Shown here in pieces: positions 1 to 64,000 of a DNA stretch of 64,000 bases. This DNA is from an uncultured Alphaproteobacteria bacterium. Its GTDB lineage: Bacteria > Pseudomonadota > Alphaproteobacteria > HIMB59 > GCA-002718135. The stretch spans positions 135,941-199,940 of the forward strand of contig CABZCZ010000001.1 in NCBI GenBank assembly GCA_902524385.1, given 5' to 3'. Position numbers and translations under genes: made by a program. The notes beneath the pieces were generated by a model, which made no database searches, was not told the origin of the DNA, and was given only the letters and a program-made list of their open reading frames with translations. The first letter of the stretch is position 1. The number at the start of each line of letters is the position of its first letter.

Positions 1-130
1 TGAGAAATTATAGAAATACTAACTTAACAATTCACTTATGCGTTTTTAACTTATTCAGAAATGCTAATATTTTTTGGTATTTAAATTTAAAATTAAAGTT
101 TATAAATTATTTTAATACATATTAATACTA

Positions 131-925
131 ATGTTAAAAAAATTACAAAGATCTGAAGGTGAAATAGATTTAAAAATTTCTGATAATGAAATAAAAAAAT
201 TTTTTCAAAAAGGATCATCTAAAGTTTTAATTCCAAATAGTCATAATAAAATTAAAGAAATCGTTTTGATTAATACTAGTGGTGGAGCTACATGTAATGA
301 TATTATTAAAACAAATATTAAAATAGAAAATTCAAAAACCAGTATTACTACTCAAGCGGCTGAAAAAATATATGCAGGTATTGGAGATCCTGCACATATA
401 AATGTGAACATTTCTATTAAAAATTCTAATATTAATTGGCTACCAAAAGAATTAATACTTTTTAATAATGCAAAATTAAAAAGAAATATAAATATTGATT
501 TAGATAGAAGTTCTAATTTATTTCTTTGTGAAACTCTAATTTTTGGGAGAAAAGCCATGCAGGAAAAAATTAACAACTTATTTTTTTTAGATCATTGGAA
601 TATTAGTATAAATAATGAAATTAAACATTTTGAAGCAATAAACATCAATAAAAATATTGATCAAACATTCAATAATAAATTTTCAATTAACCAAAATTCA
701 GCTTTTTCAACAGTTTTAATTTTTGGAGATATAGTTGATCAAATTAAAGATGATTTAAAAAAAATAATTAAAAAAATAACTAATGTTTCTTGTGAAATTT
801 CTACTTGGAATAATAAAATTGCTATAAGGTGTTTAGCTAATGATAATTATAATTTAAAAAAAACACTAAATTATATTTTAGAAAATATTATTCATGATAA
901 AGTTCCTAAAAGTTGGTATTTGTAA
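131..925 (+). CDS. ureD: urease accessory protein UreD
   Basis: 264-aa ORF abutting ureA (stop 923-925, ureA ATG 926). Size and position fit the ureD slot of a ureDABCEFG operon. The sequence itself is only weakly diagnostic. Confidence 0.7.
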   Translation: MLKKLQRSEGEIDLKISDNEIKKFFQKGSSKVLIPNSHNKIKEIVLINTSGGATCNDIIKTNIKIENSKTSITTQAAEKIYAGIGDPAHINVNISIKNSNINWLPKELILFNNAKLKRNINIDLDRSSNLFLCETLIFGRKAMQEKINNLFFLDHWNISINNEIKHFEAININKNIDQTFNNKFSINQNSAFSTVLIFGDIVDQIKDDLKKIIKKITNVSCEISTWNNKIAIRCLANDNYNLKKTLNYILENIIHDKVPKSWYL

Positions 926-1228
926 ATGAAATTAACACCTAGAGAAAAAGATAAATTAATGGTCAGCATGGCAGCTGATGTTGCCAGAAAGCGTCTAGAA
1001 AGAGGGGTTAAACTTAATTATCCAGAAGCTATAGCGTTGATTACAGATTTTGTCATAGAAGGTGCAAGAGATGGAAAAATGGTATCAGAGTTAATGGAAA
1101 CAGGTGCGCACGTAGTAAAAAAAGAAGATTGTATGGATGGGATTCAAGATATGATACCAGAGGTGCAGGTAGAAGCAACATTTCCTGATGGAACAAAATT
1201 AGTAACCGTTCATAAACCAATTAGATAA
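926..1228 (+). CDS. ureA: urease gamma subunit
   Basis: 100 aa. [11 protein letters not shown]...[10 protein letters not shown]... is the classic urease gamma N-terminus. Junction with ureB overlaps (ATAATG). Confidence 0.95.
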
Positions 1229-1536
1229 TGAAACCAGGAGAAGTAATAGCAAAACAAAACAGTGATATTAATTTAAATGATGATCGAAATTCAATTAAAT
1301 TAAAGGTTTCAAATAGTGGAGATCGACCAATACAAGTTGGAAGTCATTATCATTTTGCTGAAACTAATGAATATTTAAAATTTGATAGAGAAAAATCCAA
1401 TGGTATGCGTTTAGACATTCCATCAGGCACAGCTGTTCGGTTTGAACCCGGACAATCAAAAGATATAGAATTAATTCCAATAAGTGGAGATAGAAAGATA
1501 TTTGGTTTTAATAAGAAAGTAATGGGCCAATTGTAA
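1228..1536 (+). CDS. ureB: urease beta subunit
   Basis: 102 aa. MKPGE..., [17 protein letters not shown] and RFEPG motifs are typical of urease beta. Confidence 0.95.
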
Positions 1537-3242
1537 TGAAAAAAATAAAAAGAGAAGCTTATGCTGATATGTATGGTCCAACAACCGGTGATAAAGTTAG
1601 ACTTGCTGACACAGAACTCTTTATTGAAGTGGAAAAAGATTTAACAACTTATGGTGAAGAAGTAAAATTTGGTGGAGGAAAAGTTATTCGAGATGGAATG
1701 GGCCAGTCTCAAGTATGTCGACAAGACGGTGCTGTCGATACAGTTATAACAAACGCTTTAATTGTTGATGTAAAAGGAATTTATAAAGCTGATATTGGTC
1801 TTAAAGATGGCTTAATTAATGAGATTGGTAAGGCTGGTAATCCAGATACACAACCAAATGTAAATATTATTATAGGACCTGGAACAGAAATTATTGCAGG
1901 TGAGGGAAAAATTATCACAGCAGGAGGTTTTGATAGTCATATTCATTTTATTTGTCCTCAACAAATTGATGATGCACTTCATTCCGGTATAACTACTATG
2001 TTGGGAGGAGGAACTGGTCCTGCACATGGTACTTTAGCTACTACAGTTACACCTGGACCATGGCATATAGAGAAAATGATACAATCAGCAGATGCTTTTT
2101 CTATGAATTTAGCTTTTGCAGGAAAAGGAAACAGTTCATTACCTAAAGCACTTGAAGAACAAGTGATTGCTGGTGCAAGTTCACTAAAATTACATGAAGA
2201 TTGGGGCACAACTCCAGCAGCAATAGATAATTGCTTAAATGTTGCTGATGAACATGACATTCAAGTTATGATTCACACTGATACATTGAATGAAAGTGGA
2301 TTTGTAGAGAGCACGATAAAAGCAATTAATGGAAGAACTATTCATGCGTTTCATACAGAAGGAGCAGGAGGAGGTCATGCGCCAGATATTATAAAAGTTT
2401 GTGGTGAAGAATATGTTATTCCATCATCTACAAATCCGACAAGACCGTATACAGTTAATACAGTTGAAGAACATTTAGATATGTTAATGGTTTGTCATCA
2501 CTTGGATAAATCAATACCTGAAGATGTAGCATTTGCTGAAAGTCGAATTCGAAAAGAAACAATTGCCGCTGAAGATATACTCCATGATATGGGTGCATTT
2601 TCAATTATTGCATCTGATAGTCAAGCAATGGGTCGAGTTGGTGAAGTTATTATAAGAACATGGCAAACCGCTCATAAAATGAAAGTACAACGTGGGCAAT
2701 TAAAGGAAGAGCAGGGTGATAATGATAACTTACGTGTTAAACGTTATATAGCTAAATACACAATTAATCCTGCCATTGCTCATGGTATTTCGGATCATAT
2801 TGGCAGTATCGAAAAGAATAAACGCGCAGATATTGTCATTTGGGACACAGCTTTTTTTGGTGTTAAGCCTGAAATGGTTTTACAAGGTGGAAGTATTTCT
2901 TGTTCACAAATGGGTGATCCGAATGCATCTATACCAACACCACAACCAGTGTACTCCAGACCAATGTTTTCTTCTTTTGGAAAATCATTAGAAAAATCTA
3001 CTGCAACTTTCGTAAGTAAAGCTTCTTTAGATAAAAATTCATTCAAAAATTCTGGAATTAGCAAATCTTTATTACCAGTTAAAAATATTAGAAAAATTTC
3101 TAAAAAAGATATGGTATTAAATGATTATTGTCCAAATATAGAAGTTAATCCAGAAACTTATGAAGTTAAGGCAGATGGAGAATTAATTACCTGTGAGCCT
3201 GCTAAAATACTACCTTTAGCTCAACGTTATTTCATGTATTAA
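1536..3242 (+). CDS. ureC: urease alpha (catalytic) subunit
   Basis: 568 aa. Carries the hallmarks [46 protein letters not shown] and SSDSQAMGR. Confidence 0.97.
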
Positions 3243-3247
3243 AATTT

Positions 3248-3694
3248 ATGCAAACAGCTTTTAAAATAACAGATCACAAAGATGCTAGTAAAAATATACA
3301 AGATGAAATTACTTTATCTTATGAAGAACGATTTATACGACGAAAAAAATTAACAACAGATAATGGTACAGAATTTTTAGTTAATCTAGAAGAAACAGTC
3401 AGTATGGATGAAGATCATTATTTCGAATTAGAAAATGGAAATTTAATTCAAGTAGTGTCAAAAGAAGAAAATTTGATTGAAATTACAGGTAATAATTTAA
3501 AACATATTATTTGGCATATTGGCAACAGGCATTTACCTTGTCAAATTGAAGAGAAAAGAATTCTTATTCAAGATGATGCTGTAATTTTAGATATGATTTT
3601 AAAATTACACGGGAATGTAAAAAAAGTTTTTGAAAAATTTAAACCTGAGGGTGGGGCTTACGGTATGGGGCGTACTCATAGTCATAAGCACTAA
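3248..3694 (+). CDS. ureE: urease accessory protein UreE
   Basis: 148 aa directly after ureC, with a short His-rich C-terminal tail (GRTHSHKH). Size and position are typical of UreE. Confidence 0.85.
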   Translation: MQTAFKITDHKDASKNIQDEITLSYEERFIRRKKLTTDNGTEFLVNLEETVSMDEDHYFELENGNLIQVVSKEENLIEITGNNLKHIIWHIGNRHLPCQIEEKRILIQDDAVILDMILKLHGNVKKVFEKFKPEGGAYGMGRTHSHKH

Positions 3695-3695
3695 A

Positions 3696-4332
3696 ATGAA
3701 AAAAATAAAAGATCCTTTTCAAATATTACAAATTTGGTTTTCCTCATCTTTTCCTGTTGGTTCTTATGCGTACTCTCATGGTTTAGAGGCATTAATAGAT
3801 GATAATAAAATTAAAAATAAAGATGACGTTAGAGAATATTTAGAAGCATTATTATTTTATGGCAGTCTTAGAAATGATTATATTTTTTTAAAATCTGTAT
3901 ATATGGGTGAAGAAATTAATGACTTAATTTTAGCAAGTGCTTCTTCGAAAGAAAGACATATAGAAATGATTGATATGGGAAATTCTTTTCGAAAGATAAT
4001 GAAAGATAGTTGGGGATTACAATTAGAAGACAATACTTCTTTTATTTACAGTATTGGTAAAGCAGCTATTCATTTTGAAATAAAATTTGATGACTTAATT
4101 AAATTTTATCTTCAGTCGTATATTTCAAACTTAATAAATGTATGTGTGAAGCATATTCCTATGTCACAAAAAGATGGTCAGATATTAAATGTTAATTTTA
4201 TTGATCAAATACAAAAAATTTTTAGTACAATCAAAGGAATTAACTCTTAAAGATATTGGAACGAGTTTTTTTATTGGTGATATTTTTGCAATCAAACATG
4301 AAAATTTAGATTCAAGGATTTATTTGACATGA
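3696..4332 (+). pseudogene. ureF: urease accessory protein UreF, reading frame interrupted near its 3' end (or assembly indel)
   Basis: The ORF from ATG 3696 stops at TAA 4248-4250. The +1 frame is open from 4189 and reads ...[31 protein letters not shown], a UreF-type C-terminus. It ends at TGA 4330-4332 in an ATGA overlap with the ureG start. Confidence 0.75.
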
Positions 4333-4940
4333 ACAATATAAATGGTCCGTTAAAAGTTGGTATAGGTGGAGGAATAGGCACAGGAAAAACTAGCTTAACA
4401 GAAGCTTTATGCCGTCATTTATCAAACAGAATTTCAATGGCAGTAATATCAAATGATATTTATACAACTGAAGATGCAGAATATTTAATGAGAGCTCAAG
4501 TTCTTCCTATGGAAAGAATTAAAGGCGTTGAAACAGGTGGGTGTCCCCATACGGCTATCCGAGAAGATTGTTCAATTAATTTACTAGCTGTTGATGAAAT
4601 GAAAAAAAAATTTCCTGATTTAGAATTAATACTTATTGAATCAGGCGGCGATAATTTGGCAGCTACTTTTAGTCCAGAGTTAGTCGATTTAACAATTTAC
4701 ATGATTGATATTGCGCAAGGTGCAGATATTCCAAGAAAAAAAGCTCCGGCAATAAAAAAGTCAGATTTGCTTGTAGTTAATAAAGTTGATTTAGCACCTC
4801 ATGTCGATGTAAATATCGATCAAATGGAACAAGATGTAAAGAAAGCCAGAAATGGATTACCTTATGTTTTCGGTGAAATGAAAAATAGTAACGGAATCAA
4901 AAAAATTTCTGACTTCTTAATTTCTCAAGGTGGTATTTAA
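4329..4940 (+). CDS. ureG: urease accessory GTPase UreG
   Basis: 203 aa. P-loop [10 protein letters not shown] plus [28 protein letters not shown] and NKVDLAP motifs. Confidence 0.95.
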
Positions 4941-5209
4941 TATTCTTGTTTCTCTAAAGCGTACACAGTGTCTGTACTATTAAATTTTGCATCAAATTCT
5001 TTTGATTTTGGATCTTCAAATAAAGCATAAAATTTATCTTGGTCAGTAACATTTGCCATACTAATAACATGACCATCTTTTACAAAAGCCATATCAAAGC
5101 CATCTGTATATTTAGCTATATCTTCTTTAAAGTAATTATATAATTCCATATAATCATCTTTTGTAAATGTTCCTTTTGTAACAACACATAAGTTCATATT
5201 TTTCTCCAT
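4937..5209 (-). CDS. small hypothetical protein (alpha+beta-fold-like)
   Basis: 90-aa ORF with balanced composition. The more likely start is the second ATG at 5197, preceded by GGAGA. The stop overlaps the ureG stop by 4 nt. Confidence 0.5.
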
Positions 5210-5223
5210 TTATTCAAAAAAAA

Positions 5224-5252
5224 ATCCTCACCATTTCTCTTAATGGGAGGAT
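5224..5252 (-). terminator. intrinsic-terminator-like hairpin plus U9 in the leader of the 4937-5209 gene
   Basis: On the minus strand, ATCCTCCC-loop-GGTGAGGAT is followed by nine T (5216-5224), ending about 10-20 nt before the start codon. No co-directional upstream gene exists for it to terminate. Confidence 0.5.
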
Positions 5253-5433
5253 AATTTTATACGTATCTCATTTTAGCTGCTTGTGAACCGCAATAGAGTC
5301 AAATCGTTGTAATTTAGTTAATACATTTTTGTTACAATTCAATTAAATCCTATAATATTATTAAAATTAATTAGTTCTTATCGATAAAAGTTAATTTATT
5401 TGAACTTTTCATTACAAAACCTATATTTTATTT

Positions 5434-5718
5434 ATGAAAATTTTAGACAATATATCTAATTTATTTAACCAAAGTTCAAAAAAATCAGATAAAGAAGAAG
5501 CTATTCCTGAAAATCTTCGGAGCAAGGAATTAGAATGGAAACTAGCTTTACTTGTTAGAAATATGGATGACGTAGAAGATATAGATCTAAAATTTGTTAG
5601 TGTTTCCAAAATTGATATGGGTACCAAAAAAGATTTATTTACATCCTATAGATTGGATTTCAATGGAAGAGAAAGATTAAATCAATTTAAGAAAAAATAC
5701 AAAAATATACTTCTGTAA
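5434..5718 (+). CDS. hypothetical protein
   Basis: 94-aa charged ORF. The competing antisense ORF is Ser/Leu-rich and looks like a shadow. Confidence 0.45.
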   Translation: MKILDNISNLFNQSSKKSDKEEAIPENLRSKELEWKLALLVRNMDDVEDIDLKFVSVSKIDMGTKKDLFTSYRLDFNGRERLNQFKKKYKNILL

Positions 5719-5747
5719 AAAATATTTAATAAAATAATTTATAAATC

Positions 5748-6152
5748 TTATTCGTATTTATCAGAATACAAATAAGGTATGCCAATTACTAAAATAATAT
5801 AGAAGACCATAAAACCAGCTATTAGTGGAATAACTTCACCAGCAGGCACTGTACTAAATGGACCTAAAACAAATCCATAAATCACAAAAAGAATATTTAA
5901 ACCTACTAAATAATAGCCACCACTTCTTTTCATGCTATACAACATATAAATTGTGTAAGCGATTGCTAACTGAAATACGATACTTACAATAAAATCTAAA
6001 GTTGAGAGCTGAACATTAAAATCTCCAACAGGGGGTTGTACACCTTGCCCTGAAAAATACCCATAAGTTATTCGGTAGGTAGTATCAATAAAATCTAATG
6101 AAATTAAAATTAACATAATCCAATGTAATGGCTTGAATAAAGTTTCTTTCAT
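5748..6152 (-). CDS. hypothetical integral membrane protein
   Basis: 134 aa with about 4 hydrophobic segments. Confidence 0.55.
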   Translation of the reverse strand: MKETLFKPLHWIMLILISLDFIDTTYRITYGYFSGQGVQPPVGDFNVQLSTLDFIVSIVFQLAIAYTIYMLYSMKRSGGYYLVGLNILFVIYGFVLGPFSTVPAGEVIPLIAGFMVFYIILVIGIPYLYSDKYE

Positions 6153-6183
6153 ATTGTTTTAATACTATTTTAATACTGATTCT

Positions 6184-6888
6184 CTAATTATTATTTTTTT
6201 CATTGTCTTGTTGATGATTAACAACATCAACCAGTATTGCAATTACAAGATTTAAGATTGTTATTGAACAAATAGAGATAAAAGAAAAAAAATAAATCCA
6301 AGACCACCAATATATTGCTTGCATAGGCAGCATAACATTTTCCCAACTGGATAAGGTTAAAACCTGAAAAAGAGTAATAAGAGAAATACCTAGATCAGCC
6401 CATCTTTCTGGATCATCATCTCCAAAGAGAATAGATCCCATTGTTGCATAAATATATAGTATTATAAAAAGGAGCAAACTGACAAAAAAAACTCTTTTGA
6501 TTGATGCAAGAATAGCTTCAATAATTTTTTTTAATTCAGGTATTACAGATATCAGTCGTAGAACTCTAAATATACGAAGTAGACGTAAAACTAAGAAACT
6601 AGAGTTGTTAGGAATTGGTATAAGAGAAATTGCAACAATTATTGTATCAAAAACATTCCAACCATTCTTTAAAAAATTTTTTTTCTCTTTTTCACCTATA
6701 AAACGGATAAGTATTTCAATTACAAAGAAAACAGTTATAGCATAGTCAAGTAGATGAATCGTATTTAGAAAGATTGGATCTAACTGATAAGTTGTAGCGC
6801 CTATAAGGATAGCATTTAATATTATTATAGTTACAACTGAGAATTGAAATATACGATTATCTTTTAATTTTGCAAAAAAATCTATCAT
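6184..6888 (-). CDS. voltage-gated ion channel, single 6-TM domain (BacNaV-like)
   Basis: 234 aa. S4 is LRLLRIFRVLRL, with 4 Arg at every third residue. The pore segment LFQVLTLSSWENVM aligns with the NaChBac/NavAb LFQVMTLESWSM. Confidence 0.8.
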   Translation of the reverse strand: MIDFFAKLKDNRIFQFSVVTIIILNAILIGATTYQLDPIFLNTIHLLDYAITVFFVIEILIRFIGEKEKKNFLKNGWNVFDTIIVAISLIPIPNNSSFLVLRLLRIFRVLRLISVIPELKKIIEAILASIKRVFFVSLLLFIILYIYATMGSILFGDDDPERWADLGISLITLFQVLTLSSWENVMLPMQAIYWWSWIYFFSFISICSITILNLVIAILVDVVNHQQDNEKNNN

Positions 6889-7076
6889 TCTAGATTAATT
6901 AAAGCTATCGAAGCAGTATCTACTAAAATAAAATTTTACCATTCTCTACTTTAATCATATCTCTTATTCTTTCACCCATATTTACTCTTTATAAATTTTC
7001 AACATTATTCTCATTTTGTAAATCATAAAAATAAAGAGTTTAATATTTTCATTATTTAAATATTTCGGATACATAT

Positions 7077-8075
7077 TTAAAGACCTGTTTTTATTACTAC
7101 TTTACCATGTTTATCTCGTGGTTCTTTTAAATATTCCCACGCATTACGATATTCTTCCATTGGATATGTACGATCAATATTAGGCTTTAACTTTTCTTCT
7201 TTCAATGATTTATAAACAAAATCAGTTCCTCTATTTTTCATTTCAACATTTTCAACATAATTAAATAGTGAATATGGATGAAATGTAGCGTTTGCTTGAA
7301 ACATATCCACTATTGGTAATTGTGGAAATACTCCATCTAAAGTTCCATAAAAATAAATAGTGGCATCACGTGCAAGAGCAGGACTATATTTTGATATCAT
7401 GTCCTGGCCAACAGGATCAAAGGCAGCATCAATACCTCTACCGTTTGTCATTTCATTAATAGTAGATGCTAAATTATTTTTTTTAGGAACAATTACATAC
7501 GAAGCGCCTGACTGAATTAAATAGTCAGTATTTTTTTCAAACCTTGTAGTTGTAATCATATTGGCTCCATATAATTTGCCAATATTTAATGCTGCATTTC
7601 CAGCTGTACTCGTTCCAGCTGTTACGAGAATATTTTTTTCTGGTGAAGCTTTGCAAAGTTCAACCATTGGGTAATAAGCAGTCATAAATTGCATCCATAC
7701 CGAAGAACTTTCCACAGCACTTAATCCTTCTGGTGCACGAGTAATATATCTTGCATCTATCGTGATATAATCAGCACTCGCACCTTTATTATAATAAAAG
7801 TAGGGTAGAGTGCAGTATCGTTTACCAAGTTCTATATTATTTACACCTTCTCCAATTTGATCAACTATTCCAGCAGCTTCCATTCCTATTCGTGCAGGAA
7901 ATTTTTCAAAACTAAAAGAATATCGATCCAGCATTAAATCCATATCACCCCAATTGAGAGCAAAAGCTTCAATTCTAAGACGTACTTCACCTGGACCTGC
8001 GTTTTGTATTTCACAATCCCGTAATGTTAAACCTTGATAACCTGAATATTCATAAATAACCCATTCACGTGCCAT
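7077..8075 (-). CDS. MDR-family NAD(P)H quinone oxidoreductase / zinc-type alcohol dehydrogenase-like
   Basis: 332 aa with a GroES-like N-domain and a Rossmann region (VTAGTSTAGNAA). Confidence 0.8.
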   Translation of the reverse strand: MAREWVIYEYSGYQGLTLRDCEIQNAGPGEVRLRIEAFALNWGDMDLMLDRYSFSFEKFPARIGMEAAGIVDQIGEGVNNIELGKRYCTLPYFYYNKGASADYITIDARYITRAPEGLSAVESSSVWMQFMTAYYPMVELCKASPEKNILVTAGTSTAGNAALNIGKLYGANMITTTRFEKNTDYLIQSGASYVIVPKKNNLASTINEMTNGRGIDAAFDPVGQDMISKYSPALARDATIYFYGTLDGVFPQLPIVDMFQANATFHPYSLFNYVENVEMKNRGTDFVYKSLKEEKLKPNIDRTYPMEEYRNAWEYLKEPRDKHGKVVIKTGL

Positions 8076-8110
8076 AATTTTTACTTACTTTTATTAATAA
8101 AATTGTAATA

Positions 8111-9130
8111 CTAAATTGTCTTTAAATTATCAATTTTTCTATCCATGATAAAGAACCATAATGGAGGAATTAAAGCCATTACTAACATGACAGAATAATT
8201 AGCAGGCATTTCTATTGCTTTTTCTTCTTGAGATAGAAGAGGGTAAGGTTTTGATGCACTTTGATGATGCTCTGCATGAAGACCTAAATTAAATGTCGAC
8301 CAATTAGCGGAAATATGACGACTATTCCAAGAATGGAGATCTGTGAATCTTTCATATCTTCCATTCTCTTTTTTTCTCTCTAATCCATAGTGTTGAATAT
8401 AATTTACTATTTCCAATAAAATAATTGAAACAAAAGAATGAAAAATAACAAAAACTAAACCATTAATTCCAGCAACTAAGTAAGCTATTAACAAAAATAT
8501 AAATTCCAGTACAAAATAATGTATCATTCTGTTCTGTAGATTTAAAGTTTTAATATTTTTTCTTTCAAGAATATTTTTTTCAATTTTCCATGAAGAAATT
8601 ACACTATTAATTACACACCGAATAAAATAAAAATAAAAATTTTCTCCTCTTCTAGCTGTAGCAGGATCTTCTTTTGTAGCTACCTTTCGATGATGACCAT
8701 AAATATGTTCAATACGAAAATGTCCATAACAACATAAAACAAGTAAGAATACACCAATACCTCGCATAAATTTATTTTGTCTATGAATAAGTTCGTGCGC
8801 TGTGGTAATACCTATTGAGCCACCAGACATACCTACAGCTGCCCCTAATGCTGTTGCCGCTAAAATTGTAATATTAGGATTTGAAACAATATATAAACCA
8901 AAGATTATCAAGAATAATATACAAGGAAGTACTATTAAAATTGAGAAATTGTGAAAGACATTTTCTTTTAACTCAAGATCATCCTTATTTAAATAAGGTA
9001 AGAGCAAATCAATAATTGGAACTAATACAAAAACCCAAATAAATGGGGATATCGACCAGGATGGATTAATTATTAATCCTAAGGAACTAGAAAGTATTAA
9101 TATTAGTGGAGTTACTAAATAAAAAATCAT
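8111..9130 (-). CDS. alkB: alkane 1-monooxygenase-like membrane di-iron hydroxylase
   Basis: 339 aa. His boxes HELIHR, EHIYGHHRKVATKEDPATARRGE, NYIQHYGLER and LHAEHH closely follow the AlkB pattern. Confidence 0.8.
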   Translation of the reverse strand: MIFYLVTPLILILSSSLGLIINPSWSISPFIWVFVLVPIIDLLLPYLNKDDLELKENVFHNFSILIVLPCILFLIIFGLYIVSNPNITILAATALGAAVGMSGGSIGITTAHELIHRQNKFMRGIGVFLLVLCCYGHFRIEHIYGHHRKVATKEDPATARRGENFYFYFIRCVINSVISSWKIEKNILERKNIKTLNLQNRMIHYFVLEFIFLLIAYLVAGINGLVFVIFHSFVSIILLEIVNYIQHYGLERKKENGRYERFTDLHSWNSRHISANWSTFNLGLHAEHHQSASKPYPLLSQEEKAIEMPANYSVMLVMALIPPLWFFIMDRKIDNLKTI

Positions 9131-9193
9131 TGTAATAATTATATATTATTTTTTTTTCTAAACTAATACCTAAATTAAAATAAGGAAAATTTA

Positions 9194-10129
9194 ATGAATA
9201 ATAATATAAAAGGCCTGATTTTAATTATTATCGGTATGTTATTTATGATTACGCAGGACGTTTTAATTAAATATATTATTCAAGATACTTCTCTCATGCA
9301 AATTCTTGTATTCAGAAGTGGGATAGGTTTTATATTGTTATGTATATATTTAATATATTCAAAACAGCCAATTTATTTTGGTACAGCACATCCTTATGTA
9401 GCTATTTTTAGAGCCTCAACATTCTTTTTTGGTTTTACGCTGTTCTTTATTTCGTTAAGTCAAATAACCTTAGCTGAAGCAACAAGTTTATTTTTTGTAA
9501 GTCCATTTTTTATAACAATTTATTCTTATTTTATTTTGAATATTAAAATTGGGTTAAATAGGATCTTCTCTATTTTTGTTGGCTTTTCTGGAACACTTTT
9601 AATTATCAAACCGGAATTTAATGAAATAAATATTTATATGCTATTTCCAATTATTGCAGCTGCTACATATGCATTATCAATGACCTTGGCAAAAAAAACT
9701 TCAGAAAACGATAATTTATTTCAGCAAACCTCTCATATTTACTTAGGTGCTTTTATTGGAGGAAGTGTGATTAGTATTTTATTACATAATTCAGATTTTA
9801 ATTTATCAATATTTTCTATTCTCAGTAATCCATGGGTGCTGAATGATGTACAAAAAATTGGATTAATTTTATTTATCTCTACAACTGGTTGTATTGGAAT
9901 ATTTTGTTTAATTGCAGCCTACAGAGTTGGCTCACCTGTAGTAAACAGCTTAGCAGAGTATGTGCATCTTATCTTTGCTATAATAATTGGAATTATAATT
10001 TTTTCAGAAATACCTGATATAAATTCATTCATTGGGATTTTTCTTATAATTGCAAGCGGTATCTTTGTTGTATTTAGAGAAAATAAGCGTGAAAAATTAG
10101 TAGTTGCTGAAACTACGCTTAGAACTTAA
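9194..10129 (+). CDS. EamA/DMT-family transporter
   Basis: 311 aa, about 10 TM segments, duplicated EamA-like halves. Confidence 0.85.
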   Translation: MNNNIKGLILIIIGMLFMITQDVLIKYIIQDTSLMQILVFRSGIGFILLCIYLIYSKQPIYFGTAHPYVAIFRASTFFFGFTLFFISLSQITLAEATSLFFVSPFFITIYSYFILNIKIGLNRIFSIFVGFSGTLLIIKPEFNEINIYMLFPIIAAATYALSMTLAKKTSENDNLFQQTSHIYLGAFIGGSVISILLHNSDFNLSIFSILSNPWVLNDVQKIGLILFISTTGCIGIFCLIAAYRVGSPVVNSLAEYVHLIFAIIIGIIIFSEIPDINSFIGIFLIIASGIFVVFRENKREKLVVAETTLRT

Positions 10130-10141
10130 TATAAAAAAAAG

Positions 10142-10181
10142 TGGGGCAAAACTCCCTCAGTGGAGAGGGCTTTATACCCCA
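10142..10181. terminator. nested GC-rich hairpin flanked by A8/T8 (bidirectional terminator)
   Basis: TGGGG(10142-46)/CCCCA(10177-81) encloses CCCTC(10154-58)/GAGGG(10165-69). An A8 run at 10133-10140 gives a U8 tail on the minus strand. Confidence 0.6.
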
Positions 10182-10219
10182 AAACAATATAGTGTATTAT
10201 TTGTTTTTAATCTACTCGA

Positions 10220-10467
10220 CTAAGAAAACTTATTTTGGCTGTCTAGATCGACACCTGCATCAGTTCTAAGTTTAGCTATTTTAGGATCTTGCATTACTTC
10301 TTGCATTTTTTCCAACGATTCAATTTCTAAAACTTGATAAATTTTACTTTCATCATTTCTAGGATGTCCGTAAGCTAAAACTTTAATTCCATATTTTTCT
10401 CTTTGTGCATCGACACTGAGAAATAGATCTTTCCATTTGAGTAACCTTAATTTATTTTAACATTCAT
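10220..10467 (-). pseudogene. frameshifted paralogue of the 19040-19315 small protein
   Basis: ATG 10467 reads MNVKIN then hits a stop. The adjacent frame, open from 10456, reads NKLRLLKWKDLFLSVDAQREKYGIKVLAYGHPRNDESKIYQVLEIESLEKMQEVMQDPKIAKLRTDAGVDLDSQNKFS*. This aligns along its length with the 91-aa protein at 19040-19315. Confidence 0.65.
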
Positions 10468-10514
10468 AATAATTCTCATTATATCCTCTTATAGTTTTAA
10501 TTAATTTTTAATAC

Positions 10515-10859
10515 TTATCTACCATCACCATTTGCAGAAATCATTTTAATTGCTTTACCATTTTCAAATAAAACTGAAACGATTAGTCCTCTTTTAGTAT
10601 TATCTATTGGGGCAGTAGATTGCAATGATGCAACTAGTATTTGATCAGTACTAAAAAAAATTTTCCAATCAGGGGGTGATTTAATTTGTGCAAGGGTGTT
10701 TAAAGTTTCTTCTTTATTTTCGTAAATTTTATCATTTATCCTTGCTTTAGTTACAGTTTCCCAAACAAAATCATCTGCTAATAGTGAGGAAAGTGTATCA
10801 TCACTTGTTTTGTCAGTGTAATTAAAAAATACTTCAGCAAATTTTTCTCCTAAATTCAT
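10515..10859 (-). CDS. small NTF2/SnoaL-like fold protein
   Basis: 114 aa. Its paralogue is at 29202-29540 (shared MNLGEK... N-terminus and C-terminal ...GKAI..I.A.GD). Confidence 0.55.
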   Translation of the reverse strand: MNLGEKFAEVFFNYTDKTSDDTLSSLLADDFVWETVTKARINDKIYENKEETLNTLAQIKSPPDWKIFFSTDQILVASLQSTAPIDNTKRGLIVSVLFENGKAIKMISANGDGR

Positions 10860-10887
10860 AATTATCTCCTTATAAAATTAAATTTAT

Positions 10888-11208
10888 TTACATTTCAGTA
10901 GCACCAGTCTCTGTTTTCCATATTAATCCATCTTTTTTTAATGAAATCATCATTAAAGCCTCTTTATCTCCAGATGCATAGGTATTAAAACGGTGGGTAA
11001 CTAAAATTTCATCATTTTCATAAATACAACGAACTTTATCTTCAGTAATATTATTAAACATTTCTAAAGTTTGCTCTTCACTTCCTTCACTTTTTTTAAA
11101 AACTTTATTTTGCTTATGACTAACAAATTCATGGTCTTGATGGAAAAGAGCCCTGTGAGTTTTAGCATCTTTTTCTTCAAATGCTTTTTGTAATTTTTCA
11201 AATAACAT
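10888..11208 (-). CDS. small NTF2-like fold protein
   Basis: 106 aa. Its length and pattern resemble SnoaL-type domains. The assignment is weak. Confidence 0.45.
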   Translation of the reverse strand: MLFEKLQKAFEEKDAKTHRALFHQDHEFVSHKQNKVFKKSEGSEEQTLEMFNNITEDKVRCIYENDEILVTHRFNTYASGDKEALMMISLKKDGLIWKTETGATEM

Positions 11209-11447
11209 AAATATCCTTTTGTTTTTTTTAAAAACTAAAATTAAAATTTTATAATATTATGAATATTCTATTATTGAATAATAATTAAGTTAAGCAAAAA
11301 TAATGTTATTAATAAAAAATAATAATAATTATTAACGAAAAGTTATTCAAAGCTTTTAGTTTAATTAGTAAAAAGTTAGTTGATCTTCATAAATTTTTAA
11401 TGAAAAATCTAATATAATTATAAATTAAATTGCAAGGAGGTTATTAA

Positions 11448-11765
11448 ATGTCAATTTTTGTATCACTTGGTATTTATTCTCAAAAAGGTGCAGATGGTAT
11501 CATTAATGGAGACTCTAATCGAAAAGCAGCTATGGAAAAAATGGTGAGTAGTGTTGGAGGCAAATTAATTGATTATCATATAACAAGAGGGATGTATGAT
11601 TTTGTCATGATAACTGAAGCAGAATCATTTGAAAGTATGGCTGCATGCGCTCTAAAAGCAAAAGCAGCAGGTACTCTTACTGAGGCAGTAACTTTAGAAT
11701 CAGTTGATTTAAACAAAGTAAGAGAAATTGGAAATAAAGTAGATTTTTCTCCTCCCACTTCATAA
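11448..11765 (+). CDS. GYD-domain protein
   Basis: 105 aa. Strong RBS AAGGAGG at 11434-11440. The pattern ...HITRGMYDFVMITEA... matches the GYD family. Confidence 0.7.
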   Translation: MSIFVSLGIYSQKGADGIINGDSNRKAAMEKMVSSVGGKLIDYHITRGMYDFVMITEAESFESMAACALKAKAAGTLTEAVTLESVDLNKVREIGNKVDFSPPTS

Positions 11766-11772
11766 TTCAATA

Positions 11773-11798
11773 AGCACTCTGATTAGGGTGCTTTTTTT
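11773..11798 (+). terminator. rho-independent terminator
   Basis: A 7-bp stem AGCACTC/GGGTGCT with a 6-nt loop, followed by T7 (11792-11798), lies 8 nt after the stop. Confidence 0.75.
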
Positions 11799-11948
11799 AG
11801 ATTAATTTATGATTATTTAAATATTGTGTTTCAATTTGTTGCAACTTTGATACCATCAATTTAAGAAAATTATTTTAAATTTTATTGAAGAAAATTCAAA
11901 AGATGTTAATAAATATGTAGATTTTTTTACATATTTTTAAGTTTTTTT

Positions 11949-12404
11949 ATGCCTAAACATGATCCTCTTTTTGAAAGTTTTTGTTTTGCTCAAGCAGCTT
12001 TTGAGAGCTCTAGGCATGTTTATCGAAGAGAGCATGCTGCAGGACAGGTGAGACGTTTTTTTAACATTAGTTTTACTGCCTTTGAACTAAGACGGTATAT
12101 GATGGATTTCTATTTCTCAAAAGGTAGTTTTACTATCTCAGATCTTGTCAAAGTATCTGATTTTAGCCGCCCCACTGTGAGTTCAACGGTACATGAAGCT
12201 CTAAAATTAAAATATTTAGAAAAAATTGAGAAAGGTCACGATGGTAGAAGAAATGAATATCTTCCAACTAAACCTATGCTTGAAGCTTGGCAAAATTATT
12301 GTAATGCACTTCTTGTAAATCCAAAATTTGAACATGCTTTAAGACTTGCCCAAACTGTAATTCTGACACGTGAGTCAGTAAAATTAAAAAAAAAAAATAA
12401 GTAA
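11949..12404 (+). CDS. winged-helix (MarR-like) transcriptional regulator
   Basis: 151 aa. The segment TISDLVKVSDFSRPTVSSTVHEALKLKYLEKIEKGHDGRRNEYLPT resembles an HTH plus wing. Confidence 0.5.
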   Translation: MPKHDPLFESFCFAQAAFESSRHVYRREHAAGQVRRFFNISFTAFELRRYMMDFYFSKGSFTISDLVKVSDFSRPTVSSTVHEALKLKYLEKIEKGHDGRRNEYLPTKPMLEAWQNYCNALLVNPKFEHALRLAQTVILTRESVKLKKKNK

Positions 12405-12510
12405 AATTTTTTACTATATTTTTGTGATGTATCTCATGATAATTTCAATTATTTTTAGAACTATTAGTACTAAAATATAATTTGATACTTAATTAAATAG
12501 GTGATCTTTT

Positions 12511-13326
12511 ATGCTAAAATTAACTACTCCGACTCTAAAACACATATCTTACAAGAATGGTAAAATTGCTTATAGAGAAATGGGAGAGGGACCAGTATTA
12601 TTTCTTCTTCACGGCATGAATGGAAATAGCCAAAGCTGGGCAAATTTATTCTACTCTTTAAGTTCATTTTATAGAATTATTGCTTGGGATGCACCTAGTT
12701 TTGGAGCTTCAGATATGTTTGGAGATAGTATCGATGAATATAAAAATGCCGCTAAAGCTCTTTTAAAATCTTTAAATGTAAATAATGTAATTTTGATTGG
12801 TCATTCTATGGGTGGGTTAGTTGCTACACAACTCGCTGATGATAATGAAATTTCTTCTGATGGCTTAATACTTTCTTCAACCCATTTAGGTTTTGGTTTA
12901 AAAAAAGGGCAAGAATTAATTGAACGATATTCAAACCGTATAAAAGCATTTGAAGCAAGAACGTCAGAGTTGGATTATGCTATTAACAGAACAAGACGTA
13001 ATACTTCTAAAGATACACCTGAAGAAGTAATTCAATTTCTTGCGAATATAGCAACAGATCTTCGTGTTGAAAGTATTCGTGATGGCGGTCGCATGAGTCA
13101 AGAGACTGATAACACTAACATTTGTAATAATCTCAATGTCCCAGTACTAATTTTATCTGGTGGCAAAGACAAAGTAATTTCGACTGATATGCACGCGGCT
13201 TTGGCCGCAGCCATTCCGGGAGCTAAAAAAGTCGTTTTCCCCAATGCGGGACATGCATCTTTTGCAGAATGTGCAGATCAATTTAATGATCATGTAAAAA
13301 ATTTTGCAAAAAAAGTATGGGGGTAA
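12511..13326 (+). CDS. alpha/beta-fold hydrolase
   Basis: 271 aa. HG oxyanion motif (LLHGMNGN), nucleophile elbow GHSMGG, and a C-terminal GH. Confidence 0.85.
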   Translation: MLKLTTPTLKHISYKNGKIAYREMGEGPVLFLLHGMNGNSQSWANLFYSLSSFYRIIAWDAPSFGASDMFGDSIDEYKNAAKALLKSLNVNNVILIGHSMGGLVATQLADDNEISSDGLILSSTHLGFGLKKGQELIERYSNRIKAFEARTSELDYAINRTRRNTSKDTPEEVIQFLANIATDLRVESIRDGGRMSQETDNTNICNNLNVPVLILSGGKDKVISTDMHAALAAAIPGAKKVVFPNAGHASFAECADQFNDHVKNFAKKVWG

Positions 13327-13384
13327 GTTAACCGTTAAAAACATAAATTTAATTAAATTGTTTAATTAAATTAAAGGGAGGAAT

Positions 13385-14980
13385 ATGAAAAAATCTTTTT
13401 TAAAAACTTTGGCTTTAATTATAGCCATAACTTCAGGGCTTGGTTTTTCATCAAGCTCAGTTTTAGCAGATGACCTTAAAGTGGCTCTTGCTGCTGAACC
13501 AACATCTATGGATCCGCATTATCAGAATTTAACTATAAATAATTCATTTGCGACTCAAGTGTATAATGCGCTTGTCCTACAGGATGTAAATCAAAATTTA
13601 TTACCTGGTCTAGCATCATCTTGGGAACCTGTTGATGATCTTACTTGGCAATTCAATTTAAGACCTGGCGTTAAGTTTCACAACGGTGCAGCATTCTCTG
13701 CTGAAGATGTAATTGCTTCAATGGAACGCGCTGCTAATGTTCCTAATAGTCCATCTAGTTTTGCAACTTTTACTAAAGGGAAAACTTTTGAAGTAGTAGA
13801 TGATTTAACAATTAGAGTTTCAACCGAAAAATCTAATCCATTTATACCAAATGATATGTCTAGAATTGCTATTATAGACTCTGCTTTTATTAATGCCACT
13901 ACCGAAGATTTTAATACAGGCGTTGCATCTTTTGGCACAGGTCCATTTATATTAAATAAGTGGTTACCAGGTGATTTAATTGAAATTTCTCGAAATGATA
14001 ATTACTGGGGTGATGCGGCTGAGTGGGATAGTATAACTATCAAACCAATCAAAGATGGAACAACAAGAACAGCTGCTCTTATAGCGGGTGATGTTGATTT
14101 TATTGAACGTGTTGCACCTGCTGACTTACCAAACTTGGAAAAAAGAGATGGTATTTCTGTATTTAAATCAGTGTCTAATCGTTTGCTGTACTTAACTCTT
14201 CATATGACAGATGATCCGATCAAGCCATATGTTACTGATTTTAATGATAATCCTATAGCTTCACCTTTTCAGGATATTCGTATGCGTGAAGCAGTTTCTC
14301 TTGCTATTAATCGTCAAGCAATTGCAGATCGTGTAATGGATGGACTTTCTTCACCTGCTGGTCAATTTTCACCAGAGGGGTACATAGGATATTCACCTAA
14401 CTTACAAGCAGATATCTATAATCCAGATCGTGCAAAAGAATTAATGGCCGAAGCAGGTTATGCTGATGGTTTTAAATTAACTATTCATGGTCCAGCTGGT
14501 CGATATACTAATGATGCTAGAATTCTTGAAGCAATCGCTCAGATGTTAACGAGTGTTGGTATTGAAACTACAATAGAGACAATGCCGGCTTCTGTTTTCT
14601 TTAAACGTTTTGCAAGTGGTGGGGTTGATAAAAAACCAGAATTTACTGCTGCGATGTCTGGATATGCTAATGGATCGGGTGAACCATCTCATCCACTTAG
14701 AATTTTCATTCATACTAAGCAAAAAGATCGTGGTTATGGTCCTGGAAACAGAAATGGCTATAGCAATAGTGAAGTTGACACCATGATTGAAGATGGTCGT
14801 GCGATGATGGATGTTTCAAAAGGAATGGAAATGTTCATTAAAGCAACTGAAATGGCGATGAATGAATACGCACTACTTCCATTACATCACGAAATTGCAA
14901 CATGGGCAGCTCGTGACGGCATTACCTATGCAAACGGCGCTCTAGATAGCACGTTTTTACACTTCATTAGTAAGCAATAA
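13385..14980 (+). CDS. ABC transporter substrate-binding protein, family 5 (peptide/nickel type)
   Basis: 531 aa with a signal peptide. RBS AGGGAGG is upstream. The layout is DppA/OppA/NikA-like. Confidence 0.9.
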   Translation: MKKSFLKTLALIIAITSGLGFSSSSVLADDLKVALAAEPTSMDPHYQNLTINNSFATQVYNALVLQDVNQNLLPGLASSWEPVDDLTWQFNLRPGVKFHNGAAFSAEDVIASMERAANVPNSPSSFATFTKGKTFEVVDDLTIRVSTEKSNPFIPNDMSRIAIIDSAFINATTEDFNTGVASFGTGPFILNKWLPGDLIEISRNDNYWGDAAEWDSITIKPIKDGTTRTAALIAGDVDFIERVAPADLPNLEKRDGISVFKSVSNRLLYLTLHMTDDPIKPYVTDFNDNPIASPFQDIRMREAVSLAINRQAIADRVMDGLSSPAGQFSPEGYIGYSPNLQADIYNPDRAKELMAEAGYADGFKLTIHGPAGRYTNDARILEAIAQMLTSVGIETTIETMPASVFFKRFASGGVDKKPEFTAAMSGYANGSGEPSHPLRIFIHTKQKDRGYGPGNRNGYSNSEVDTMIEDGRAMMDVSKGMEMFIKATEMAMNEYALLPLHHEIATWAARDGITYANGALDSTFLHFISKQ

Positions 14981-14990
14981 TAAATTAAGT

Positions 14991-15016
14991 TTGGCCTGCT
15001 TTAAATAGCAGGCCAA
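14991..15016 (+). promoter_or_regulatory. perfect 10-bp intercistronic stem-loop between the binding-protein and permease genes
   Basis: TTGGCCTGCT-ttaaat-AGCAGGCCAA with no U-tail. It sits between the stop at 14980 and the SD at 15023-15028. Confidence 0.6.
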
Positions 15017-15033
15017 ACAACAAAGGAGTTATT

Positions 15034-16008
15034 ATTTTATTCTTCATTATTAGACGCGTTTTGCAGAGTATTGTTGTTTTGTTTATAATGTCATTAGTTG
15101 TATTTACGATGATCAATATTGTGGGTGACCCAGTAGATATGCTTGTGAACCCAGAGAGTCTACCTGATGAAATTGAACGTGTGCGAAGTGACTTTGGTCT
15201 AGATCAACCAGCACATATACAATATATTAAATTCTTACAGGGTGCATTATCAGGAGATTTAGGAAATTCTTTTATTTTTGGACGACCAGCACTCGCACTG
15301 ATTGCAGAACGCTTTCCAGCAACATTAGAACTTGCAACGTGTGCACTAATTATTGCTATAGTATTTGGATTACCCTTAGGTATATATGCAGGTTTAAATC
15401 CAAAGAGTTTTGGGACAAGAATAATCATGGGTGGTTCAGTACTTGGTATATCAATTCCAACATTCTGGCTTGGTTTAATGATGATTATTATTTTTTCAGT
15501 TGTTCTTGGTTGGTTACCTGTATCAGGGCGCGGTGACATAGGGAGTTTCTTAGGTTTGGAGAGTAGTGCCTTTACACTTGATGGTTTGAGCCACCTCATA
15601 ATGCCAGCTACTAATTTAGCACTTTTTAAAATAGCAATGGTTATACGTTTGGCGCGTGCTGGAACAGTAGAAGTCATGTCACTTGATTTTATTAAATTTG
15701 CTCGTGCTAGAGGATTACCTCCTGAAAGATTAGTTCGCTTTCATCTTTTACCAAATATTCTTATACCTATCATTACGGTCTTGGCAATTGAGTTTGGAAC
15801 TCTAATTGCTTTTGCCACAGTCACTGAAACTATTTTTGCTTGGCCAGGTCTTGGTAAGCTTGTGATTGATGCCATAGTAAATCTTGATCGACCTATTGTA
15901 GTTGCATACCTCATGTTTGTAGTCACTTTATTTTTACTTCTGAATTTAATTGTCGATATAATTTATGCGGCACTTGATCCACGAGTACGTCTAAATGGAG
16001 ATCAATAA
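15034..16008 (+). CDS. ABC transporter permease (DppB/OppB-like), probable non-canonical ATT start
   Basis: The conserved family N-terminus (I)LFFIIRRVLQ lies upstream of the first TTG (15061). The frame is open only from 14989 and has no ATG/GTG/TTG before 15061. SD AAGGAG is 5 nt before ATT 15034. Confidence 0.85.
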   Translation: MLFFIIRRVLQSIVVLFIMSLVVFTMINIVGDPVDMLVNPESLPDEIERVRSDFGLDQPAHIQYIKFLQGALSGDLGNSFIFGRPALALIAERFPATLELATCALIIAIVFGLPLGIYAGLNPKSFGTRIIMGGSVLGISIPTFWLGLMMIIIFSVVLGWLPVSGRGDIGSFLGLESSAFTLDGLSHLIMPATNLALFKIAMVIRLARAGTVEVMSLDFIKFARARGLPPERLVRFHLLPNILIPIITVLAIEFGTLIAFATVTETIFAWPGLGKLVIDAIVNLDRPIVVAYLMFVVTLFLLLNLIVDIIYAALDPRVRLNGDQ

Positions 16009-16916
16009 TGAAGGATGGTCAGTCTCTCATTGAAGATAAATTAAATTCAGCAAAATATAAAAAAATATTAAAAGCAAATTTTTTAAAACCTGCAACGTTG
16101 ATTCCAATTTTATTACTCACATTTATCGCTGGTTGTGCCATCTTTGCCCCAATTCTTGCCCCAACTAATCCCTACGATCTAGCTATTGTAAGTATTTTGG
16201 ACTCCAGACTTCCTCCTGGTGAAGTTATGTTTAATGGAACTGTTGCTTGGCTAGGAACAGATGGAGCTGGTCGAGATGTTTTGAGTGCAATAATTTATGG
16301 CTTGCGAACGAGTTTGATTGTAGCTTTAACAAGTGCTGCGATTGCATTAACAGTAGGACTTGTGGTGGGATTAATTGCTGCTTTTTATGGAGGAAGGATT
16401 GATGCATTTTTAATGCGTATTGTTGATATTCAATTATCTTTTCCTGCTATTCTTATTGCTCTCGTTTTATTAGCTCTATTAGGCAAAGGTGTTGATAAGG
16501 TAATAATTGCATTAGCAATTGTTCAATGGGCTTTATATGCGCGTACTGTTAGAGCTACTGCTATTGTGGAGCGCAGAAAAGAATATATTGAGGCTGCTTC
16601 CACATTGGGTCTAAATAATTTTAGAATTATTTTAAAACATCTTTTACCAAATAGTATTTCACCTCTAATTGTTTTAGCTACACTACAAACTGCACACTCA
16701 ATTTCAATTGAAGCAACACTCAGTTTTCTTGGCGTTGGTGTTCCTATTACAGAGCCATCCTTAGGATCATTAATTTCAAATGGATTTGATTTTATTTTAT
16801 CTGGAGCATATTGGATTACTTTTTTCCCTGGCGTAATGTTACTTGCAACTGTTGCCGCAATTAATATTTTTGGAGATCAACTGAGAACTATTTTAAACCC
16901 AAGGCACTCAAAATGA
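16008..16916 (+). CDS. ABC transporter permease (DppC/OppC-like)
   Basis: 302 aa. ATAATG junction with the preceding permease gene. Typical EAA-loop region. Confidence 0.9.
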   Translation: MKDGQSLIEDKLNSAKYKKILKANFLKPATLIPILLLTFIAGCAIFAPILAPTNPYDLAIVSILDSRLPPGEVMFNGTVAWLGTDGAGRDVLSAIIYGLRTSLIVALTSAAIALTVGLVVGLIAAFYGGRIDAFLMRIVDIQLSFPAILIALVLLALLGKGVDKVIIALAIVQWALYARTVRATAIVERRKEYIEAASTLGLNNFRIILKHLLPNSISPLIVLATLQTAHSISIEATLSFLGVGVPITEPSLGSLISNGFDFILSGAYWITFFPGVMLLATVAAINIFGDQLRTILNPRHSK

Positions 16917-16941
16917 GCTATATAAATATTTTAATTCTCCA

Positions 16942-18639
16942 ATGACTGACTTACTTAATATAAGGAAACTCAGTGTATCCTTTAAAATGGAATATGAAAC
17001 AACTGATGCTGTTCGAAATGTTTCTATTACGCTTCGTCCTGGAGAAGTATTAGGTATTGTAGGAGAAAGTGGGGCAGGTAAATCTACAATTGGAAATGCT
17101 ATTGTTAATCTTTTAGAACCACCGGGTGAAATTACAAGAGGGGAGGTTTTATTTAAGGGTCAGGATTTAAGAAATCTTGATGACAAACAAATGCGAGATG
17201 TCCGAGGGAAAAAAATAGGAATGATTTTTCAAGATCCTCAAACTTCTCTTAATCCACTAATGACAATTGGTGGGCAACTTATTGAAACAATAAATAAGAC
17301 AATTAATCTTTATGGTTCTGAGGCAACTAATAAAGTTATAGAGTTACTAGAGTCAGTAGGTATTGATGAACCTGAAGCACGTCTAAATTTATACCCCCAT
17401 CAATTCTCAGGTGGAATGCGCCAGCGCGTGGTGATAGCTTTAGCACTTGCTGGAGATCCTGATCTTATTATTGCCGATGAGCCAACAACAGCACTAGATG
17501 TTTCTATTCAAGCGCAAATTCTTGATCTAATCAAAAAACTCTGCCAAGAACGTCAAGTAGGGGTAATTATTATTACCCATGATATCGGTGTTATTGCAAA
17601 TATATCAGACCGAGTAACGGTTATGTTTAATGGTCAAGCTGTTGAGAGCGGAGAAGTTAAACAAATACTAACAAATCCTAAACATGAATACACAAAAAGT
17701 TTAATCGCGGCTGTACCGCGTGGTGATAGAAAAGTAGAGCGTTTTAAATCTATTGATTATATTGAAGGAGGTGCACAAACACAGCGTCGAATTGATTTGG
17801 ATCAACATTGGTTAGGAAAAAAATTCACCCAACATTACTCTGATACAGCAATTTCTATAAATGACTTGAATAAAAAATATTCTCTTAAAAAAGCTTTTTT
17901 AAAACGCAATCGCTCTTATGTGCACGCTGTTAAAGATGTGTCTCTATCAATTAAAACAGGTGAAAGTTTTGGACTAGTTGGTGAGTCTGGGTCTGGAAAA
18001 AGTACTATAGCTAAACTTGTTGCAGGACTTGTTAGTACGGATAAAGGAAGTATTAAACTTTTTGATCAAGAAGTGACAAATAAAAGTAAAGGTAAAGATG
18101 TCATAGCGGCGAGGCGTAATCTACAAATGATATTTCAAGATCCTTATTCATCGCTAAACGCAAGGATGAGAGTTCAAGATATAGTCTCTGAACCCATAAG
18201 TTATTATAAAACAGCTTCTACAAATATGGAAATGAGACAAATCGTTCGCGATCTCTTAGATCATGTAGGTCTTGGATCAAATGCAATGTTAAAGTATCCT
18301 CATGAATTCTCTGGTGGGCAACGACAAAGAATTTCTATTGCTAGAGCATTAGCATCAAGACCTAAAATTCTTATTTGCGATGAACCAACATCTGCCTTAG
18401 ACGTATCGGTGCAAGCACATATTTTAAATTTACTTAAAGATCTTCAAGATGATCTAGGTTTAACAATTCTTTTTATATCACACGATCTTCCTGTTATTCG
18501 TCAAATGTGTGACCGTGTTGCTGTCATGCGGCATGGTTCTATTTGTGAAATTGCAACAACGGACAGTTTATTTGAAAAGCCTCAACATGAATACTCAAAA
18601 CATCTTCTTGAGTTAATGCCAAAAACTGATTTTATATAA
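16942..18639 (+). CDS. fused duplicated ABC ATPase (DppD/DppF-like)
   Basis: 565 aa. Two Walker A motifs ([18 protein letters not shown]), two signature motifs ([16 protein letters not shown]) and two Walker B motifs. Confidence 0.92.
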
Positions 18640-18640
18640 A

Positions 18641-19030
18641 TTAAGTAAATTTTTCTTTTCTAATGTATCCAACTTCAGTTGTTTTAAAATGTCTAAAAGG
18701 AACGTTCAGATCATTAATCGCCTTAATAGTCTCATCAGTAATATTACCGTAAACTTCTATTTCAAATTTATCAGCTATTTCTTGATGTTTTTCTACATAT
18801 GCTACAACAGGAGGGTTATTAATGTGGTGAACCATCGCTTCACTGGTACGATAAACTTCACTCCATGTAAATTCTAATGGATCAGTTGGATCTTGATCGA
18901 AGGTATGGATTAACATATCTGGTTCTGAAGCATTAACGGCTTCATCAGCTTCTTTTGCTATCTTGAGATACTCATCTATCATACCTTCTTTTACTCGTAT
19001 TCTAGCTATTAAAATAAAAGGATTAGACAT
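18641..19030 (-). CDS. ABM-like (dimeric alpha+beta barrel) protein
   Basis: 129 aa. The N-terminus FILIARIRVKEGMIDEYL... is typical of antibiotic-biosynthesis-monooxygenase-fold domains. Confidence 0.6.
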   Translation of the reverse strand: MSNPFILIARIRVKEGMIDEYLKIAKEADEAVNASEPDMLIHTFDQDPTDPLEFTWSEVYRTSEAMVHHINNPPVVAYVEKHQEIADKFEIEVYGNITDETIKAINDLNVPFRHFKTTEVGYIRKEKFT

Positions 19031-19039
19031 ATTATAATA

Positions 19040-19315
19040 TTAATTTCCACCTTCTAACATAATGAATGTTTGAGTTTCAAGATCTACTCCTGCTTCTGTT
19101 CTTAATTTTACCATTGAAGGCAAATTGAGCATTTCTTGCATTCGCTTCATAGACTCAATCTGAAGAACTGTATAAATCTCATCTTTATTATCTTTGGGAT
19201 GTCCATAAGCTAATACAGTAACCCCATATTCTTGTCTTAAACTGTCGTTTTCATCAAACGCTTGTTTCCAAAGCTCATAACCTTTAGTTATCTTTGCGTG
19301 CGATATAATTTTCAT
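19040..19315 (-). CDS. small hypothetical protein (intact paralogue of the 10220-10467 remnant)
   Basis: 91 aa. It shares VLAYGHP...IY.VL.IES...MQE......KLRT.AGVDL with the remnant. Confidence 0.55.
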   Translation of the reverse strand: MKIISHAKITKGYELWKQAFDENDSLRQEYGVTVLAYGHPKDNKDEIYTVLQIESMKRMQEMLNLPSMVKLRTEAGVDLETQTFIMLEGGN

Positions 19316-19365
19316 AATTAAGTTCCTTTCATATAAATGAAATTAGTATTCTTTTAAATATGCAT

Positions 19366-19384
19366 GAGGGGAGTTAATCCCCTC
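19366..19384. terminator. GC-rich hairpin between two minus-strand genes
   Basis: GAGGGGA-gttaa-TCCCCTC, a 7-bp stem with only a modest U-tract. Confidence 0.4.
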
Positions 19385-19404
19385 TAATGAAATTTTTATT
19401 AAAT

Positions 19405-19773
19405 CTATTTTTTCATTGCATTAAACATACTTAAGGTGTCATCATAAGCGATAAATTTCGACAATTTATCATCTTTTACTTCCATGTAGTGTCCAAAAAT
19501 TGTATCCATGCCTTCAGCAGTTGCTTTTGCATTTACAAAAACTTTATCACCTTCACTGATCATTGATTCAATCGTAACCTGAAAATTGGTCCAGAGTTCA
19601 GGAGTTTTCATTAATTGTTGTTGAAAACCTTCTTTATTATGAGTTCCAGAAAATGGATGTTTATCACCTGGATATACCCAAATAAAATCGTCATGTACTA
19701 TATTCATAAAACCTTCCATGTCACCTTTTCCAAAGAGATCGTAACATTGTTCTACTAATGCTTTTGAGTCCAT
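19405..19773 (-). CDS. SnoaL/ketosteroid-isomerase-like protein
   Basis: 122 aa. The N-terminus ...VEQCYDLFGKGDMEGFMNIVHDDFIW is typical of SnoaL-like domains. Confidence 0.65.
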   Translation of the reverse strand: MDSKALVEQCYDLFGKGDMEGFMNIVHDDFIWVYPGDKHPFSGTHNKEGFQQQLMKTPELWTNFQVTIESMISEGDKVFVNAKATAEGMDTIFGHYMEVKDDKLSKFIAYDDTLSMFNAMKK

Positions 19774-19947
19774 AATTTTTCCTTTCTTATGTAATAACTA
19801 AAATACTTTTTTGTTACACATTTTTTACTGTTAGATAAATGCTTTGGAAGCAATATAGACATGATATATTTATATAGCAGAGTCCATTAACAATCTTCTT
19901 AGTTGGTGTTAAGTTAATCGATAATAATTAAATTGAAAGGATACAAA

Positions 19948-20226
19948 ATGTTATATCACTTAAAGTATGTTGTATATGAAGATAAGAAATTAGCTGCACA
20001 AGAGTTATTTAAAAATATGACTCAAGAGGAAAGAGATGTTGAATTTCCTGAGGGAGTAACTAAAATTGCTAGAGTTCATAATTCAGCAAGTGGCTATGGT
20101 TATGTAATCGTAGATCCAGAAAGCCATGAAAAACTTCACGGTTTCATGATGAGTTGGGCGCCAATGTGTACTTTTCCTCAAGTTGAAGCAATGATTGATG
20201 ATGAGGATTTATTAAAAGTTCTGTAA
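19948..20226 (+). CDS. small hypothetical protein (DUF3303-like pattern)
   Basis: Start moved to ATG 19948, preceded by GAAAGGA. 92 aa. The family call is from memory only. Confidence 0.45.
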   Translation: MLYHLKYVVYEDKKLAAQELFKNMTQEERDVEFPEGVTKIARVHNSASGYGYVIVDPESHEKLHGFMMSWAPMCTFPQVEAMIDDEDLLKVL

Positions 20227-20302
20227 TGAAATTATTATGGAGTATGAAATTTTTATATCTAAATAAAAATTCATTAAACTATAAAAACAAAAGAGGAATA
20301 AT

Positions 20303-20785
20303 ATGAAAAATATATTTTTAGTAATCTTAACATTTTCCATTTTTTTAATATTTGGTTCAGCATTTGCTGGTGAAAAATATGAATTTACTGGAACTGCATA
20401 TAATACAAGTGGTTTTGAAGCACCGATAGTAACAGCTAGTGAAGCTCAAATTTGGAATTGGAGCAATGATTCTTTTTGGATTTACGATGATGCTCCAGAA
20501 GGGTGGCCTAAAGAAGTTATGGCAGACTGTAAAGGTAAAGGTATTGCAAATAAGGACGGCATTCCTCTAGCAGGATTTTTTATGTGTACAGTGCATGATA
20601 CTGATGGTGATCTTTTTCTGACAAGTGGAAATTGGGAACCCTCTAAAGGTGGAGGAGATTGGACATTTATTTCGGGAACAGGTAAGTTTGAAGGAGTGAC
20701 TGGTGGAGGTAGCTATTTAAATGGCGTTCAATTTATGGGTGGCGATACCTTAAACTTTGTTACGTCAATAGAAATGCCAAACTAA
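20303..20785 (+). CDS. secreted hypothetical protein
   Basis: 160 aa. Signal peptide MKNIFLVILTFSIFLIFGSAFA. RBS AGAGGA. Confidence 0.55.
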   Translation: MKNIFLVILTFSIFLIFGSAFAGEKYEFTGTAYNTSGFEAPIVTASEAQIWNWSNDSFWIYDDAPEGWPKEVMADCKGKGIANKDGIPLAGFFMCTVHDTDGDLFLTSGNWEPSKGGGDWTFISGTGKFEGVTGGGSYLNGVQFMGGDTLNFVTSIEMPN

Positions 20786-20805
20786 ATTATTTAGAAAGGA
20801 GAAAT

Positions 20806-21108
20806 ATGGTTAGAATACAGTGGATTATGAAACCTTTTCCTGGTCAAAACGATCAGGCAATGGAAAATGTTAAAAAATTTGCAAAGTTATGGAAAGATCA
20901 AGGTGCTAACAAATGCACAATAGCAATTATGTCTGGAAATATGTGGGGTCATATTTCTTTTAATTGTAATTTTGATAATTTTGAACATTTAGGCAAAACC
21001 AGAGACTTAGTTAGAAGTCATTCAGATTTAAAACTTATGATTAATGATGGAAGTAAGCTAGGTGAAATAGTTCAAGAAAACACATATAGTATAGTTGAAA
21101 ATTACTAA
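20806..21108 (+). CDS. small hypothetical protein
   Basis: 100 aa. RBS AAGGAG is upstream. Confidence 0.45.
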   Translation: MVRIQWIMKPFPGQNDQAMENVKKFAKLWKDQGANKCTIAIMSGNMWGHISFNCNFDNFEHLGKTRDLVRSHSDLKLMINDGSKLGEIVQENTYSIVENY

Positions 21109-21142
21109 AACTTTAAATAAAAAATCATAAAGTAGGTGCAAA

Positions 21143-21454
21143 ATGTCATTAATGGTTTGGATCAAAGTTCATATTAAAGAAGGAAAAATGGATGAATATA
21201 TAAACTTACATAACTCACCAAATGGAAGGGCTTACACTTTATCTCAAGAAGGATGCAATAGTATTATTAGATCAATAGATACAGAAAATAAAAATGTTTT
21301 ACATTTAACCGAGGAATGGAGCAGCATGGATGATTGGGATAAATATATAGCTAAAAGAGAAACTGGTGAAGAAGACGACAATTTTTTAAAGAAGATAGAA
21401 AATCTTCTTACCGATAAAGGTCACGAAATCACTTTTTCAGAAATAACTAAATAA
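21143..21454 (+). CDS. small ABM-like protein
   Basis: 103 aa. The N-terminus MVWIKVHIKEGKMDEYI resembles an ABM fold. Confidence 0.45.
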   Translation: MSLMVWIKVHIKEGKMDEYINLHNSPNGRAYTLSQEGCNSIIRSIDTENKNVLHLTEEWSSMDDWDKYIAKRETGEEDDNFLKKIENLLTDKGHEITFSEITK

Positions 21455-21503
21455 ATTGATTTATGTTTGCGACAAAAGAATTTGGCAATAATAAATAGTG
21501 GTT

Positions 21504-21523
21504 TAGCCCTTAAAAAAGGGCTA
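21504..21523. terminator. bidirectional terminator hairpin between convergent genes
   Basis: TAGCCCTT-aaaa-AAGGGCTA, an 8-bp stem in an AT-rich context. Confidence 0.7.
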
Positions 21524-21528
21524 ATTAA

Positions 21529-22011
21529 TTATTGTGGTAATACTACTTTATTAATGACATGAATAACGCCATTTGTAGTTTCAATATCTGCAGTAATTAC
21601 TTCTGCATCATTTACAAAAACTTTACCGTTTTCTGCTTTTACAATTAATTTTTGACCATTAACTGTTACTGCTTCGATGGTTCCAGATATGTCTCCTGAC
21701 ATTACTTTTCCTGAAAGAACATGGTATGTTAAAATTCCTGCTAGAGTACTTTTATTCTCTGGCTTAAGAAGATCATTCAAAGTTGCTTCGTCAATTAGAG
21801 CAAATGCATCGTCTGTTGGTGCAAATACTGTAAAAGGACCCATGCCTTTAAGTGTATCAACTAAGTCAGCTGCTTGTACTGCAGCAACCAATGTATTAAA
21901 CGCGCCAGCTTTAACAGCAGTGTCAACAATATCATGTTTGTGTCCGTCTGCTTTTAAAACATTAGCAAAAAATACGAATGGAATAATTAATGTAATAAAT
22001 ATTTTTTTCAT
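21529..22011 (-). CDS. fasciclin (FAS1) domain protein, secreted
   Basis: 160 aa with a signal peptide. Motifs [17 protein letters not shown] and [12 protein letters not shown]. Confidence 0.9.
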
Positions 22012-22328
22012 AATATTTCCTCTCTAATGATTTTGAAATAGTTAGAAAAAAAATAAAAAAATGTGACAACCTGTACAAAATTAAATTTTTTTAAAATTTT
22101 TTTTTAATTTATTTTTTTTATAAAATAAATTTTTATAAATTTGACTTTTATAAGTATCAATAGTGTGGCGTATGTGTCGTGAACACTTAAGACTAAGGAA
22201 AGATGAATGGTTGATTGGCTAAAGAGGCAGGATAATATAAAAAATAATATAAAATAAAATTTATTTTCAAATATTAATAATATTTAACAAGGTATTTACT
22301 ATTTAAAATAAAGACCTATCTCATCTAT

Positions 22329-22697
22329 ATGCGACAATTTATAGTTGAATGTTGGGATAGTATTATGAACCATGACTTTAATCCATTAAAGCACATCCCT
22401 GACCTACAAGTAAGACACATGGTATTGCAAATATTAGCTTGGATGTGGTGTGTCGCATTCAGTCTTTATGTAGGATCCTGGTATGTAATGGGAGTAACTT
22501 TTGCAACACATTTTCTTCTAATCGCAGCCATTGCTATCACTATTGCTACTTTTAAAATATCTGAGAATGTTTATAAATTTAAAGAGGGTTACCATTCAGC
22601 GAATAGAGCACGAGGTAGCGTTATTTATAGAGATAAATATGGCAATCCTTATAAAGTTGCTTTGCCAAAAAATGATCCAGGTGGAGAACACGACTAA
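22329..22697 (+). CDS. hypothetical membrane protein
   Basis: 122 aa with two hydrophobic segments. The start may instead be ATG 22365 (Met13, MNHDF...). Confidence 0.45.
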   Translation: MRQFIVECWDSIMNHDFNPLKHIPDLQVRHMVLQILAWMWCVAFSLYVGSWYVMGVTFATHFLLIAAIAITIATFKISENVYKFKEGYHSANRARGSVIYRDKYGNPYKVALPKNDPGGEHD

Positions 22698-22775
22698 TTC
22701 TTTTAAATAAGTACTAAGCTCTAACTTGATAGTTTCACAATTAAAATTAATTAATGATTATTCTTAAGAAAATTA

Positions 22776-23192
22776 ATGATTATTAGATTTTATATAAAGA
22801 TTATAGTTGGTTTACTGCTTGTTAAATTTGCATTTGCAGAAGTTATAGATGTCAATGATCAAGAAATGATAAAATTATCAAATGCTAATATTCCAATTGT
22901 AGATATAAGAAGAAATTCAGAGTGGGTTCAAACCGGCGTTATTCCAAATAGTATTTTACTAACTTTTTTTGATGAACAGGGGAATTATAATTTTGATGAA
23001 TGGTACGTAAAATTACAACTAGAAATAAATGTAACTGATCCAATAATCTTACTTTGCAGATCAGGAAAAAGATCTAAGGTAGTCGCTAATATGATAGATG
23101 AGAAATTTAATACTATTATTTACAATGCACAAAGTGGAATCAACTCATGGATTAATAAAAAATTCATAACAGTTGAGCCTAAAGGTAATTAG
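22776..23192 (+). CDS. rhodanese-domain protein, exported
   Basis: 138 aa with a signal-like N-terminus. Active-site loop LLCRSGKRS. Confidence 0.8.
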   Translation: MIIRFYIKIIVGLLLVKFAFAEVIDVNDQEMIKLSNANIPIVDIRRNSEWVQTGVIPNSILLTFFDEQGNYNFDEWYVKLQLEINVTDPIILLCRSGKRSKVVANMIDEKFNTIIYNAQSGINSWINKKFITVEPKGN

Positions 23193-23342
23193 AAAAAGGG
23201 TAACGATAGGCCTTACCACTCACCCAACTGACCTATAAGCAAATTATATCGCAGAATCCTTAATAATCTCCTCTCATGAACAAAAGAAAGTAGTAAGAGT
23301 GATAGAAAAAGGTCAATAACGTAGACAAATACAAAATAAATT

Positions 23343-23951
23343 TTAAGTTTTTACAAATGCATTAAAAGAAAAACATCTTCGCTCGCCATCTTTACGAAAC
23401 GGATGAACATCATGCATTAAAAAAGCAGGAAATATATACATGTCACCGACACGAGGTTTAAAGGTAATACGATGCTTTACCAAAGGAGGGCTATTACGTG
23501 GCATGGAGACACGACCATCAAAAAAAGAGAGTCTTCCAGCAAAAGAGATCTCTTTGTTATATTTAATAGAATTTGGAACTTCAAGATAACACACTCCACT
23601 AACGTTACCTCTATGGATATGTGGGGGATTAAAATCACCAGCAAATTGTCTAACTATCCATGCTCGATCAATTCTAATGGAAGAGGGATTAACCTTAATA
23701 ACGTTTTTGTAATAAGATTCAATAATGCGCTTAAGTTGTTTTTCTAAACCGCTAGTAAAAAGAAAATCTTTTGTTAAGCGAAATTGCTGCTGAACATTTC
23801 CCGCCAAACTATGTGAGTGATCCAATAATTTACTTTTGTGTTTATTTTCAATTATTTTGTTTACAAAAGAATTAACTTTACCAATCATTGTACGTGATAA
23901 ATTATATTTACCTATTGTTGGTCCAAAAGGCTTAAAGTAAGTTTCTTTCAT
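23343..23951 (-). CDS. 2OG-Fe(II)-oxygenase-like protein (TIGR02466-type)
   Basis: 202 aa. Contains FNPPHIH... and a C-terminal FPAFLMHDVHP. The family name is recalled, not searched. Confidence 0.6.
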   Translation of the reverse strand: MKETYFKPFGPTIGKYNLSRTMIGKVNSFVNKIIENKHKSKLLDHSHSLAGNVQQQFRLTKDFLFTSGLEKQLKRIIESYYKNVIKVNPSSIRIDRAWIVRQFAGDFNPPHIHRGNVSGVCYLEVPNSIKYNKEISFAGRLSFFDGRVSMPRNSPPLVKHRITFKPRVGDMYIFPAFLMHDVHPFRKDGERRCFSFNAFVKT

Positions 23952-24126
23952 AGAATATATTTTTTATTAACGATATTTTAATTGCTAAATATGCTTTTTA
24001 TCTTAAATGATTAATATAATAAGACTTTTTTTAAAATCCAAGAAATTCTATTTTACAAGAAACATATAGGAAACTAATTTTTGTTAAAAATTATTATTAA
24101 TATTTAATTAATATTAATTTAATAAA

Positions 24127-24681
24127 ATGTATTATTGTAAAATTATGATTAAATATTTTTTATCAACACTTTTATTATTATCTTTTAGCTGTAACGCTAT
24201 AGAAATAACATCTCCAGCATTTAGTGATGGAGAAAGTATACCAAAAAAGTATGCATGTGAGAAAAGAGGTGGTGAGAATATATCTATTCCAATAAATATC
24301 TCTAATGTCCCTGAAAATGCTAAATCAATTGTATTAATAATGGATGATCCAGATGCAATGAGTCTTGCAGGTAAAATTTGGGTTCATTGGATATTATTTG
24401 ATATCCCAACTGACGTAAACGAATTGCCAGAAATGAAAGATGGAAAAATTGGTATTGGTATGAGTGGCCAAAACAGTAATTATAAAGAAAATTATGATGG
24501 ACCATGTCCTCCGCGCGGAATGCATGTATATAATATTAAAGCTTATGCTCTAGATAAAGAGATAAAAGAGAGCTTTGGAGCATTACCACAAATTGAATTT
24601 GAAAAAAAATATAACGATTCAATCCTCAGTTCTTCAGTTTTATCTGGAAAATATTCAATATTACATGTTTTGAAAAAATAG
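24127..24681 (+). CDS. YbhB/YbcL-family PEBP-like protein
   Basis: Motifs MDDPDA, WVHWILFDIP and YDGPCPPRGMHVYNIKAYALD. The signal-like N-terminus suggests the start could be ATG 24145. Confidence 0.85.
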   Translation: MYYCKIMIKYFLSTLLLLSFSCNAIEITSPAFSDGESIPKKYACEKRGGENISIPINISNVPENAKSIVLIMDDPDAMSLAGKIWVHWILFDIPTDVNELPEMKDGKIGIGMSGQNSNYKENYDGPCPPRGMHVYNIKAYALDKEIKESFGALPQIEFEKKYNDSILSSSVLSGKYSILHVLKK

Positions 24682-24728
24682 GTCCACACAAATTATATAT
24701 TTTGAATGAGTACAAACAAATATTTTAA

Positions 24729-27266
24729 TTAATTATTTCGAATTATTGGATAAACCTTAGGGCTTAAATTATTATATGTATCTAAAATTATTAATGCCAT
24801 TGTAAATATACCAGTAGATAAATAAACTAGAATAATTGAAGATATATCAAGATGCCAATCAATATTAAAAATAAAGTTAACAACTAAGTAGGAAGCTACT
24901 CCGCTTATAAGTAATGTGAGAACTATCGTATTGAAAAATAAAATAGCAAATTCTAGTAAGCTAGTTTTGATAATTTCTATTTTCTTTAATCCTAAAATTT
25001 TAAATACTAAATTTTGATATATTTTATTTTTTCCTTGGACCAAAATGGCACTACTAATGACTAATAAACCAATAAAAATAATTATAACAGCAAGAGCGAT
25101 GACAGCAATGTTAATTTGATTCAATAATTTATTTATTGTTTCAGCATAATTAGAAATTTTGATAGAAGATATGTTTGGAAATTTCTCTAAAAGCGCGTAT
25201 TCTTGAAAGTTGTCTTGATCAGATAGTTTAATCGTTGCAATATATTGATGCGGAATAGTCTCGCCATAGTTTGTATTCAACAGCATCACAAAATTTAATG
25301 TAAAATCTGCATAATCAACATCACGAAAATTTTTAACGATACCAATAATATCACGTCCGTATAGACTTAAGGTAATGCTATCGTTTATTTTAATACCTAA
25401 ATCCTGTGCAGCGTTATAATCAAAAGAAATATACATTTGATCAGTAGGGTTATCTGACCACCATTCACCCTCTACAATAGGATTGTTTTCTGGAGGTTCT
25501 TTCAACCAGGAAAATTGACGCTCGGATCTTATAACCCAATAAGAGGGATTACCTTGATCAATATATGTTGCAGGATCAATACCATTTACCTCTTTTATTC
25601 TCGCTGAAGCTGTAGGAGCAAAAATAAGTTCACTCATTGGATATTCATTAAGAATATACTCTTGAAAGTCACTTTTAATAGATTGATCAATACTAATAAA
25701 AAAGAAGTCAGGTGCTTTTGTGTCTACACTTCTTTTAATAATGTTTTGAAAAGAGCCTGCAATAATAAGAATTGTCAGTAAAAGCGAAATACCCATTCCT
25801 AGTGTTGTTAAAATCAACGGACCAATAGAACTAGGACTGATAAGATTACGCTTTGCTAAAAGTAAATTAAAGTTTGTAATATTCGTTACTTTTCTAAAGA
25901 ACAGATTAAATAGTTTGAATAGACCATAAAAAAGTAAAATAGTAATTAAAAAACCAATTAAAAATATAAAATTATATATCCACAAATTACTACCTAGGGT
26001 GAAGATCGTAATCATTAGAAAAAAAAGAGTTAGTAACACTATAATTGTATTAAAAGAAAATTGTAAACTTACAAATTCATATGTATTACGAAAAAGACTG
26101 TTGGCAGAGAGTTGCTGTATAGAGTTTAATGCTGGAATTAAAAAAATGGTAATCGCAATTAGAGCAATAAATGTAATTTTAAAAAAAATAACAAGATCAC
26201 TACTATTCTGAAGAGAAAAATTTAATTCTTTGGGGAGGAGGGAGTTTATAATTCCAGGACTAAAACTACTGAGTATAAAAGCAATAATACAAATAAAAGA
26301 AGAGATGATAAATATCTGATATGCAAGTATACATTGAATAATACGAGTGCTAAGTCCAAGTGATTTTTGAACAGCTATGGCATTATAGTTTTGATTGATG
26401 TAAGCAATAACCATATTTGAAATACCAATACCTGCAATAAGAATGGCCGCTAAAGATATTAAACTTAAAAAATTAGCAAAATTATCAAGAATACGTTGAA
26501 TAAAACTTGTGGTGTTCTCTGGAAAGCGGATATTAATATTTGATGACTTTGGAAAAAGTTTTTTAAGTTTTTCTTTTCCTCGCTCTTCACTAACAGTATC
26601 AAAATATTTGACCCGGTACTCGTATTCAAAAAAATTCTCTGAGGAAGCAAGTTTTAAAGAGTTTAATCCTAGTTGAGAAATAATAACAAGATCACCAAAT
26701 AAACCACTTGCTCCTAAATCAGGCATTTTCTCTATGATGGAGTGAACCATATAACGTTGATCGCGAATAATTAAATCATCCCCTTCTTGTAATTGTAAAT
26801 TAACGGCTAAGTTTTCATTGATGATTACAAATTCACTACTTTTAAAAAAATCTGATCCCACAGTTCCTCCAGTGGTTATGAACTCGCCGTATAAAGGATA
26901 TAAATCATCAATAACACGTAGCTGCACAAAGGATGTTTTAGGCGGATTTAATTTTTTATTCGCAACCATGGACGTGATTGTTGTATTTAAAGATAATTTT
27001 GCAAAGGTATTTATTTCCTTAATGATATCAGCATCCATTTTTGTATTTTGTAACTCTATTTCTGCATCACCCCCTAAGATCGTTTTGGTATTTGATTTGA
27101 TTTCTTTTAGTAACGATTGATTTAAAGTGTTAATTAGAAATAAAATAAAAACACTGATAAAAATTGTAATAAAAATTGTAATTTTTTTTTGTAAGCTCCT
27201 TTTTAAATCGTTAAGAGCTTGTTTATGAATAAACAGCAGTTGATTAAACAACTGTGCCATTTTCAA
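24729..27266 (-). CDS. ABC transporter permease, duplicated FtsX-type (YbbP-like)
   Basis: 845 aa with two FtsX-like TM bundles separated by large loops. It overlaps the upstream ATPase gene by 23 nt. Confidence 0.85.
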   Translation of the reverse strand: MKMAQLFNQLLFIHKQALNDLKRSLQKKITIFITIFISVFILFLINTLNQSLLKEIKSNTKTILGGDAEIELQNTKMDADIIKEINTFAKLSLNTTITSMVANKKLNPPKTSFVQLRVIDDLYPLYGEFITTGGTVGSDFFKSSEFVIINENLAVNLQLQEGDDLIIRDQRYMVHSIIEKMPDLGASGLFGDLVIISQLGLNSLKLASSENFFEYEYRVKYFDTVSEERGKEKLKKLFPKSSNINIRFPENTTSFIQRILDNFANFLSLISLAAILIAGIGISNMVIAYINQNYNAIAVQKSLGLSTRIIQCILAYQIFIISSFICIIAFILSSFSPGIINSLLPKELNFSLQNSSDLVIFFKITFIALIAITIFLIPALNSIQQLSANSLFRNTYEFVSLQFSFNTIIVLLTLFFLMITIFTLGSNLWIYNFIFLIGFLITILLFYGLFKLFNLFFRKVTNITNFNLLLAKRNLISPSSIGPLILTTLGMGISLLLTILIIAGSFQNIIKRSVDTKAPDFFFISIDQSIKSDFQEYILNEYPMSELIFAPTASARIKEVNGIDPATYIDQGNPSYWVIRSERQFSWLKEPPENNPIVEGEWWSDNPTDQMYISFDYNAAQDLGIKINDSITLSLYGRDIIGIVKNFRDVDYADFTLNFVMLLNTNYGETIPHQYIATIKLSDQDNFQEYALLEKFPNISSIKISNYAETINKLLNQINIAVIALAVIIIFIGLLVISSAILVQGKNKIYQNLVFKILGLKKIEIIKTSLLEFAILFFNTIVLTLLISGVASYLVVNFIFNIDWHLDISSIILVYLSTGIFTMALIILDTYNNLSPKVYPIIRNN

Positions 27267-27909
27267 TTGTCATGATGCGATCACAGCGTTTTGCCAAATC
27301 AGCATCATGCGTGACTAAACAAAGACTTTTTTGATATTTTGTTGCAATGTTAAATATTAATTCAGTAATTACTTCTGTATTTTCATCATCTAGGTTGCCT
27401 GTTGGTTCATCAGCAAGGATTAATTCAGGTTTTTTAATTATGGCTCTTGCAATGGCGACGCGTTGTTGTTCACCACCAGATAATTGACTTGGAAAGTGTT
27501 GAAGACGATCTTCTAATCCTAAATCAACTAAAATTTCTTTTGCTTGGCTTAATGCATCTTTTTGAAAATTAATTTCTAATGGGAGTGCCACGTTCTCTAA
27601 AGCCGTATAATTGGGAATTAAATAAAACGATTGAAATACTATACCAATATTCTTTTTTCTATATTCGGTTAATTGATCTTCGCTGTAAGTCGTTATGTCC
27701 TGATCTTGGTAGGTAATGTTCCCTGACGTAGGCTTTTCTAAACCTGCCATCAACATCAGCAAGGATGTTTTACCAGATCCACTCTTACCAACAATTGCAA
27801 GTTTTTCATTTTGATAGATAGTAAAATCTATTCCTTTGATTACTTCAGTTAAGAGTGTTCCATTTTGATATTGTAAGTGTATATTGGAGAAGCGAAGTAG
27901 GGAATTCAT
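27244..27909 (-). CDS. ABC transporter ATP-binding protein (YbbA/LolD-like)
   Basis: 221 aa. Motifs [23 protein letters not shown] and [11 protein letters not shown]. Confidence 0.9.
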
Positions 27910-28513
27910 GAAAAAAATCGTCTATATTTTAATTTTTCTTATAAGTCCATTATCATTGCAAGCACAAGACTATAAGATTATTCTTTTTGGTGATTCCTTG
28001 ATGGCTGGTTACGGTTTAGACAGTGCGGATCATCTCAACCTATACTTAGAAAAAGATTTGCAATCGCTAAACATACAAAGCAGTATTACAAATGCTTCTG
28101 TATCAGGTGATACGACAAGTGGCGGATTAAATAGATTAAATTGGAGTCTGCAAGATGACTATGATTTGTTTGTACTCGGATTAGGTGCAAATGATATGCT
28201 TAGAGGTATTGCGCCAGAGATCACAAAAACTAATTTATCAAAAATTATTGATACAGTTTTAGATAAAGACATAAAACTCTTGCTAACTGGTATGCAGGCA
28301 CCAAACTCATATGGATCTGATTATCAACAATCATTTAATGATATTTACCCAAATTTAGCAGAAGAATTTAAAATATCTTTATATCCTTTTCTTTTAGAAG
28401 GCGTGGCACTAATACCAGAATTAAATCAATCTGATGGAAAACATCCAAATAAAGAAGGCATACAAATAATTAGTAAGAATTTGGCGGATACAATAAAGAG
28501 TATAATAAATTAA
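27908..28513 (+). CDS. tesA: SGNH/GDSL arylesterase-lysophospholipase (TesA-like)
   Basis: Signal peptide followed by the LFGDSLMAGYG block I, GANDMLRG, and DGKHPN block V. It is divergent from ybbA-ybbP, as in E. coli. Confidence 0.8.
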   Translation: MKKIVYILIFLISPLSLQAQDYKIILFGDSLMAGYGLDSADHLNLYLEKDLQSLNIQSSITNASVSGDTTSGGLNRLNWSLQDDYDLFVLGLGANDMLRGIAPEITKTNLSKIIDTVLDKDIKLLLTGMQAPNSYGSDYQQSFNDIYPNLAEEFKISLYPFLLEGVALIPELNQSDGKHPNKEGIQIISKNLADTIKSIIN

Positions 28514-28588
28514 TATCATTGTTCACTTATTTCAAATCTTGTAGCGTGAGCTTTTTATTTGGTTGATAAAAACCTTTCTCAAAAAAAT

Positions 28589-29005
28589 CTATAAATATAT
28601 TTTGTTTGATAAACCGTAAATTAAGATTACTGAAATAATAAAAGCAGCAAAAGAAAATGTTAGATCTATGATACTATTTTTTGCGCCTATGTCTTTATCA
28701 ATAAATTTAAAATAAAACATGAGATCATAAATTAGCTGAGCGGTTGCGACTAAAAAAAATAAATTATAAAAAACCCAAGTACCTTCTGGCCCATTGGGTC
28801 TAAAAAGAATATAAATACCCATAAAAACAAAGCCAAAAATAAAAGTTCCTACATAGCGCATTGGCAATATTCCACTTTGATCTACGTTATATTCTTTTAC
28901 TATTCCTTGAGGAAAGAAAAAAATTCTAATTAAAAAAATACTTAGAAGACCTATTATGGCTAGATGTAAAACTAAAAAGAGTAGATTATTAAAATTTTCA
29001 ATCAT
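28589..29005 (-). CDS. 4-TM membrane protein, paralogue family (copy 1)
   Basis: 138 aa. It shares M.E.FN..., ILF..GPEGTW.F and IIYGL..KIYL with 44482-44898 and, more loosely, with 44051-44461. Confidence 0.6.
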   Translation of the reverse strand: MIENFNNLLFLVLHLAIIGLLSIFLIRIFFFPQGIVKEYNVDQSGILPMRYVGTFIFGFVFMGIYILFRPNGPEGTWVFYNLFFLVATAQLIYDLMFYFKFIDKDIGAKNSIIDLTFSFAAFIISVILIYGLSNKIYL

Positions 29006-29201
29006 ATTTTCTTTTATCAGACATTACTGAAATATCATATTCAAAAGTAGATCATATATAAATCAAAATTGATCAAAATTAGATAAAACCAATATCATTT
29101 TTTTATAATAATAGTTTTTAGTTATATTTTAAATAGATTTATCCAGTTCTATGATAAGCTTCTTCAAAAACCTCGACTTTTAATTATAGTTTAATTATCA
29201 C

Positions 29202-29540
29202 TTAAGCTGGATCACCTTTAGCAGTAATTTGTTGAATCGCCTTATCATCTCTAAATTTAACAAACCACATAACTATACCTTTTCCAGTATCCCACTACTG
29301 TAATACGCTTATTACAAGTAAGTCATCTGATGAATGGTGAACTTCCGGTGTTAATTTTATTGATGTACCTATGCTACTTATTCTTTCTAGAATTACTTGT
29401 TTAGATTGAATAGTTTTTTGCGGACCTTTTGTAAGAGATCGCAACTCAAATTTATCATCCATCAAACTTGGTAAAGTTTCACGGTCTAAGTTGCTCATAT
29501 AATCAAACCACGCTTTTTTATATTTCTCTCCTAAATTCAT
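29202..29540 (-). pseudogene. NTF2-like gene interrupted by an in-frame TAG
   Basis: The 81-codon ORF ends at TAG (29295-29297). The same frame continues WDTGKGIVMWFVKFRDDKAIQQITAKGDPA* to 29202. This restores the full 113-114 codon length of the paralogue at 10515-10859. Confidence 0.6.
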
Positions 29541-29600
29541 TTTTTTATGATAAATTTTTTATTTAAAATTGCTATAATAAAATTAGAAAATAATCTTAGT

Positions 29601-31424
29601 ATGTTTAATTATAAAAATAAAACTTTAATTAACTTAATTTTATTATTTTTAGTATTTAATTTTATTTTTATTTCAACAACAGTTTTTGCGAAAAAAGACA
29701 AAATATTTATCTCAGATTTAGATAATCTTGGTAAATTTGAAGATGTTATAAATTTACCTGAAGAAATGTTTGAAGGATTCAATAATAACAGTTTTAAAGA
29801 AAAAGGAATGACTTCAGGAAAAAAAGTTGCTTATTATTTTATTACAAAAAAAAAGATACTAGAAAAATATCCTCATAACATGATGAAGGCTATGGCCTAT
29901 TTTGAAATATATTTTTTACAAACATTAAAGGATAAGGAAAAAAATTTAGAAAGATTTAAAGAAGATAACTATAATTCTAACGACATACATTCTATCAACA
30001 CCTTGCTATCATTAAATAAAGCAAGAGAAAGTATGAGAAAAGCTGTTGGCTTAACATTAGAAGATTCACCTGAAGAAGCTATAAAAAGATTTTGGCTAAT
30101 GAATACTTATCTTTCAAAAGGAATAATAAAAACAAAAAAGATTGATTCAAAAATAAAAAAAAAGATAAGTATAACAACTGATCTTAAATCTGATCTAAAA
30201 GGCCTTAAAACATTGATTGAAAAAGAATTAGAAGATAGACTTTTAAAAAAAGATTTTAATAAAGAATTAAAAAATTATGTAAGAAATATTAAAAAGAAAA
30301 TTGCAAAATTAAAAAAAATTGATCTTCAAAATATTGATTTTATAAATAATAAAAACCAGGAAAATATTATTTCCTCAAATCAATTGGAAGAAGTTATTAA
30401 TATTATAGATAATAACGTTTTATCTCTTCTGTACAATGATATTGAAATTTACAGTAATCATGATGAATTACAAAAATCATTATCCTTACTAGATTTAGCT
30501 GATTACGCACTTTCAAAAACATTAGAATTTTATCCAAAAAAATATGTATCAGATTTAAGTGAAGTTGATATGAGTTACTTAAGCGAAGAAGAATTAGTAA
30601 CTATTAATGAAATATCCTCACAGTCTAAAATTAATAATAAAATCAAAAATAAAGAATTACTCAAAACTTTATATACTTTAGAAAATATTGATTATGATAC
30701 AGTAAGTTTTATTGAAAAAATTAATAATCTTGGAATAGCTACAAATGAAATTAGCATTAGTTATCAATCCTTAGAAAAAATGAAAACATGGAATGCAAAA
30801 GATTGGGCGTCATCGTATAAAAATGAAATACCAAAAGAAATTTATGATGAAAATGGAGATATTGTTGAGGTTTTATCAGATATTAATATTGAAGATATAA
30901 AAGCTCAAATAGCTATAGATGAGTTTAGAAAATTAAGTGATGAGTTTTCATCAATTGCAAATGATATTAAAAATGAGAATTTAAATATTTCAGAAATTTT
31001 AGAAAATACAGATTTTTCAATTGAGTTAGATAAATATGATAAATTTTTTATGATTTATGGATACAGTGATTTTAATGACTATGTAACCGCATGGAATAGT
31101 AGTTGGGATCGTGATTATTCTCGTGATGAATTAGTAGATTTAATAAATCAACCACAAAATACTGATATCGCAACTGCAATTAATGAAGTGGATACAGATG
31201 GACTAGGATTTGATGCAGGAGCTTTGGCATCTAGTGTTGGGATGGAATTAGCTGATGTAGCTTCCCAAGTAGCTAATGCAGTTGCAGCAGATGTATCTGT
31301 TGATTTAGAAGCTGTTTCAAAAGGGCTTGGGTATTCAAGTTTTTCAGATGCTGTATCAGCATATAATGAGAAATATGGCACTAATTATACTGATGCTGAA
31401 GCAAAAGAAGCATTAGGATTATAA
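29601..31424 (+). CDS. large exported hypothetical protein, Lys/Glu/Asn-rich
   Basis: The ORF is open from 29547. ATG 29601 gives a signal-anchor (NLILLFLVFNFIFISTTVFA). The C-terminal 90 aa are Ala/Val/Asp-rich. No recognisable domain. Confidence 0.5.
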   Translation: MFNYKNKTLINLILLFLVFNFIFISTTVFAKKDKIFISDLDNLGKFEDVINLPEEMFEGFNNNSFKEKGMTSGKKVAYYFITKKKILEKYPHNMMKAMAYFEIYFLQTLKDKEKNLERFKEDNYNSNDIHSINTLLSLNKARESMRKAVGLTLEDSPEEAIKRFWLMNTYLSKGIIKTKKIDSKIKKKISITTDLKSDLKGLKTLIEKELEDRLLKKDFNKELKNYVRNIKKKIAKLKKIDLQNIDFINNKNQENIISSNQLEEVINIIDNNVLSLLYNDIEIYSNHDELQKSLSLLDLADYALSKTLEFYPKKYVSDLSEVDMSYLSEEELVTINEISSQSKINNKIKNKELLKTLYTLENIDYDTVSFIEKINNLGIATNEISISYQSLEKMKTWNAKDWASSYKNEIPKEIYDENGDIVEVLSDINIEDIKAQIAIDEFRKLSDEFSSIANDIKNENLNISEILENTDFSIELDKYDKFFMIYGYSDFNDYVTAWNSSWDRDYSRDELVDLINQPQNTDIATAINEVDTDGLGFDAGALASSVGMELADVASQVANAVAADVSVDLEAVSKGLGYSSFSDAVSAYNEKYGTNYTDAEAKEALGL

Positions 31425-32174
31425 TTATTCATCAATATAAAATACCTCTTTGTAAAATTTATCTTTAGGTGCATTAAAATTTTTCTCATTCTTTCTTAGT
31501 TCAATAAGACAGTGATCAATGAGATCAATTTTAGCATTTAAAAATTTAATATTTTGCGGAATAGGAATGTGAATAGGGTATCCTTTGATAAACTCTACAT
31601 GTAAGTCGTATCCACCCATATAAAATTCTTTTAAGATTTTACCTTTATTTAAGAGATAATTATTCGATGATTCATGAATAATGGCACTTGCTTTAGAATT
31701 ATTTCTTTCAAGAGACTCAAATAAAGTATTATTTTTTATAATTTCCATTGTGTAGGGATAGAGTTCTAATTTTTTCATATCACTAAAGGATAATTCTTTA
31801 TCAAAAGGCGTTAATTGTAATGTTTCTAACCGTACATAATTTATAATTTCTGGTGCATTGTCAAAAAGGGCTGCATAAAGGCTTACAACGATCCTCGTTC
31901 CAGTAAAATCAACTGTAGTAAGCTCATACCCACAAAGACTTACGTCATCTTGTTCATCAAAAACAACTAAAGGATCAAAATAAAATGTTCTTTTAGGATA
32001 TTCTTGTGCTTCAGTAATAATGAGTTTGTCATTTCCCTGATCAAGGGGAAGTTCTTTTTTAATAAATTCTTTAGAACTTAGTAATTGATCACCCTTAGCA
32101 GCACCAGTTAGAAGGAGAACAATAATAAGGAGGGAGAAAAGAAAAATTATAATTCTTTTGATAACTGGTGCCAC
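31425..32174 (-). CDS. hypothetical exported/anchored protein
   Basis: 249 aa. GTG start. N-terminal TM segment IIIFLFSLLIIVLLLTG. Confidence 0.45.
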   Translation of the reverse strand: MAPVIKRIIIFLFSLLIIVLLLTGAAKGDQLLSSKEFIKKELPLDQGNDKLIITEAQEYPKRTFYFDPLVVFDEQDDVSLCGYELTTVDFTGTRIVVSLYAALFDNAPEIINYVRLETLQLTPFDKELSFSDMKKLELYPYTMEIIKNNTLFESLERNNSKASAIIHESSNNYLLNKGKILKEFYMGGYDLHVEFIKGYPIHIPIPQNIKFLNAKIDLIDHCLIELRKNEKNFNAPKDKFYKEVFYIDE

Positions 32175-32269
32175 TAAAACTTCTATAAAAATAAATTTTG
32201 ATAAAAATGAGAAATCATTAAGGTAATATTAAGAACAAATCTTAATCTAAACATATTTTAAACCCGAAT

Positions 32270-33115
32270 TTGCCTAAATTAATAAATAGAAATATTTCTG
32301 TGGCACTGAGTCTAAAAAATATTCATTATAAAATTATAAAATTAATCATTTTAAAACTCCTCTTAAGTGCCACACCTTTATTAGCTCATTACGAACTACC
32401 AAGAGAGATTGACTTAATGATGATTGAACATGATTTAAATAAATGTTCCAAAGGTAAAATTGATAGTTATTTTTTTCACAAAGAAAAAGATCCAGATTAT
32501 TGGCTAGGAATTTATACTAGTTCTAATCTTGATTTAGAATGTCTAAGGGAACAATTTCAAAATAAGATTACTAATTACCCAGTTAATTTTTTAAACAATC
32601 CTAGGATTAAAGTTTCACATGATTTGAGCTATTATAAATCTTACATTACAAATTTTAATAGAGTAGTTTGTGGTGAAAGATGTTACCTTGATGAAGATTC
32701 AATTTTATTTGTAGATGATAATTATTGGTACATCTATGATTTATATAATTCTTATGGACACAAAGCGAATTTTATAAAAACTTTAGATAATAAAATTCAT
32801 ATTCAATTATTAGAGTCAACTCATATTAAAAATATTGTATTTGATATTAATACTAAAGATTTTTTATATCTTTATGATGGAATTTTAGAATTTCATGATG
32901 ATTATTATATTGCCACACATTCAAAAAGCTATTTTTATGGAGGAGGAGCCTTTTGGTATTCGGCTAAAAGAGATTATCAAAATAATATTTTAGAGTTAAT
33001 TGATTTAAAAACCAACTTTTCAAATTGTGAAGATACAAAATTATATTCTTGGTCTGGTCAATTATATGATTTTATTTTGGAAACTAATAATTTACAAAAT
33101 TGCAGGGAGCATTAA
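32270..33115 (+). CDS. hypothetical protein (first gene of the co-directional block)
   Basis: 281 aa. TTG start in the track, so the start is uncertain. Signal-like segment. Confidence 0.4.
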   Translation: MPKLINRNISVALSLKNIHYKIIKLIILKLLLSATPLLAHYELPREIDLMMIEHDLNKCSKGKIDSYFFHKEKDPDYWLGIYTSSNLDLECLREQFQNKITNYPVNFLNNPRIKVSHDLSYYKSYITNFNRVVCGERCYLDEDSILFVDDNYWYIYDLYNSYGHKANFIKTLDNKIHIQLLESTHIKNIVFDINTKDFLYLYDGILEFHDDYYIATHSKSYFYGGGAFWYSAKRDYQNNILELIDLKTNFSNCEDTKLYSWSGQLYDFILETNNLQNCREH

Positions 33116-33384
33116 TGGAATCTTTATCAAGGGTTATTTTATTTTTAACATCTTATTTTATCGTTTTAGCTTTATCTTTTAGCATCAATATAGAATTTGA
33201 ATATCTACAAAGTGGATTATTCTTATTTATTTCTATAATTATTGCATCTTGGCTCTATTATTTACATTTTAAGAAAAAAGAATCTCCAGAATTTCAAAAA
33301 GAAGTTTTGTATGTCATGTTTTTTCTCTGTTTTGTAACATCTACATGGTCATTTAAATTAAATTATTTTCATTTGTATGATTAA
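33100..33384 (+). CDS. small membrane protein
   Basis: 94 aa, 3 hydrophobic segments. It overlaps its neighbours by 16 nt and 8 nt. Confidence 0.4.
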   Translation: MQGALMESLSRVILFLTSYFIVLALSFSINIEFEYLQSGLFLFISIIIASWLYYLHFKKKESPEFQKEVLYVMFFLCFVTSTWSFKLNYFHLYD

Positions 33385-33688
33385 TAATTTCTGGTTTTAT
33401 TTTTTCCTAACTCCAGTCTTAGTAGGGACAATTATTTTATCTATTCCATCCTTTTATTACTCATCAATTAATCCTCCAGTATTTGAGGATGCTGTATCAA
33501 CATGTAAAGATATTAGTAATGAAGATGTTTACGCTACTCAATATGGAACGCTTCAAGATAAGTGCATTGCAAATTATATGGGAGAGCCAAGAGATTGGGA
33601 ATACTTTTATATTTTAATTAGCTTTATTGGGATAAGTTTTATTATACCATTATTGATATTTATAACTTATAAATTAATAGTTTCATAA
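33377..33688 (+). CDS. small membrane protein
   Basis: 103 aa, with TM segments at both ends. Confidence 0.4.
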   Translation: MINNFWFYFFLTPVLVGTIILSIPSFYYSSINPPVFEDAVSTCKDISNEDVYATQYGTLQDKCIANYMGEPRDWEYFYILISFIGISFIIPLLIFITYKLIVS

Positions 33689-33762
33689 ATCTTATTCATA
33701 TCAAAACAATATATGACTTTTTTTATTATTCTATATCTTCAAAATATAGATATAATTTAAAT

Positions 33763-33999
33763 GTGAAAAAAATTGAAATCGAAATTGATGAAAATATTGA
33801 AATTATAAAAAATACAATTTTGAGATTGAGCTACATATTTACAGATTATAATTTTTCCCATGAATATAACAAAATTATTATAGAAGGTAAAAATTTAATC
33901 TATGAAGAGATTAAAGAAAAGGTATTTTATTATATTTACAAAGAAAAGATTAATTTACAAAATGCTTCTATTCGAAAAAAAATTTATGAATCTTTCTAA
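33763..33999 (+). CDS. hxsD: candidate HxsD-like small protein
   Basis: 78 aa with a GTG start. It sits directly upstream of the first rSAM gene, coupled by TAATG, as HxsD does. Sequence similarity to the family motif is weak. Confidence 0.45.
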   Translation: MKKIEIEIDENIEIIKNTILRLSYIFTDYNFSHEYNKIIIEGKNLIYEEIKEKVFYYIYKEKINLQNASIRKKIYESF

Positions 34000-35417
34000 T
34001 GAATTTATTTCCATATCAATTTCATAATATCAATAATAAGAAACTTATTACAAATGATGCTGGAGAATTTTTTTTTACAAATGAAAAGCACTTAGATAAA
34101 CTCATAAAAAGAGAGATAGACGGTAAATTTACAAAGTTTTTGTTAAATAAAGGTTTTATGTATGAGAAAGAAAATGACCTGTATTGGAATAATTTCAAAT
34201 ATAAATTAGTAAAAAGAAAAAAACTACCTGATCAACTTAGTTATTTTATGATCATTCCAACTCTAAGATGTAATTTAAATTGCAGTTATTGTCAGGTTTC
34301 AAGAGTTGATGAAAAAGCTAAGAACTATGATTGGAGTGCAGAGGATTTAAAATTATTTTTAAATTTTTTAGAAACTAATAATACCACAAGAGGAAAAATA
34401 GAATTTCAAGGTGGAGAACCAACATTGCGGTTAGATATTATCAATAAGATTCAGCATTGGATTAAAAATAATAACTTAAATTTTGATTTAATAATTTGTA
34501 CTAATTTACAAAATTTATCCAATGATTTTAAAAAATTATTAGAAAATGAAAATGTATTCATAAGCACATCTATAGATGGGAAAAAATCAATTCATCAAAA
34601 ACAAAGGACAAAAGATAAAGGTACAACAGATGAATTTTATAAAAATTTAGATTTCGTATTAAAAAATTATGGAAATGATAAAATTTCAGCCCTGCCTACT
34701 TTTACTGATTTTTCTAAAATAGATGAAACTGTTGAATATTATAAAGAGTTAGGTCTAAAATCTATATTTCTTAGACCTGTTAATTTTCAAGGATTTGCCA
34801 GAAAAAAATATCCATCATCTTTAAATCAAGTCGATTTGTGGACAGATGCTTATTTTAAATCTTTAGATAAGATATTTTTAAATAATCATAAAAGTAAGGA
34901 TAGAATTTTAGAATTTGGATTTGAAAATATTTTAAAAAGAATTTTTAACGTTGGTTATAATGGTTATGTAGATTTACGTAGTCCAAATTTCTATGCAAAA
35001 GATAATGTAATTATTGATTACGATGGTAAATTTTACCCATCCGATGAAGCTAGAATGCTAACTAGAATTAAGTTAATGGATTTTTCAATTGGTAATTTGA
35101 GAGATGGCTTTGATAATGATAAGCTTTCAAAATTTAATTGGAATTCAATGAATGAAACAAATCCTGATTGTATTAATTGTGCATATCAACCTTATTGTGG
35201 AATTGATATTGTCGATGATATATCAAGATATAGTAGGGCTGATTTACCAAAATATTTAACTTCTTTTTGTCAAACTCATATGAAAAAATTTAATTATGTA
35301 TTTGATAAAATTATATCAATGGATCCAGTTAATTTATTTAATATTAATGGTCATCTAACTAAAAATTTTAATTATCAACCACCATTTGGACAAATTTACT
35401 ATGATACGACTCACTAG
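33999..35417 (+). CDS. hxsB: radical SAM/SPASM-type maturase (HxsB-like)
   Basis: 472 aa. The CxxxCxxC cluster motif is in IIPTLRCNLNCSYCQV, followed by GGEPTL. C-terminal Cys cluster NPDCINCAYQPYCG...FCQTH. Confidence 0.8.
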   Translation: MNLFPYQFHNINNKKLITNDAGEFFFTNEKHLDKLIKREIDGKFTKFLLNKGFMYEKENDLYWNNFKYKLVKRKKLPDQLSYFMIIPTLRCNLNCSYCQVSRVDEKAKNYDWSAEDLKLFLNFLETNNTTRGKIEFQGGEPTLRLDIINKIQHWIKNNNLNFDLIICTNLQNLSNDFKKLLENENVFISTSIDGKKSIHQKQRTKDKGTTDEFYKNLDFVLKNYGNDKISALPTFTDFSKIDETVEYYKELGLKSIFLRPVNFQGFARKKYPSSLNQVDLWTDAYFKSLDKIFLNNHKSKDRILEFGFENILKRIFNVGYNGYVDLRSPNFYAKDNVIIDYDGKFYPSDEARMLTRIKLMDFSIGNLRDGFDNDKLSKFNWNSMNETNPDCINCAYQPYCGIDIVDDISRYSRADLPKYLTSFCQTHMKKFNYVFDKIISMDPVNLFNINGHLTKNFNYQPPFGQIYYDTTH

Positions 35418-36492
35418 AACAATAGAACATGAATTAACGGTAAAAGAATCTTTTGTTGTAAAAATTGTTAATAAAAATTTTGAATTACTTGAAGAGAATG
35501 AAGCAATATCTAAAAATAATGGTAATTTCATAGAGGTTATTACAAAATATGGTAAATTTAAATTTGAAAATATAGATGAGCCATTATCAATAGATGAAGT
35601 TTTAATAATATTTACTGAGGTAAATAAATGTCAAAGATTCTTTAGACCATCAGCTACAATCAATACAATTTTATTAACGGAAGAATGTGATCAACTTTGT
35701 ATTATGTGCTCTCAACCACCTAAAAATAAAAGATACGATCATTTTGATCTATTTTATGAGGCTGCTATGCTAATACCTTTTAATTCGACTTTAGGTATTT
35801 CTGGAGGAGAGCCAACTTTACTTAAAAAAAATTTATTTAAATTCCTTAATAGGGTTATTACTGTGAGAAATGATATTCGCTTTCATATTTTGAGTAATTG
35901 TCAGCATATTGAGAATGAAGATATTAAAATATTAGCTAAATTGTCAAAAAATATTTTATGGGGAATACCTGTATATTCTCATATTCCTCAAACACATGAT
36001 ACTATTGTCGGTAAAAAAGGCTCTTTTGTAAGAGTTATGGAAAGCTTCAACTATTTTATACAAACTGGTTCTAGAGTTGAATTAAGAACAGTCTTGCTTC
36101 AACAAAATTACGAAGATTTACCAAAATTATCAGAATTTATAACTACACATCTAAACTGGATTGAGTTTTGGGCAATAATGCAATTGGAAAATTTTGGATA
36201 CGCTAAGATGAATTGGGATAGAATATTTTTCGATAATTCAAAAAGCTTTGAAAATTTAGGTTATGCAATTAACACTATTTCTGCAAAAAGAATGAATGTT
36301 TCACTTTATAACTTCCCTCTTTGTACAATACCAGATTTCTATAGAAAATATGCAGTTAGATCAATTTCTGATTGGAAACAAAAATATCTTGATGAGTGTA
36401 CGGGCTGTGTTGAAAAAGATTATTGTGGTGGATTTTTTGAATGGTACAATAAAGAAAAAGGATATAATAAAATTGGATTGAGAAAGTCATGA
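35386..36492 (+). CDS. hxsC: radical SAM maturase (HxsC-like)
   Basis: 368 aa (or start at ATG 35401). Motifs LTEECDQLCIMCSQ (CxxxCxxC) and GGEPTL, with a C-terminal CTGCVEKDYCGG. It overlaps hxsB and joins hxsA through an ATGA junction. Confidence 0.8.
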   Translation: MDKFTMIRLTRTIEHELTVKESFVVKIVNKNFELLEENEAISKNNGNFIEVITKYGKFKFENIDEPLSIDEVLIIFTEVNKCQRFFRPSATINTILLTEECDQLCIMCSQPPKNKRYDHFDLFYEAAMLIPFNSTLGISGGEPTLLKKNLFKFLNRVITVRNDIRFHILSNCQHIENEDIKILAKLSKNILWGIPVYSHIPQTHDTIVGKKGSFVRVMESFNYFIQTGSRVELRTVLLQQNYEDLPKLSEFITTHLNWIEFWAIMQLENFGYAKMNWDRIFFDNSKSFENLGYAINTISAKRMNVSLYNFPLCTIPDFYRKYAVRSISDWKQKYLDECTGCVEKDYCGGFFEWYNKEKGYNKIGLRKS

Positions 36493-37040
36493 TTAAATTT
36501 TTAATATCTACACTAGCGGCCGCAGGTTTATTAGATTCTCCTGAAAATATTGACGGAAATAATAAAGGTGAAGAAAAAACTAAAACAATTGAAAATGCTT
36601 TTTTTAACTATTTTAATTATGACTTAGGTTATACTTTGGCTGCACATAGCTCTCATGGATCACATGGATCTCATGGATCACATGGATCTCATCAATCTCA
36701 TTCTAATTCTGGACATAGTAGTCATCAAAGTCATGTAAGTCATCAATCTTCTAGCCAACCAAGTTCTCCTATAGTCCCTAAAGGTGGTAACAACGCTACA
36801 CCACCAAAATCAATTCTTCCGGAAACTCCTCAAAAATTAAAAGGCTCAATGGGAGAATTTAAAATTAAAACACTACAAGTTCAGGCGGTTCTTTATGCTT
36901 ATGGTTATTATAATGGATCACTTGATGGAATAATAGGACCAGATACTAAAATCGCGATTATGAATTTTCAAAAGGATTACGGCTTAACTGTTACAGGTAC
37001 TTTATCAGATGAATTACTTAAATATCTTCAAATCAAATAG
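36489..37040 (+). CDS. hxsA: His-Xaa-Ser repeat protein (HxsA-like) with C-terminal peptidoglycan-binding-type domain
   Basis: 183 aa. Signal-like N-terminus, HSSHGSHGSHGSHGSHQSHSNSGHSSHQSHVSHQS tract, Pro/Ser linker, and a C-terminal YGYYNGSLDGIIGPDTKIAIMNFQKDYGLTVTG motif. Confidence 0.85.
   Translation: MIKFLISTLAAAGLLDSPENIDGNNKGEEKTKTIENAFFNYFNYDLGYTLAAHSSHGSHGSHGSHGSHQSHSNSGHSSHQSHVSHQSSSQPSSPIVPKGGNNATPPKSILPETPQKLKGSMGEFKIKTLQVQAVLYAYGYYNGSLDGIIGPDTKIAIMNFQKDYGLTVTGTLSDELLKYLQIK
36645..36749 (+). repeat. in-frame His-x-Ser codon repeat, including 4 tandem CATGGATCW 9-mers
   Basis: 36654-36689 is CATGGATCA CATGGATCT CATGGATCA CATGGATCT. Degenerate CAT-NNN-TCN/AGT units flank it. Confidence 0.9.
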
Positions 37041-37413
37041 TTTTTATATTTTAACATTAGTCTTATTACTTGGAATAATAATTGGTTCATTATGGAAAAT
37101 ACCATTAAAATATTTTCTAATTAATATTTACCAAGAGGATTTTAGCGAGTTAGTTTATAAATGTGATAATTCTATGAGAGATCACTTTATTGCAAAAGCT
37201 CAAGTTTTAAAAAATTATAATGAAGATACTATTGAAAATTTAGAACAAACTGAATTAGGTTTAATTGATTGCCATGATTATGATTTATTAAGAAAAAAAT
37301 TAATTTTACTTGGTCTTACAAACAATGAACTTTCATATATGGGCTTGAAAGCTATAGAAAAAAATGGAGCTGATTTAAAAAAATTAGTAGAAATACATGA
37401 AATACTTTATTAG
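37009..37413 (+). CDS. hypothetical N-terminally anchored protein
   Basis: 134 aa with one TM segment (FYILTLVLLLGIIIGSLW). It overlaps hxsA by 32 nt and the next gene by 17 nt. Confidence 0.45.
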   Translation: MNYLNIFKSNSFYILTLVLLLGIIIGSLWKIPLKYFLINIYQEDFSELVYKCDNSMRDHFIAKAQVLKNYNEDTIENLEQTELGLIDCHDYDLLRKKLILLGLTNNELSYMGLKAIEKNGADLKKLVEIHEILY

Positions 37414-38647
37414 TTTTTTATTAATTTTTTTTTCTGTAAGTGTATTAGCATCTTCTTTTTATTCTAAACTATTAAAAGAAGCAGCTTTAAAAAATAATTT
37501 TAAACAAATATCAGTTGTAAATAAAAAATTTGATAAAAAAAAATCTTCTTTAGGAAAGAAGTTTTTTCATGACACGATGTTAAGTTTTAATTCTGATATG
37601 TCTTGTGGCACTTGCCATCTAACTAAATTTAGTTCTGCAGATGGGTTACCAAATGCTGTTGGGGTAGGAGGAGAAGGTGAGGGAATTGATAGAATGTTTA
37701 GTGACGGTGAAATTGTTCCTAGGAATACTTTACCTCTATGGGGAAGGGGATCAAAAGATTTCAATACACTTTTTTGGGATGGTAAAATTACACAAGTTGA
37801 TGGCGAAATAATAAGTCAATTAGGCTTATTAACAAAAAATTATGCTTCAATGGATAATGAATATGAAATCATTCAGGATTTTTATCAAGATCCACTTATA
37901 TCAGCAGTTCACCTACCATTTGTAGAAATTAGAGAATTAGTTGCAGATGATGAAGAAGTAACAGAAGTTTTAAAAAAAGAAAGTATTGATACTGCTATGA
38001 ATGTTTTTTATGACTTAACTGAGAGAATAAAAAAAGATTCAGACTATACAAAAGAAATTAAAGAGATTTATAATTTAGAAGTCGATCAAATAGAGTTTTT
38101 TGTTGTTGCAGATGCTATTGCACATTTTATTAGAGATGAGTTTGCAATTAAAGAAACTATATTTTCTGATTTTGTATTTAATGACGGAAAATTAAATGAC
38201 GATGCAATAAGAGGAGGTTTGTTATTTTATGGAAAAGCTAAATGTAGTAGTTGCCATAGTGGAACTTTATTTTCAGATCTAGATTTTCATTCAATTCCAT
38301 ATCCTCAAGTCGGTTTTGGTAAAAATGGCTTTGGAGTAGACTATGGAAGATTTAATGTAACTTACGACCCTGACGATTTATATAAGTTTAGAACGCCTCC
38401 GTTGATAAATGTTGAGTTCACCAAGCCTTATTCACATTCCGGATCTGTTTTTGATTTAAAAGAAGCAATTAGATATCATTTTGATCCTCTGAAAAATTTG
38501 GATTTACAAAATATCTCAGATCTAGAAAGAGTTGAAATGTATAAAAAACTTAAAATATCAGGTCAAAATATTAATCAGATACCCTACTTAGATGAAAATG
38601 AATTAGATCAATTAGTTGAATTTTTAAAAACTTTAAGTTTTAAATAA
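37397..38647 (+). CDS. di-haem cytochrome c peroxidase / MauG-family protein
   Basis: 416 aa with a signal peptide. Two CxxCH motifs (CGTCH, CSSCH). Family signature FRTPPLINVEFTKPYSHSGSVFDLKEAIRYH. Confidence 0.85.
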   Translation: MKYFISFLLIFFSVSVLASSFYSKLLKEAALKNNFKQISVVNKKFDKKKSSLGKKFFHDTMLSFNSDMSCGTCHLTKFSSADGLPNAVGVGGEGEGIDRMFSDGEIVPRNTLPLWGRGSKDFNTLFWDGKITQVDGEIISQLGLLTKNYASMDNEYEIIQDFYQDPLISAVHLPFVEIRELVADDEEVTEVLKKESIDTAMNVFYDLTERIKKDSDYTKEIKEIYNLEVDQIEFFVVADAIAHFIRDEFAIKETIFSDFVFNDGKLNDDAIRGGLLFYGKAKCSSCHSGTLFSDLDFHSIPYPQVGFGKNGFGVDYGRFNVTYDPDDLYKFRTPPLINVEFTKPYSHSGSVFDLKEAIRYHFDPLKNLDLQNISDLERVEMYKKLKISGQNINQIPYLDENELDQLVEFLKTLSFK

Positions 38648-38654
38648 TATTTAA

Positions 38655-39422
38655 ATGAACTTATTGACTAAATTTAGTTTTTATACAATTCTGGTATTTC
38701 TAATTGTATTTAGTTTAAGTTATTTAAGTGGATTATATGAAACGGAAATAAAACCTCGTTTTAATGGTTATTCGAAAAATAATATTTCTTTTAAGAATAA
38801 AAATGAAATTAAAATCAATGGCAATAAAATTAATTCAGAAATAATAAGTTTTTTACATTATTACAACGAAAATTTAAAATTAGATTCATTAAAGGACAAT
38901 GTAAATTTAAAAAAGATAAACATAAAGTTTTTAGAATGTGAAACAAATAAGTATAAAAAAAATAAACAAGTTTCTAGTAATAAAAAAGATTTCAAATTCG
39001 ATCCAAATATTAAATCCAATTTTATATTTAATATAAATTGTTTACATAATCTTATTCAAAAAGGAGAAAAAACCCATATTATATATGATATCAATCAGTA
39101 TAATTGCTCATGGAGAGGTTACAAAAAAGTTTATCAAATTGATAATCACTATTTATTAGATATAACCGAAAAAGTATGTGGAACTTTACCATCTAGATTT
39201 CATAATTTTTATTTAGTCAAAATAGATAATAATGAAATTTATATTGTCGATTCAATATTATCAGGAAGATATCCAATAAATAGGTTAAATTATTTTAAAA
39301 TAATTAATAAAAAAATAAAAATTATTACCGATAATTGTAATGAGGGCTCTAAAAATTGTTTTGGTTTAAGGCCAGAATATTTTGAATTAAATTTTGAAGA
39401 AAACTTTAACAATAACTCTTAG
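38655..39422 (+). CDS. hypothetical anchored protein (last gene of the block)
   Basis: 255 aa with an N-terminal TM segment. Asn/Lys-rich. It starts 7 nt after the MauG-like gene. Confidence 0.45.
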   Translation: MNLLTKFSFYTILVFLIVFSLSYLSGLYETEIKPRFNGYSKNNISFKNKNEIKINGNKINSEIISFLHYYNENLKLDSLKDNVNLKKINIKFLECETNKYKKNKQVSSNKKDFKFDPNIKSNFIFNINCLHNLIQKGEKTHIIYDINQYNCSWRGYKKVYQIDNHYLLDITEKVCGTLPSRFHNFYLVKIDNNEIYIVDSILSGRYPINRLNYFKIINKKIKIITDNCNEGSKNCFGLRPEYFELNFEENFNNNS

Positions 39423-40059
39423 CTTTTTTTGCAGCATCTAGAACTTGTATCAATAAATTTCTTTTATCTAAAATTTGTTCTTTCTCAAAATTACTTTTAT
39501 TCCATAATCCTTCGTAAATAACATTATTTACTAAATAAACACCTTTGCCATGCCTTTCACCATCTTTGAAATTTCCATAATAATATTCATTTGGTGAAAA
39601 AAAATAAATACCTAAACCTTCTCTAAGACCATTTTTGTATAAGCCTAAATATCTATGAGAAGAATTTTCCCAAGATGTTAGTCCATATCCATGATTTTTA
39701 TTTAAATATATTTGCCCAATGTAATTACCATTAGAAAATTTCTGATTAACGCAAGCTAAACCATTTTCAGGAAGTATATTTTGTTTTTTTTCAGCAACTA
39801 ACGTCTTATTTTTATTTTTAATATATAGATTATATTCTGCTACTATAGTTTCTCTATCTCCATAACTACATTTTTTATTGTTTGTTTTATAAATTACTCC
39901 ATCATTTTTCTTACAATAATAATCTTTAATAATTGCTGCTTTAGTTTCAGTAATTTTGTAACTATTATTATTTGATAAATTATTTGATGTCGTTCCACCT
40001 AAACATCCATATAAAAATAAAAAGGACATAAGTATTAAACACTTATTTATATTTAACAT
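39406..40059 (-). CDS. MORN-repeat lipoprotein
   Basis: 217 aa. Lipobox-like LFLYGC. Repeats of the YxGxxxxGxxxGxG type (YIGQIYLNKNHGYG, YLGLYKNGLREGLG, YYGNFKDGERHGKG). Confidence 0.7.
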   Translation of the reverse strand: MLNINKCLILMSFLFLYGCLGGTTSNNLSNNNSYKITETKAAIIKDYYCKKNDGVIYKTNNKKCSYGDRETIVAEYNLYIKNKNKTLVAEKKQNILPENGLACVNQKFSNGNYIGQIYLNKNHGYGLTSWENSSHRYLGLYKNGLREGLGIYFFSPNEYYYGNFKDGERHGKGVYLVNNVIYEGLWNKSNFEKEQILDKRNLLIQVLDAAKKAKSYC

Positions 40060-40109
40060 TTTCTAGACATTCTAAATCATAGTTTTTTTTATTAAACAAA
40101 AATAAAGTA

Positions 40110-40565
40110 TTATAAAAATGAAATTTGATCAATGGGAGACATATGCCCATTTTCAATTTCATCTAATGTAGAATTCGCTTTTTCTATTAATTTTATAGCA
40201 TTATTTAGAGCCCACATTTGTTTTGTTGCTAAATTTTCGTCAAAAACCTTGTTGCCTAAGTCTATTTGATTTTGTTCTTCTTTAATTTTATTAATTATAT
40301 ATTCTGCAGCACTGATCGCATTAAAAGAGACATTAGTAAGTTTTGAAGCTTTTCCCATAAACTCTTTTCTCATCATTATTGTTTCTTTAAGATCAAGTCT
40401 TTCTCTTCTTTTTTTTAACCACCCTTCATTAGCCGCCTGTTTTCTAAGTGTAGACAATGAATAGTTGAATTCAGTAGCGATATCTTGAAGAGTAGGGTAC
40501 TCATTTCTATTTCCTTTTATATAATAATTACGTGCTTCAGTGTAATCAGGACGTTTTCTTGTCAT
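40110..40565 (-). CDS. phage-type HTH protein (terminase-small-subunit-like N-terminus)
   Basis: 151 aa. ...YYIKGNRNEYPTLQDIATEFNYSLSTLRKQAANEGWLKKRRE resembles the HTH of phage small-terminase/DNA-packaging proteins. Called by pattern only. Confidence 0.45.
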   Translation of the reverse strand: MTRKRPDYTEARNYYIKGNRNEYPTLQDIATEFNYSLSTLRKQAANEGWLKKRRERLDLKETIMMRKEFMGKASKLTNVSFNAISAAEYIINKIKEEQNQIDLGNKVFDENLATKQMWALNNAIKLIEKANSTLDEIENGHMSPIDQISFL

Positions 40566-40648
40566 AAAAACATTAATGCTAATGATTCTCTTTAAAGAAA
40601 GTTCTAGAAAAAAATATTTGTTTAAAAAAATTTAATAATGTGAATAAA

Positions 40649-41383
40649 TTAGTTTTTTTTATTACTTAAAAGTAAATTTTTAAATTCTTCAACAGCAACT
40701 GTTGCAGGTTTGTGAATGGCAAAATCAAATTGATTTTGATTACGTGATGGTTCTAAATTTAATTCAACAGTTGGCTTATTCATATCTTTGAACATTGTAA
40801 CAAATCCAGCGGCAGGGTAGACCTCTCCAGAGGTACCAATTGAAACAAACATGCTAGATTGCTCAGCTAAATCGTGAATTTCATCCATTTGCATGGGCAT
40901 TTCACCAAACCACACAATGTGAGGTCTCATTTGTGAACCGCATTCAGGGCATTTATGGGTCTCATTTAGGTCCACCAGCCACTCAAATACATGATTATCA
41001 TTCATCATACATCTAGCTTTATTTAACTCACCATGCATATGAATTATTGATGATGACCCGCCAATCTCATGCAAATTATCGATATTCTGTGTAACTATAT
41101 GAATTTTATATGTTTTTTCAAATTCATGAAGTAAAATATGGGCCCTATTTGGCTTAATTCCTGAATTTAGTTCTTTTCGACGTTTATTATAAAAATCATA
41201 GACAAGAGTAGGGTTTCTATAGAATCCTTCTGGACTGGCAACATCTTCAATCCTATGATTATTCCAAAGTCCATCTGAGTCTCTGAATGTTTCAATCCCA
41301 GACTCTTTGCTTATACCAGCACCCGTTAATATAAAGATCTGGGAATCAGCTGAAATCTGCGGTAATTGTTCCATTTGATACAC
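40649..41383 (-). CDS. cobB: NAD-dependent protein deacylase (Sir2/CobB family)
   Basis: 244 aa. Motifs GAGISKESGIETFRDSDGLW, QNIDNLHE, the CPECG zinc site, and a GTSG-type segment. Confidence 0.9.
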   Translation of the reverse strand: MYQMEQLPQISADSQIFILTGAGISKESGIETFRDSDGLWNNHRIEDVASPEGFYRNPTLVYDFYNKRRKELNSGIKPNRAHILLHEFEKTYKIHIVTQNIDNLHEIGGSSSIIHMHGELNKARCMMNDNHVFEWLVDLNETHKCPECGSQMRPHIVWFGEMPMQMDEIHDLAEQSSMFVSIGTSGEVYPAAGFVTMFKDMNKPTVELNLEPSRNQNQFDFAIHKPATVAVEEFKNLLLSNKKN

Positions 41384-41503
41384 TATATACAGTATTTTAT
41401 TACACGTGAAAATCTATATCTAGTTTGTAATTTTAGAAATAGATTTAGATAATATATATAAATTATTGAAATATATACTTAATATTTATTGCTTGACTAT
41501 TAT

Positions 41504-41527
41504 TTACGATAACTGTAATTATCGTAA
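41504..41527. promoter_or_regulatory. 9-6-9 inverted repeat TTACGATAA-ctgtaa-TTATCGTAA (lox/dif-like site or operator)
   Basis: A perfect 9-bp inverted repeat with an asymmetric 6-bp spacer. It lies 9 nt upstream of the recombinase ATG and just downstream of TTGACT (41493-41498). Confidence 0.4.
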
Positions 41528-41535
41528 TATATATT

Positions 41536-42594
41536 ATGGTTAAAATATCACTTAATGATAAAGTAACAAAGCTAAAGGAAAAATCTAAGGCTAAGAACAC
41601 ACAAGATAAGTACCAAGGTGATTGGTTAAAATTTATAGATTACTGCAATGATAAATATAAATGTAGCCCATTAGATGTAGATGATATGGATAGCGCATAT
41701 GCATTAACTGCAAATTATATGGATTGGCTACATGAAGATCCAGAAGCTAAAATACTAAAAGGCACAAGCAATATTCCTGGAAGAGAAAAAGTAAATAACA
41801 ACCCCTACTCCTCAACTGCCTATAAAGCATCGACCATTCAAAGAATTCTTGCATCAATTACTTATAAATACAGAGTAAACGGATTTCAATTTGACAGAAA
41901 AAATCCAAATATATCAGAAACTATAAGCGCTATAGTTAGAGATGAAAAGAATAATCAATCTGGGCAAGCAAAAGAGTTATTAAAAAAAGATATTGAAAAA
42001 ATAATAGATAATATACCGACAGATAAAGATGATATTAGAAATATTAGAGATAAAGCTCTCATACTAGTAGGTTTTTATAGTTTTTGTAGAAGATCAGAAC
42101 TGCTTGGCATGAAATATGAACATTTAAACTTTGAAAAAGATGGAATTCAAGTTTTAATTCCCTTTTCAAAAACAGATCAAAAGGGTGAAGGCAGAATGAT
42201 ATATTTACCAAGAAATGATTCTACGTATTGTCCAGTTAAAGCACTTAAAAACTGGTTAGAAAGTGCTTTGATTGATACTGGCCCCCTCTTTTATAAGATT
42301 AACAAAGCAAATAATATTGAAAAATATATTCTCAATAATAAAAATCAAAAAGTAAGTTTAACAGATACAAGTTTTGTTATAATTTTAAAGAAGAGAGCCG
42401 AAGAAGCAGGGTTAAATAATTGCGATAAAATTTCTGGTCATAGTCTAAGGATTGGATCGATTACTCAAGCTAGGATGAATGGAGTTCCAACTCATGAAAT
42501 TATGGCTCAGAGCGGTCATAAAACAACACAGATGATTGATAGGTATACTAAGTTAACAAATATTAAAGAAACAAGTGCTGCAAAAAAATTATGA
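41536..42594 (+). CDS. tyrosine recombinase/integrase, Cre-like
   Basis: 352 aa. Catalytic pattern ...CRRSEL... (Arg), HSLRIGS (His-x-x-Arg), GHKTTQMIDRYT (His...Tyr). The overall layout resembles Cre (DIRN...; SGHS.R.G...). Confidence 0.9.
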   Translation: MVKISLNDKVTKLKEKSKAKNTQDKYQGDWLKFIDYCNDKYKCSPLDVDDMDSAYALTANYMDWLHEDPEAKILKGTSNIPGREKVNNNPYSSTAYKASTIQRILASITYKYRVNGFQFDRKNPNISETISAIVRDEKNNQSGQAKELLKKDIEKIIDNIPTDKDDIRNIRDKALILVGFYSFCRRSELLGMKYEHLNFEKDGIQVLIPFSKTDQKGEGRMIYLPRNDSTYCPVKALKNWLESALIDTGPLFYKINKANNIEKYILNNKNQKVSLTDTSFVIILKKRAEEAGLNNCDKISGHSLRIGSITQARMNGVPTHEIMAQSGHKTTQMIDRYTKLTNIKETSAAKKL

Positions 42595-42601
42595 ATATTA
42601 T

Positions 42602-43024
42602 TTAATAAAATGCAATAGCTGCAGCTGTTAAAACAATTATTAAAAGCCCTCTTCCACTCATGGTTGATATTTTCATTATTTTTTTATTAGGAGGTAATTT
42701 TTTTTTTGAAGAATTGTATACATGAAAATTGGTAAATATTGAAAAGCCTAGAAGAAAACCAGCAGCAATTAATTTAACAGTAAATGCACTATTAATTATA
42801 AATCCATTGTATAAAATGATTGAAAGTAAAATGCCTGTAACCCAAAGTATAAGTAAAGATAGAAGCCCAATGTATCCTAATATTTTTAAAATTTTAGCAA
42901 CATGTATTTCAGGAATTTTATTTTCTTTGGTATAGACTGATTGAATTACTCCTCCACCTACTAAAACTCCACCTGAAAATACTATTGCAAGATAATGAAA
43001 TAATTTAAGTATTACTATTGTCAT
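42602..43024 (-). CDS. hypothetical 4-TM membrane protein
   Basis: 140 aa and hydrophobic throughout. Confidence 0.5.
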   Translation of the reverse strand: MTIVILKLFHYLAIVFSGGVLVGGGVIQSVYTKENKIPEIHVAKILKILGYIGLLSLLILWVTGILLSIILYNGFIINSAFTVKLIAAGFLLGFSIFTNFHVYNSSKKKLPPNKKIMKISTMSGRGLLIIVLTAAAIAFY

Positions 43025-43087
43025 TAAATTTTAATATTAATATATTTATCACATTTGATAAGATAAAAAAAAATATATACTTATTTT

Positions 43088-43483
43088 ATGAAAACTTTAA
43101 AAATTATTTTATTATCTTTTATTTTCACCATTAGCATTAATGGATATGCCAAAGTTGGAGACACTTATGATTGTTCTGTCAATAATCACATAAGACACTA
43201 TTATAGCAGTTACACTAAACAAGGAAGTGGACCAGAAGATAGGTATAAATTTGATTTTTCTTTTTTGAGAGGTGATGAGAACTTAAAATTTCTTCCAGGA
43301 GAAGGAGCAAATTATTTTTCATCAATTGCATACAATTATTCTGAAAATTTTGAAAAAGAACGTTTTAAAGCATCTTCCATGAGTGATGGTCATTTAGCTT
43401 ATGATCAAGGAATGTTTACATTTGTTTTTAATGATTATGAGTATACAGTTATGTTAATAGCAAAATGTGAGGTTAATAAATGA
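43088..43483 (+). CDS. secreted hypothetical protein
   Basis: 131 aa. Signal peptide MKTLKIILLSFIFTISINGYA. Confidence 0.45.
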   Translation: MKTLKIILLSFIFTISINGYAKVGDTYDCSVNNHIRHYYSSYTKQGSGPEDRYKFDFSFLRGDENLKFLPGEGANYFSSIAYNYSENFEKERFKASSMSDGHLAYDQGMFTFVFNDYEYTVMLIAKCEVNK

Positions 43484-44019
43484 AAATAAAAAAAGGAGAT
43501 AAATTAGATGAGATTACACTACCAAAACATGATGGTAATGAATTTAATTTATCAGAAACTAAAGGAAAAAAAGTTTTATTGACTTTTTATAGAGTCGCTG
43601 GATGCACTTTTTGTAATTTAAGACTTCTTGAGTTTAATAAAAGATATAACGAATTTGGTCCAAATTTTACCCATGTAGGAATTTTTCATTCAAATGTTAA
43701 TCTTTTAAGATCAAATATGAAGAAGCACGGCCCTATCCCATTTACTGTTTTGGCTGATGAAAAATTTAAATATTTTGAAAAATATTCAATAGAGCGTAGT
43801 TGGTTTAAATTATTTTTAGCAAGTATTTATAAAACATTTGCAATCTTTCCGGCCTTAATAAGAGGTTTTATGCCTATTCCTCTTGGAGGATATTTTAATA
43901 CTGCAGTAACAGATATAATGATTAATGAAGAAGGTATAGTGGAAGAAGTTTTGTATGCAAAAAAACATGCTGCTGATCATTTTGCATTTAATAAAGTAAA
44001 GGAATTTTCATTAAGTTGA
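43480..44019 (+). CDS. AhpC/TSA-redoxin-family protein
   Basis: 179 aa. The stretch KKVLLTFYRVAGCTFCNLRL carries a thioredoxin-fold CxxC. ATGA junction with the upstream gene. Confidence 0.65.
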   Translation: MKIKKGDKLDEITLPKHDGNEFNLSETKGKKVLLTFYRVAGCTFCNLRLLEFNKRYNEFGPNFTHVGIFHSNVNLLRSNMKKHGPIPFTVLADEKFKYFEKYSIERSWFKLFLASIYKTFAIFPALIRGFMPIPLGGYFNTAVTDIMINEEGIVEEVLYAKKHAADHFAFNKVKEFSLS

Positions 44020-44020
44020 T

Positions 44021-44048
44021 AAAAGCTGGGAATTCAATCCCAGCTTTT
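44021..44048. terminator. bidirectional rho-independent terminator
   Basis: AAAAGCTGGGA-attcaa-TCCCAGCTTTT lies between convergent genes. Confidence 0.8.
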
Positions 44049-44050
44049 AG

Positions 44051-44461
44051 TTACATGTAAATTATATCTGACATATTATATAAAAGATATACTGCTATAA
44101 ATAAAAATACATGCCCTATTACTTCATCAGCAACATCACTTTTTGCATCAGGGTCTATAAATTTTAATCTTTGGGCCCAACTTAAAATAACTTGAGCAAA
44201 AGAAAGTAAAAATCCGTTTACAAAAAATATCCAGCAAGATTGAGGTCCGTTTTCTCTAAATAATATCCAAATTCCAATTATTACAATTGGCACAATAAAT
44301 GTTCCTATAATTCTAACAATTGGCAAAGCCTTTTCACCTAAATCATATCTTGTAACAAGTGAATTTGGTGAAAATACAGTTAGGAAACCATAGTAAGATA
44401 TTCCTAATAAATTAATTAAAAATAAAATTAGATTTAAAGTACCTCCAAAATTTTCAACCAT
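44051..44461 (-). CDS. 4-TM membrane protein, paralogue family (copy 2)
   Basis: 136 aa. MVENFGG..., ILFRENGPQSCW, and a C-terminal ...IIYM. Confidence 0.6.
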   Translation of the reverse strand: MVENFGGTLNLILFLINLLGISYYGFLTVFSPNSLVTRYDLGEKALPIVRIIGTFIVPIVIIGIWILFRENGPQSCWIFFVNGFLLSFAQVILSWAQRLKFIDPDAKSDVADEVIGHVFLFIAVYLLYNMSDIIYM

Positions 44462-44481
44462 AATAACTCCTTATAAAATTA

Positions 44482-44898
44482 TTATAGATAAATTTTATCA
44501 AATAAACCATAAATTATAATTAAGTTTAATACTAGAACTACTGCAGATACAATTGGCTGCTCTATTGTCGAATTAACCTTATCTCTTCCAAAAAGAAAAG
44601 CTATTTTAAAATGAAAACAAAAATTGTACACAGTTGCCATTGCAAAGACAATAACATTAATTATAAAAAAAGGCCAAGTACCTTCGGGTCCAGTAAATAA
44701 AATATAAAGACCAACAAAGAAAAAAGCAGTAACCCAAAAAATTCCAAAATTGGCAGCTGGTGCAGCACTTGAGTCAGTGTTATATTTTGCAAATTCTTTT
44801 TCTTTATTAAATAGAAATGTAAACGAGTAATAACCTGCTAATGCAATGTTAATTATGTATAAAATCAAATAAAAAATTCCATTAAAACTTTCAACCAT
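44482..44898 (-). CDS. 4-TM membrane protein, paralogue family (copy 3)
   Basis: 138 aa. MVESFNG..., ILFTGPEGTWPF, ...IIYGLFDKIYL. It is the closest paralogue to 28589-29005. Confidence 0.6.
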   Translation of the reverse strand: MVESFNGIFYLILYIINIALAGYYSFTFLFNKEKEFAKYNTDSSAAPAANFGIFWVTAFFFVGLYILFTGPEGTWPFFIINVIVFAMATVYNFCFHFKIAFLFGRDKVNSTIEQPIVSAVVLVLNLIIIYGLFDKIYL

Positions 44899-45010
44899 AA
44901 AAGCCTCCTATAAAAGTTATTGTATATTTATATATTTGTTTTTTAAGATTCTGTGACAATAGTTACCATATTTGGCTGGTATTTTAAAAAAAATTTAGTT
45001 AAAAAAAAAT

Positions 45011-46825
45011 ATGAATTCTGAAAGAAAATTAGCCACCATTCTTGCTACCGACTGTGTTAATTTTAGTAAACATATGGAGGAGAACGAAGAACTTACACTC
45101 ACCAACCTTAATGAATGCAGAAAAATAATTGATGATGTTATAGCTGAATTTGGTGGTAAAATTTTTTCAACTGCTGGTGACTCTGTTGTTGCTGAATTCC
45201 CAAGTCCTGTACAGTGCGTTAAAGCTGCTATTGAATTCCAGGATAAATTATATGAAAGAAATGAGCATTCATTAACTAAGTTACAATTAAACTGGAGAGT
45301 CGGTATTCATGTAGATGATGTAATTGTAGAAAATAATAATATTATGGGCTCAGGTGTGAATGTGGCGGCAAGACTAGAAAGTCAAAGTGAACCAGGTAAA
45401 ATTCTTGTTTCAAAAATTGTCAAAGATCAAGTTGATAAAAGAATTGATTATTCAATAGAAGCTGATGGTACAAGAAAACTAAAAAATATAAGCGATGAGT
45501 TCGAGGTTTTCAAAGTAAAAGGATTAAAAATTGATGAAAATGATTTCTTCTCTGAAGAAGTTAATGAGGAAAACAATGAAGATGAAAATAATAAAAAAGA
45601 TGATAATGTAATTATTTCACGAAATTCTTCACATCCAAAAATAGCAATACTGACATTTAAGAATGTAAGTAAAAATGATGACAGTGAATTTTTGGTAGAA
45701 GCCATTACAGGTGATTTAATTATAGAGTTTTCCAGAATGAAAGAATTTGATGTTGTATCAAAAAAAACATGTGACGATCATGATAAAAGTAATGAAGACG
45801 CACTTTCATTTGCAAAAAAACATAAAATAGATTTTTTAGTTGGTGGAAATATTAGATCAGTTGGTAATAGATTAAGAGTAGCAGTAGATTTAACTAATGC
45901 AAAAGATGGTTCCATTATATGGGGAGATCGATATGATAGAGTTCTTGAAGACATTTTTGATATTCAAGATGAAATTGTACAAAAGATATCAAAAGAATTA
46001 TTAGGTAATATAGAAATTACAAATTTACAAAATATAAAAAGAAAACCTACTGATAATTTAAATTCATATGAAAATTTAGTTATTGGAAGATATCACTGGC
46101 TCAGACAATCATCAGCAAAAGAACATAATGATAAAGCTTTATTTCACTTTGATAAAGCTCTCGAACAAGATGAAACGAATGCAAGAGCGCACTCGCTTAA
46201 AGCTTGTACAATTGGTGGTGGTCTAGGTAAACAATATTATGAAGATAATGATAAAATGATGAAAATGATATTTCACCATATTGAGAAAAGTTTAGAGCAT
46301 GATGAGAACGATTATGAAGTAAGAAGAATTAGCTCAGCCATTTCCTTAATGCAAAAAAAATATGAAGAATCAGAAGAACATGGAAAAATTGCCTACTCTA
46401 TGAATCCAAATGATCCAAGAGTTCTTGCAGTTTATGGCGAAATATTAGTAAGAAATAAAAAAATTGATCAAGGTTTAGAATTACTTCATAAAGCGCTTGA
46501 ATTAGATCCTATACCTGCTGGTCAAAAAACATCAGATAATAGATATAGAGATCTTGTATTAGGATATTTTTGTAAAAAAGATTATAATGTTTGCATAACT
46601 CAAGCTAAAAAAATTAAAGAGTTGGAGCCACGATCTTGGTTATTCCTCTTATTTTCATTGAAAGAAAAGGATAATGAAATCAATTTAAAAGAAAATGAAT
46701 ATTTTGTTAACAAATATGATGATTATTCAAAACTAGATTGGAAAGAGACAATTAAAGGTTTTCACCTACCAGATGAAGAAATGAATAAAAATTTAGAAAA
46801 TTTTACAAATAAAGTTATTAATTAA
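45011..46825 (+). CDS. class III adenylate/guanylate cyclase with C-terminal TPR-like region
   Basis: 604 aa. Motifs LATILATDCVNFS, GDSVVAEF, RVGIHVDDV and GSGVNVAARLES, followed by a helical-repeat region. Confidence 0.85.
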   Translation: MNSERKLATILATDCVNFSKHMEENEELTLTNLNECRKIIDDVIAEFGGKIFSTAGDSVVAEFPSPVQCVKAAIEFQDKLYERNEHSLTKLQLNWRVGIHVDDVIVENNNIMGSGVNVAARLESQSEPGKILVSKIVKDQVDKRIDYSIEADGTRKLKNISDEFEVFKVKGLKIDENDFFSEEVNEENNEDENNKKDDNVIISRNSSHPKIAILTFKNVSKNDDSEFLVEAITGDLIIEFSRMKEFDVVSKKTCDDHDKSNEDALSFAKKHKIDFLVGGNIRSVGNRLRVAVDLTNAKDGSIIWGDRYDRVLEDIFDIQDEIVQKISKELLGNIEITNLQNIKRKPTDNLNSYENLVIGRYHWLRQSSAKEHNDKALFHFDKALEQDETNARAHSLKACTIGGGLGKQYYEDNDKMMKMIFHHIEKSLEHDENDYEVRRISSAISLMQKKYEESEEHGKIAYSMNPNDPRVLAVYGEILVRNKKIDQGLELLHKALELDPIPAGQKTSDNRYRDLVLGYFCKKDYNVCITQAKKIKELEPRSWLFLLFSLKEKDNEINLKENEYFVNKYDDYSKLDWKETIKGFHLPDEEMNKNLENFTNKVIN

Positions 46826-47562
46826 TCTTTATTTTTTCTATCTGTAAAAGCACTTGCTAATATACCAGCTGGTAAAGCAACTGCTCCAATTCCAAACAAT
46901 GCAGTGCATACTGCTGCAAATCTACCTAAAAAAGTAATAGGAGTATAATCACCATAACCTGTTGACAATAAAGCCGCAGAACTTACCCATAAAGCTCTAG
47001 GAATTGATCCAAATGCTTTAGGTTGTAAATCTCCTTCAACAACATAAAGTAAGGTAGCAGATAATAACATTAGACTTAAAGTAATTAATAATGAAAATAT
47101 TAATTCATGCCTTCTATCATAAATTGCATGAAGTATAAAATCTACTGACTCACTAAAACGTCCAAAACGAAGAATACTAAATATTCTTATAGCTCTTAAT
47201 AATCTTACTAAGAAACCTTCATTTATTCCTATCAAAAATAATGGGATAAGTGCAATAGCATCAATTAAAGCAGGGAAAGTAAAAATATATTTTATTTTTC
47301 CGTTAAGTCCTTTAAATTTTTCTATTTGATCAACAGCAATTAATCTACAAATATACTCAATTAAAAATATAATACCAAAAAAAAGTTTCGCTGAATCAAA
47401 GAGCTGCGAATATTGCTCATAAATCAATTTTTCTGACTCAATAACAACAAAAACGCAGTTCAATATAATGAGAAAGAATATAATTTTTTCAATTAATGTA
47501 AAATCCTTCTCTTCAAGCCCAAAATGTAAGTGTTCGAATAAATACTTTGAAAATGAATTCAT
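46822..47562 (-). CDS. voltage-gated-type K+ channel (6-TM)
   Basis: 246 aa. S4 is LVRLLRAIRIFSILRFGR. K+ selectivity filter STGYGDYTP. Confidence 0.85.
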   Translation of the reverse strand: MNSFSKYLFEHLHFGLEEKDFTLIEKIIFFLIILNCVFVVIESEKLIYEQYSQLFDSAKLFFGIIFLIEYICRLIAVDQIEKFKGLNGKIKYIFTFPALIDAIALIPLFLIGINEGFLVRLLRAIRIFSILRFGRFSESVDFILHAIYDRRHELIFSLLITLSLMLLSATLLYVVEGDLQPKAFGSIPRALWVSSAALLSTGYGDYTPITFLGRFAAVCTALFGIGAVALPAGILASAFTDRKNKD

Positions 47563-47596
47563 TTTTATATAAATTCTTTATATCAAAAATTACAAA

Positions 47597-49267
47597 ATGA
47601 AAATTAACATTTTTTACTTACTGTCTAAGATTAGTATAATTTTAATAAGCTTATTATGTATTTTATCTATTCTACTATTTTATAATAATGCAGTTACTTT
47701 AAATTCTTTATATATACTCATTTCTGTATTTATTATTGGCTCTGTAATACGGCTAAATAAATTAAAGAAATTTACACGAGTACTATTTACTATAATTATA
47801 CTTCCCACCTTATCATATCTAATGGTGATTTTTTCCTATGATATAGTTATTCAAAAGGAATTTTTTTTAATTAATCAAACTTTAAGTATTTTTATAGATA
47901 AAATCTTATTAATAACTTTATATTTTATTCCATCAATATTCATAATGATGTTTTATAAATACGAAGTATTATCACTAAATAATAAATCAGGAACAACAAT
48001 ACCTGAGATAGTAACATTTCTTTTTCAGTTTTTATTATTTGCTATACCTTCATTTTTAGCTTTATCCTTTGTTTTTAATTTAGAACTTACAAGTATACTT
48101 GCTGCAGGTGGTATAGTTTTTGCTGCTATTGCACTTTCTTTACAATCAAGCTTATCAGATTTAATTAAAGGAATTTTTGTAAATATTGAGAGACCATTTG
48201 CGATAAATGATTGGATTACTGTTGATGACAAAACAGGTTATGTAGAAAATATTACCTGGAGAAGTACAAGAATAAGAACATTTCAGAATACTGAAGTAAT
48301 CATTCCAAATGAAATAGTTGCAGATTCAATTTTAACTAATTGGAGCAAGCAAGACAAAGAGAAAATGAGTGAAGGGTTCCATATTTTTAATAAACTATAT
48401 TTTCACCCATCTCATGATCCAGAAAATATCTCTAAGTTACTTTATAATGCTCTTAAAAAAGCTAAGCCAGTTGATGGAAGAGAACAATTAAATTTACAGT
48501 GGGTTCGTTTTATAGGCGCTAATGAATTTGGATTAGAATTTGTTGTTGCTTTTGATTGCACAAAAAGAATTTTAAAAAATTCGATGCAAGATAGTGTTAT
48601 GATGGAAATTCATAAAACTTTAAGACATGCAGGTGTTCAAATGTCTGCAGGAAAATTATATGGAAAACTTGAAGAAGATACAGGGTTGCATGCTCTTGAT
48701 ACACATAGAAACCCTGAAGATTTTGAAAAAAGAAAAGTAAGTGAATACAATCCTTATAATGAATCTGTAAAGAACAAAGTACTCCTTCAAAAAATTCCTA
48801 TTTTTATGTCTTTAAATTCCAAAGATTTAGATGAGATTGCTGAAAAAGCAGAAAGACTACATTTTGAAAAAGACGATTACATAATCAAACAAAATGATTC
48901 TGGTGATTCTCTTTACGTAATAAATGATGGAGTAGTGTCTGTTTACCTAGATAGTGAAAAAAAAGATAAAGTATTTTTAGCAAAACTTGGTGTTGGAGAT
49001 TTTGTTGGTGAAGGAAGTCTCCTCACAGGTGAACCAAGATCTGCAAATGTAATAGCTGAAACGCCTTGTATCGTAATAAAAGTAAGCAAAGATATTATTA
49101 AAAATATTTTTTCTAAAAATCCTAATGTTTATGATTATGTAGCAAATATTCTAGCACAAAGAAAAATAAAACTTGATAAGAAAAAAAATGAAAGTCAATT
49201 GACTAAAGATGAAAATAAAAATTTTGTTAATGATATTAAGAATGCGATAATAAATTTTTTAAAGTAG
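47597..49267 (+). CDS. MscS-family mechanosensitive channel fused to a cyclic-nucleotide-binding domain
   Basis: 556 aa. MscS core ...LIKGIFVNIERPFAINDWITVDDKTGYVENITWRSTRIRT... C-terminal cNMP motif GDFVGEGSLLTGEPRSANVIA. Confidence 0.85.
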   Translation: MKINIFYLLSKISIILISLLCILSILLFYNNAVTLNSLYILISVFIIGSVIRLNKLKKFTRVLFTIIILPTLSYLMVIFSYDIVIQKEFFLINQTLSIFIDKILLITLYFIPSIFIMMFYKYEVLSLNNKSGTTIPEIVTFLFQFLLFAIPSFLALSFVFNLELTSILAAGGIVFAAIALSLQSSLSDLIKGIFVNIERPFAINDWITVDDKTGYVENITWRSTRIRTFQNTEVIIPNEIVADSILTNWSKQDKEKMSEGFHIFNKLYFHPSHDPENISKLLYNALKKAKPVDGREQLNLQWVRFIGANEFGLEFVVAFDCTKRILKNSMQDSVMMEIHKTLRHAGVQMSAGKLYGKLEEDTGLHALDTHRNPEDFEKRKVSEYNPYNESVKNKVLLQKIPIFMSLNSKDLDEIAEKAERLHFEKDDYIIKQNDSGDSLYVINDGVVSVYLDSEKKDKVFLAKLGVGDFVGEGSLLTGEPRSANVIAETPCIVIKVSKDIIKNIFSKNPNVYDYVANILAQRKIKLDKKKNESQLTKDENKNFVNDIKNAIINFLK

Positions 49268-49277
49268 AGTAATCCCC

Positions 49278-50564
49278 CTACTCTTCGTCAATTTCTTTGC
49301 TAAAATCTTCTTGAAGTTTTTTTAATTCTTTAATTGCAGCTTTCATGTCGGAACTATCAAATATTTGAATATCCACGTGGTTTCCTTTTTTTGAATATGA
49401 TTTTTTTGTTTTAATATTAGTTTTATTTTTAAAACTAATTACCTTGTAAGTTTTAACAGGTCTTACAAAACCTTTAGGGATTATTTCTTCATACTCTTCA
49501 CAATTTATTTGATTTTTGACTAAATTATATGTTGTATCAGAGATTATAATTTCATTTTCTGGAGCAATAGATTGTAATCTAGAAGCTAAATTTACAGAAG
49601 ATCCTATAGCTGTATAATCACTCATTATACTTGATCCAAAATCTCCAACATTCGCAAAACCAGAAGAAATACCATATCTTACCTTCAATCCATCTTTGAC
49701 ACCTTGTCTAGTCCAAAATGATTGAAGATCATCAACTCGTTCTTTCATTTCTAGTGCCATACATATGCAATTTATAGCATCATTTTCATCACCAAGTGTT
49801 TCAGGAGCACCATGAAAGGAAAGAATTGCATCACCTATAAATTTATCGATCGTAGCATTTGAATTTATTGCAATTAAACTCATTTCACTAAGATAATTAT
49901 TTAAAATTAGAGCAAGTTTTTCTGCTTCTAACGTATCAGATAAATCAGTGAAATTTACAATATCAGAGAAAAATATTGTTAAATTTTTTCTGACATAGCT
50001 CTCTTTTGTTTTTTTACCTGACTCTTCTTCATCAAAAATAGATTTGTATACTTGAGGTGAAAGATATTTTGATAATCTATTAGCAATATTTTCTAATCTT
50101 TTAGTTTTTTCTTCAATCAATTCTCTATCTCTTAATTTTTGATCAAGTAATTCTTCCTTCTCCCTTCGAAGATTATATTCATCTGTTCGATCAACAAATT
50201 GTCCTTGAATACCATTCAAAAAAGGGAAATCTTTATTTTCAGTATAGGCAGAAAGTAAAGAATATACCTTAATTTCATTATCAATTTTAATTTCTATTTT
50301 AGGAATAATAACAAAACCATTTTTTTCTAAATGTTGTTGAAAATTTTTAATATATTCATCTCCAACTCCAAGTTGCTCTAAAATACTAGTAAAGGGGATA
50401 TTATTTACAGTTTTAAGAATAGGAAAAAATTTTTTAAAATTTTTATTTACTCTTAAAACTTCTAATTTTCGATTGGCAAAATAAGCTGCAGTAACAGCAT
50501 TAGAGAAATTAAAAAAACTTAAATCAATGACAGTTTTTTCATTAAAAAACTTATCAAGTTTCAT
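49278..50564 (-). CDS. class III adenylate cyclase with N-terminal sensor-like domain
   Basis: 428 aa. Motifs LTIFFSDIVNFTDL, KFIGDAILSFHG, RYGISSGFANVGDFGS and AIGSSVNLASRLQS. Confidence 0.85.
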   Translation of the reverse strand: MKLDKFFNEKTVIDLSFFNFSNAVTAAYFANRKLEVLRVNKNFKKFFPILKTVNNIPFTSILEQLGVGDEYIKNFQQHLEKNGFVIIPKIEIKIDNEIKVYSLLSAYTENKDFPFLNGIQGQFVDRTDEYNLRREKEELLDQKLRDRELIEEKTKRLENIANRLSKYLSPQVYKSIFDEEESGKKTKESYVRKNLTIFFSDIVNFTDLSDTLEAEKLALILNNYLSEMSLIAINSNATIDKFIGDAILSFHGAPETLGDENDAINCICMALEMKERVDDLQSFWTRQGVKDGLKVRYGISSGFANVGDFGSSIMSDYTAIGSSVNLASRLQSIAPENEIIISDTTYNLVKNQINCEEYEEIIPKGFVRPVKTYKVISFKNKTNIKTKKSYSKKGNHVDIQIFDSSDMKAAIKELKKLQEDFSKEIDEE

Positions 50565-50575
50565 TTTTTAATTGA

Positions 50576-51094
50576 TTATGGGTGATGTTTTGTAATTCCG
50601 CTGATATAATCCATTATTGCTATAACTAGGCCTGATAAAATAAATACAGCATGAATAAATATCATTAAGTAGATTTCCTCTGATGTCTTTGAACCAACAT
50701 CAATAAAAGCTTCTAATAAACCAATGCTTGAAATAGCGACAATAGAAGCAATTAATTTTAACTTTAAGCCTGAAAAATCAAGTTTACCCATCCACTCAGG
50801 TTTATCTTCAGATTGATTTGCAATATCGATTTTAGACACGAAATTCTCATATCCAGCAAAAATTACCATTAAAACTAAATTTCCAACAAGAGCTAAATCC
50901 ACAATATGTAGAACAAATACAAGAAGTTCATTTAATGTTAAGTCACCTAAGTGTGTGATTTCATAAATAAATAACGTAATAACTTTATATGTAATAACTA
51001 AAAGTGTTAAACATAATGCAACATAAACTGGAGCAAGTGCCCATCTGCTTGAAAACATTGCTCTCTCAAGAAGACCTTCAAAAAAACTACGCAT
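50576..51094 (-). CDS. YqhA/UPF0114-family membrane protein
   Basis: 172 aa. The N-terminus ...FEGLLERAMFSSRWALAPVY is typical of YqhA. Confidence 0.7.
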   Translation of the reverse strand: MRSFFEGLLERAMFSSRWALAPVYVALCLTLLVITYKVITLFIYEITHLGDLTLNELLVFVLHIVDLALVGNLVLMVIFAGYENFVSKIDIANQSEDKPEWMGKLDFSGLKLKLIASIVAISSIGLLEAFIDVGSKTSEEIYLMIFIHAVFILSGLVIAIMDYISGITKHHP

Positions 51095-51138
51095 TAAATA
51101 TAACTAATTTTTAAATAATATTTGTCAATTAAATTTTA

Positions 51139-52059
51139 TTATTTACCCCATTTATAAGTAAGCAAATCATATTTTTTTGCAAAATTAAGTAATAAATTTT
51201 TTGTATCTTGGTCTAGAGGTTTAATAGGATCTCTGCAAAAATCTGATTTTATTACTCCACCTTCTTTCATTACTGTTTTTGTAGCTCTGAAACCACATTG
51301 TCTATTTTCAAAATTTATTAAAGGCAGAATGTTATTATATATTTCTTCAGCTTTATCTTTTTCATTATTCCAAAAATGATTAATTACTGGTGCAATTTTT
51401 TCTGGAAGTAATGCTGAACTCATGCTGCCAGAAATTCCTGCTTCTAAGTCAGCATACAAAGTGATACTTTCTTCTCCATCGAAAGGTGCATCTAATCTTT
51501 CACTACAATTTTTAATAAGCGTTCTTATTTTTGAAGCAGCTTGAGCACTTTCAATTTTAAAGCATGTTAAATTTTCAATTTCATTTATCATTTTAGTTAG
51601 AAGAGGTATGGTAAGTTCTATACCGGATAAGGGAGCATCTTGAATCATGATTGGAATACCTACGTTTGAAATTTCATTAAATTGTTGAAAAATTTGATCT
51701 GAATTCCCCTTTAGTAATGCACCATGATAAGGGGGCATCATCATTATAATGTCTGCACCAAGTGATTTTGCTAATTCTGCTCTAGGACGAACAATATCAG
51801 TAGCAAAATGAGAAACTGTAACTATTGTTTTAACTCTTCCATCAATTTTTTTCATACAAAGTTTAGTTAATTTTTCTCTTTCTTTGTCTGAAATTAAAAA
51901 TTGCTCAGAATAATTAGCTAGAATGCAGATGCCTTCAACTTTTTGATCAACCATACAATCCAAAACTCTTTCCATACCATCATAATCTACCTCACCATTA
52001 TCGTGAAAAGGTGTTGGAGCTACAGGCCACATTCCATAATATTTATATTTAGTACTCAT
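51139..52059 (-). CDS. dihydrodipicolinate synthase/N-acetylneuraminate lyase-family aldolase
   Basis: 306 aa. TIM-barrel DapA-like pattern (ILANYSEQ..., PPYH, FKIES Lys region). The substrate is unknown. Confidence 0.75.
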   Translation of the reverse strand: MSTKYKYYGMWPVAPTPFHDNGEVDYDGMERVLDCMVDQKVEGICILANYSEQFLISDKEREKLTKLCMKKIDGRVKTIVTVSHFATDIVRPRAELAKSLGADIIMMMPPYHGALLKGNSDQIFQQFNEISNVGIPIMIQDAPLSGIELTIPLLTKMINEIENLTCFKIESAQAASKIRTLIKNCSERLDAPFDGEESITLYADLEAGISGSMSSALLPEKIAPVINHFWNNEKDKAEEIYNNILPLINFENRQCGFRATKTVMKEGGVIKSDFCRDPIKPLDQDTKNLLLNFAKKYDLLTYKWGK

Positions 52060-52077
52060 ATAATTTTTAATTAAATA

Positions 52078-52965
52078 TTAATTTCCATTAATAACAATAT
52101 TTTTAGTATTTTTGAAATCTTTGCTTCTTTCATTAAAAGTTATAAGCAATACTGATGAAAATACAACTATCCCCCCAATCCATGTCCATACGTCTGGAGT
52201 TTCATTAAAGACAAAAAAGCCAAAAGCTGAACCAAAAATTAATCCACTAAACCACACTGGTTGCGTTACTGATAATTCAGCATATTTATATGACAAAGCT
52301 AAAGATAGATGAAGAATTGTCCCTGATATCGCACCTATAAAAACAAATATAAAGGATTGTAATGATGGCATTTGCCAAAAATATATAGCAAGAGGCAAAG
52401 CAAAAAATGTCATAAGAGTATATTGATATGTAACCATTGTTATAGGAGAATCATCTTTAGAAACAAATTTAGATACGATAATAATTAAAGACCAGAATGT
52501 TAATGAAATTAAAATCATAATTGTTCCAATATTAAAATCTACTATCCCAGGTCTAACAATAATAAGCATTCCTATAAAACCAATTACTAATGCCAAAATA
52601 CGATACATATAAACTTTCTCTCTAAAAATTATAAAACCAAGTAAAACAACGATAATAGGACTCAAGAAATGTAAAGCTTTAAATTGCTCAAAGGGAACAT
52701 ATATTAGAGCGCCAAATCCAAGTATCATCATTGGAAGATTGAATAACCCACGAATAAAATAAAATTTAAAATTTTTTGTTTTATATGGAATAAATTTTTT
52801 TTTAATTACATATGGAAAAATTATTATAAGACCAAAAAAGAATCTTAGAAAACCGATTGTATAAACATTAGAATCATATTGCGCACTTCGAATTAACGAC
52901 TCCATTAAAACTGCAAAAAAAGATCCTGAGACAGTTAATAAAATTGCTTTTATATTATTATTCAT
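52078..52965 (-). CDS. EamA/DMT-family transporter
   Basis: 295 aa, 10 TM segments. Confidence 0.85.
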   Translation of the reverse strand: MNNNIKAILLTVSGSFFAVLMESLIRSAQYDSNVYTIGFLRFFFGLIIIFPYVIKKKFIPYKTKNFKFYFIRGLFNLPMMILGFGALIYVPFEQFKALHFLSPIIVVLLGFIIFREKVYMYRILALVIGFIGMLIIVRPGIVDFNIGTIMILISLTFWSLIIIVSKFVSKDDSPITMVTYQYTLMTFFALPLAIYFWQMPSLQSFIFVFIGAISGTILHLSLALSYKYAELSVTQPVWFSGLIFGSAFGFFVFNETPDVWTWIGGIVVFSSVLLITFNERSKDFKNTKNIVINGN

Positions 52966-53165
52966 TAGCTATTTAGGTTTAATTGAATTGATTTCTTTGC
53001 AATATCTTTTTTAAGATAGTTTTCTCTGTAAGTTATAATTAATATGGAAGAAAAAATAATTAATCCACCAATTATTGTCCAAACATCAGGAATTTCATTA
53101 AAAATTAAGAAACCGAAAAAAGAAGCAATTAGTGCTAAGACAATAGCCTTAACATTATCTGTCAT
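52965..53165 (-). CDS. EamA-derived mini-ORF (probable remnant of a tandem paralogue)
   Basis: 66 aa. MTDNVKAIVLALIASFF matches the N-terminus of the downstream transporter (MNNNIKAILLTVSGSFF). FLIFNEIPDVWTIIGGLIIFSSILIITY matches that transporter's C-terminus. Confidence 0.45.
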   Translation of the reverse strand: MTDNVKAIVLALIASFFGFLIFNEIPDVWTIIGGLIIFSSILIITYRENYLKKDIAKKSIQLNLNS

Positions 53166-53168
53166 AAT

Positions 53169-54278
53169 TTAAACAAATGGAATATCGCAAATTTCTCCTA
53201 CATATTTCTTTGAATCAATCAATATGTCGAAATTACCTTTAATAGTAAAATATGGTTTATTTATCATTGCTATGCCAATTACTTTATTGAATGTTGGTGA
53301 AAAAACTGCAGATCTTATTTCACCAATGATTTTATCATCTATAGTCAAATTAATAGCTGATCTTAAGTTTATTTTATCTAAGTTTATTTTAACACCCATT
53401 AATTTTTTTTCTATTCCACTTTTTTGAATTTTAATTAAATTATCTTTTCCAAGAAATTCTATATCATTATCTAAATTAACAAATTTATCTAATCTACATT
53501 CAAATGGATTATCATTTATATCAATATCATTTCCGTATGATAGCAAAGCACCTTCAATTCTTTCAATTTGATGGGGGCATCCTGGTTTAACATTAAATTC
53601 ACTACCTTCTTCAAATAATAAATCGTATAATTCTAATCCTGATTTAGAATCCTCTACATAAATCTCCACACCGCCCTGCTTTGACCAACCTGATCTAGCA
53701 ATTAAATGTTTAGAATTTTTAAAATTAAAATATTTAAAGTTATAAAATTTCAAATCTAAAATTTTTTTACCAAAAATTTTTTCTAATAAATTAAATGCTT
53801 TTGGACCTTGTACTGCCAAAATATTTACGTCAGGTTCAAAAATTGAAACCTCTAATTTTTTTCCAATAGCAAGGCCTTTAGCAAATAACATTACATCTGA
53901 GTCAGCAATTGAAATCCACCATTTTTCATTATTAAATTTTAGTACAACTGGATCATTAATCATGCCTCCATTTTCATCAATAATTGGACAATAATAACAT
54001 TTACCATCTAGGGCCTTACTTAAATCTCTGCATGTCATTAATTGAACTAACTGATAAGAATCCTTGCCACTAATTTCTATTTGCCTCTCAGCTGCAACAT
54101 CCCATACCTGAACGAAGTTTTTTAAATGATGATATGTTTCTTCCATACTCTCCTCAAAACCTGCTGGAAGAAGCATATGATTGTATATTGTATAAGAAGT
54201 TAGACCCTGGTTTTCAATTCTAGATGAATAAATAGTACTTCTTAATCTTCTTGATTTGGCTACAAATTGATTAAGCAT
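53169..54278 (-). CDS. dmdA: GcvT-family aminomethyltransferase, probable DMSP demethylase
   Basis: 369 aa. The N-terminus ...[30 protein letters not shown]... and [16 protein letters not shown] resemble the DmdA branch of the GcvT fold. Subfamily assignment needs phylogeny. Confidence 0.6.
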
Positions 54279-54346
54279 GAAACCCTCGTATAAATATTTG
54301 TATTAAATTAGTCTACATCTAATTAAATTAAATTCCTCTTAATCAA

Positions 54347-54517
54347 TCAAAGAAAATAATTATAGGCAAAGTAAAAAGATAAAACAACCAATGCAATAGC
54401 TACCCAAATAGATAAGTTAGTAAAAAAAATTTTTAAATTATTGTTTGAGCTTAAGAAGGACGGTAAAACCAAGATAAATACCCCAATCATATAAATAATT
54501 GGAACTAATTTATCCAT
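54347..54517 (-). CDS. unlisted 56-codon ORF, two-TM small membrane protein
   Basis: MDKLVPIIYMIGVFILVLPSFLSSNNNLKIFFTNLSIWVAIALVVLSFYFAYNYFL*. Its ATG lies 3 nt after the stop of the upstream gene. It is below the size cut-off of the ORF track. Confidence 0.35.
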   Translation of the reverse strand: MDKLVPIIYMIGVFILVLPSFLSSNNNLKIFFTNLSIWVAIALVVLSFYFAYNYFL

Positions 54518-54520
54518 TTA

Positions 54521-55381
54521 TTAATATTTTTCCTTATCAATTAATTGACTTACAAGTAAATTTCCGAAACCTTTTTTTGAAGCTTGTTTGTAAAATGATT
54601 TTGCTACTTTTGAGAGTTTATTAGCATTTGGTAAATCTGAAACAAGATCATTAATATAATTTAAATCTTTATATGTATTATCTACAGAAAAAACATACCC
54701 TTTGTAATTACCTTTTATAGCCTTATCTGCAATTCTATCTAAAGCTACTGAATTTCCAGAACCCAGTCTAGCTACATCACATAGAAGTTTTATATTGATA
54801 TCTAGTTTTTTAGCAGATTTGAAAAATTCAATTACCGAAGTAGTAGTCATTAATGATAAAAAGTTAGACAATAGTTTTGCCGAAGATGCTTTAGACACAT
54901 CACCAAAATTAAAAACTGACCTACAAAAAGAATTTAGATATTTTTTACATTTTAAAAAATCATTTTTCTTACCGCCATAAATTCCACCTAATATACCCTG
55001 CTCACTTTGAACAGGACCACCCATTACTCCACAAAAATTATAACTGATTTTTTTTGATCGAAAAATTTTATTCATTTTTAAAGCACCATTCTTATCGTGT
55101 GTTGTTAAATCAATAACAAGTGTTTTATTATCAATGTAATTTTTTATTTTATTTGCTACATTTATAGCAATGGGCGTATTAGTTACACACATCAACAAAC
55201 AATCAATTTTAAAATTTTTAATTTCACTATAAGTTTTTAATTCTTTTGCTCCAATTTTTAGTAATTTATTAACAGGTTTTCTATTCTTATGAGCAAAAAT
55301 ATATACATTATGTTTTTTTAATAAATTTTTAGCCATACCATAACCCATATAGCCAACACCTATAAAACCTACATTACTCAT
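54521..55381 (-). CDS. NAD(P)-dependent 3-hydroxyisobutyrate/6-phosphogluconate dehydrogenase-family oxidoreductase
   Basis: 286 aa with an N-terminal GFIGVGYMGYGMAKNL Rossmann motif. Confidence 0.8.
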   Translation of the reverse strand: MSNVGFIGVGYMGYGMAKNLLKKHNVYIFAHKNRKPVNKLLKIGAKELKTYSEIKNFKIDCLLMCVTNTPIAINVANKIKNYIDNKTLVIDLTTHDKNGALKMNKIFRSKKISYNFCGVMGGPVQSEQGILGGIYGGKKNDFLKCKKYLNSFCRSVFNFGDVSKASSAKLLSNFLSLMTTTSVIEFFKSAKKLDINIKLLCDVARLGSGNSVALDRIADKAIKGNYKGYVFSVDNTYKDLNYINDLVSDLPNANKLSKVAKSFYKQASKKGFGNLLVSQLIDKEKY

Positions 55382-55420
55382 AAAAATACTATAGTGAATA
55401 AATTTTTATTTAAAAGTAAT

Positions 55421-56590
55421 TTATGAATTTTGATGAAATCTAGATGCAAATATAGAAACTATAAAAACAATAGTTAATAAAGGAATACATAACAAATTGA
55501 TTACAGTCCAATTAGCAAAATATAAAAGAAAACCTGCAGACAAAGATCCAATTCCTTGAGTAGAAAATACTATAAAATCATTTAAACCTTGCGCAGTAAA
55601 TTTATCTTTTTCATCATATGAGACAACTAATAAACTCGATCCAGAAACAAATAAAAAATTCCATCCAATACCAAGTAATATCAAACCAAGCATGTAAGAA
55701 TAATAATAATCAAATAAAGTATTTATAAAAATACTTAAAAATAAAATTGAAATACCTGCATAAATAATGTTTGTATTTCCAAATTTTTTAATTAAATCTC
55801 CTGAAAATAGTGAGGGTAGAAACATTCCAATTACATGTAATTGAATTACAATACTAGTTTCAAATAGACTAAATTTATTAACTAAGTACATATGTAGAGG
55901 AGTTGCAGTCATAATTATGGCCATTGTAAAATAACCAATTCCTGCACTTACGATTGATTGAATGATTTTAATATTTTTTAATAATTTAAAAATAGTTTCT
56001 AATTTAAATTTACTATTTATGTTAGTGGTTTTTGTATCTTTATAAAAAAGTAGAATAAAAAAAGGAATAATAGCAGTAATAGACAAAAATATATAGCTAC
56101 CTAAAAATAAATTATCTGGAAAATAATCTTTAAAATATTCTGCAAAATTTGATGACAGTAATGCAGAGACAATACCTAATAATAGTATTATGGAAATAGA
56201 TCTTGGTATAAATTCCTTTTCTACTGATTCAGATGCAGCAAAACGATATTGATGAACAAAAGCTTGTGCGTTTCCAATTAAAAAATTACCTAGTGCAAAT
56301 AGAATAAAATTTTCAATATAAATAGCAATTGAACATAAAATTAATGCAGAGCAACTTAAAATTGATGAAAATAAAAAACCTCTTTGCCTACCATAAATAC
56401 TCATAAATCTTGAAGCCATAGGTGCGCCTAGTGCAATACCAATAATCATTAACATCATTGGAAGTGTTGCCAATGAGTCTTTAAGCATTATCTGAGATGT
56501 AATTATACCGCCTAGCAAAACTACAGCCATAGGGGGAAACATAGCAAATGTTGATGCAGAACAAATTACTATAAAATTTTTGTTAATCAT
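55421..56590 (-). CDS. MFS transporter
   Basis: 389 aa, 12 TM pattern. Confidence 0.85.
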   Translation of the reverse strand: MINKNFIVICSASTFAMFPPMAVVLLGGIITSQIMLKDSLATLPMMLMIIGIALGAPMASRFMSIYGRQRGFLFSSILSCSALILCSIAIYIENFILFALGNFLIGNAQAFVHQYRFAASESVEKEFIPRSISIILLLGIVSALLSSNFAEYFKDYFPDNLFLGSYIFLSITAIIPFFILLFYKDTKTTNINSKFKLETIFKLLKNIKIIQSIVSAGIGYFTMAIIMTATPLHMYLVNKFSLFETSIVIQLHVIGMFLPSLFSGDLIKKFGNTNIIYAGISILFLSIFINTLFDYYYSYMLGLILLGIGWNFLFVSGSSLLVVSYDEKDKFTAQGLNDFIVFSTQGIGSLSAGFLLYFANWTVINLLCIPLLTIVFIVSIFASRFHQNS

Positions 56591-56707
56591 AAAATAAGAT
56601 AATATCTTATTGGTTATATTAAATTATCTATATGTCACTCTTTGTTTAAAGTAAGAGTTAACAAAATATTTAGTAGACCATTAATTACTATTGAGATAAA
56701 AATAGTA

Positions 56708-57598
56708 ATGGTTTCAAGTCATGATTTTATTAAAGATATAAGAAATGAGGATATAAAAATCTATATCAATGGAAAATTCTACAAAAGAAAAGATGCAAAA
56801 ATATCAGTATTTGATTCTTCTGTTCTACTTGGTGACGGAGTTTGGGATTCATTAAGATATCATGAAAATGGTTTTATTTTTCTTAAAGAACATTTAGATA
56901 GGTTATATAAAGATGCAAAACTAATTGATTTAAAAATTCCAATATCGCGTAAAAGTCTCTCTCAAGAACTTAATAAAACTATAAAAGTTAATAAAATGAA
57001 ATCAGATGTTCATTTGAGAATAATTATTTCAAGGGGTATCAAATCAACTCCTTATCAATCACCTAAGGTTACTATATCAAAGCCAACTATTATAATTATA
57101 CCTGAGTATAAAAAACCAGATATTCAGGCGTATAAAAAAGGATTAAAATTAGTTACAGTTAATACAATAAGAGGTCCCATTAATGTTCAAAATCCACAAA
57201 TAAATTCACTTAGTAAGTTAAATTGTATTCTCGCTTGTATTGAGGCTAATAAAAAAAATGCTGATGAAGCTCTGATGTTTGATATTAACGGAAATATAGC
57301 AACAAATAATAGTACACATTTCTTCTTTGTAAAAGATAACACGGTTTATACCTCAACTGGTAAATATTGTGTAACAGGAATTACTAGAAAAAAAATTATA
57401 GAATTATGTAAAAAATATAAAATCAAAGTAAAAGAAAAAAACTTTAAGTTAAAAGAAGTATTAAATGCTGATGAAGCATTTGTAACTGGTTCATTTGCAG
57501 GTATTGTACCCGTTAATGCAATAAATAAAAAAAAATTCTCTCTAAAAAATAATCCATTAACAATAAAATTATCAAATTTTTATAATAATTTATTTTAA
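56708..57598 (+). CDS. class IV (branched-chain/D-amino-acid) aminotransferase
   Basis: Start moved to ATG 56708. Fold-type IV pattern (DSSVLLGDGVWDSLR, ...RGI..., LNCILA..EA, ...GITR...). Confidence 0.75.
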   Translation: MVSSHDFIKDIRNEDIKIYINGKFYKRKDAKISVFDSSVLLGDGVWDSLRYHENGFIFLKEHLDRLYKDAKLIDLKIPISRKSLSQELNKTIKVNKMKSDVHLRIIISRGIKSTPYQSPKVTISKPTIIIIPEYKKPDIQAYKKGLKLVTVNTIRGPINVQNPQINSLSKLNCILACIEANKKNADEALMFDINGNIATNNSTHFFFVKDNTVYTSTGKYCVTGITRKKIIELCKKYKIKVKEKNFKLKEVLNADEAFVTGSFAGIVPVNAINKKKFSLKNNPLTIKLSNFYNNLF

Positions 57599-58312
57599 AT
57601 GATTAATATATTTATGTGGTCAGGTCCTAGAAATATCAGTACTGCATTGATGAGATCATTTGAAAATAGGACTGATACAAAGGTTTATGACGAACCATTT
57701 TATTCATATTACTTAAAGAATACAAATTTAGATCATCCGATGAAAGAAGAAATTATAAATACTTATCCATTTGATGAAAAAGAAATTATAAATTTAATTA
57801 CAGAAAATGATGATAATTATAAAATTTTTTATCAAAAACATATGACCCATCACATTTTAGATGAAACAAATTTAGAGTGGATAAATAAAGGTTTAAATTG
57901 TTTTTTAATCCGCGATCCTGCAAAAGTAATTGTTTCATATATAAAAAAAAATACTTTAAGATCGATAAAAGATACTGGATTTGAAAAACTTTATCAAATT
58001 TTTAATTCATTAAAATCAAAAAAACCAATTGTAATAAATTCAGATTATTTATTAGAAAATCCTGAAAAATATTTAAAAATTTTATGCAAAAAACTAAATT
58101 TAAGCTTTGATGAAAAAATGCTTAATTGGCCAAAAGGATTTAGAGATACTGATGGTATTTGGTCTAAAGTTTGGTATCAGGATGTGATTTCAACAACAAC
58201 ATTTAATCCTAATAGTAAAAAAAAATACAATGTACCTAAAGATTTTGAAAATATTTATAAAAAATGTCTAGAGATCTATGAAGAAATAAATGAATATTCA
58301 ATTCAGATATGA
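57599..58312 (+). CDS. sulfotransferase-like P-loop family protein
   Basis: 237 aa. The N-terminus MWSGPRNISTALMRSF...VYDEPFY is recalled as a sulfotransferase-like family. Not searched. Confidence 0.45.
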   Translation: MINIFMWSGPRNISTALMRSFENRTDTKVYDEPFYSYYLKNTNLDHPMKEEIINTYPFDEKEIINLITENDDNYKIFYQKHMTHHILDETNLEWINKGLNCFLIRDPAKVIVSYIKKNTLRSIKDTGFEKLYQIFNSLKSKKPIVINSDYLLENPEKYLKILCKKLNLSFDEKMLNWPKGFRDTDGIWSKVWYQDVISTTTFNPNSKKKYNVPKDFENIYKKCLEIYEEINEYSIQI

Positions 58313-59103
58313 TTAAAGAAAATATTCAACAAGCATCAAAAATTTTATTTGAACATAGGTTAAATAAAACAGGATTAAGTTCGCTAAAACATTTAGAACC
58401 AAAAACAATTAATGATGCTTATAAAATACAAGAAAATCTTAAACTAAGATATTTAGAATTAAAAGATAATTTCTGTATTGGAAAAAAAGTTGGATGCACA
58501 TCTCTAGCTGCTCAGAAACAGATGAATATAAAAGAACCTTTCTATGGAAATCTATTTAACAGATACAGTACAAAAAATGTTAATTTATTAAATTCTAAAT
58601 ATTTCTCTGAACCATATGTTGAACCAGAAATTAGTTTCAGAATAAAAGATGATATAAATATTTCTAATGCTCCTTTCAAATTCAAAGACTTAGATTACTT
58701 ATTAGATGGTTTATTTTGTTCAGTTGAAATAGTTGATTTTAGATTTAGAAAACCATTATCAGAAATTGGCGCCTCAAATGTAATATCAACTAATGGGGCA
58801 TCAGAATTTTGGATATGGGATGAAAATTTAATTAAAATTAAAAATGTAGATCTTAATAATTTTGAAGTAAGTTTATTAATAAATGATGAAATTGTAGATA
58901 CAGGAAATACAAAAAATGTTTTGGATAATCCATTAAATGCAGCTCTTTGGTTAATTAATAATCTTGCAGAAAAAGGTGAGCCTATGCTTAAAGGTCAGTT
59001 TATTAGTTCTGGATCTTGTACTAAAGCATTTAGAATTTATCCCAAAAGTAAAATTAAAGCTGATTTTAATCAATTAGGCTCAATTGAATTTGAATATATT
59101 TAA
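58309..59103 (+). CDS. 2-keto-4-pentenoate hydratase/FAH-fold family protein
   Basis: 264 aa. MhpD-like pattern (...IGKKVGCTSLAAQKQMNIKEPFYGNLF...EPEISF...). Confidence 0.65.
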   Translation: MIKENIQQASKILFEHRLNKTGLSSLKHLEPKTINDAYKIQENLKLRYLELKDNFCIGKKVGCTSLAAQKQMNIKEPFYGNLFNRYSTKNVNLLNSKYFSEPYVEPEISFRIKDDINISNAPFKFKDLDYLLDGLFCSVEIVDFRFRKPLSEIGASNVISTNGASEFWIWDENLIKIKNVDLNNFEVSLLINDEIVDTGNTKNVLDNPLNAALWLINNLAEKGEPMLKGQFISSGSCTKAFRIYPKSKIKADFNQLGSIEFEYI

Positions 59104-59117
59104 GTTATTTATTTGTT

Positions 59118-59480
59118 ATGAAGACGAAAGTTTTTTATAATAAAGCATGCAGTATTTGCAGTTTTGAAATCAATCACTACAAAAAAACTAAGAATAATAT
59201 TGAATGGGTAGACATAAACAATGTAAACTTATCAAAATTAGAGACAAATAAAAATGCAAAAGCACTTTTGAGACGTCTGCATACGAAAAAAAATAATAAA
59301 GTTTTTGCAGGAGTTGATGCTTTTATTGAAATGTGGTTAGAGATACCAAAATACAGATTTTTGGCAAAAATTATAAGAAAACCAATAATATATCAGATTT
59401 CTTGGGTTATTTATGAAGCTTTTGCATTAATTCTATTTTACAAAAACAAGAATCAACTAAATAAATTAGAAAGAATTTAA
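59118..59480 (+). CDS. DCC-family thiol-disulfide oxidoreductase (DUF393-like)
   Basis: 120 aa with an N-terminal FYNKACSICSFEINHY CxxC motif. Confidence 0.65.
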   Translation: MKTKVFYNKACSICSFEINHYKKTKNNIEWVDINNVNLSKLETNKNAKALLRRLHTKKNNKVFAGVDAFIEMWLEIPKYRFLAKIIRKPIIYQISWVIYEAFALILFYKNKNQLNKLERI

Positions 59481-59867
59481 ATGAATAGTTATTTTGAGTT
59501 ATTAGAAAAAATTGTACTTTCAGTGCTTATCGTTTGTACAATCATTGCTATTGCTATGGAAGTACAAGGTATGATTACGGTTTACAAAGTCACACTTGCA
59601 GACATTCTTTTGCTATTTATTTATATTGAAATTATTGGAATGATTAAGGAGTACTGGATTTCAAAAATGATAAGAATGAGCTACCCTCTTTTCATTGCAA
59701 TGACAGCTCTTGCCAGAATGATAATTATGCAAAGAAAAGATGTTGATCCATCTGCCTATGTGTATGAGTCTGTAGCAATATTGATATTAGCAATCGCAAT
59801 TGTAGTATTAAGAGTGCGACATATGGAAATACTTAATAGGCGTTCTAAAAAATTACTTGACGATTAA
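59481..59867 (+). CDS. PsiE-like membrane protein
   Basis: 128 aa, 4 TM segments. Weak family resemblance. Confidence 0.45.
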   Translation: MNSYFELLEKIVLSVLIVCTIIAIAMEVQGMITVYKVTLADILLLFIYIEIIGMIKEYWISKMIRMSYPLFIAMTALARMIIMQRKDVDPSAYVYESVAILILAIAIVVLRVRHMEILNRRSKKLLDD

Positions 59868-59878
59868 TTAATACTAAA

Positions 59879-61054
59879 ATGTTTAAATCAAATATCAGCT
59901 TTGCTGAAGAGCAACTCGTATCTTATTTGCCTAAAATGGGAAAATATTATGAATTAAATAGAAATTACAGTGAAGACAAATCTAATTATACTACATCTTT
60001 ATTATCTCCTTTTATTAGGTATAGACTAATTTCTGAAGAACAAATTCTGAAAAAAGTTTTAGAAAAATATGAACTGAGAGATTGTGAAAAATTTGTCCAA
60101 GAAATTTATTGGAGAACTTATTGGAAAGGTTGGCTCGAACATAGACCATCAATTTATTCCGATTATTTAGAAGATAGAAATAAATTAATTGAAAAATTTA
60201 GTAATAAAAAATTTTATTTAAAGGCAATTTCTGGAAATACAAATCTATCATTTTTTAATCATTGGGTTAATACTCTAAAAGAAGATGGGTACTTGCATAA
60301 TCATGTAAGAATGTGGTTTGCCTCAATTTGGATTTTTACTCTTAATTTACCCTGGCAACTTGGAGCTGATTTTTTTATGCAACATTTATTAGATGGTGAT
60401 CCTGCCTCTAATACTTTATCTTGGCGATGGGTTGCTGGGATACAGACCAAGGGTAAAAATTATTTAGCAAGAAAAAGTAATATAGAAAAATATAGTAATA
60501 TTAAAATATCAGATAATGAAATTTTAAATGAAAATGCAAATCCTTTAGTCGAAGAAAAAATTTATAATGTAAACGAACTAAATTTAAATATTGATTATAA
60601 TTTTGAAGAAATGAAATATATTATAATTCCAACTGATGAGTTAAACATTCTTAAAGATTTAAATCATAAGAACATAAATATTTTTACAGGTTTACCATTA
60701 GAAGATTATAATGAACACAACTTCTCTGAAAAAATCATTAAACATATTAAGAGCATTTGTATTTCATGTTTTAATGATGATGAATTTTATAAGAATATTA
60801 AAATTGATATTGAATTTGAAAATTATTTTAAAAATTTAGATAAATGGATATCAAATTTTCAAATTCAAAAGATATATTTACCATATGTTACAAAAGGAAA
60901 TTGGAGAAAAATTTATAAAAAAATTATTACAAGATACCCTTCTATTAATTTCATAATTTTTAATAGAAAATATGATGTTAATAGTTGGATTTTTTCTAAA
61001 AAAGGTTATTTCAAATTTAAACAAAATATTCCGCAACTAATTACAAAATTTTAA
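59879..61054 (+). CDS. photolyase/cryptochrome FAD-binding-domain protein lacking the canonical N-terminal domain
   Basis: 391 aa. Motifs LLSPFIRYRLIS, YWRTYWKGW, HNHVRMWFASIW and DGDPASNTLSWRWVAG. Confidence 0.7.
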   Translation: MFKSNISFAEEQLVSYLPKMGKYYELNRNYSEDKSNYTTSLLSPFIRYRLISEEQILKKVLEKYELRDCEKFVQEIYWRTYWKGWLEHRPSIYSDYLEDRNKLIEKFSNKKFYLKAISGNTNLSFFNHWVNTLKEDGYLHNHVRMWFASIWIFTLNLPWQLGADFFMQHLLDGDPASNTLSWRWVAGIQTKGKNYLARKSNIEKYSNIKISDNEILNENANPLVEEKIYNVNELNLNIDYNFEEMKYIIIPTDELNILKDLNHKNINIFTGLPLEDYNEHNFSEKIIKHIKSICISCFNDDEFYKNIKIDIEFENYFKNLDKWISNFQIQKIYLPYVTKGNWRKIYKKIITRYPSINFIIFNRKYDVNSWIFSKKGYFKFKQNIPQLITKF

Positions 61055-61057
61055 ATT

Positions 61058-62002
61058 ATGAAAAATATACTTGAGATTAAGAATGTAACTAAATTTTACA
61101 AAAATTCAGTTAAAGCATTAGAAAATGTAAATCTCAATATAAAAGAAGGAGAAATATTTGCACTACTAGGACCAAATGGTGCAGGAAAATCAACTCTAAT
61201 AAACTCAATTTGTGGAATAGTAAACTTCAATACCGGAACAATAAAAATTAATAACATGGATATTATTAAAAATTATCGAGCTACTAGAAAAATGACAGGT
61301 ATTGTTCCTCAAGAATTAAATCTTGAATCTTTTGAAACTGTTTGGAACAATGTGAATTATTCTAGAGGTCTTTTTGGTAAGAGGCCTGATCACAATTATA
61401 TAGAAAAGCTTTTAAAACAATTATCCTTATGGGACAAAAAAGATAATAAAATTAAAGAACTGTCGGGTGGAATGAAAAGGAGAGTCCTGATAGCTAAAGC
61501 TTTATCTCATCAACCAAAATTGTTATTTTTAGATGAACCCACAGCTAGTGTTGATGTTGAACTACGTAAAGATATGTGGGATGTTGTAAAAAAACTTAAT
61601 AAAGATGGTGTTACAATTATACTAACAACACATTATATAGAAGAAGCTGAAGAATTAAGTGATAGAGTAGCGGTTATTAATGATGGTAAAATAATTTTAG
61701 TAGATGATAAAGATAAATTAATTGAAAAACTCGGAGAAAAAACAATTAAAATTGAATTACTTGAACCTATTGAAAATATAAATGGTAATTTAACAAAATA
61801 TAATTTTACTTTAGATCAAACAAATAAAATTATTTCACATACCTATAATTTAAACTCAAATACAACAGATATTACTGAGCTATTAAATGATATAAAGAGA
61901 GATGGTATTGAAATAAAAGATATTAATACTGAGCAAAGTTCATTGGAGGAAATTTTTATTAAACTAATCAAGGAAAATAATAATGAATTGGTACGGAATT
62001 AA
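61058..62002 (+). CDS. ABC transporter ATP-binding protein (ABC-2 type)
   Basis: 314 aa. Motifs GPNGAGKST, LSGGMKRR and LLFLDEPT. Confidence 0.9.
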   Translation: MKNILEIKNVTKFYKNSVKALENVNLNIKEGEIFALLGPNGAGKSTLINSICGIVNFNTGTIKINNMDIIKNYRATRKMTGIVPQELNLESFETVWNNVNYSRGLFGKRPDHNYIEKLLKQLSLWDKKDNKIKELSGGMKRRVLIAKALSHQPKLLFLDEPTASVDVELRKDMWDVVKKLNKDGVTIILTTHYIEEAEELSDRVAVINDGKIILVDDKDKLIEKLGEKTIKIELLEPIENINGNLTKYNFTLDQTNKIISHTYNLNSNTTDITELLNDIKRDGIEIKDINTEQSSLEEIFIKLIKENNNELVRN

Positions 62003-62744
62003 AGCAATATATATTCATGAAATGGAAAGGTTCAGAAGAACATTATTTCAGAGTCTCGCCTCACCAATCATTACAACTTCTCTTTACTTCGTAGTTTTTG
62101 GCTCAGCAATTGGATCAAGAATTACCGAGATAGATGGAATAAATTACGGTTCTTATATTGTACCAGGAATGATTATGTTAACTATCTTAACGCAATCAAT
62201 TTCAAATGCATCTTTTGCTTTTTATTTTCCAAGATTTACAAATACAATCTATGAAATACTTGCCGCACCATTATCATCGTTTGAGATAGTCCTTGGTTTT
62301 GTAGGAGCCGCAGCATCCAAATCATTAATAATTGGATGTGTAATTATTCTAACAGCTAATTTTTTTGTAGATGTAAGAATAGATCACCCACTTCTCATGA
62401 TGTTTTTTTTAATTCTAACATCCATTACATTTGCTTTATTTGGTTTTATAATTGGAATGTACGCTGAAGGTTTTGAAGGATTACAGATTATTCCAATTCT
62501 AGTAATAACACCATTAGTCTTCTTAGGAGGAAGTTTTTACTCTATTAATATGCTTCCAGAATTTTGGCAGAAAATATCCTTACTTAATCCTGTTTTATAT
62601 TTAATAAGTGGTTTCAGATATAGTTTTTACGAGGTTTCTGATGTATCATTATTCACAAGCACATTAACTATTTTGACAATTTTAATTGGATGCATAATAT
62701 TTATTACATATACATTTTCAAAAGGATATAGAATTAAAGATTAA
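61983..62744 (+). CDS. ABC-2-type permease
   Basis: 253 aa, 6 TM segments. It overlaps the ATPase gene by 20 nt. Confidence 0.85.
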   Translation: MNWYGIKAIYIHEMERFRRTLFQSLASPIITTSLYFVVFGSAIGSRITEIDGINYGSYIVPGMIMLTILTQSISNASFAFYFPRFTNTIYEILAAPLSSFEIVLGFVGAAASKSLIIGCVIILTANFFVDVRIDHPLLMMFFLILTSITFALFGFIIGMYAEGFEGLQIIPILVITPLVFLGGSFYSINMLPEFWQKISLLNPVLYLISGFRYSFYEVSDVSLFTSTLTILTILIGCIIFITYTFSKGYRIKD

Positions 62745-63539
62745 ATGATTGATAAAAAAATAAGTAATGAATTTCAAAATAATGGAGTTGTGTTAATGAA
62801 AAAAATTATTGATCAAAAATGGATTGAAGAATTAAGAAAAGGTATTGAGTATAATTTTCAAAACCCAAGTAAATATAAATGTGTTTACGAAGAATCAGAT
62901 AATCAAGAGATATTTTATGATGATTATTGTAATTGGCAAAGAATAAAAGAGTATAAAAATTTTATTTTTAATTCTGATATTGCGAAAATTGCAGGTTCAT
63001 TAATGCAATCTAATAAAGTAAATTTATTCCATGAGCATGTTTTAATAAAAGAAAAAGGATCAAAAAAAAGAACACCTTGGCATCAAGACCAGGGATATTA
63101 CTGTGTACAAGGAAGAGATAATGTAAGTATTTGGATACCACTTGATAAAATTGATATTAATTCGTCAATGGAATTCATACTAGGGTCACATAAATGGGAT
63201 AAAATATTTTTACCTACAAAATTTAAAGGTAATGATTATGAGCATAAAGATAAAGAATTTGAAAAAATTCCAGATATTGAAAAAAATAGAAAAGATTATG
63301 AAATTAAATCTTATGAATGTGAATTAGGTGACGCCATAGCATTTAATTATGCAACAATTCATGCTGCATATGGCAATAATTCAAATAATAGAAGAAGAGC
63401 TTTTTCAGTTAGATTTACTGGTGATGATGCAAGATATAAAAAGAGGAAAGGTGAAATGTCTCCTCCATTTCCAAATATTAATCTAAAAAATAATGAGGTT
63501 TTAGATAGTGAAACTTTTCCAGTCTTAATTTCTTCTTAA
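62745..63539 (+). CDS. phytanoyl-CoA dioxygenase (PhyH)-family Fe(II)/2OG oxygenase
   Basis: 264 aa. Motifs WHQDQGYY, a distal H in TIHAAYGN, and RRRAFSVRF. Confidence 0.75.
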   Translation: MIDKKISNEFQNNGVVLMKKIIDQKWIEELRKGIEYNFQNPSKYKCVYEESDNQEIFYDDYCNWQRIKEYKNFIFNSDIAKIAGSLMQSNKVNLFHEHVLIKEKGSKKRTPWHQDQGYYCVQGRDNVSIWIPLDKIDINSSMEFILGSHKWDKIFLPTKFKGNDYEHKDKEFEKIPDIEKNRKDYEIKSYECELGDAIAFNYATIHAAYGNNSNNRRRAFSVRFTGDDARYKKRKGEMSPPFPNINLKNNEVLDSETFPVLISS

Positions 63540-64000
63540 GAAATATATTAATGGTAGAGCGGTGGCATACATTATTAAGCTATAAATAGCAGCAGGTATC
63601 AAATAAACCGTACTTGCAAAGAAAGTATTAGCTACTACAATTGCTAAAGTTCCATTTTGTAGCCCCACTTCCATTAACCAACATCTGAAAGTTTCTTTAG
63701 ATGCATTAAAAGATTTCGAAATAAAATAAACAATTATCATCATTATCACATTGAGAAATAACATAACCAAACCGGCTTGAGCAAAATAACTAACGACATT
63801 TTCTCTTTGAGAAACAATCGCACCGAGTAGTACTAAAGCAAATAAGACAATAGAGATGTTTTTAGCAATTTTCTCAAAACTGGATAAGAAGCCACTTAAT
63901 AAAACACCCAAAATTACGGGAATAGTTACAATTAAAAACATTTGAAAAGCGACGTTTAATAATGATTGACCTTCATTTAAGCCGCCATAACCCAGAAGTG
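63525..64000 (-). CDS. bile acid:Na+ symporter (BASS)-family transporter, 5' end outside the window
   Basis: The frame stays open upstream of the listed Met through to the window edge (...GYGGLNEGQSLLNVAFQMFLIV...). The protein is a polytopic membrane protein. Confidence 0.6.
   Translation of the reverse strand, partial: LLGYGGLNEGQSLLNVAFQMFLIVTIPVILGVLLSGFLSSFEKIAKNISIVLFALVLLGAIVSQRENVVSYFAQAGLVMLFLNVIMMIIVYFISKSFNASKETFRCWLMEVGLQNGTLAIVVANTFFASTVYLIPAAIYSLIMYATALPLIYFLRRN

What the first reader, a model, noticed from the sequence alone, without database searches (positions are those of the whole stretch)
37397..38647. Di-haem MauG/cytochrome-c-peroxidase-family gene welded to the Hxs operon
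- The 416-aa product has a signal peptide (MKYFISFLLIFFSVSVLASS).
- It has two haem-c attachment motifs (CGTCH, CSSCH).
- It carries the family signature FRTPPLINVEFTKPYSHSGSVFDLKEAIRYH.
- The gene overlaps the preceding gene by 17 nt and begins 357 nt after the end of hxsA.
- MauG is the textbook di-haem enzyme that completes a protein-derived cofactor (TTQ) on a periplasmic precursor by oxidative crosslinking.
- Linkage to an exported rSAM-substrate candidate suggests a two-compartment maturation route: rSAM chemistry in the cytoplasm, then haem-dependent oxidation in the periplasm.
- I am not aware of this linkage being described for Hxs loci. It could alternatively be an ordinary peroxidase hitch-hiking in the operon.
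Basis: partly seen in the sequence, partly recalled or inferred. Interest (0 to 1): 0.65.

Follow-up and report, generated by a model that had tools for sequence, protein, structure and literature searches.

The report
Known di-haem accessory of HXS defence
The gene is real and truly belongs to the His-Xaa-Ser (HXS) radical-SAM system, but this link is already built into curated protein-family names, and the enzyme lacks the haem ligand that MauG needs for its special chemistry.

Summary
ORF 37397-38647 (+) encodes a 416-aa exported-looking di-haem protein (CGTCH 70-74, CSSCH 283-287). It overlaps the preceding gene by 17 nt, at the end of a hxsD?-B-C-A cluster.

The claimed novelty does not hold.
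- The protein passes the curated NCBIfam model TIGR03981, "His-Xaa-Ser system-associated MauG-like protein" (377 bits, cut-off 340).
- The overlapped 134-aa gene is TIGR03982, "His-Xaa-Ser system protein".
- RefSeq already annotates the same cassette on a Tritonibacter plasmid.

Co-occurrence is strong in one direction only.
- 74 of 80 genomes with a homologue have an HxS-repeat ORF nearby, and 77 have TIGR03982 directly upstream.
- Only 14 of 44 environmental hxsC loci carry the module, always both genes together. It is an optional two-gene accessory.

MauG-type chemistry is not supported.
- The position of MauG Tyr294 (Met275 in peroxidases) is an invariant His (201/201).
- MauG Trp199 is absent.
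- The MauG model scores 75 bits against a cut-off of 444.

HXS was shown in 2026 to be an anti-phage system with a periplasmic HxsA effector. A periplasmic oxidative step on HxsA or on TIGR03982 is therefore plausible, but untested.

The parts
33763..33999 (+). 78-aa ORF at the HxsD position, immediately upstream of hxsB with a 1-nt overlap (ATGA). Putative HxsD.
   Evidence: Assigned by position only. No NCBIfam or Pfam hit even at E<=10. Weak phmmer matches (19-36 bits) to ORFs at the same position in 12 of 80 related loci.
33999..35417 (+). hxsB, radical SAM/SPASM maturase
   Evidence: TIGR03978 scores 393.8 bits against a cut-off of 370. Pfam Radical_SAM also matches.
35386..36492 (+). hxsC, radical SAM maturase. 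The longest ORF starts at TTG 35386. ATG 35401 is the start used by public gene calls (363 aa).
   Evidence: TIGR03977 scores 305.4 bits against a cut-off of 267.9. Alternative start seen.
36489..37040 (+). hxsA, the His-Xaa-Ser repeat protein. It has 10 HxS units at aa 53-87 and a C-terminal peptidoglycan-binding domain.
   Evidence: TIGR03979 is the best hit but falls below its cut-off (90.5 vs 121.65 bits). PG_binding_1 scores 52.9 bits at aa 130-178. Repeats counted.
37009..37413 (+). TIGR03982-family His-Xaa-Ser system protein, 134 aa. It has an N-terminal hydrophobic helix, invariant Cys52/Cys88, His59, His130 and a conserved C-terminal HEIRY. It is the obligate partner of the di-haem protein.
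   Evidence: TIGR03982 scores 90.5 bits against a cut-off of 40. PF27798 in precomputed hits. Found directly upstream of the di-haem gene in 77 of 80 genomes. Present in 14 of 14 metagenome loci that carry the di-haem gene. Conservation shown.
37397..38647 (+). TIGR03981 "His-Xaa-Ser system-associated MauG-like protein", 416 aa: an exported-looking di-haem c protein.
   Evidence: TIGR03981 scores 377.2 bits against a cut-off of 340. PF03150 matches. AF2 model has pLDDT 86 and pTM 0.86, with a CCP/MauG fold.
37397..37456 (+). Signal-peptide-like N-terminus MKYFISFLLIFFSVSVLASS
   Evidence: Read directly from the sequence. A hydrophobic N-terminus is present in all aligned family members. Inferred, not run through a predictor.
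37604..37618 (+). Haem 1 attachment motif CGTCH (C70, C73, H74). This is the presumed catalytic haem.
   Evidence: Invariant in 200 of 201 sequences. Aligns with MauG C31xxC34H35.
37775..37777 (+). Trp127 in the FWDGK motif, the inter-haem Trp (= MauG Trp93)
   Evidence: Present in 200 of 201 sequences. Alignment.
37910..37936 (+). Distal-pocket segment H172-L-P174-F-V-E177-I-R179-E180. E180 = MauG Glu113 and P174 = MauG Pro107. H172 and R179 are family-specific.
   Evidence: Conservation: H172 in 195 of 201, E180 in 201 of 201. Alignment. The roles of H172 and R179 are inferred.
38243..38257 (+). Haem 2 attachment motif CSSCH (C283, C286, H287)
   Evidence: Invariant in 201 of 201 sequences.
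38477..38479 (+). His361, at the sixth-ligand position of haem 2. It aligns with MauG Tyr294, the MbnH Tyr and the peroxidase Met275.
   Evidence: Invariant in 201 of 201 sequences. The spacing from the PYxH motif is the same 14 residues as in MauG and CCP. HMM and MAFFT alignments.

Best explanation
The gene encodes the di-haem component of an optional two-gene periplasmic accessory module. The module is the membrane-anchored TIGR03982 protein plus the TIGR03981 di-haem protein, attached to a His-Xaa-Ser (HXS) system.

**Core system.** HxsB, HxsC and a small HxsD-position protein modify the HxS-repeat, peptidoglycan-binding protein HxsA in the cytoplasm. HxsA then acts in the periplasm. In E. 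coli this system blocks phage DNA entry.

**Proposed role of the module (inferred).**
- The di-haem protein is exported by Sec and receives two c-type haems.
- It activates H2O2 (or O2) at haem 1, which lacks the distal His ligand of peroxidases and keeps the catalytic Glu180.
- Haem 2, predicted to be His287/His361-ligated, and Trp127 serve as the electron relay.
- The enzyme oxidises a protein substrate of the system. That substrate is either exported rSAM-modified HxsA or its own partner TIGR03982.
- Because the Tyr ligand is replaced by His, the oxidant is expected to be a compound-I/ferryl species at haem 1, not MauG's bis-Fe(IV) state.

**Shown versus inferred.** Shown: family membership, cassette architecture, co-occurrence and residue pattern. 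Inferred: location, oxidant, substrate and defence role in this organism.
For: - **Membership.** TIGR03981 scores 377 bits (cut-off 340) and TIGR03982 scores 90.5 bits (cut-off 40). NCBI uses the same names for homologues and for a RefSeq plasmid cassette.
- **Operon-like packing.** All six genes lie on one strand. Five junctions overlap by 1-32 nt, and no terminator-like site lies between genes.
- **Co-occurrence.** Among 80 genomic homologues, HxsB is present in 73, HxsC in 75, TIGR03982 in 77 and an HxS-repeat ORF in 74. The pair accompanies three different hxs layouts, including short secreted HxsA variants.
- **Optional, strictly paired.**
  - 14 of 44 metagenome hxsC loci carry the module, and always both genes.
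  - 411 plasmids carry hxsB, but only 1 carries this di-haem type.
- **Residues.**
  - Invariant: 2 x CxxCH, W127, N110, E180 and H361.
  - CCP His71 is replaced by Val/Ile/Thr.
  - H361 aligns with MauG Y294 and CCP M275.
- **Ligand precedent.** Tyr-to-His variants of MauG and BthA lose the bis-Fe(IV) band, and the BthA variant keeps peroxidase turnover (PMC6405878).
- **Periplasmic HxsA.** HxsA is periplasmic and peptidoglycan-bound in the characterised system (PMC13128918).
- **Enzyme-substrate precedent.** MbnP-MbnH genes are adjacent and overlapping (PMC11951088).
Against: - No experiment on any TIGR03981 or TIGR03982 protein was found.
- The only functional HXS study never mentions a haem protein, and its four-gene system works without one.
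- HxsA sequences from loci with and without the module show no clear discriminating residue, so nothing points specifically to HxsA as the substrate.
- HxsA has no conserved Trp or Tyr in the repeat core.
- The His361 ligation and the five-coordinate state of haem 1 come from alignment, not from a structure containing haem. Invariant His172 could instead ligate haem 1.
- PADLOC has no model for these proteins.
- A defence role in this marine organism is extrapolated from E. coli.
Confidence: 0.55

Rival explanations
1. TIGR03982 is the substrate. The di-haem enzyme modifies its own membrane-anchored partner, as MbnH converts a Trp of MbnP to kynurenine. This would create a cofactor or metal site that then works with HxsA. 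HxsA would not be touched by the haem enzyme.
For: - TIGR03982 is the tightest partner. It lies directly upstream in 77 of 80 loci and is present in 14 of 14 metagenome loci that carry the di-haem gene.
- The pair stays together when hxsBCA is on the other strand.
- TIGR03982 has invariant Cys52, Met56, His59, Cys88, Tyr91 and His130, and a conserved C-terminal Tyr.
- MbnP-MbnH genes show the same substrate-then-enzyme overlapping order (PMC11951088).
- MbnH is the best structural match (6e1c, E 1.3e-12).
Against: - The pair is almost never found without hxs genes (L076 is the only exception), so its role depends on the Hxs system.
- MbnH uses a Tyr-ligated haem and bis-Fe(IV), which this family lacks.
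- TIGR03982 has no Trp-rich motif and no PDB relative.
Confidence: 0.25
2. It is a true MauG-type enzyme. It uses a bis-Fe(IV) state and long-range hole hopping to cross-link or oxygenate residues on periplasmic HxsA.
For: - Superfamily membership (PF03150).
- The inter-haem Trp127, the Ca-site Asn110/Thr342/Pro344, Glu180 and Pro174 are conserved.
- Like MauG, it has no distal His on haem 1.
- The operon links it to a protein substrate candidate.
Against: - Tyr294 is replaced by an invariant His361 in 201 of 201 sequences.
- The Y294H MauG and Y463H BthA variants cannot form the bis-Fe(IV) near-IR species (PMC6405878).
- Trp199 is absent and Gln103 is replaced by Ala.
- The TIGR03791 MauG equivalog scores 75 bits against a cut-off of 444.
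- There are no mau genes in the window.
- Structurally it is no closer to MauG (TM 0.66-0.68) than to peroxidases (TM 0.74-0.77).
Confidence: 0.07
3. It is an ordinary peroxide-detoxifying cytochrome c peroxidase that merely sits in, or hitch-hikes with, the operon.
For: - JGI pipelines call homologues "cytochrome c peroxidase".
- The fold is closest in TM-score to active-form peroxidases.
- The BthA Tyr-to-His variant keeps peroxidase turnover.
Against: - Near-obligate linkage to hxs genes and TIGR03982 across at least 8 phyla.
- It forms a separate clade from a canonical CCP in the tree.
- It lacks the CCP Met ligand and His71.
- It has a family-specific 30-45 aa insertion after FWDGK.
- No conserved cytochrome or cupredoxin electron donor gene lies nearby.
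Confidence: 0.08

Closest known systems
NCBIfam TIGR03981 (His-Xaa-Ser system-associated MauG-like protein) with TIGR03982 / Pfam PF27798
   Same: - The protein passes the curated cut-off (377 vs 340 bits).
- The partner passes its own cut-off (90.5 vs 40 bits).
- The gene order hxsB-hxsC-hxsA-TIGR03982-TIGR03981 matches the RefSeq-annotated Tritonibacter plasmid cassette.
   Different: - Only minor differences were seen.
- A ~15-aa insertion (aa 146-160) is shared only with the closest marine relatives.
- The associated HxsA is atypical: 10 Arg-free repeats and a score below the TIGR03979 cut-off.
- The family itself has no tested function.
HXS anti-phage system of E. coli (Li et al., Nat Commun 2026, PMC13128918)
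   Same: - HxsB and HxsC are radical SAM enzymes.
- HxsA has HxS repeats and a peptidoglycan-binding domain.
- The gene order is D-B-C-A.
   Different: - The characterised system has four genes and no haem protein. That paper reports over 99.8% of (mostly enterobacterial) systems as four-gene.
- The window carries two extra periplasmic-type genes.
- The small upstream ORF does not match the HxsD model.
MauG (TTQ biosynthesis, Paracoccus denitrificans)
   Same: - Di-haem c fold.
- Inter-haem Trp, Ca-site residues, and catalytic Glu and Pro.
- No distal His on haem 1.
- Encoded next to a protein substrate candidate.
   Different: - Tyr294 is replaced by His.
- Trp199 is absent, and Gln103 is replaced by Ala.
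- There is a 30-45 aa insertion after FWDG.
- It scores 75 bits against the 444-bit cut-off.
- It is not in a mau operon.
MbnH (acts on MbnP, Trp to kynurenine)
   Same: - MbnH is the best structural hit (6e1c, E 1.3e-12).
- It is the second-best NCBIfam hit (112 bits).
- Its gene overlaps an upstream partner gene.
   Different: - MbnH has a Tyr at the ligand position and forms bis-Fe(IV).
- The query scores far below the MbnH cut-off (112 vs 363 bits).
- The partner proteins are unrelated.
Canonical bacterial di-haem cytochrome c peroxidases (e.g. P. aeruginosa CcpA, 1eb7)
   Same: - Highest TM-scores (0.74-0.77).
- The FWDG, PRN and PYxHSG motifs and the catalytic Glu are shared.
   Different: - Met275 is replaced by His.
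- His71 is replaced by Val.
- Hxs genomic context instead of a stand-alone gene.
RoxA/RoxB rubber oxygenases
   Same: Members of the same superfamily. Their second haem is bis-His ligated and serves a minor or electron-relay role (PMC6311187).
   Different: - RoxA is ~70 kDa.
- Its distal His lies far from the PYFH motif.
- It binds O2 and cleaves polyisoprene.
- It has no hxs linkage.

Membership tests
TIGR03981 His-Xaa-Ser system-associated MauG-like protein | Score at or above the curated NCBIfam cut-off (340 bits) | tested here: met
   377.2 bits, aligned over aa 9-413 and model positions 6-411 of 411.
TIGR03981 His-Xaa-Ser system-associated MauG-like protein | Encoded next to hxsB, hxsC and hxsA | tested here: met
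   All lie on the same strand, with hxsA ending 357 nt upstream. The same holds in 73-75 of 80 homologous loci.
TIGR03981 His-Xaa-Ser system-associated MauG-like protein | Adjacent TIGR03982 partner | tested here: met
   The 134-aa ORF 37009-37413 scores 90.5 bits against a cut-off of 40 and overlaps the gene by 17 nt.
CCP_MauG superfamily (PF03150) | Two CxxCH haem-c sites, inter-haem Trp, Ca-site Asn and the PYxH(S/N/D)G motif | tested here: met
   C70xxC73H74, C283xxC286H287, W127, N110 and P344-Y-S-H347-S-G are present. PF03150 scores 82.5 bits.
MauG (TIGR03791, TTQ biosynthesis) | Tyr axial ligand of the six-coordinate haem (Tyr294), required for bis-Fe(IV) | tested here: not met
   The aligned residue is His361, invariant in 201 of 201 sequences. 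The functional consequence is taken from PMC6405878.
MauG (TIGR03791, TTQ biosynthesis) | Surface Trp199 for hole hopping to the substrate | tested here: not met
   MauG ITW199NC aligns with YGKAKC in the window protein.
MauG (TIGR03791, TTQ biosynthesis) | Equivalog score cut-off (443.85 bits) and mau operon context | tested here: not met
   75.4 bits. No mauA or mauB genes near the gene. Compare the true mau operon.
MbnH family (TIGR04039) | Score cut-off of 362.85 bits, an adjacent MbnP partner and a Tyr ligand | tested here: not met
   112.5 bits. The partner is TIGR03982, not MbnP. His replaces Tyr at the ligand position.
Canonical bacterial cytochrome c peroxidase | His/Met-ligated high-potential haem (Met275 in P. 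aeruginosa) | tested here: not met
   Query position 361 (His) aligns to 1eb7 position 275. The Mesorhizobium CCP has Met in that column.
Canonical bacterial cytochrome c peroxidase | Distal His (His71) that ligates the peroxidatic haem in the resting enzyme | tested here: not met
   It aligns to Val90. The family has V, I or T in that column.
HXS anti-phage system (PMC13128918) | HxsB and HxsC radical SAM enzymes, plus HxsA with HxS repeats and a peptidoglycan-binding domain, in the order D-B-C-A | tested here: met
   TIGR03978 scores 393.8 bits and TIGR03977 scores 305.4 bits, both above their cut-offs. HxsA has 10 HxS units plus PG_binding_1, although it falls below the TIGR03979 cut-off.
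HXS anti-phage system (PMC13128918) | HxsD small protein | tested here: inconclusive
   A 78-aa ORF sits at the right position but has no model hit at E<=10. It gives weak matches to same-position ORFs in 12 loci.
HXS anti-phage system (PMC13128918) | Protection against phage by blocking DNA entry | not testable with these tools
   This needs plaque assays in a host carrying this cassette.

The most novel reading that the evidence does not exclude
The TIGR03982 + TIGR03981 pair is a second, periplasmic maturation or activation stage for the HXS anti-phage effector. In this reading, a naturally bis-His di-haem enzyme uses peroxide-driven ferryl chemistry, not bis-Fe(IV), to oxidise exported rSAM-modified HxsA or its membrane-anchored partner. 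That would be the first haem enzyme acting within a phage-defence system. It would also be a two-compartment (rSAM then haem) protein maturation route, and a new mechanistic branch of the CCP/MauG superfamily.
Probability: 0.3. Interest if true: 0.6.

Novelty: already known. Interest (0 to 1): 0.3.

Why it matters
As a discovery claim it does not stand. The linkage of a MauG-like di-haem protein to His-Xaa-Ser systems is encoded in curated family names and applied automatically by NCBI's annotation pipeline.

What remains of value is a sharper, testable question.
- HXS has just been shown to be an anti-phage system with a periplasmic effector, but that work covered only the four-gene form.
- About a third of the environmental relatives sampled here carry an extra, strictly paired periplasmic module whose function nobody has tested.
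- The di-haem enzyme has His where MauG, MbnH and BthA have Tyr and where peroxidases have Met.
- It should therefore not be assumed to work like MauG, despite its name.

Tried and rejected
- **Promoter and terminator scan of 33-40.2 kb.** It found 62 promoter-like sites against 57 expected and 1 terminator-like site against 1.4 expected. This is uninformative in DNA of ~27% GC.
- **PADLOC.** No model matched the di-haem protein, HxsA or the HxsD-position ORF. The two rSAM enzymes gave only generic viperin hits, and TIGR03982 gave a weak sub-threshold-looking hit.
- **First AF2 run.** A 21-sequence alignment gave a poor model (pLDDT 66.7). It was replaced by a 118-sequence run (pLDDT 86).
- **PDB search with only the C-terminal 77 aa.** This was meant to force a MauG alignment but gave only noise. 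The problem was solved by fetching the P. denitrificans mauG gene from plasmid NC_008688 and aligning locally.
- **Haft & Basu 2011 (PMC3133131).** This is the likely original description of the system, but it is not held in the library. The prior-knowledge claim therefore rests on NCBIfam, Pfam and PGAP names, not on that text.
- **HxsA comparison.** I looked for residues that distinguish HxsA in loci with and without the module. No clear discriminator emerged.
- **Third conserved gene downstream of the di-haem gene.** None was found; the largest cluster covered 6 of 80 loci. The 255-aa ORF at 38655-39422 is therefore not counted as part of the system.
- **IMG/VR viral contigs.** No relatives were found.
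- **PDB profile search for TIGR03982.** No hits.
- **Hitch-hiking peroxidase.** Considered and rejected on the co-occurrence evidence.
Full report
**1. Observation**

The ORF at 37397..38647 (+) is present as described: 416 aa with an ATG start.
- Its N-terminus, MKYFISFLLIFFSVSVLASS, looks like a Sec signal peptide.
- CGTCH lies at aa 70-74 and CSSCH at aa 283-287.
- The string FRTPPLINVEFTKPYSHSGSVFDLKEAIRYH lies at aa 331-361.
- The preceding ORF (37009..37413) ends 17 nt inside the gene.
- hxsA (36489..37040) ends 357 nt upstream.
- Pfam assigns CCP_MauG (PF03150, 82.5 bits).

The cluster reads as follows, all on one strand:

| Gene | Coordinates | Evidence |
|---|---|---|
| 78-aa ORF (HxsD position) | 33763-33999 | position only |
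| hxsB | 33999-35417 | TIGR03978, 393.8 bits (cut-off 370) |
| hxsC | 35386-36492 | TIGR03977, 305.4 bits (cut-off 267.9) |
| hxsA | 36489-37040 | 10 HxS units plus PG_binding_1; TIGR03979 90.5 bits, below cut-off 121.65 |
| 134-aa gene | 37009-37413 | TIGR03982, 90.5 bits (cut-off 40) |
| di-haem gene | 37397-38647 | TIGR03981, 377.2 bits (cut-off 340) |

Successive genes overlap by 1-32 nt. The consensus promoter and terminator scan is uninformative in this ~27% GC DNA.

**2. The linkage is already catalogued**

- The protein passes the curated NCBIfam model TIGR03981, whose name is "His-Xaa-Ser system-associated MauG-like protein". The overlapped gene passes TIGR03982, "His-Xaa-Ser system protein".
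- Precomputed Pfam hits list PF27798 "His-Xaa-Ser_sys" for the 134-aa protein.
- NCBI already gives homologues the TIGR03981 name.
- RefSeq annotates the cassette hxsB-hxsC-hxsA-TIGR03982-MauG-like on a conjugative Tritonibacter scottomollicae plasmid.
- The exact 416-aa protein is in public collections on marine TARA contigs with the same gene neighbourhood.
- The closest species-level genome is a Pelagibacteraceae single-cell assembly at 63% identity.
- I could not read Haft & Basu 2011, the probable original description.

**3. Co-occurrence**

A scan of one genome per species returned 80 loci with homologues at 35-63% identity. They come from Alpha- and Gammaproteobacteria, Nitrospirota, Acidobacteriota, Binatia, Verrucomicrobiota, Planctomycetota, Bacteroidota and Eremiobacterota.

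Within 8 kb of the homologue:
- HxsB is present in 73 loci and HxsC in 75.
- TIGR03982 is present in 77, always directly upstream.
- An ORF with at least 3 tandem HxS repeats is present in 74.
- The six loci without such an ORF are truncated contigs, except L076.

The pair accompanies three layouts:
- a colinear D-B-C-A-TIGR03982-TIGR03981 cassette;
- hxsBCA on the opposite strand;
- systems with short secreted HxsA variants (87-103 aa) that lack the peptidoglycan-binding domain.

The reverse test gives a different picture.
- Of 44 metagenome hxsC loci with at least 3 kb downstream, 14 carry the module, and always both genes.
- hxsB occurs on 411 plasmids, mostly Klebsiella, but this di-haem type occurs on only one.
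- Close HxsB relatives on Aminobacter and Rhizobium plasmids lack the module. The Aminobacter copy sits next to a CBASS system.
- No conserved gene follows the di-haem gene, and none was found in viral contigs.

The hitch-hiker reading is therefore rejected. The module is an optional, strictly paired accessory of Hxs systems.

**4. What kind of di-haem protein it is**

The NCBIfam scores rank TIGR03981 (377 bits) far above MbnH (112) and MauG (75), and the latter two are far below their own cut-offs. By PDB sequence search, peroxidases and MbnH score about 84 bits and MauG about 37 bits. An AF2 model from 118 family sequences (pLDDT 86, pTM 0.86) matches three groups:
- MbnH best by E-value (6e1c, 1.3e-12);
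- active-form peroxidases best by TM-score (0.74-0.77);
- MauG less well (0.66-0.68).

A small neighbour-joining tree puts the family apart from MauG, MbnH and a canonical CCP.

I fetched the P. denitrificans mauG gene and aligned it against a 201-sequence family profile.

| Window residue | Equivalent in reference | Conservation or note |
|---|---|---|
| C70xxC73H74 | MauG C31xxC34H35 | 200/201 |
| C283xxC286H287 | second CxxCH | 201/201 |
| Trp127 | MauG Trp93 | 200/201 |
| Asn110, Thr342, Pro344 | MauG Ca-site residues | Asn110 199/201 |
| Pro174 | MauG Pro107 | invariant in the 118-sequence alignment |
| Glu180 | MauG Glu113 | 201/201 |
| His361 | MauG Tyr294, the Tyr of a Methylocystis MbnH homologue, P. 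aeruginosa CCP Met275 | 201/201 |
| Lys/Gly/Ala | MauG Trp199 | Trp absent |
| Ala170 | MauG Gln103 | Gln absent |
| Val90 (V/I/T in family) | CCP His71 | His absent |

- His361 lies 14 residues after the PYxH motif, the same spacing as the ligand in MauG and CCP.
- Consistent with this, the Y294H MauG chain scores slightly higher than wild type against the query (39.4 vs 37.2 bits).
- The family has its own insertion of 30-45 aa after FWDGK, and near-invariant His172 and Arg179 beside Glu180.
- A Phaeobacter plasmid "peroxidase" that is not hxs-linked shares the His and the following D-PL motif. The His-type clade is therefore wider than TIGR03981.

**5. Mechanistic meaning**

Published work shows that replacing the Tyr ligand by His in MauG (Y294H) and BthA (Y463H) abolishes the bis-Fe(IV) near-IR species. 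BthA Y463H keeps peroxidase turnover (PMC6405878). RoxA shows that a bis-His second haem occurs naturally in the superfamily (PMC6311187).

The family name "MauG-like" therefore overstates the mechanistic resemblance. I expect peroxide (or O2) activation at haem 1, with a ferryl or compound-I type oxidant. Haem 2 and Trp127 would act as the electron relay. This is inference from alignment. No structure containing haem was available, and His172 could turn out to be a haem-1 ligand.

**6. System context**

In 2026 the four-gene E. coli HXS system was shown to block phage DNA entry (PMC13128918).
- HxsB, HxsC and HxsD process HxsA in the cytoplasm, adding +8 Da on SHRSS and cleaving the N-terminus.
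- The peptidoglycan-binding effector then acts in the periplasm.
- That paper never mentions a haem protein. It reports that over 99.8% of (mainly enterobacterial) systems have four genes.

A periplasmic haem enzyme plus a membrane-anchored partner in the environmental six-gene form fits a further periplasmic step. The substrate is open.
- HxsA from loci with and without the module shows no discriminating residue.
- TIGR03982 is the invariable neighbour. It has invariant Cys, His, Met and Tyr residues and no PDB relative.
- MbnP-MbnH offers a precedent for an overlapping substrate-enzyme gene pair.

In the window the cluster lies among ORFans, a SIR2-family gene and a tyrosine recombinase. No tRNA is present. 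Ordinary chromosomal genes such as urease and ABC transporters lie further out. This is compatible with a variable island.

**7. Verdict**

The functional linkage is real and the periplasmic second step is plausible. The linkage is not new, and MauG-type chemistry is contradicted by the ligand and Trp199 tests.
- Novelty: already known at the level of curated families, although the function has never been tested experimentally.
- Interest is modest at 0.3. The residual value is the prediction of a His/His haem 2 and the definition of an optional two-gene periplasmic add-on to a newly recognised defence system.

Noticed in passing
window 36489-37040 (+): The window's HxsA is atypical.
- It has 10 HxS units (aa 53-70 and 76-87), mostly HGS or HQS, and no Arg.
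- The consensus of about 100 other HxsA proteins is HRSHSSHxSHxSHRSS.
- The E. coli +8 Da site is SHRSS.
- It scores below the TIGR03979 cut-off (90.5 vs 121.65 bits).
- If the basic residues matter for DNA binding, as proposed for E. coli, this variant may work differently.
   Followed up: partly
window 38655-39422 (+): A 255-aa ORF starts 7 nt after the di-haem stop codon on the same strand. It has a hydrophobic N-terminus and several Cys residues, and matches no family. It occurs only in near-identical marine contigs and is not conserved downstream of the di-haem gene in 80 other genomes.
   Followed up: yes
window 37009-37413 (+); alignment A4: TIGR03982 proteins have invariant Cys52, Asp53, Met56, His59, Glu82, Cys88, Tyr91, Asp92, Lys96 and His130. 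Their C-terminus HEIRY-COOH is conserved. The pattern looks like a metal- or cofactor-binding or disulfide-containing periplasmic domain. No PDB relative was found.
   Followed up: partly
window 33763-33999 (+): The 78-aa ORF at the HxsD position does not match the HxsD model or any family, even at E<=10. RefSeq likewise leaves the equivalent small ORFs on alphaproteobacterial plasmids as "hypothetical". The HxsD model seems not to reach this branch.
   Followed up: partly
L090:4824-6176 (Phaeobacter gallaeciensis plasmid pP128_a): A 450-aa "cytochrome c peroxidase" lies next to a CRTAC1-family gene and an aldose epimerase gene, not next to hxs genes. It shares the His at the ligand position, the D-PL motif and the insertion after FWDG/FHDG. 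This points to a wider, uncharacterised His-type clade of the CCP/MauG superfamily. Related copies occur on 58 Phaeobacter plasmids.
   Followed up: partly
L088 (Aminobacter aminovorans pAA02), 3030-9070: A three-gene hxsBCA cluster without the di-haem module lies immediately beside a CBASS system (cGAS/DncV-like nucleotidyltransferase, phospholipase effector, ThiF and MPN genes). This fits a defence-island setting for Hxs systems in Alphaproteobacteria.
   Followed up: no
L042, L043, L068, L075 and similar loci (upstream of hxsB): Short secreted HxS-repeat peptides occur here.
- They are 87-103 aa, carry a signal peptide, and have repeats at the extreme C-terminus ending in SGY or SGR.
- Some loci have two tandem copies.
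- They replace the long peptidoglycan-binding HxsA, yet the loci still carry TIGR03982 and the di-haem gene.
   Followed up: partly
L091:3815-4999 (Methylocystis iwaonis plasmid): The di-haem MbnH-type gene downstream of mbnP is annotated in RefSeq as "methanobactin export MATE transporter MbnM". This looks like a mis-annotation.
   Followed up: no
window 39406-42594: Just downstream of the cluster lie a MORN-repeat lipoprotein-like gene (-), a 151-aa ORFan (-), a SIR2-family gene (40649-41383, -) and a phage-integrase-family tyrosine recombinase (41536-42594, +). ORFans lie upstream at 29.5-33.7 kb, and the window has no tRNA. This may be a variable genomic island. Its boundaries were not mapped.
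   Followed up: partly
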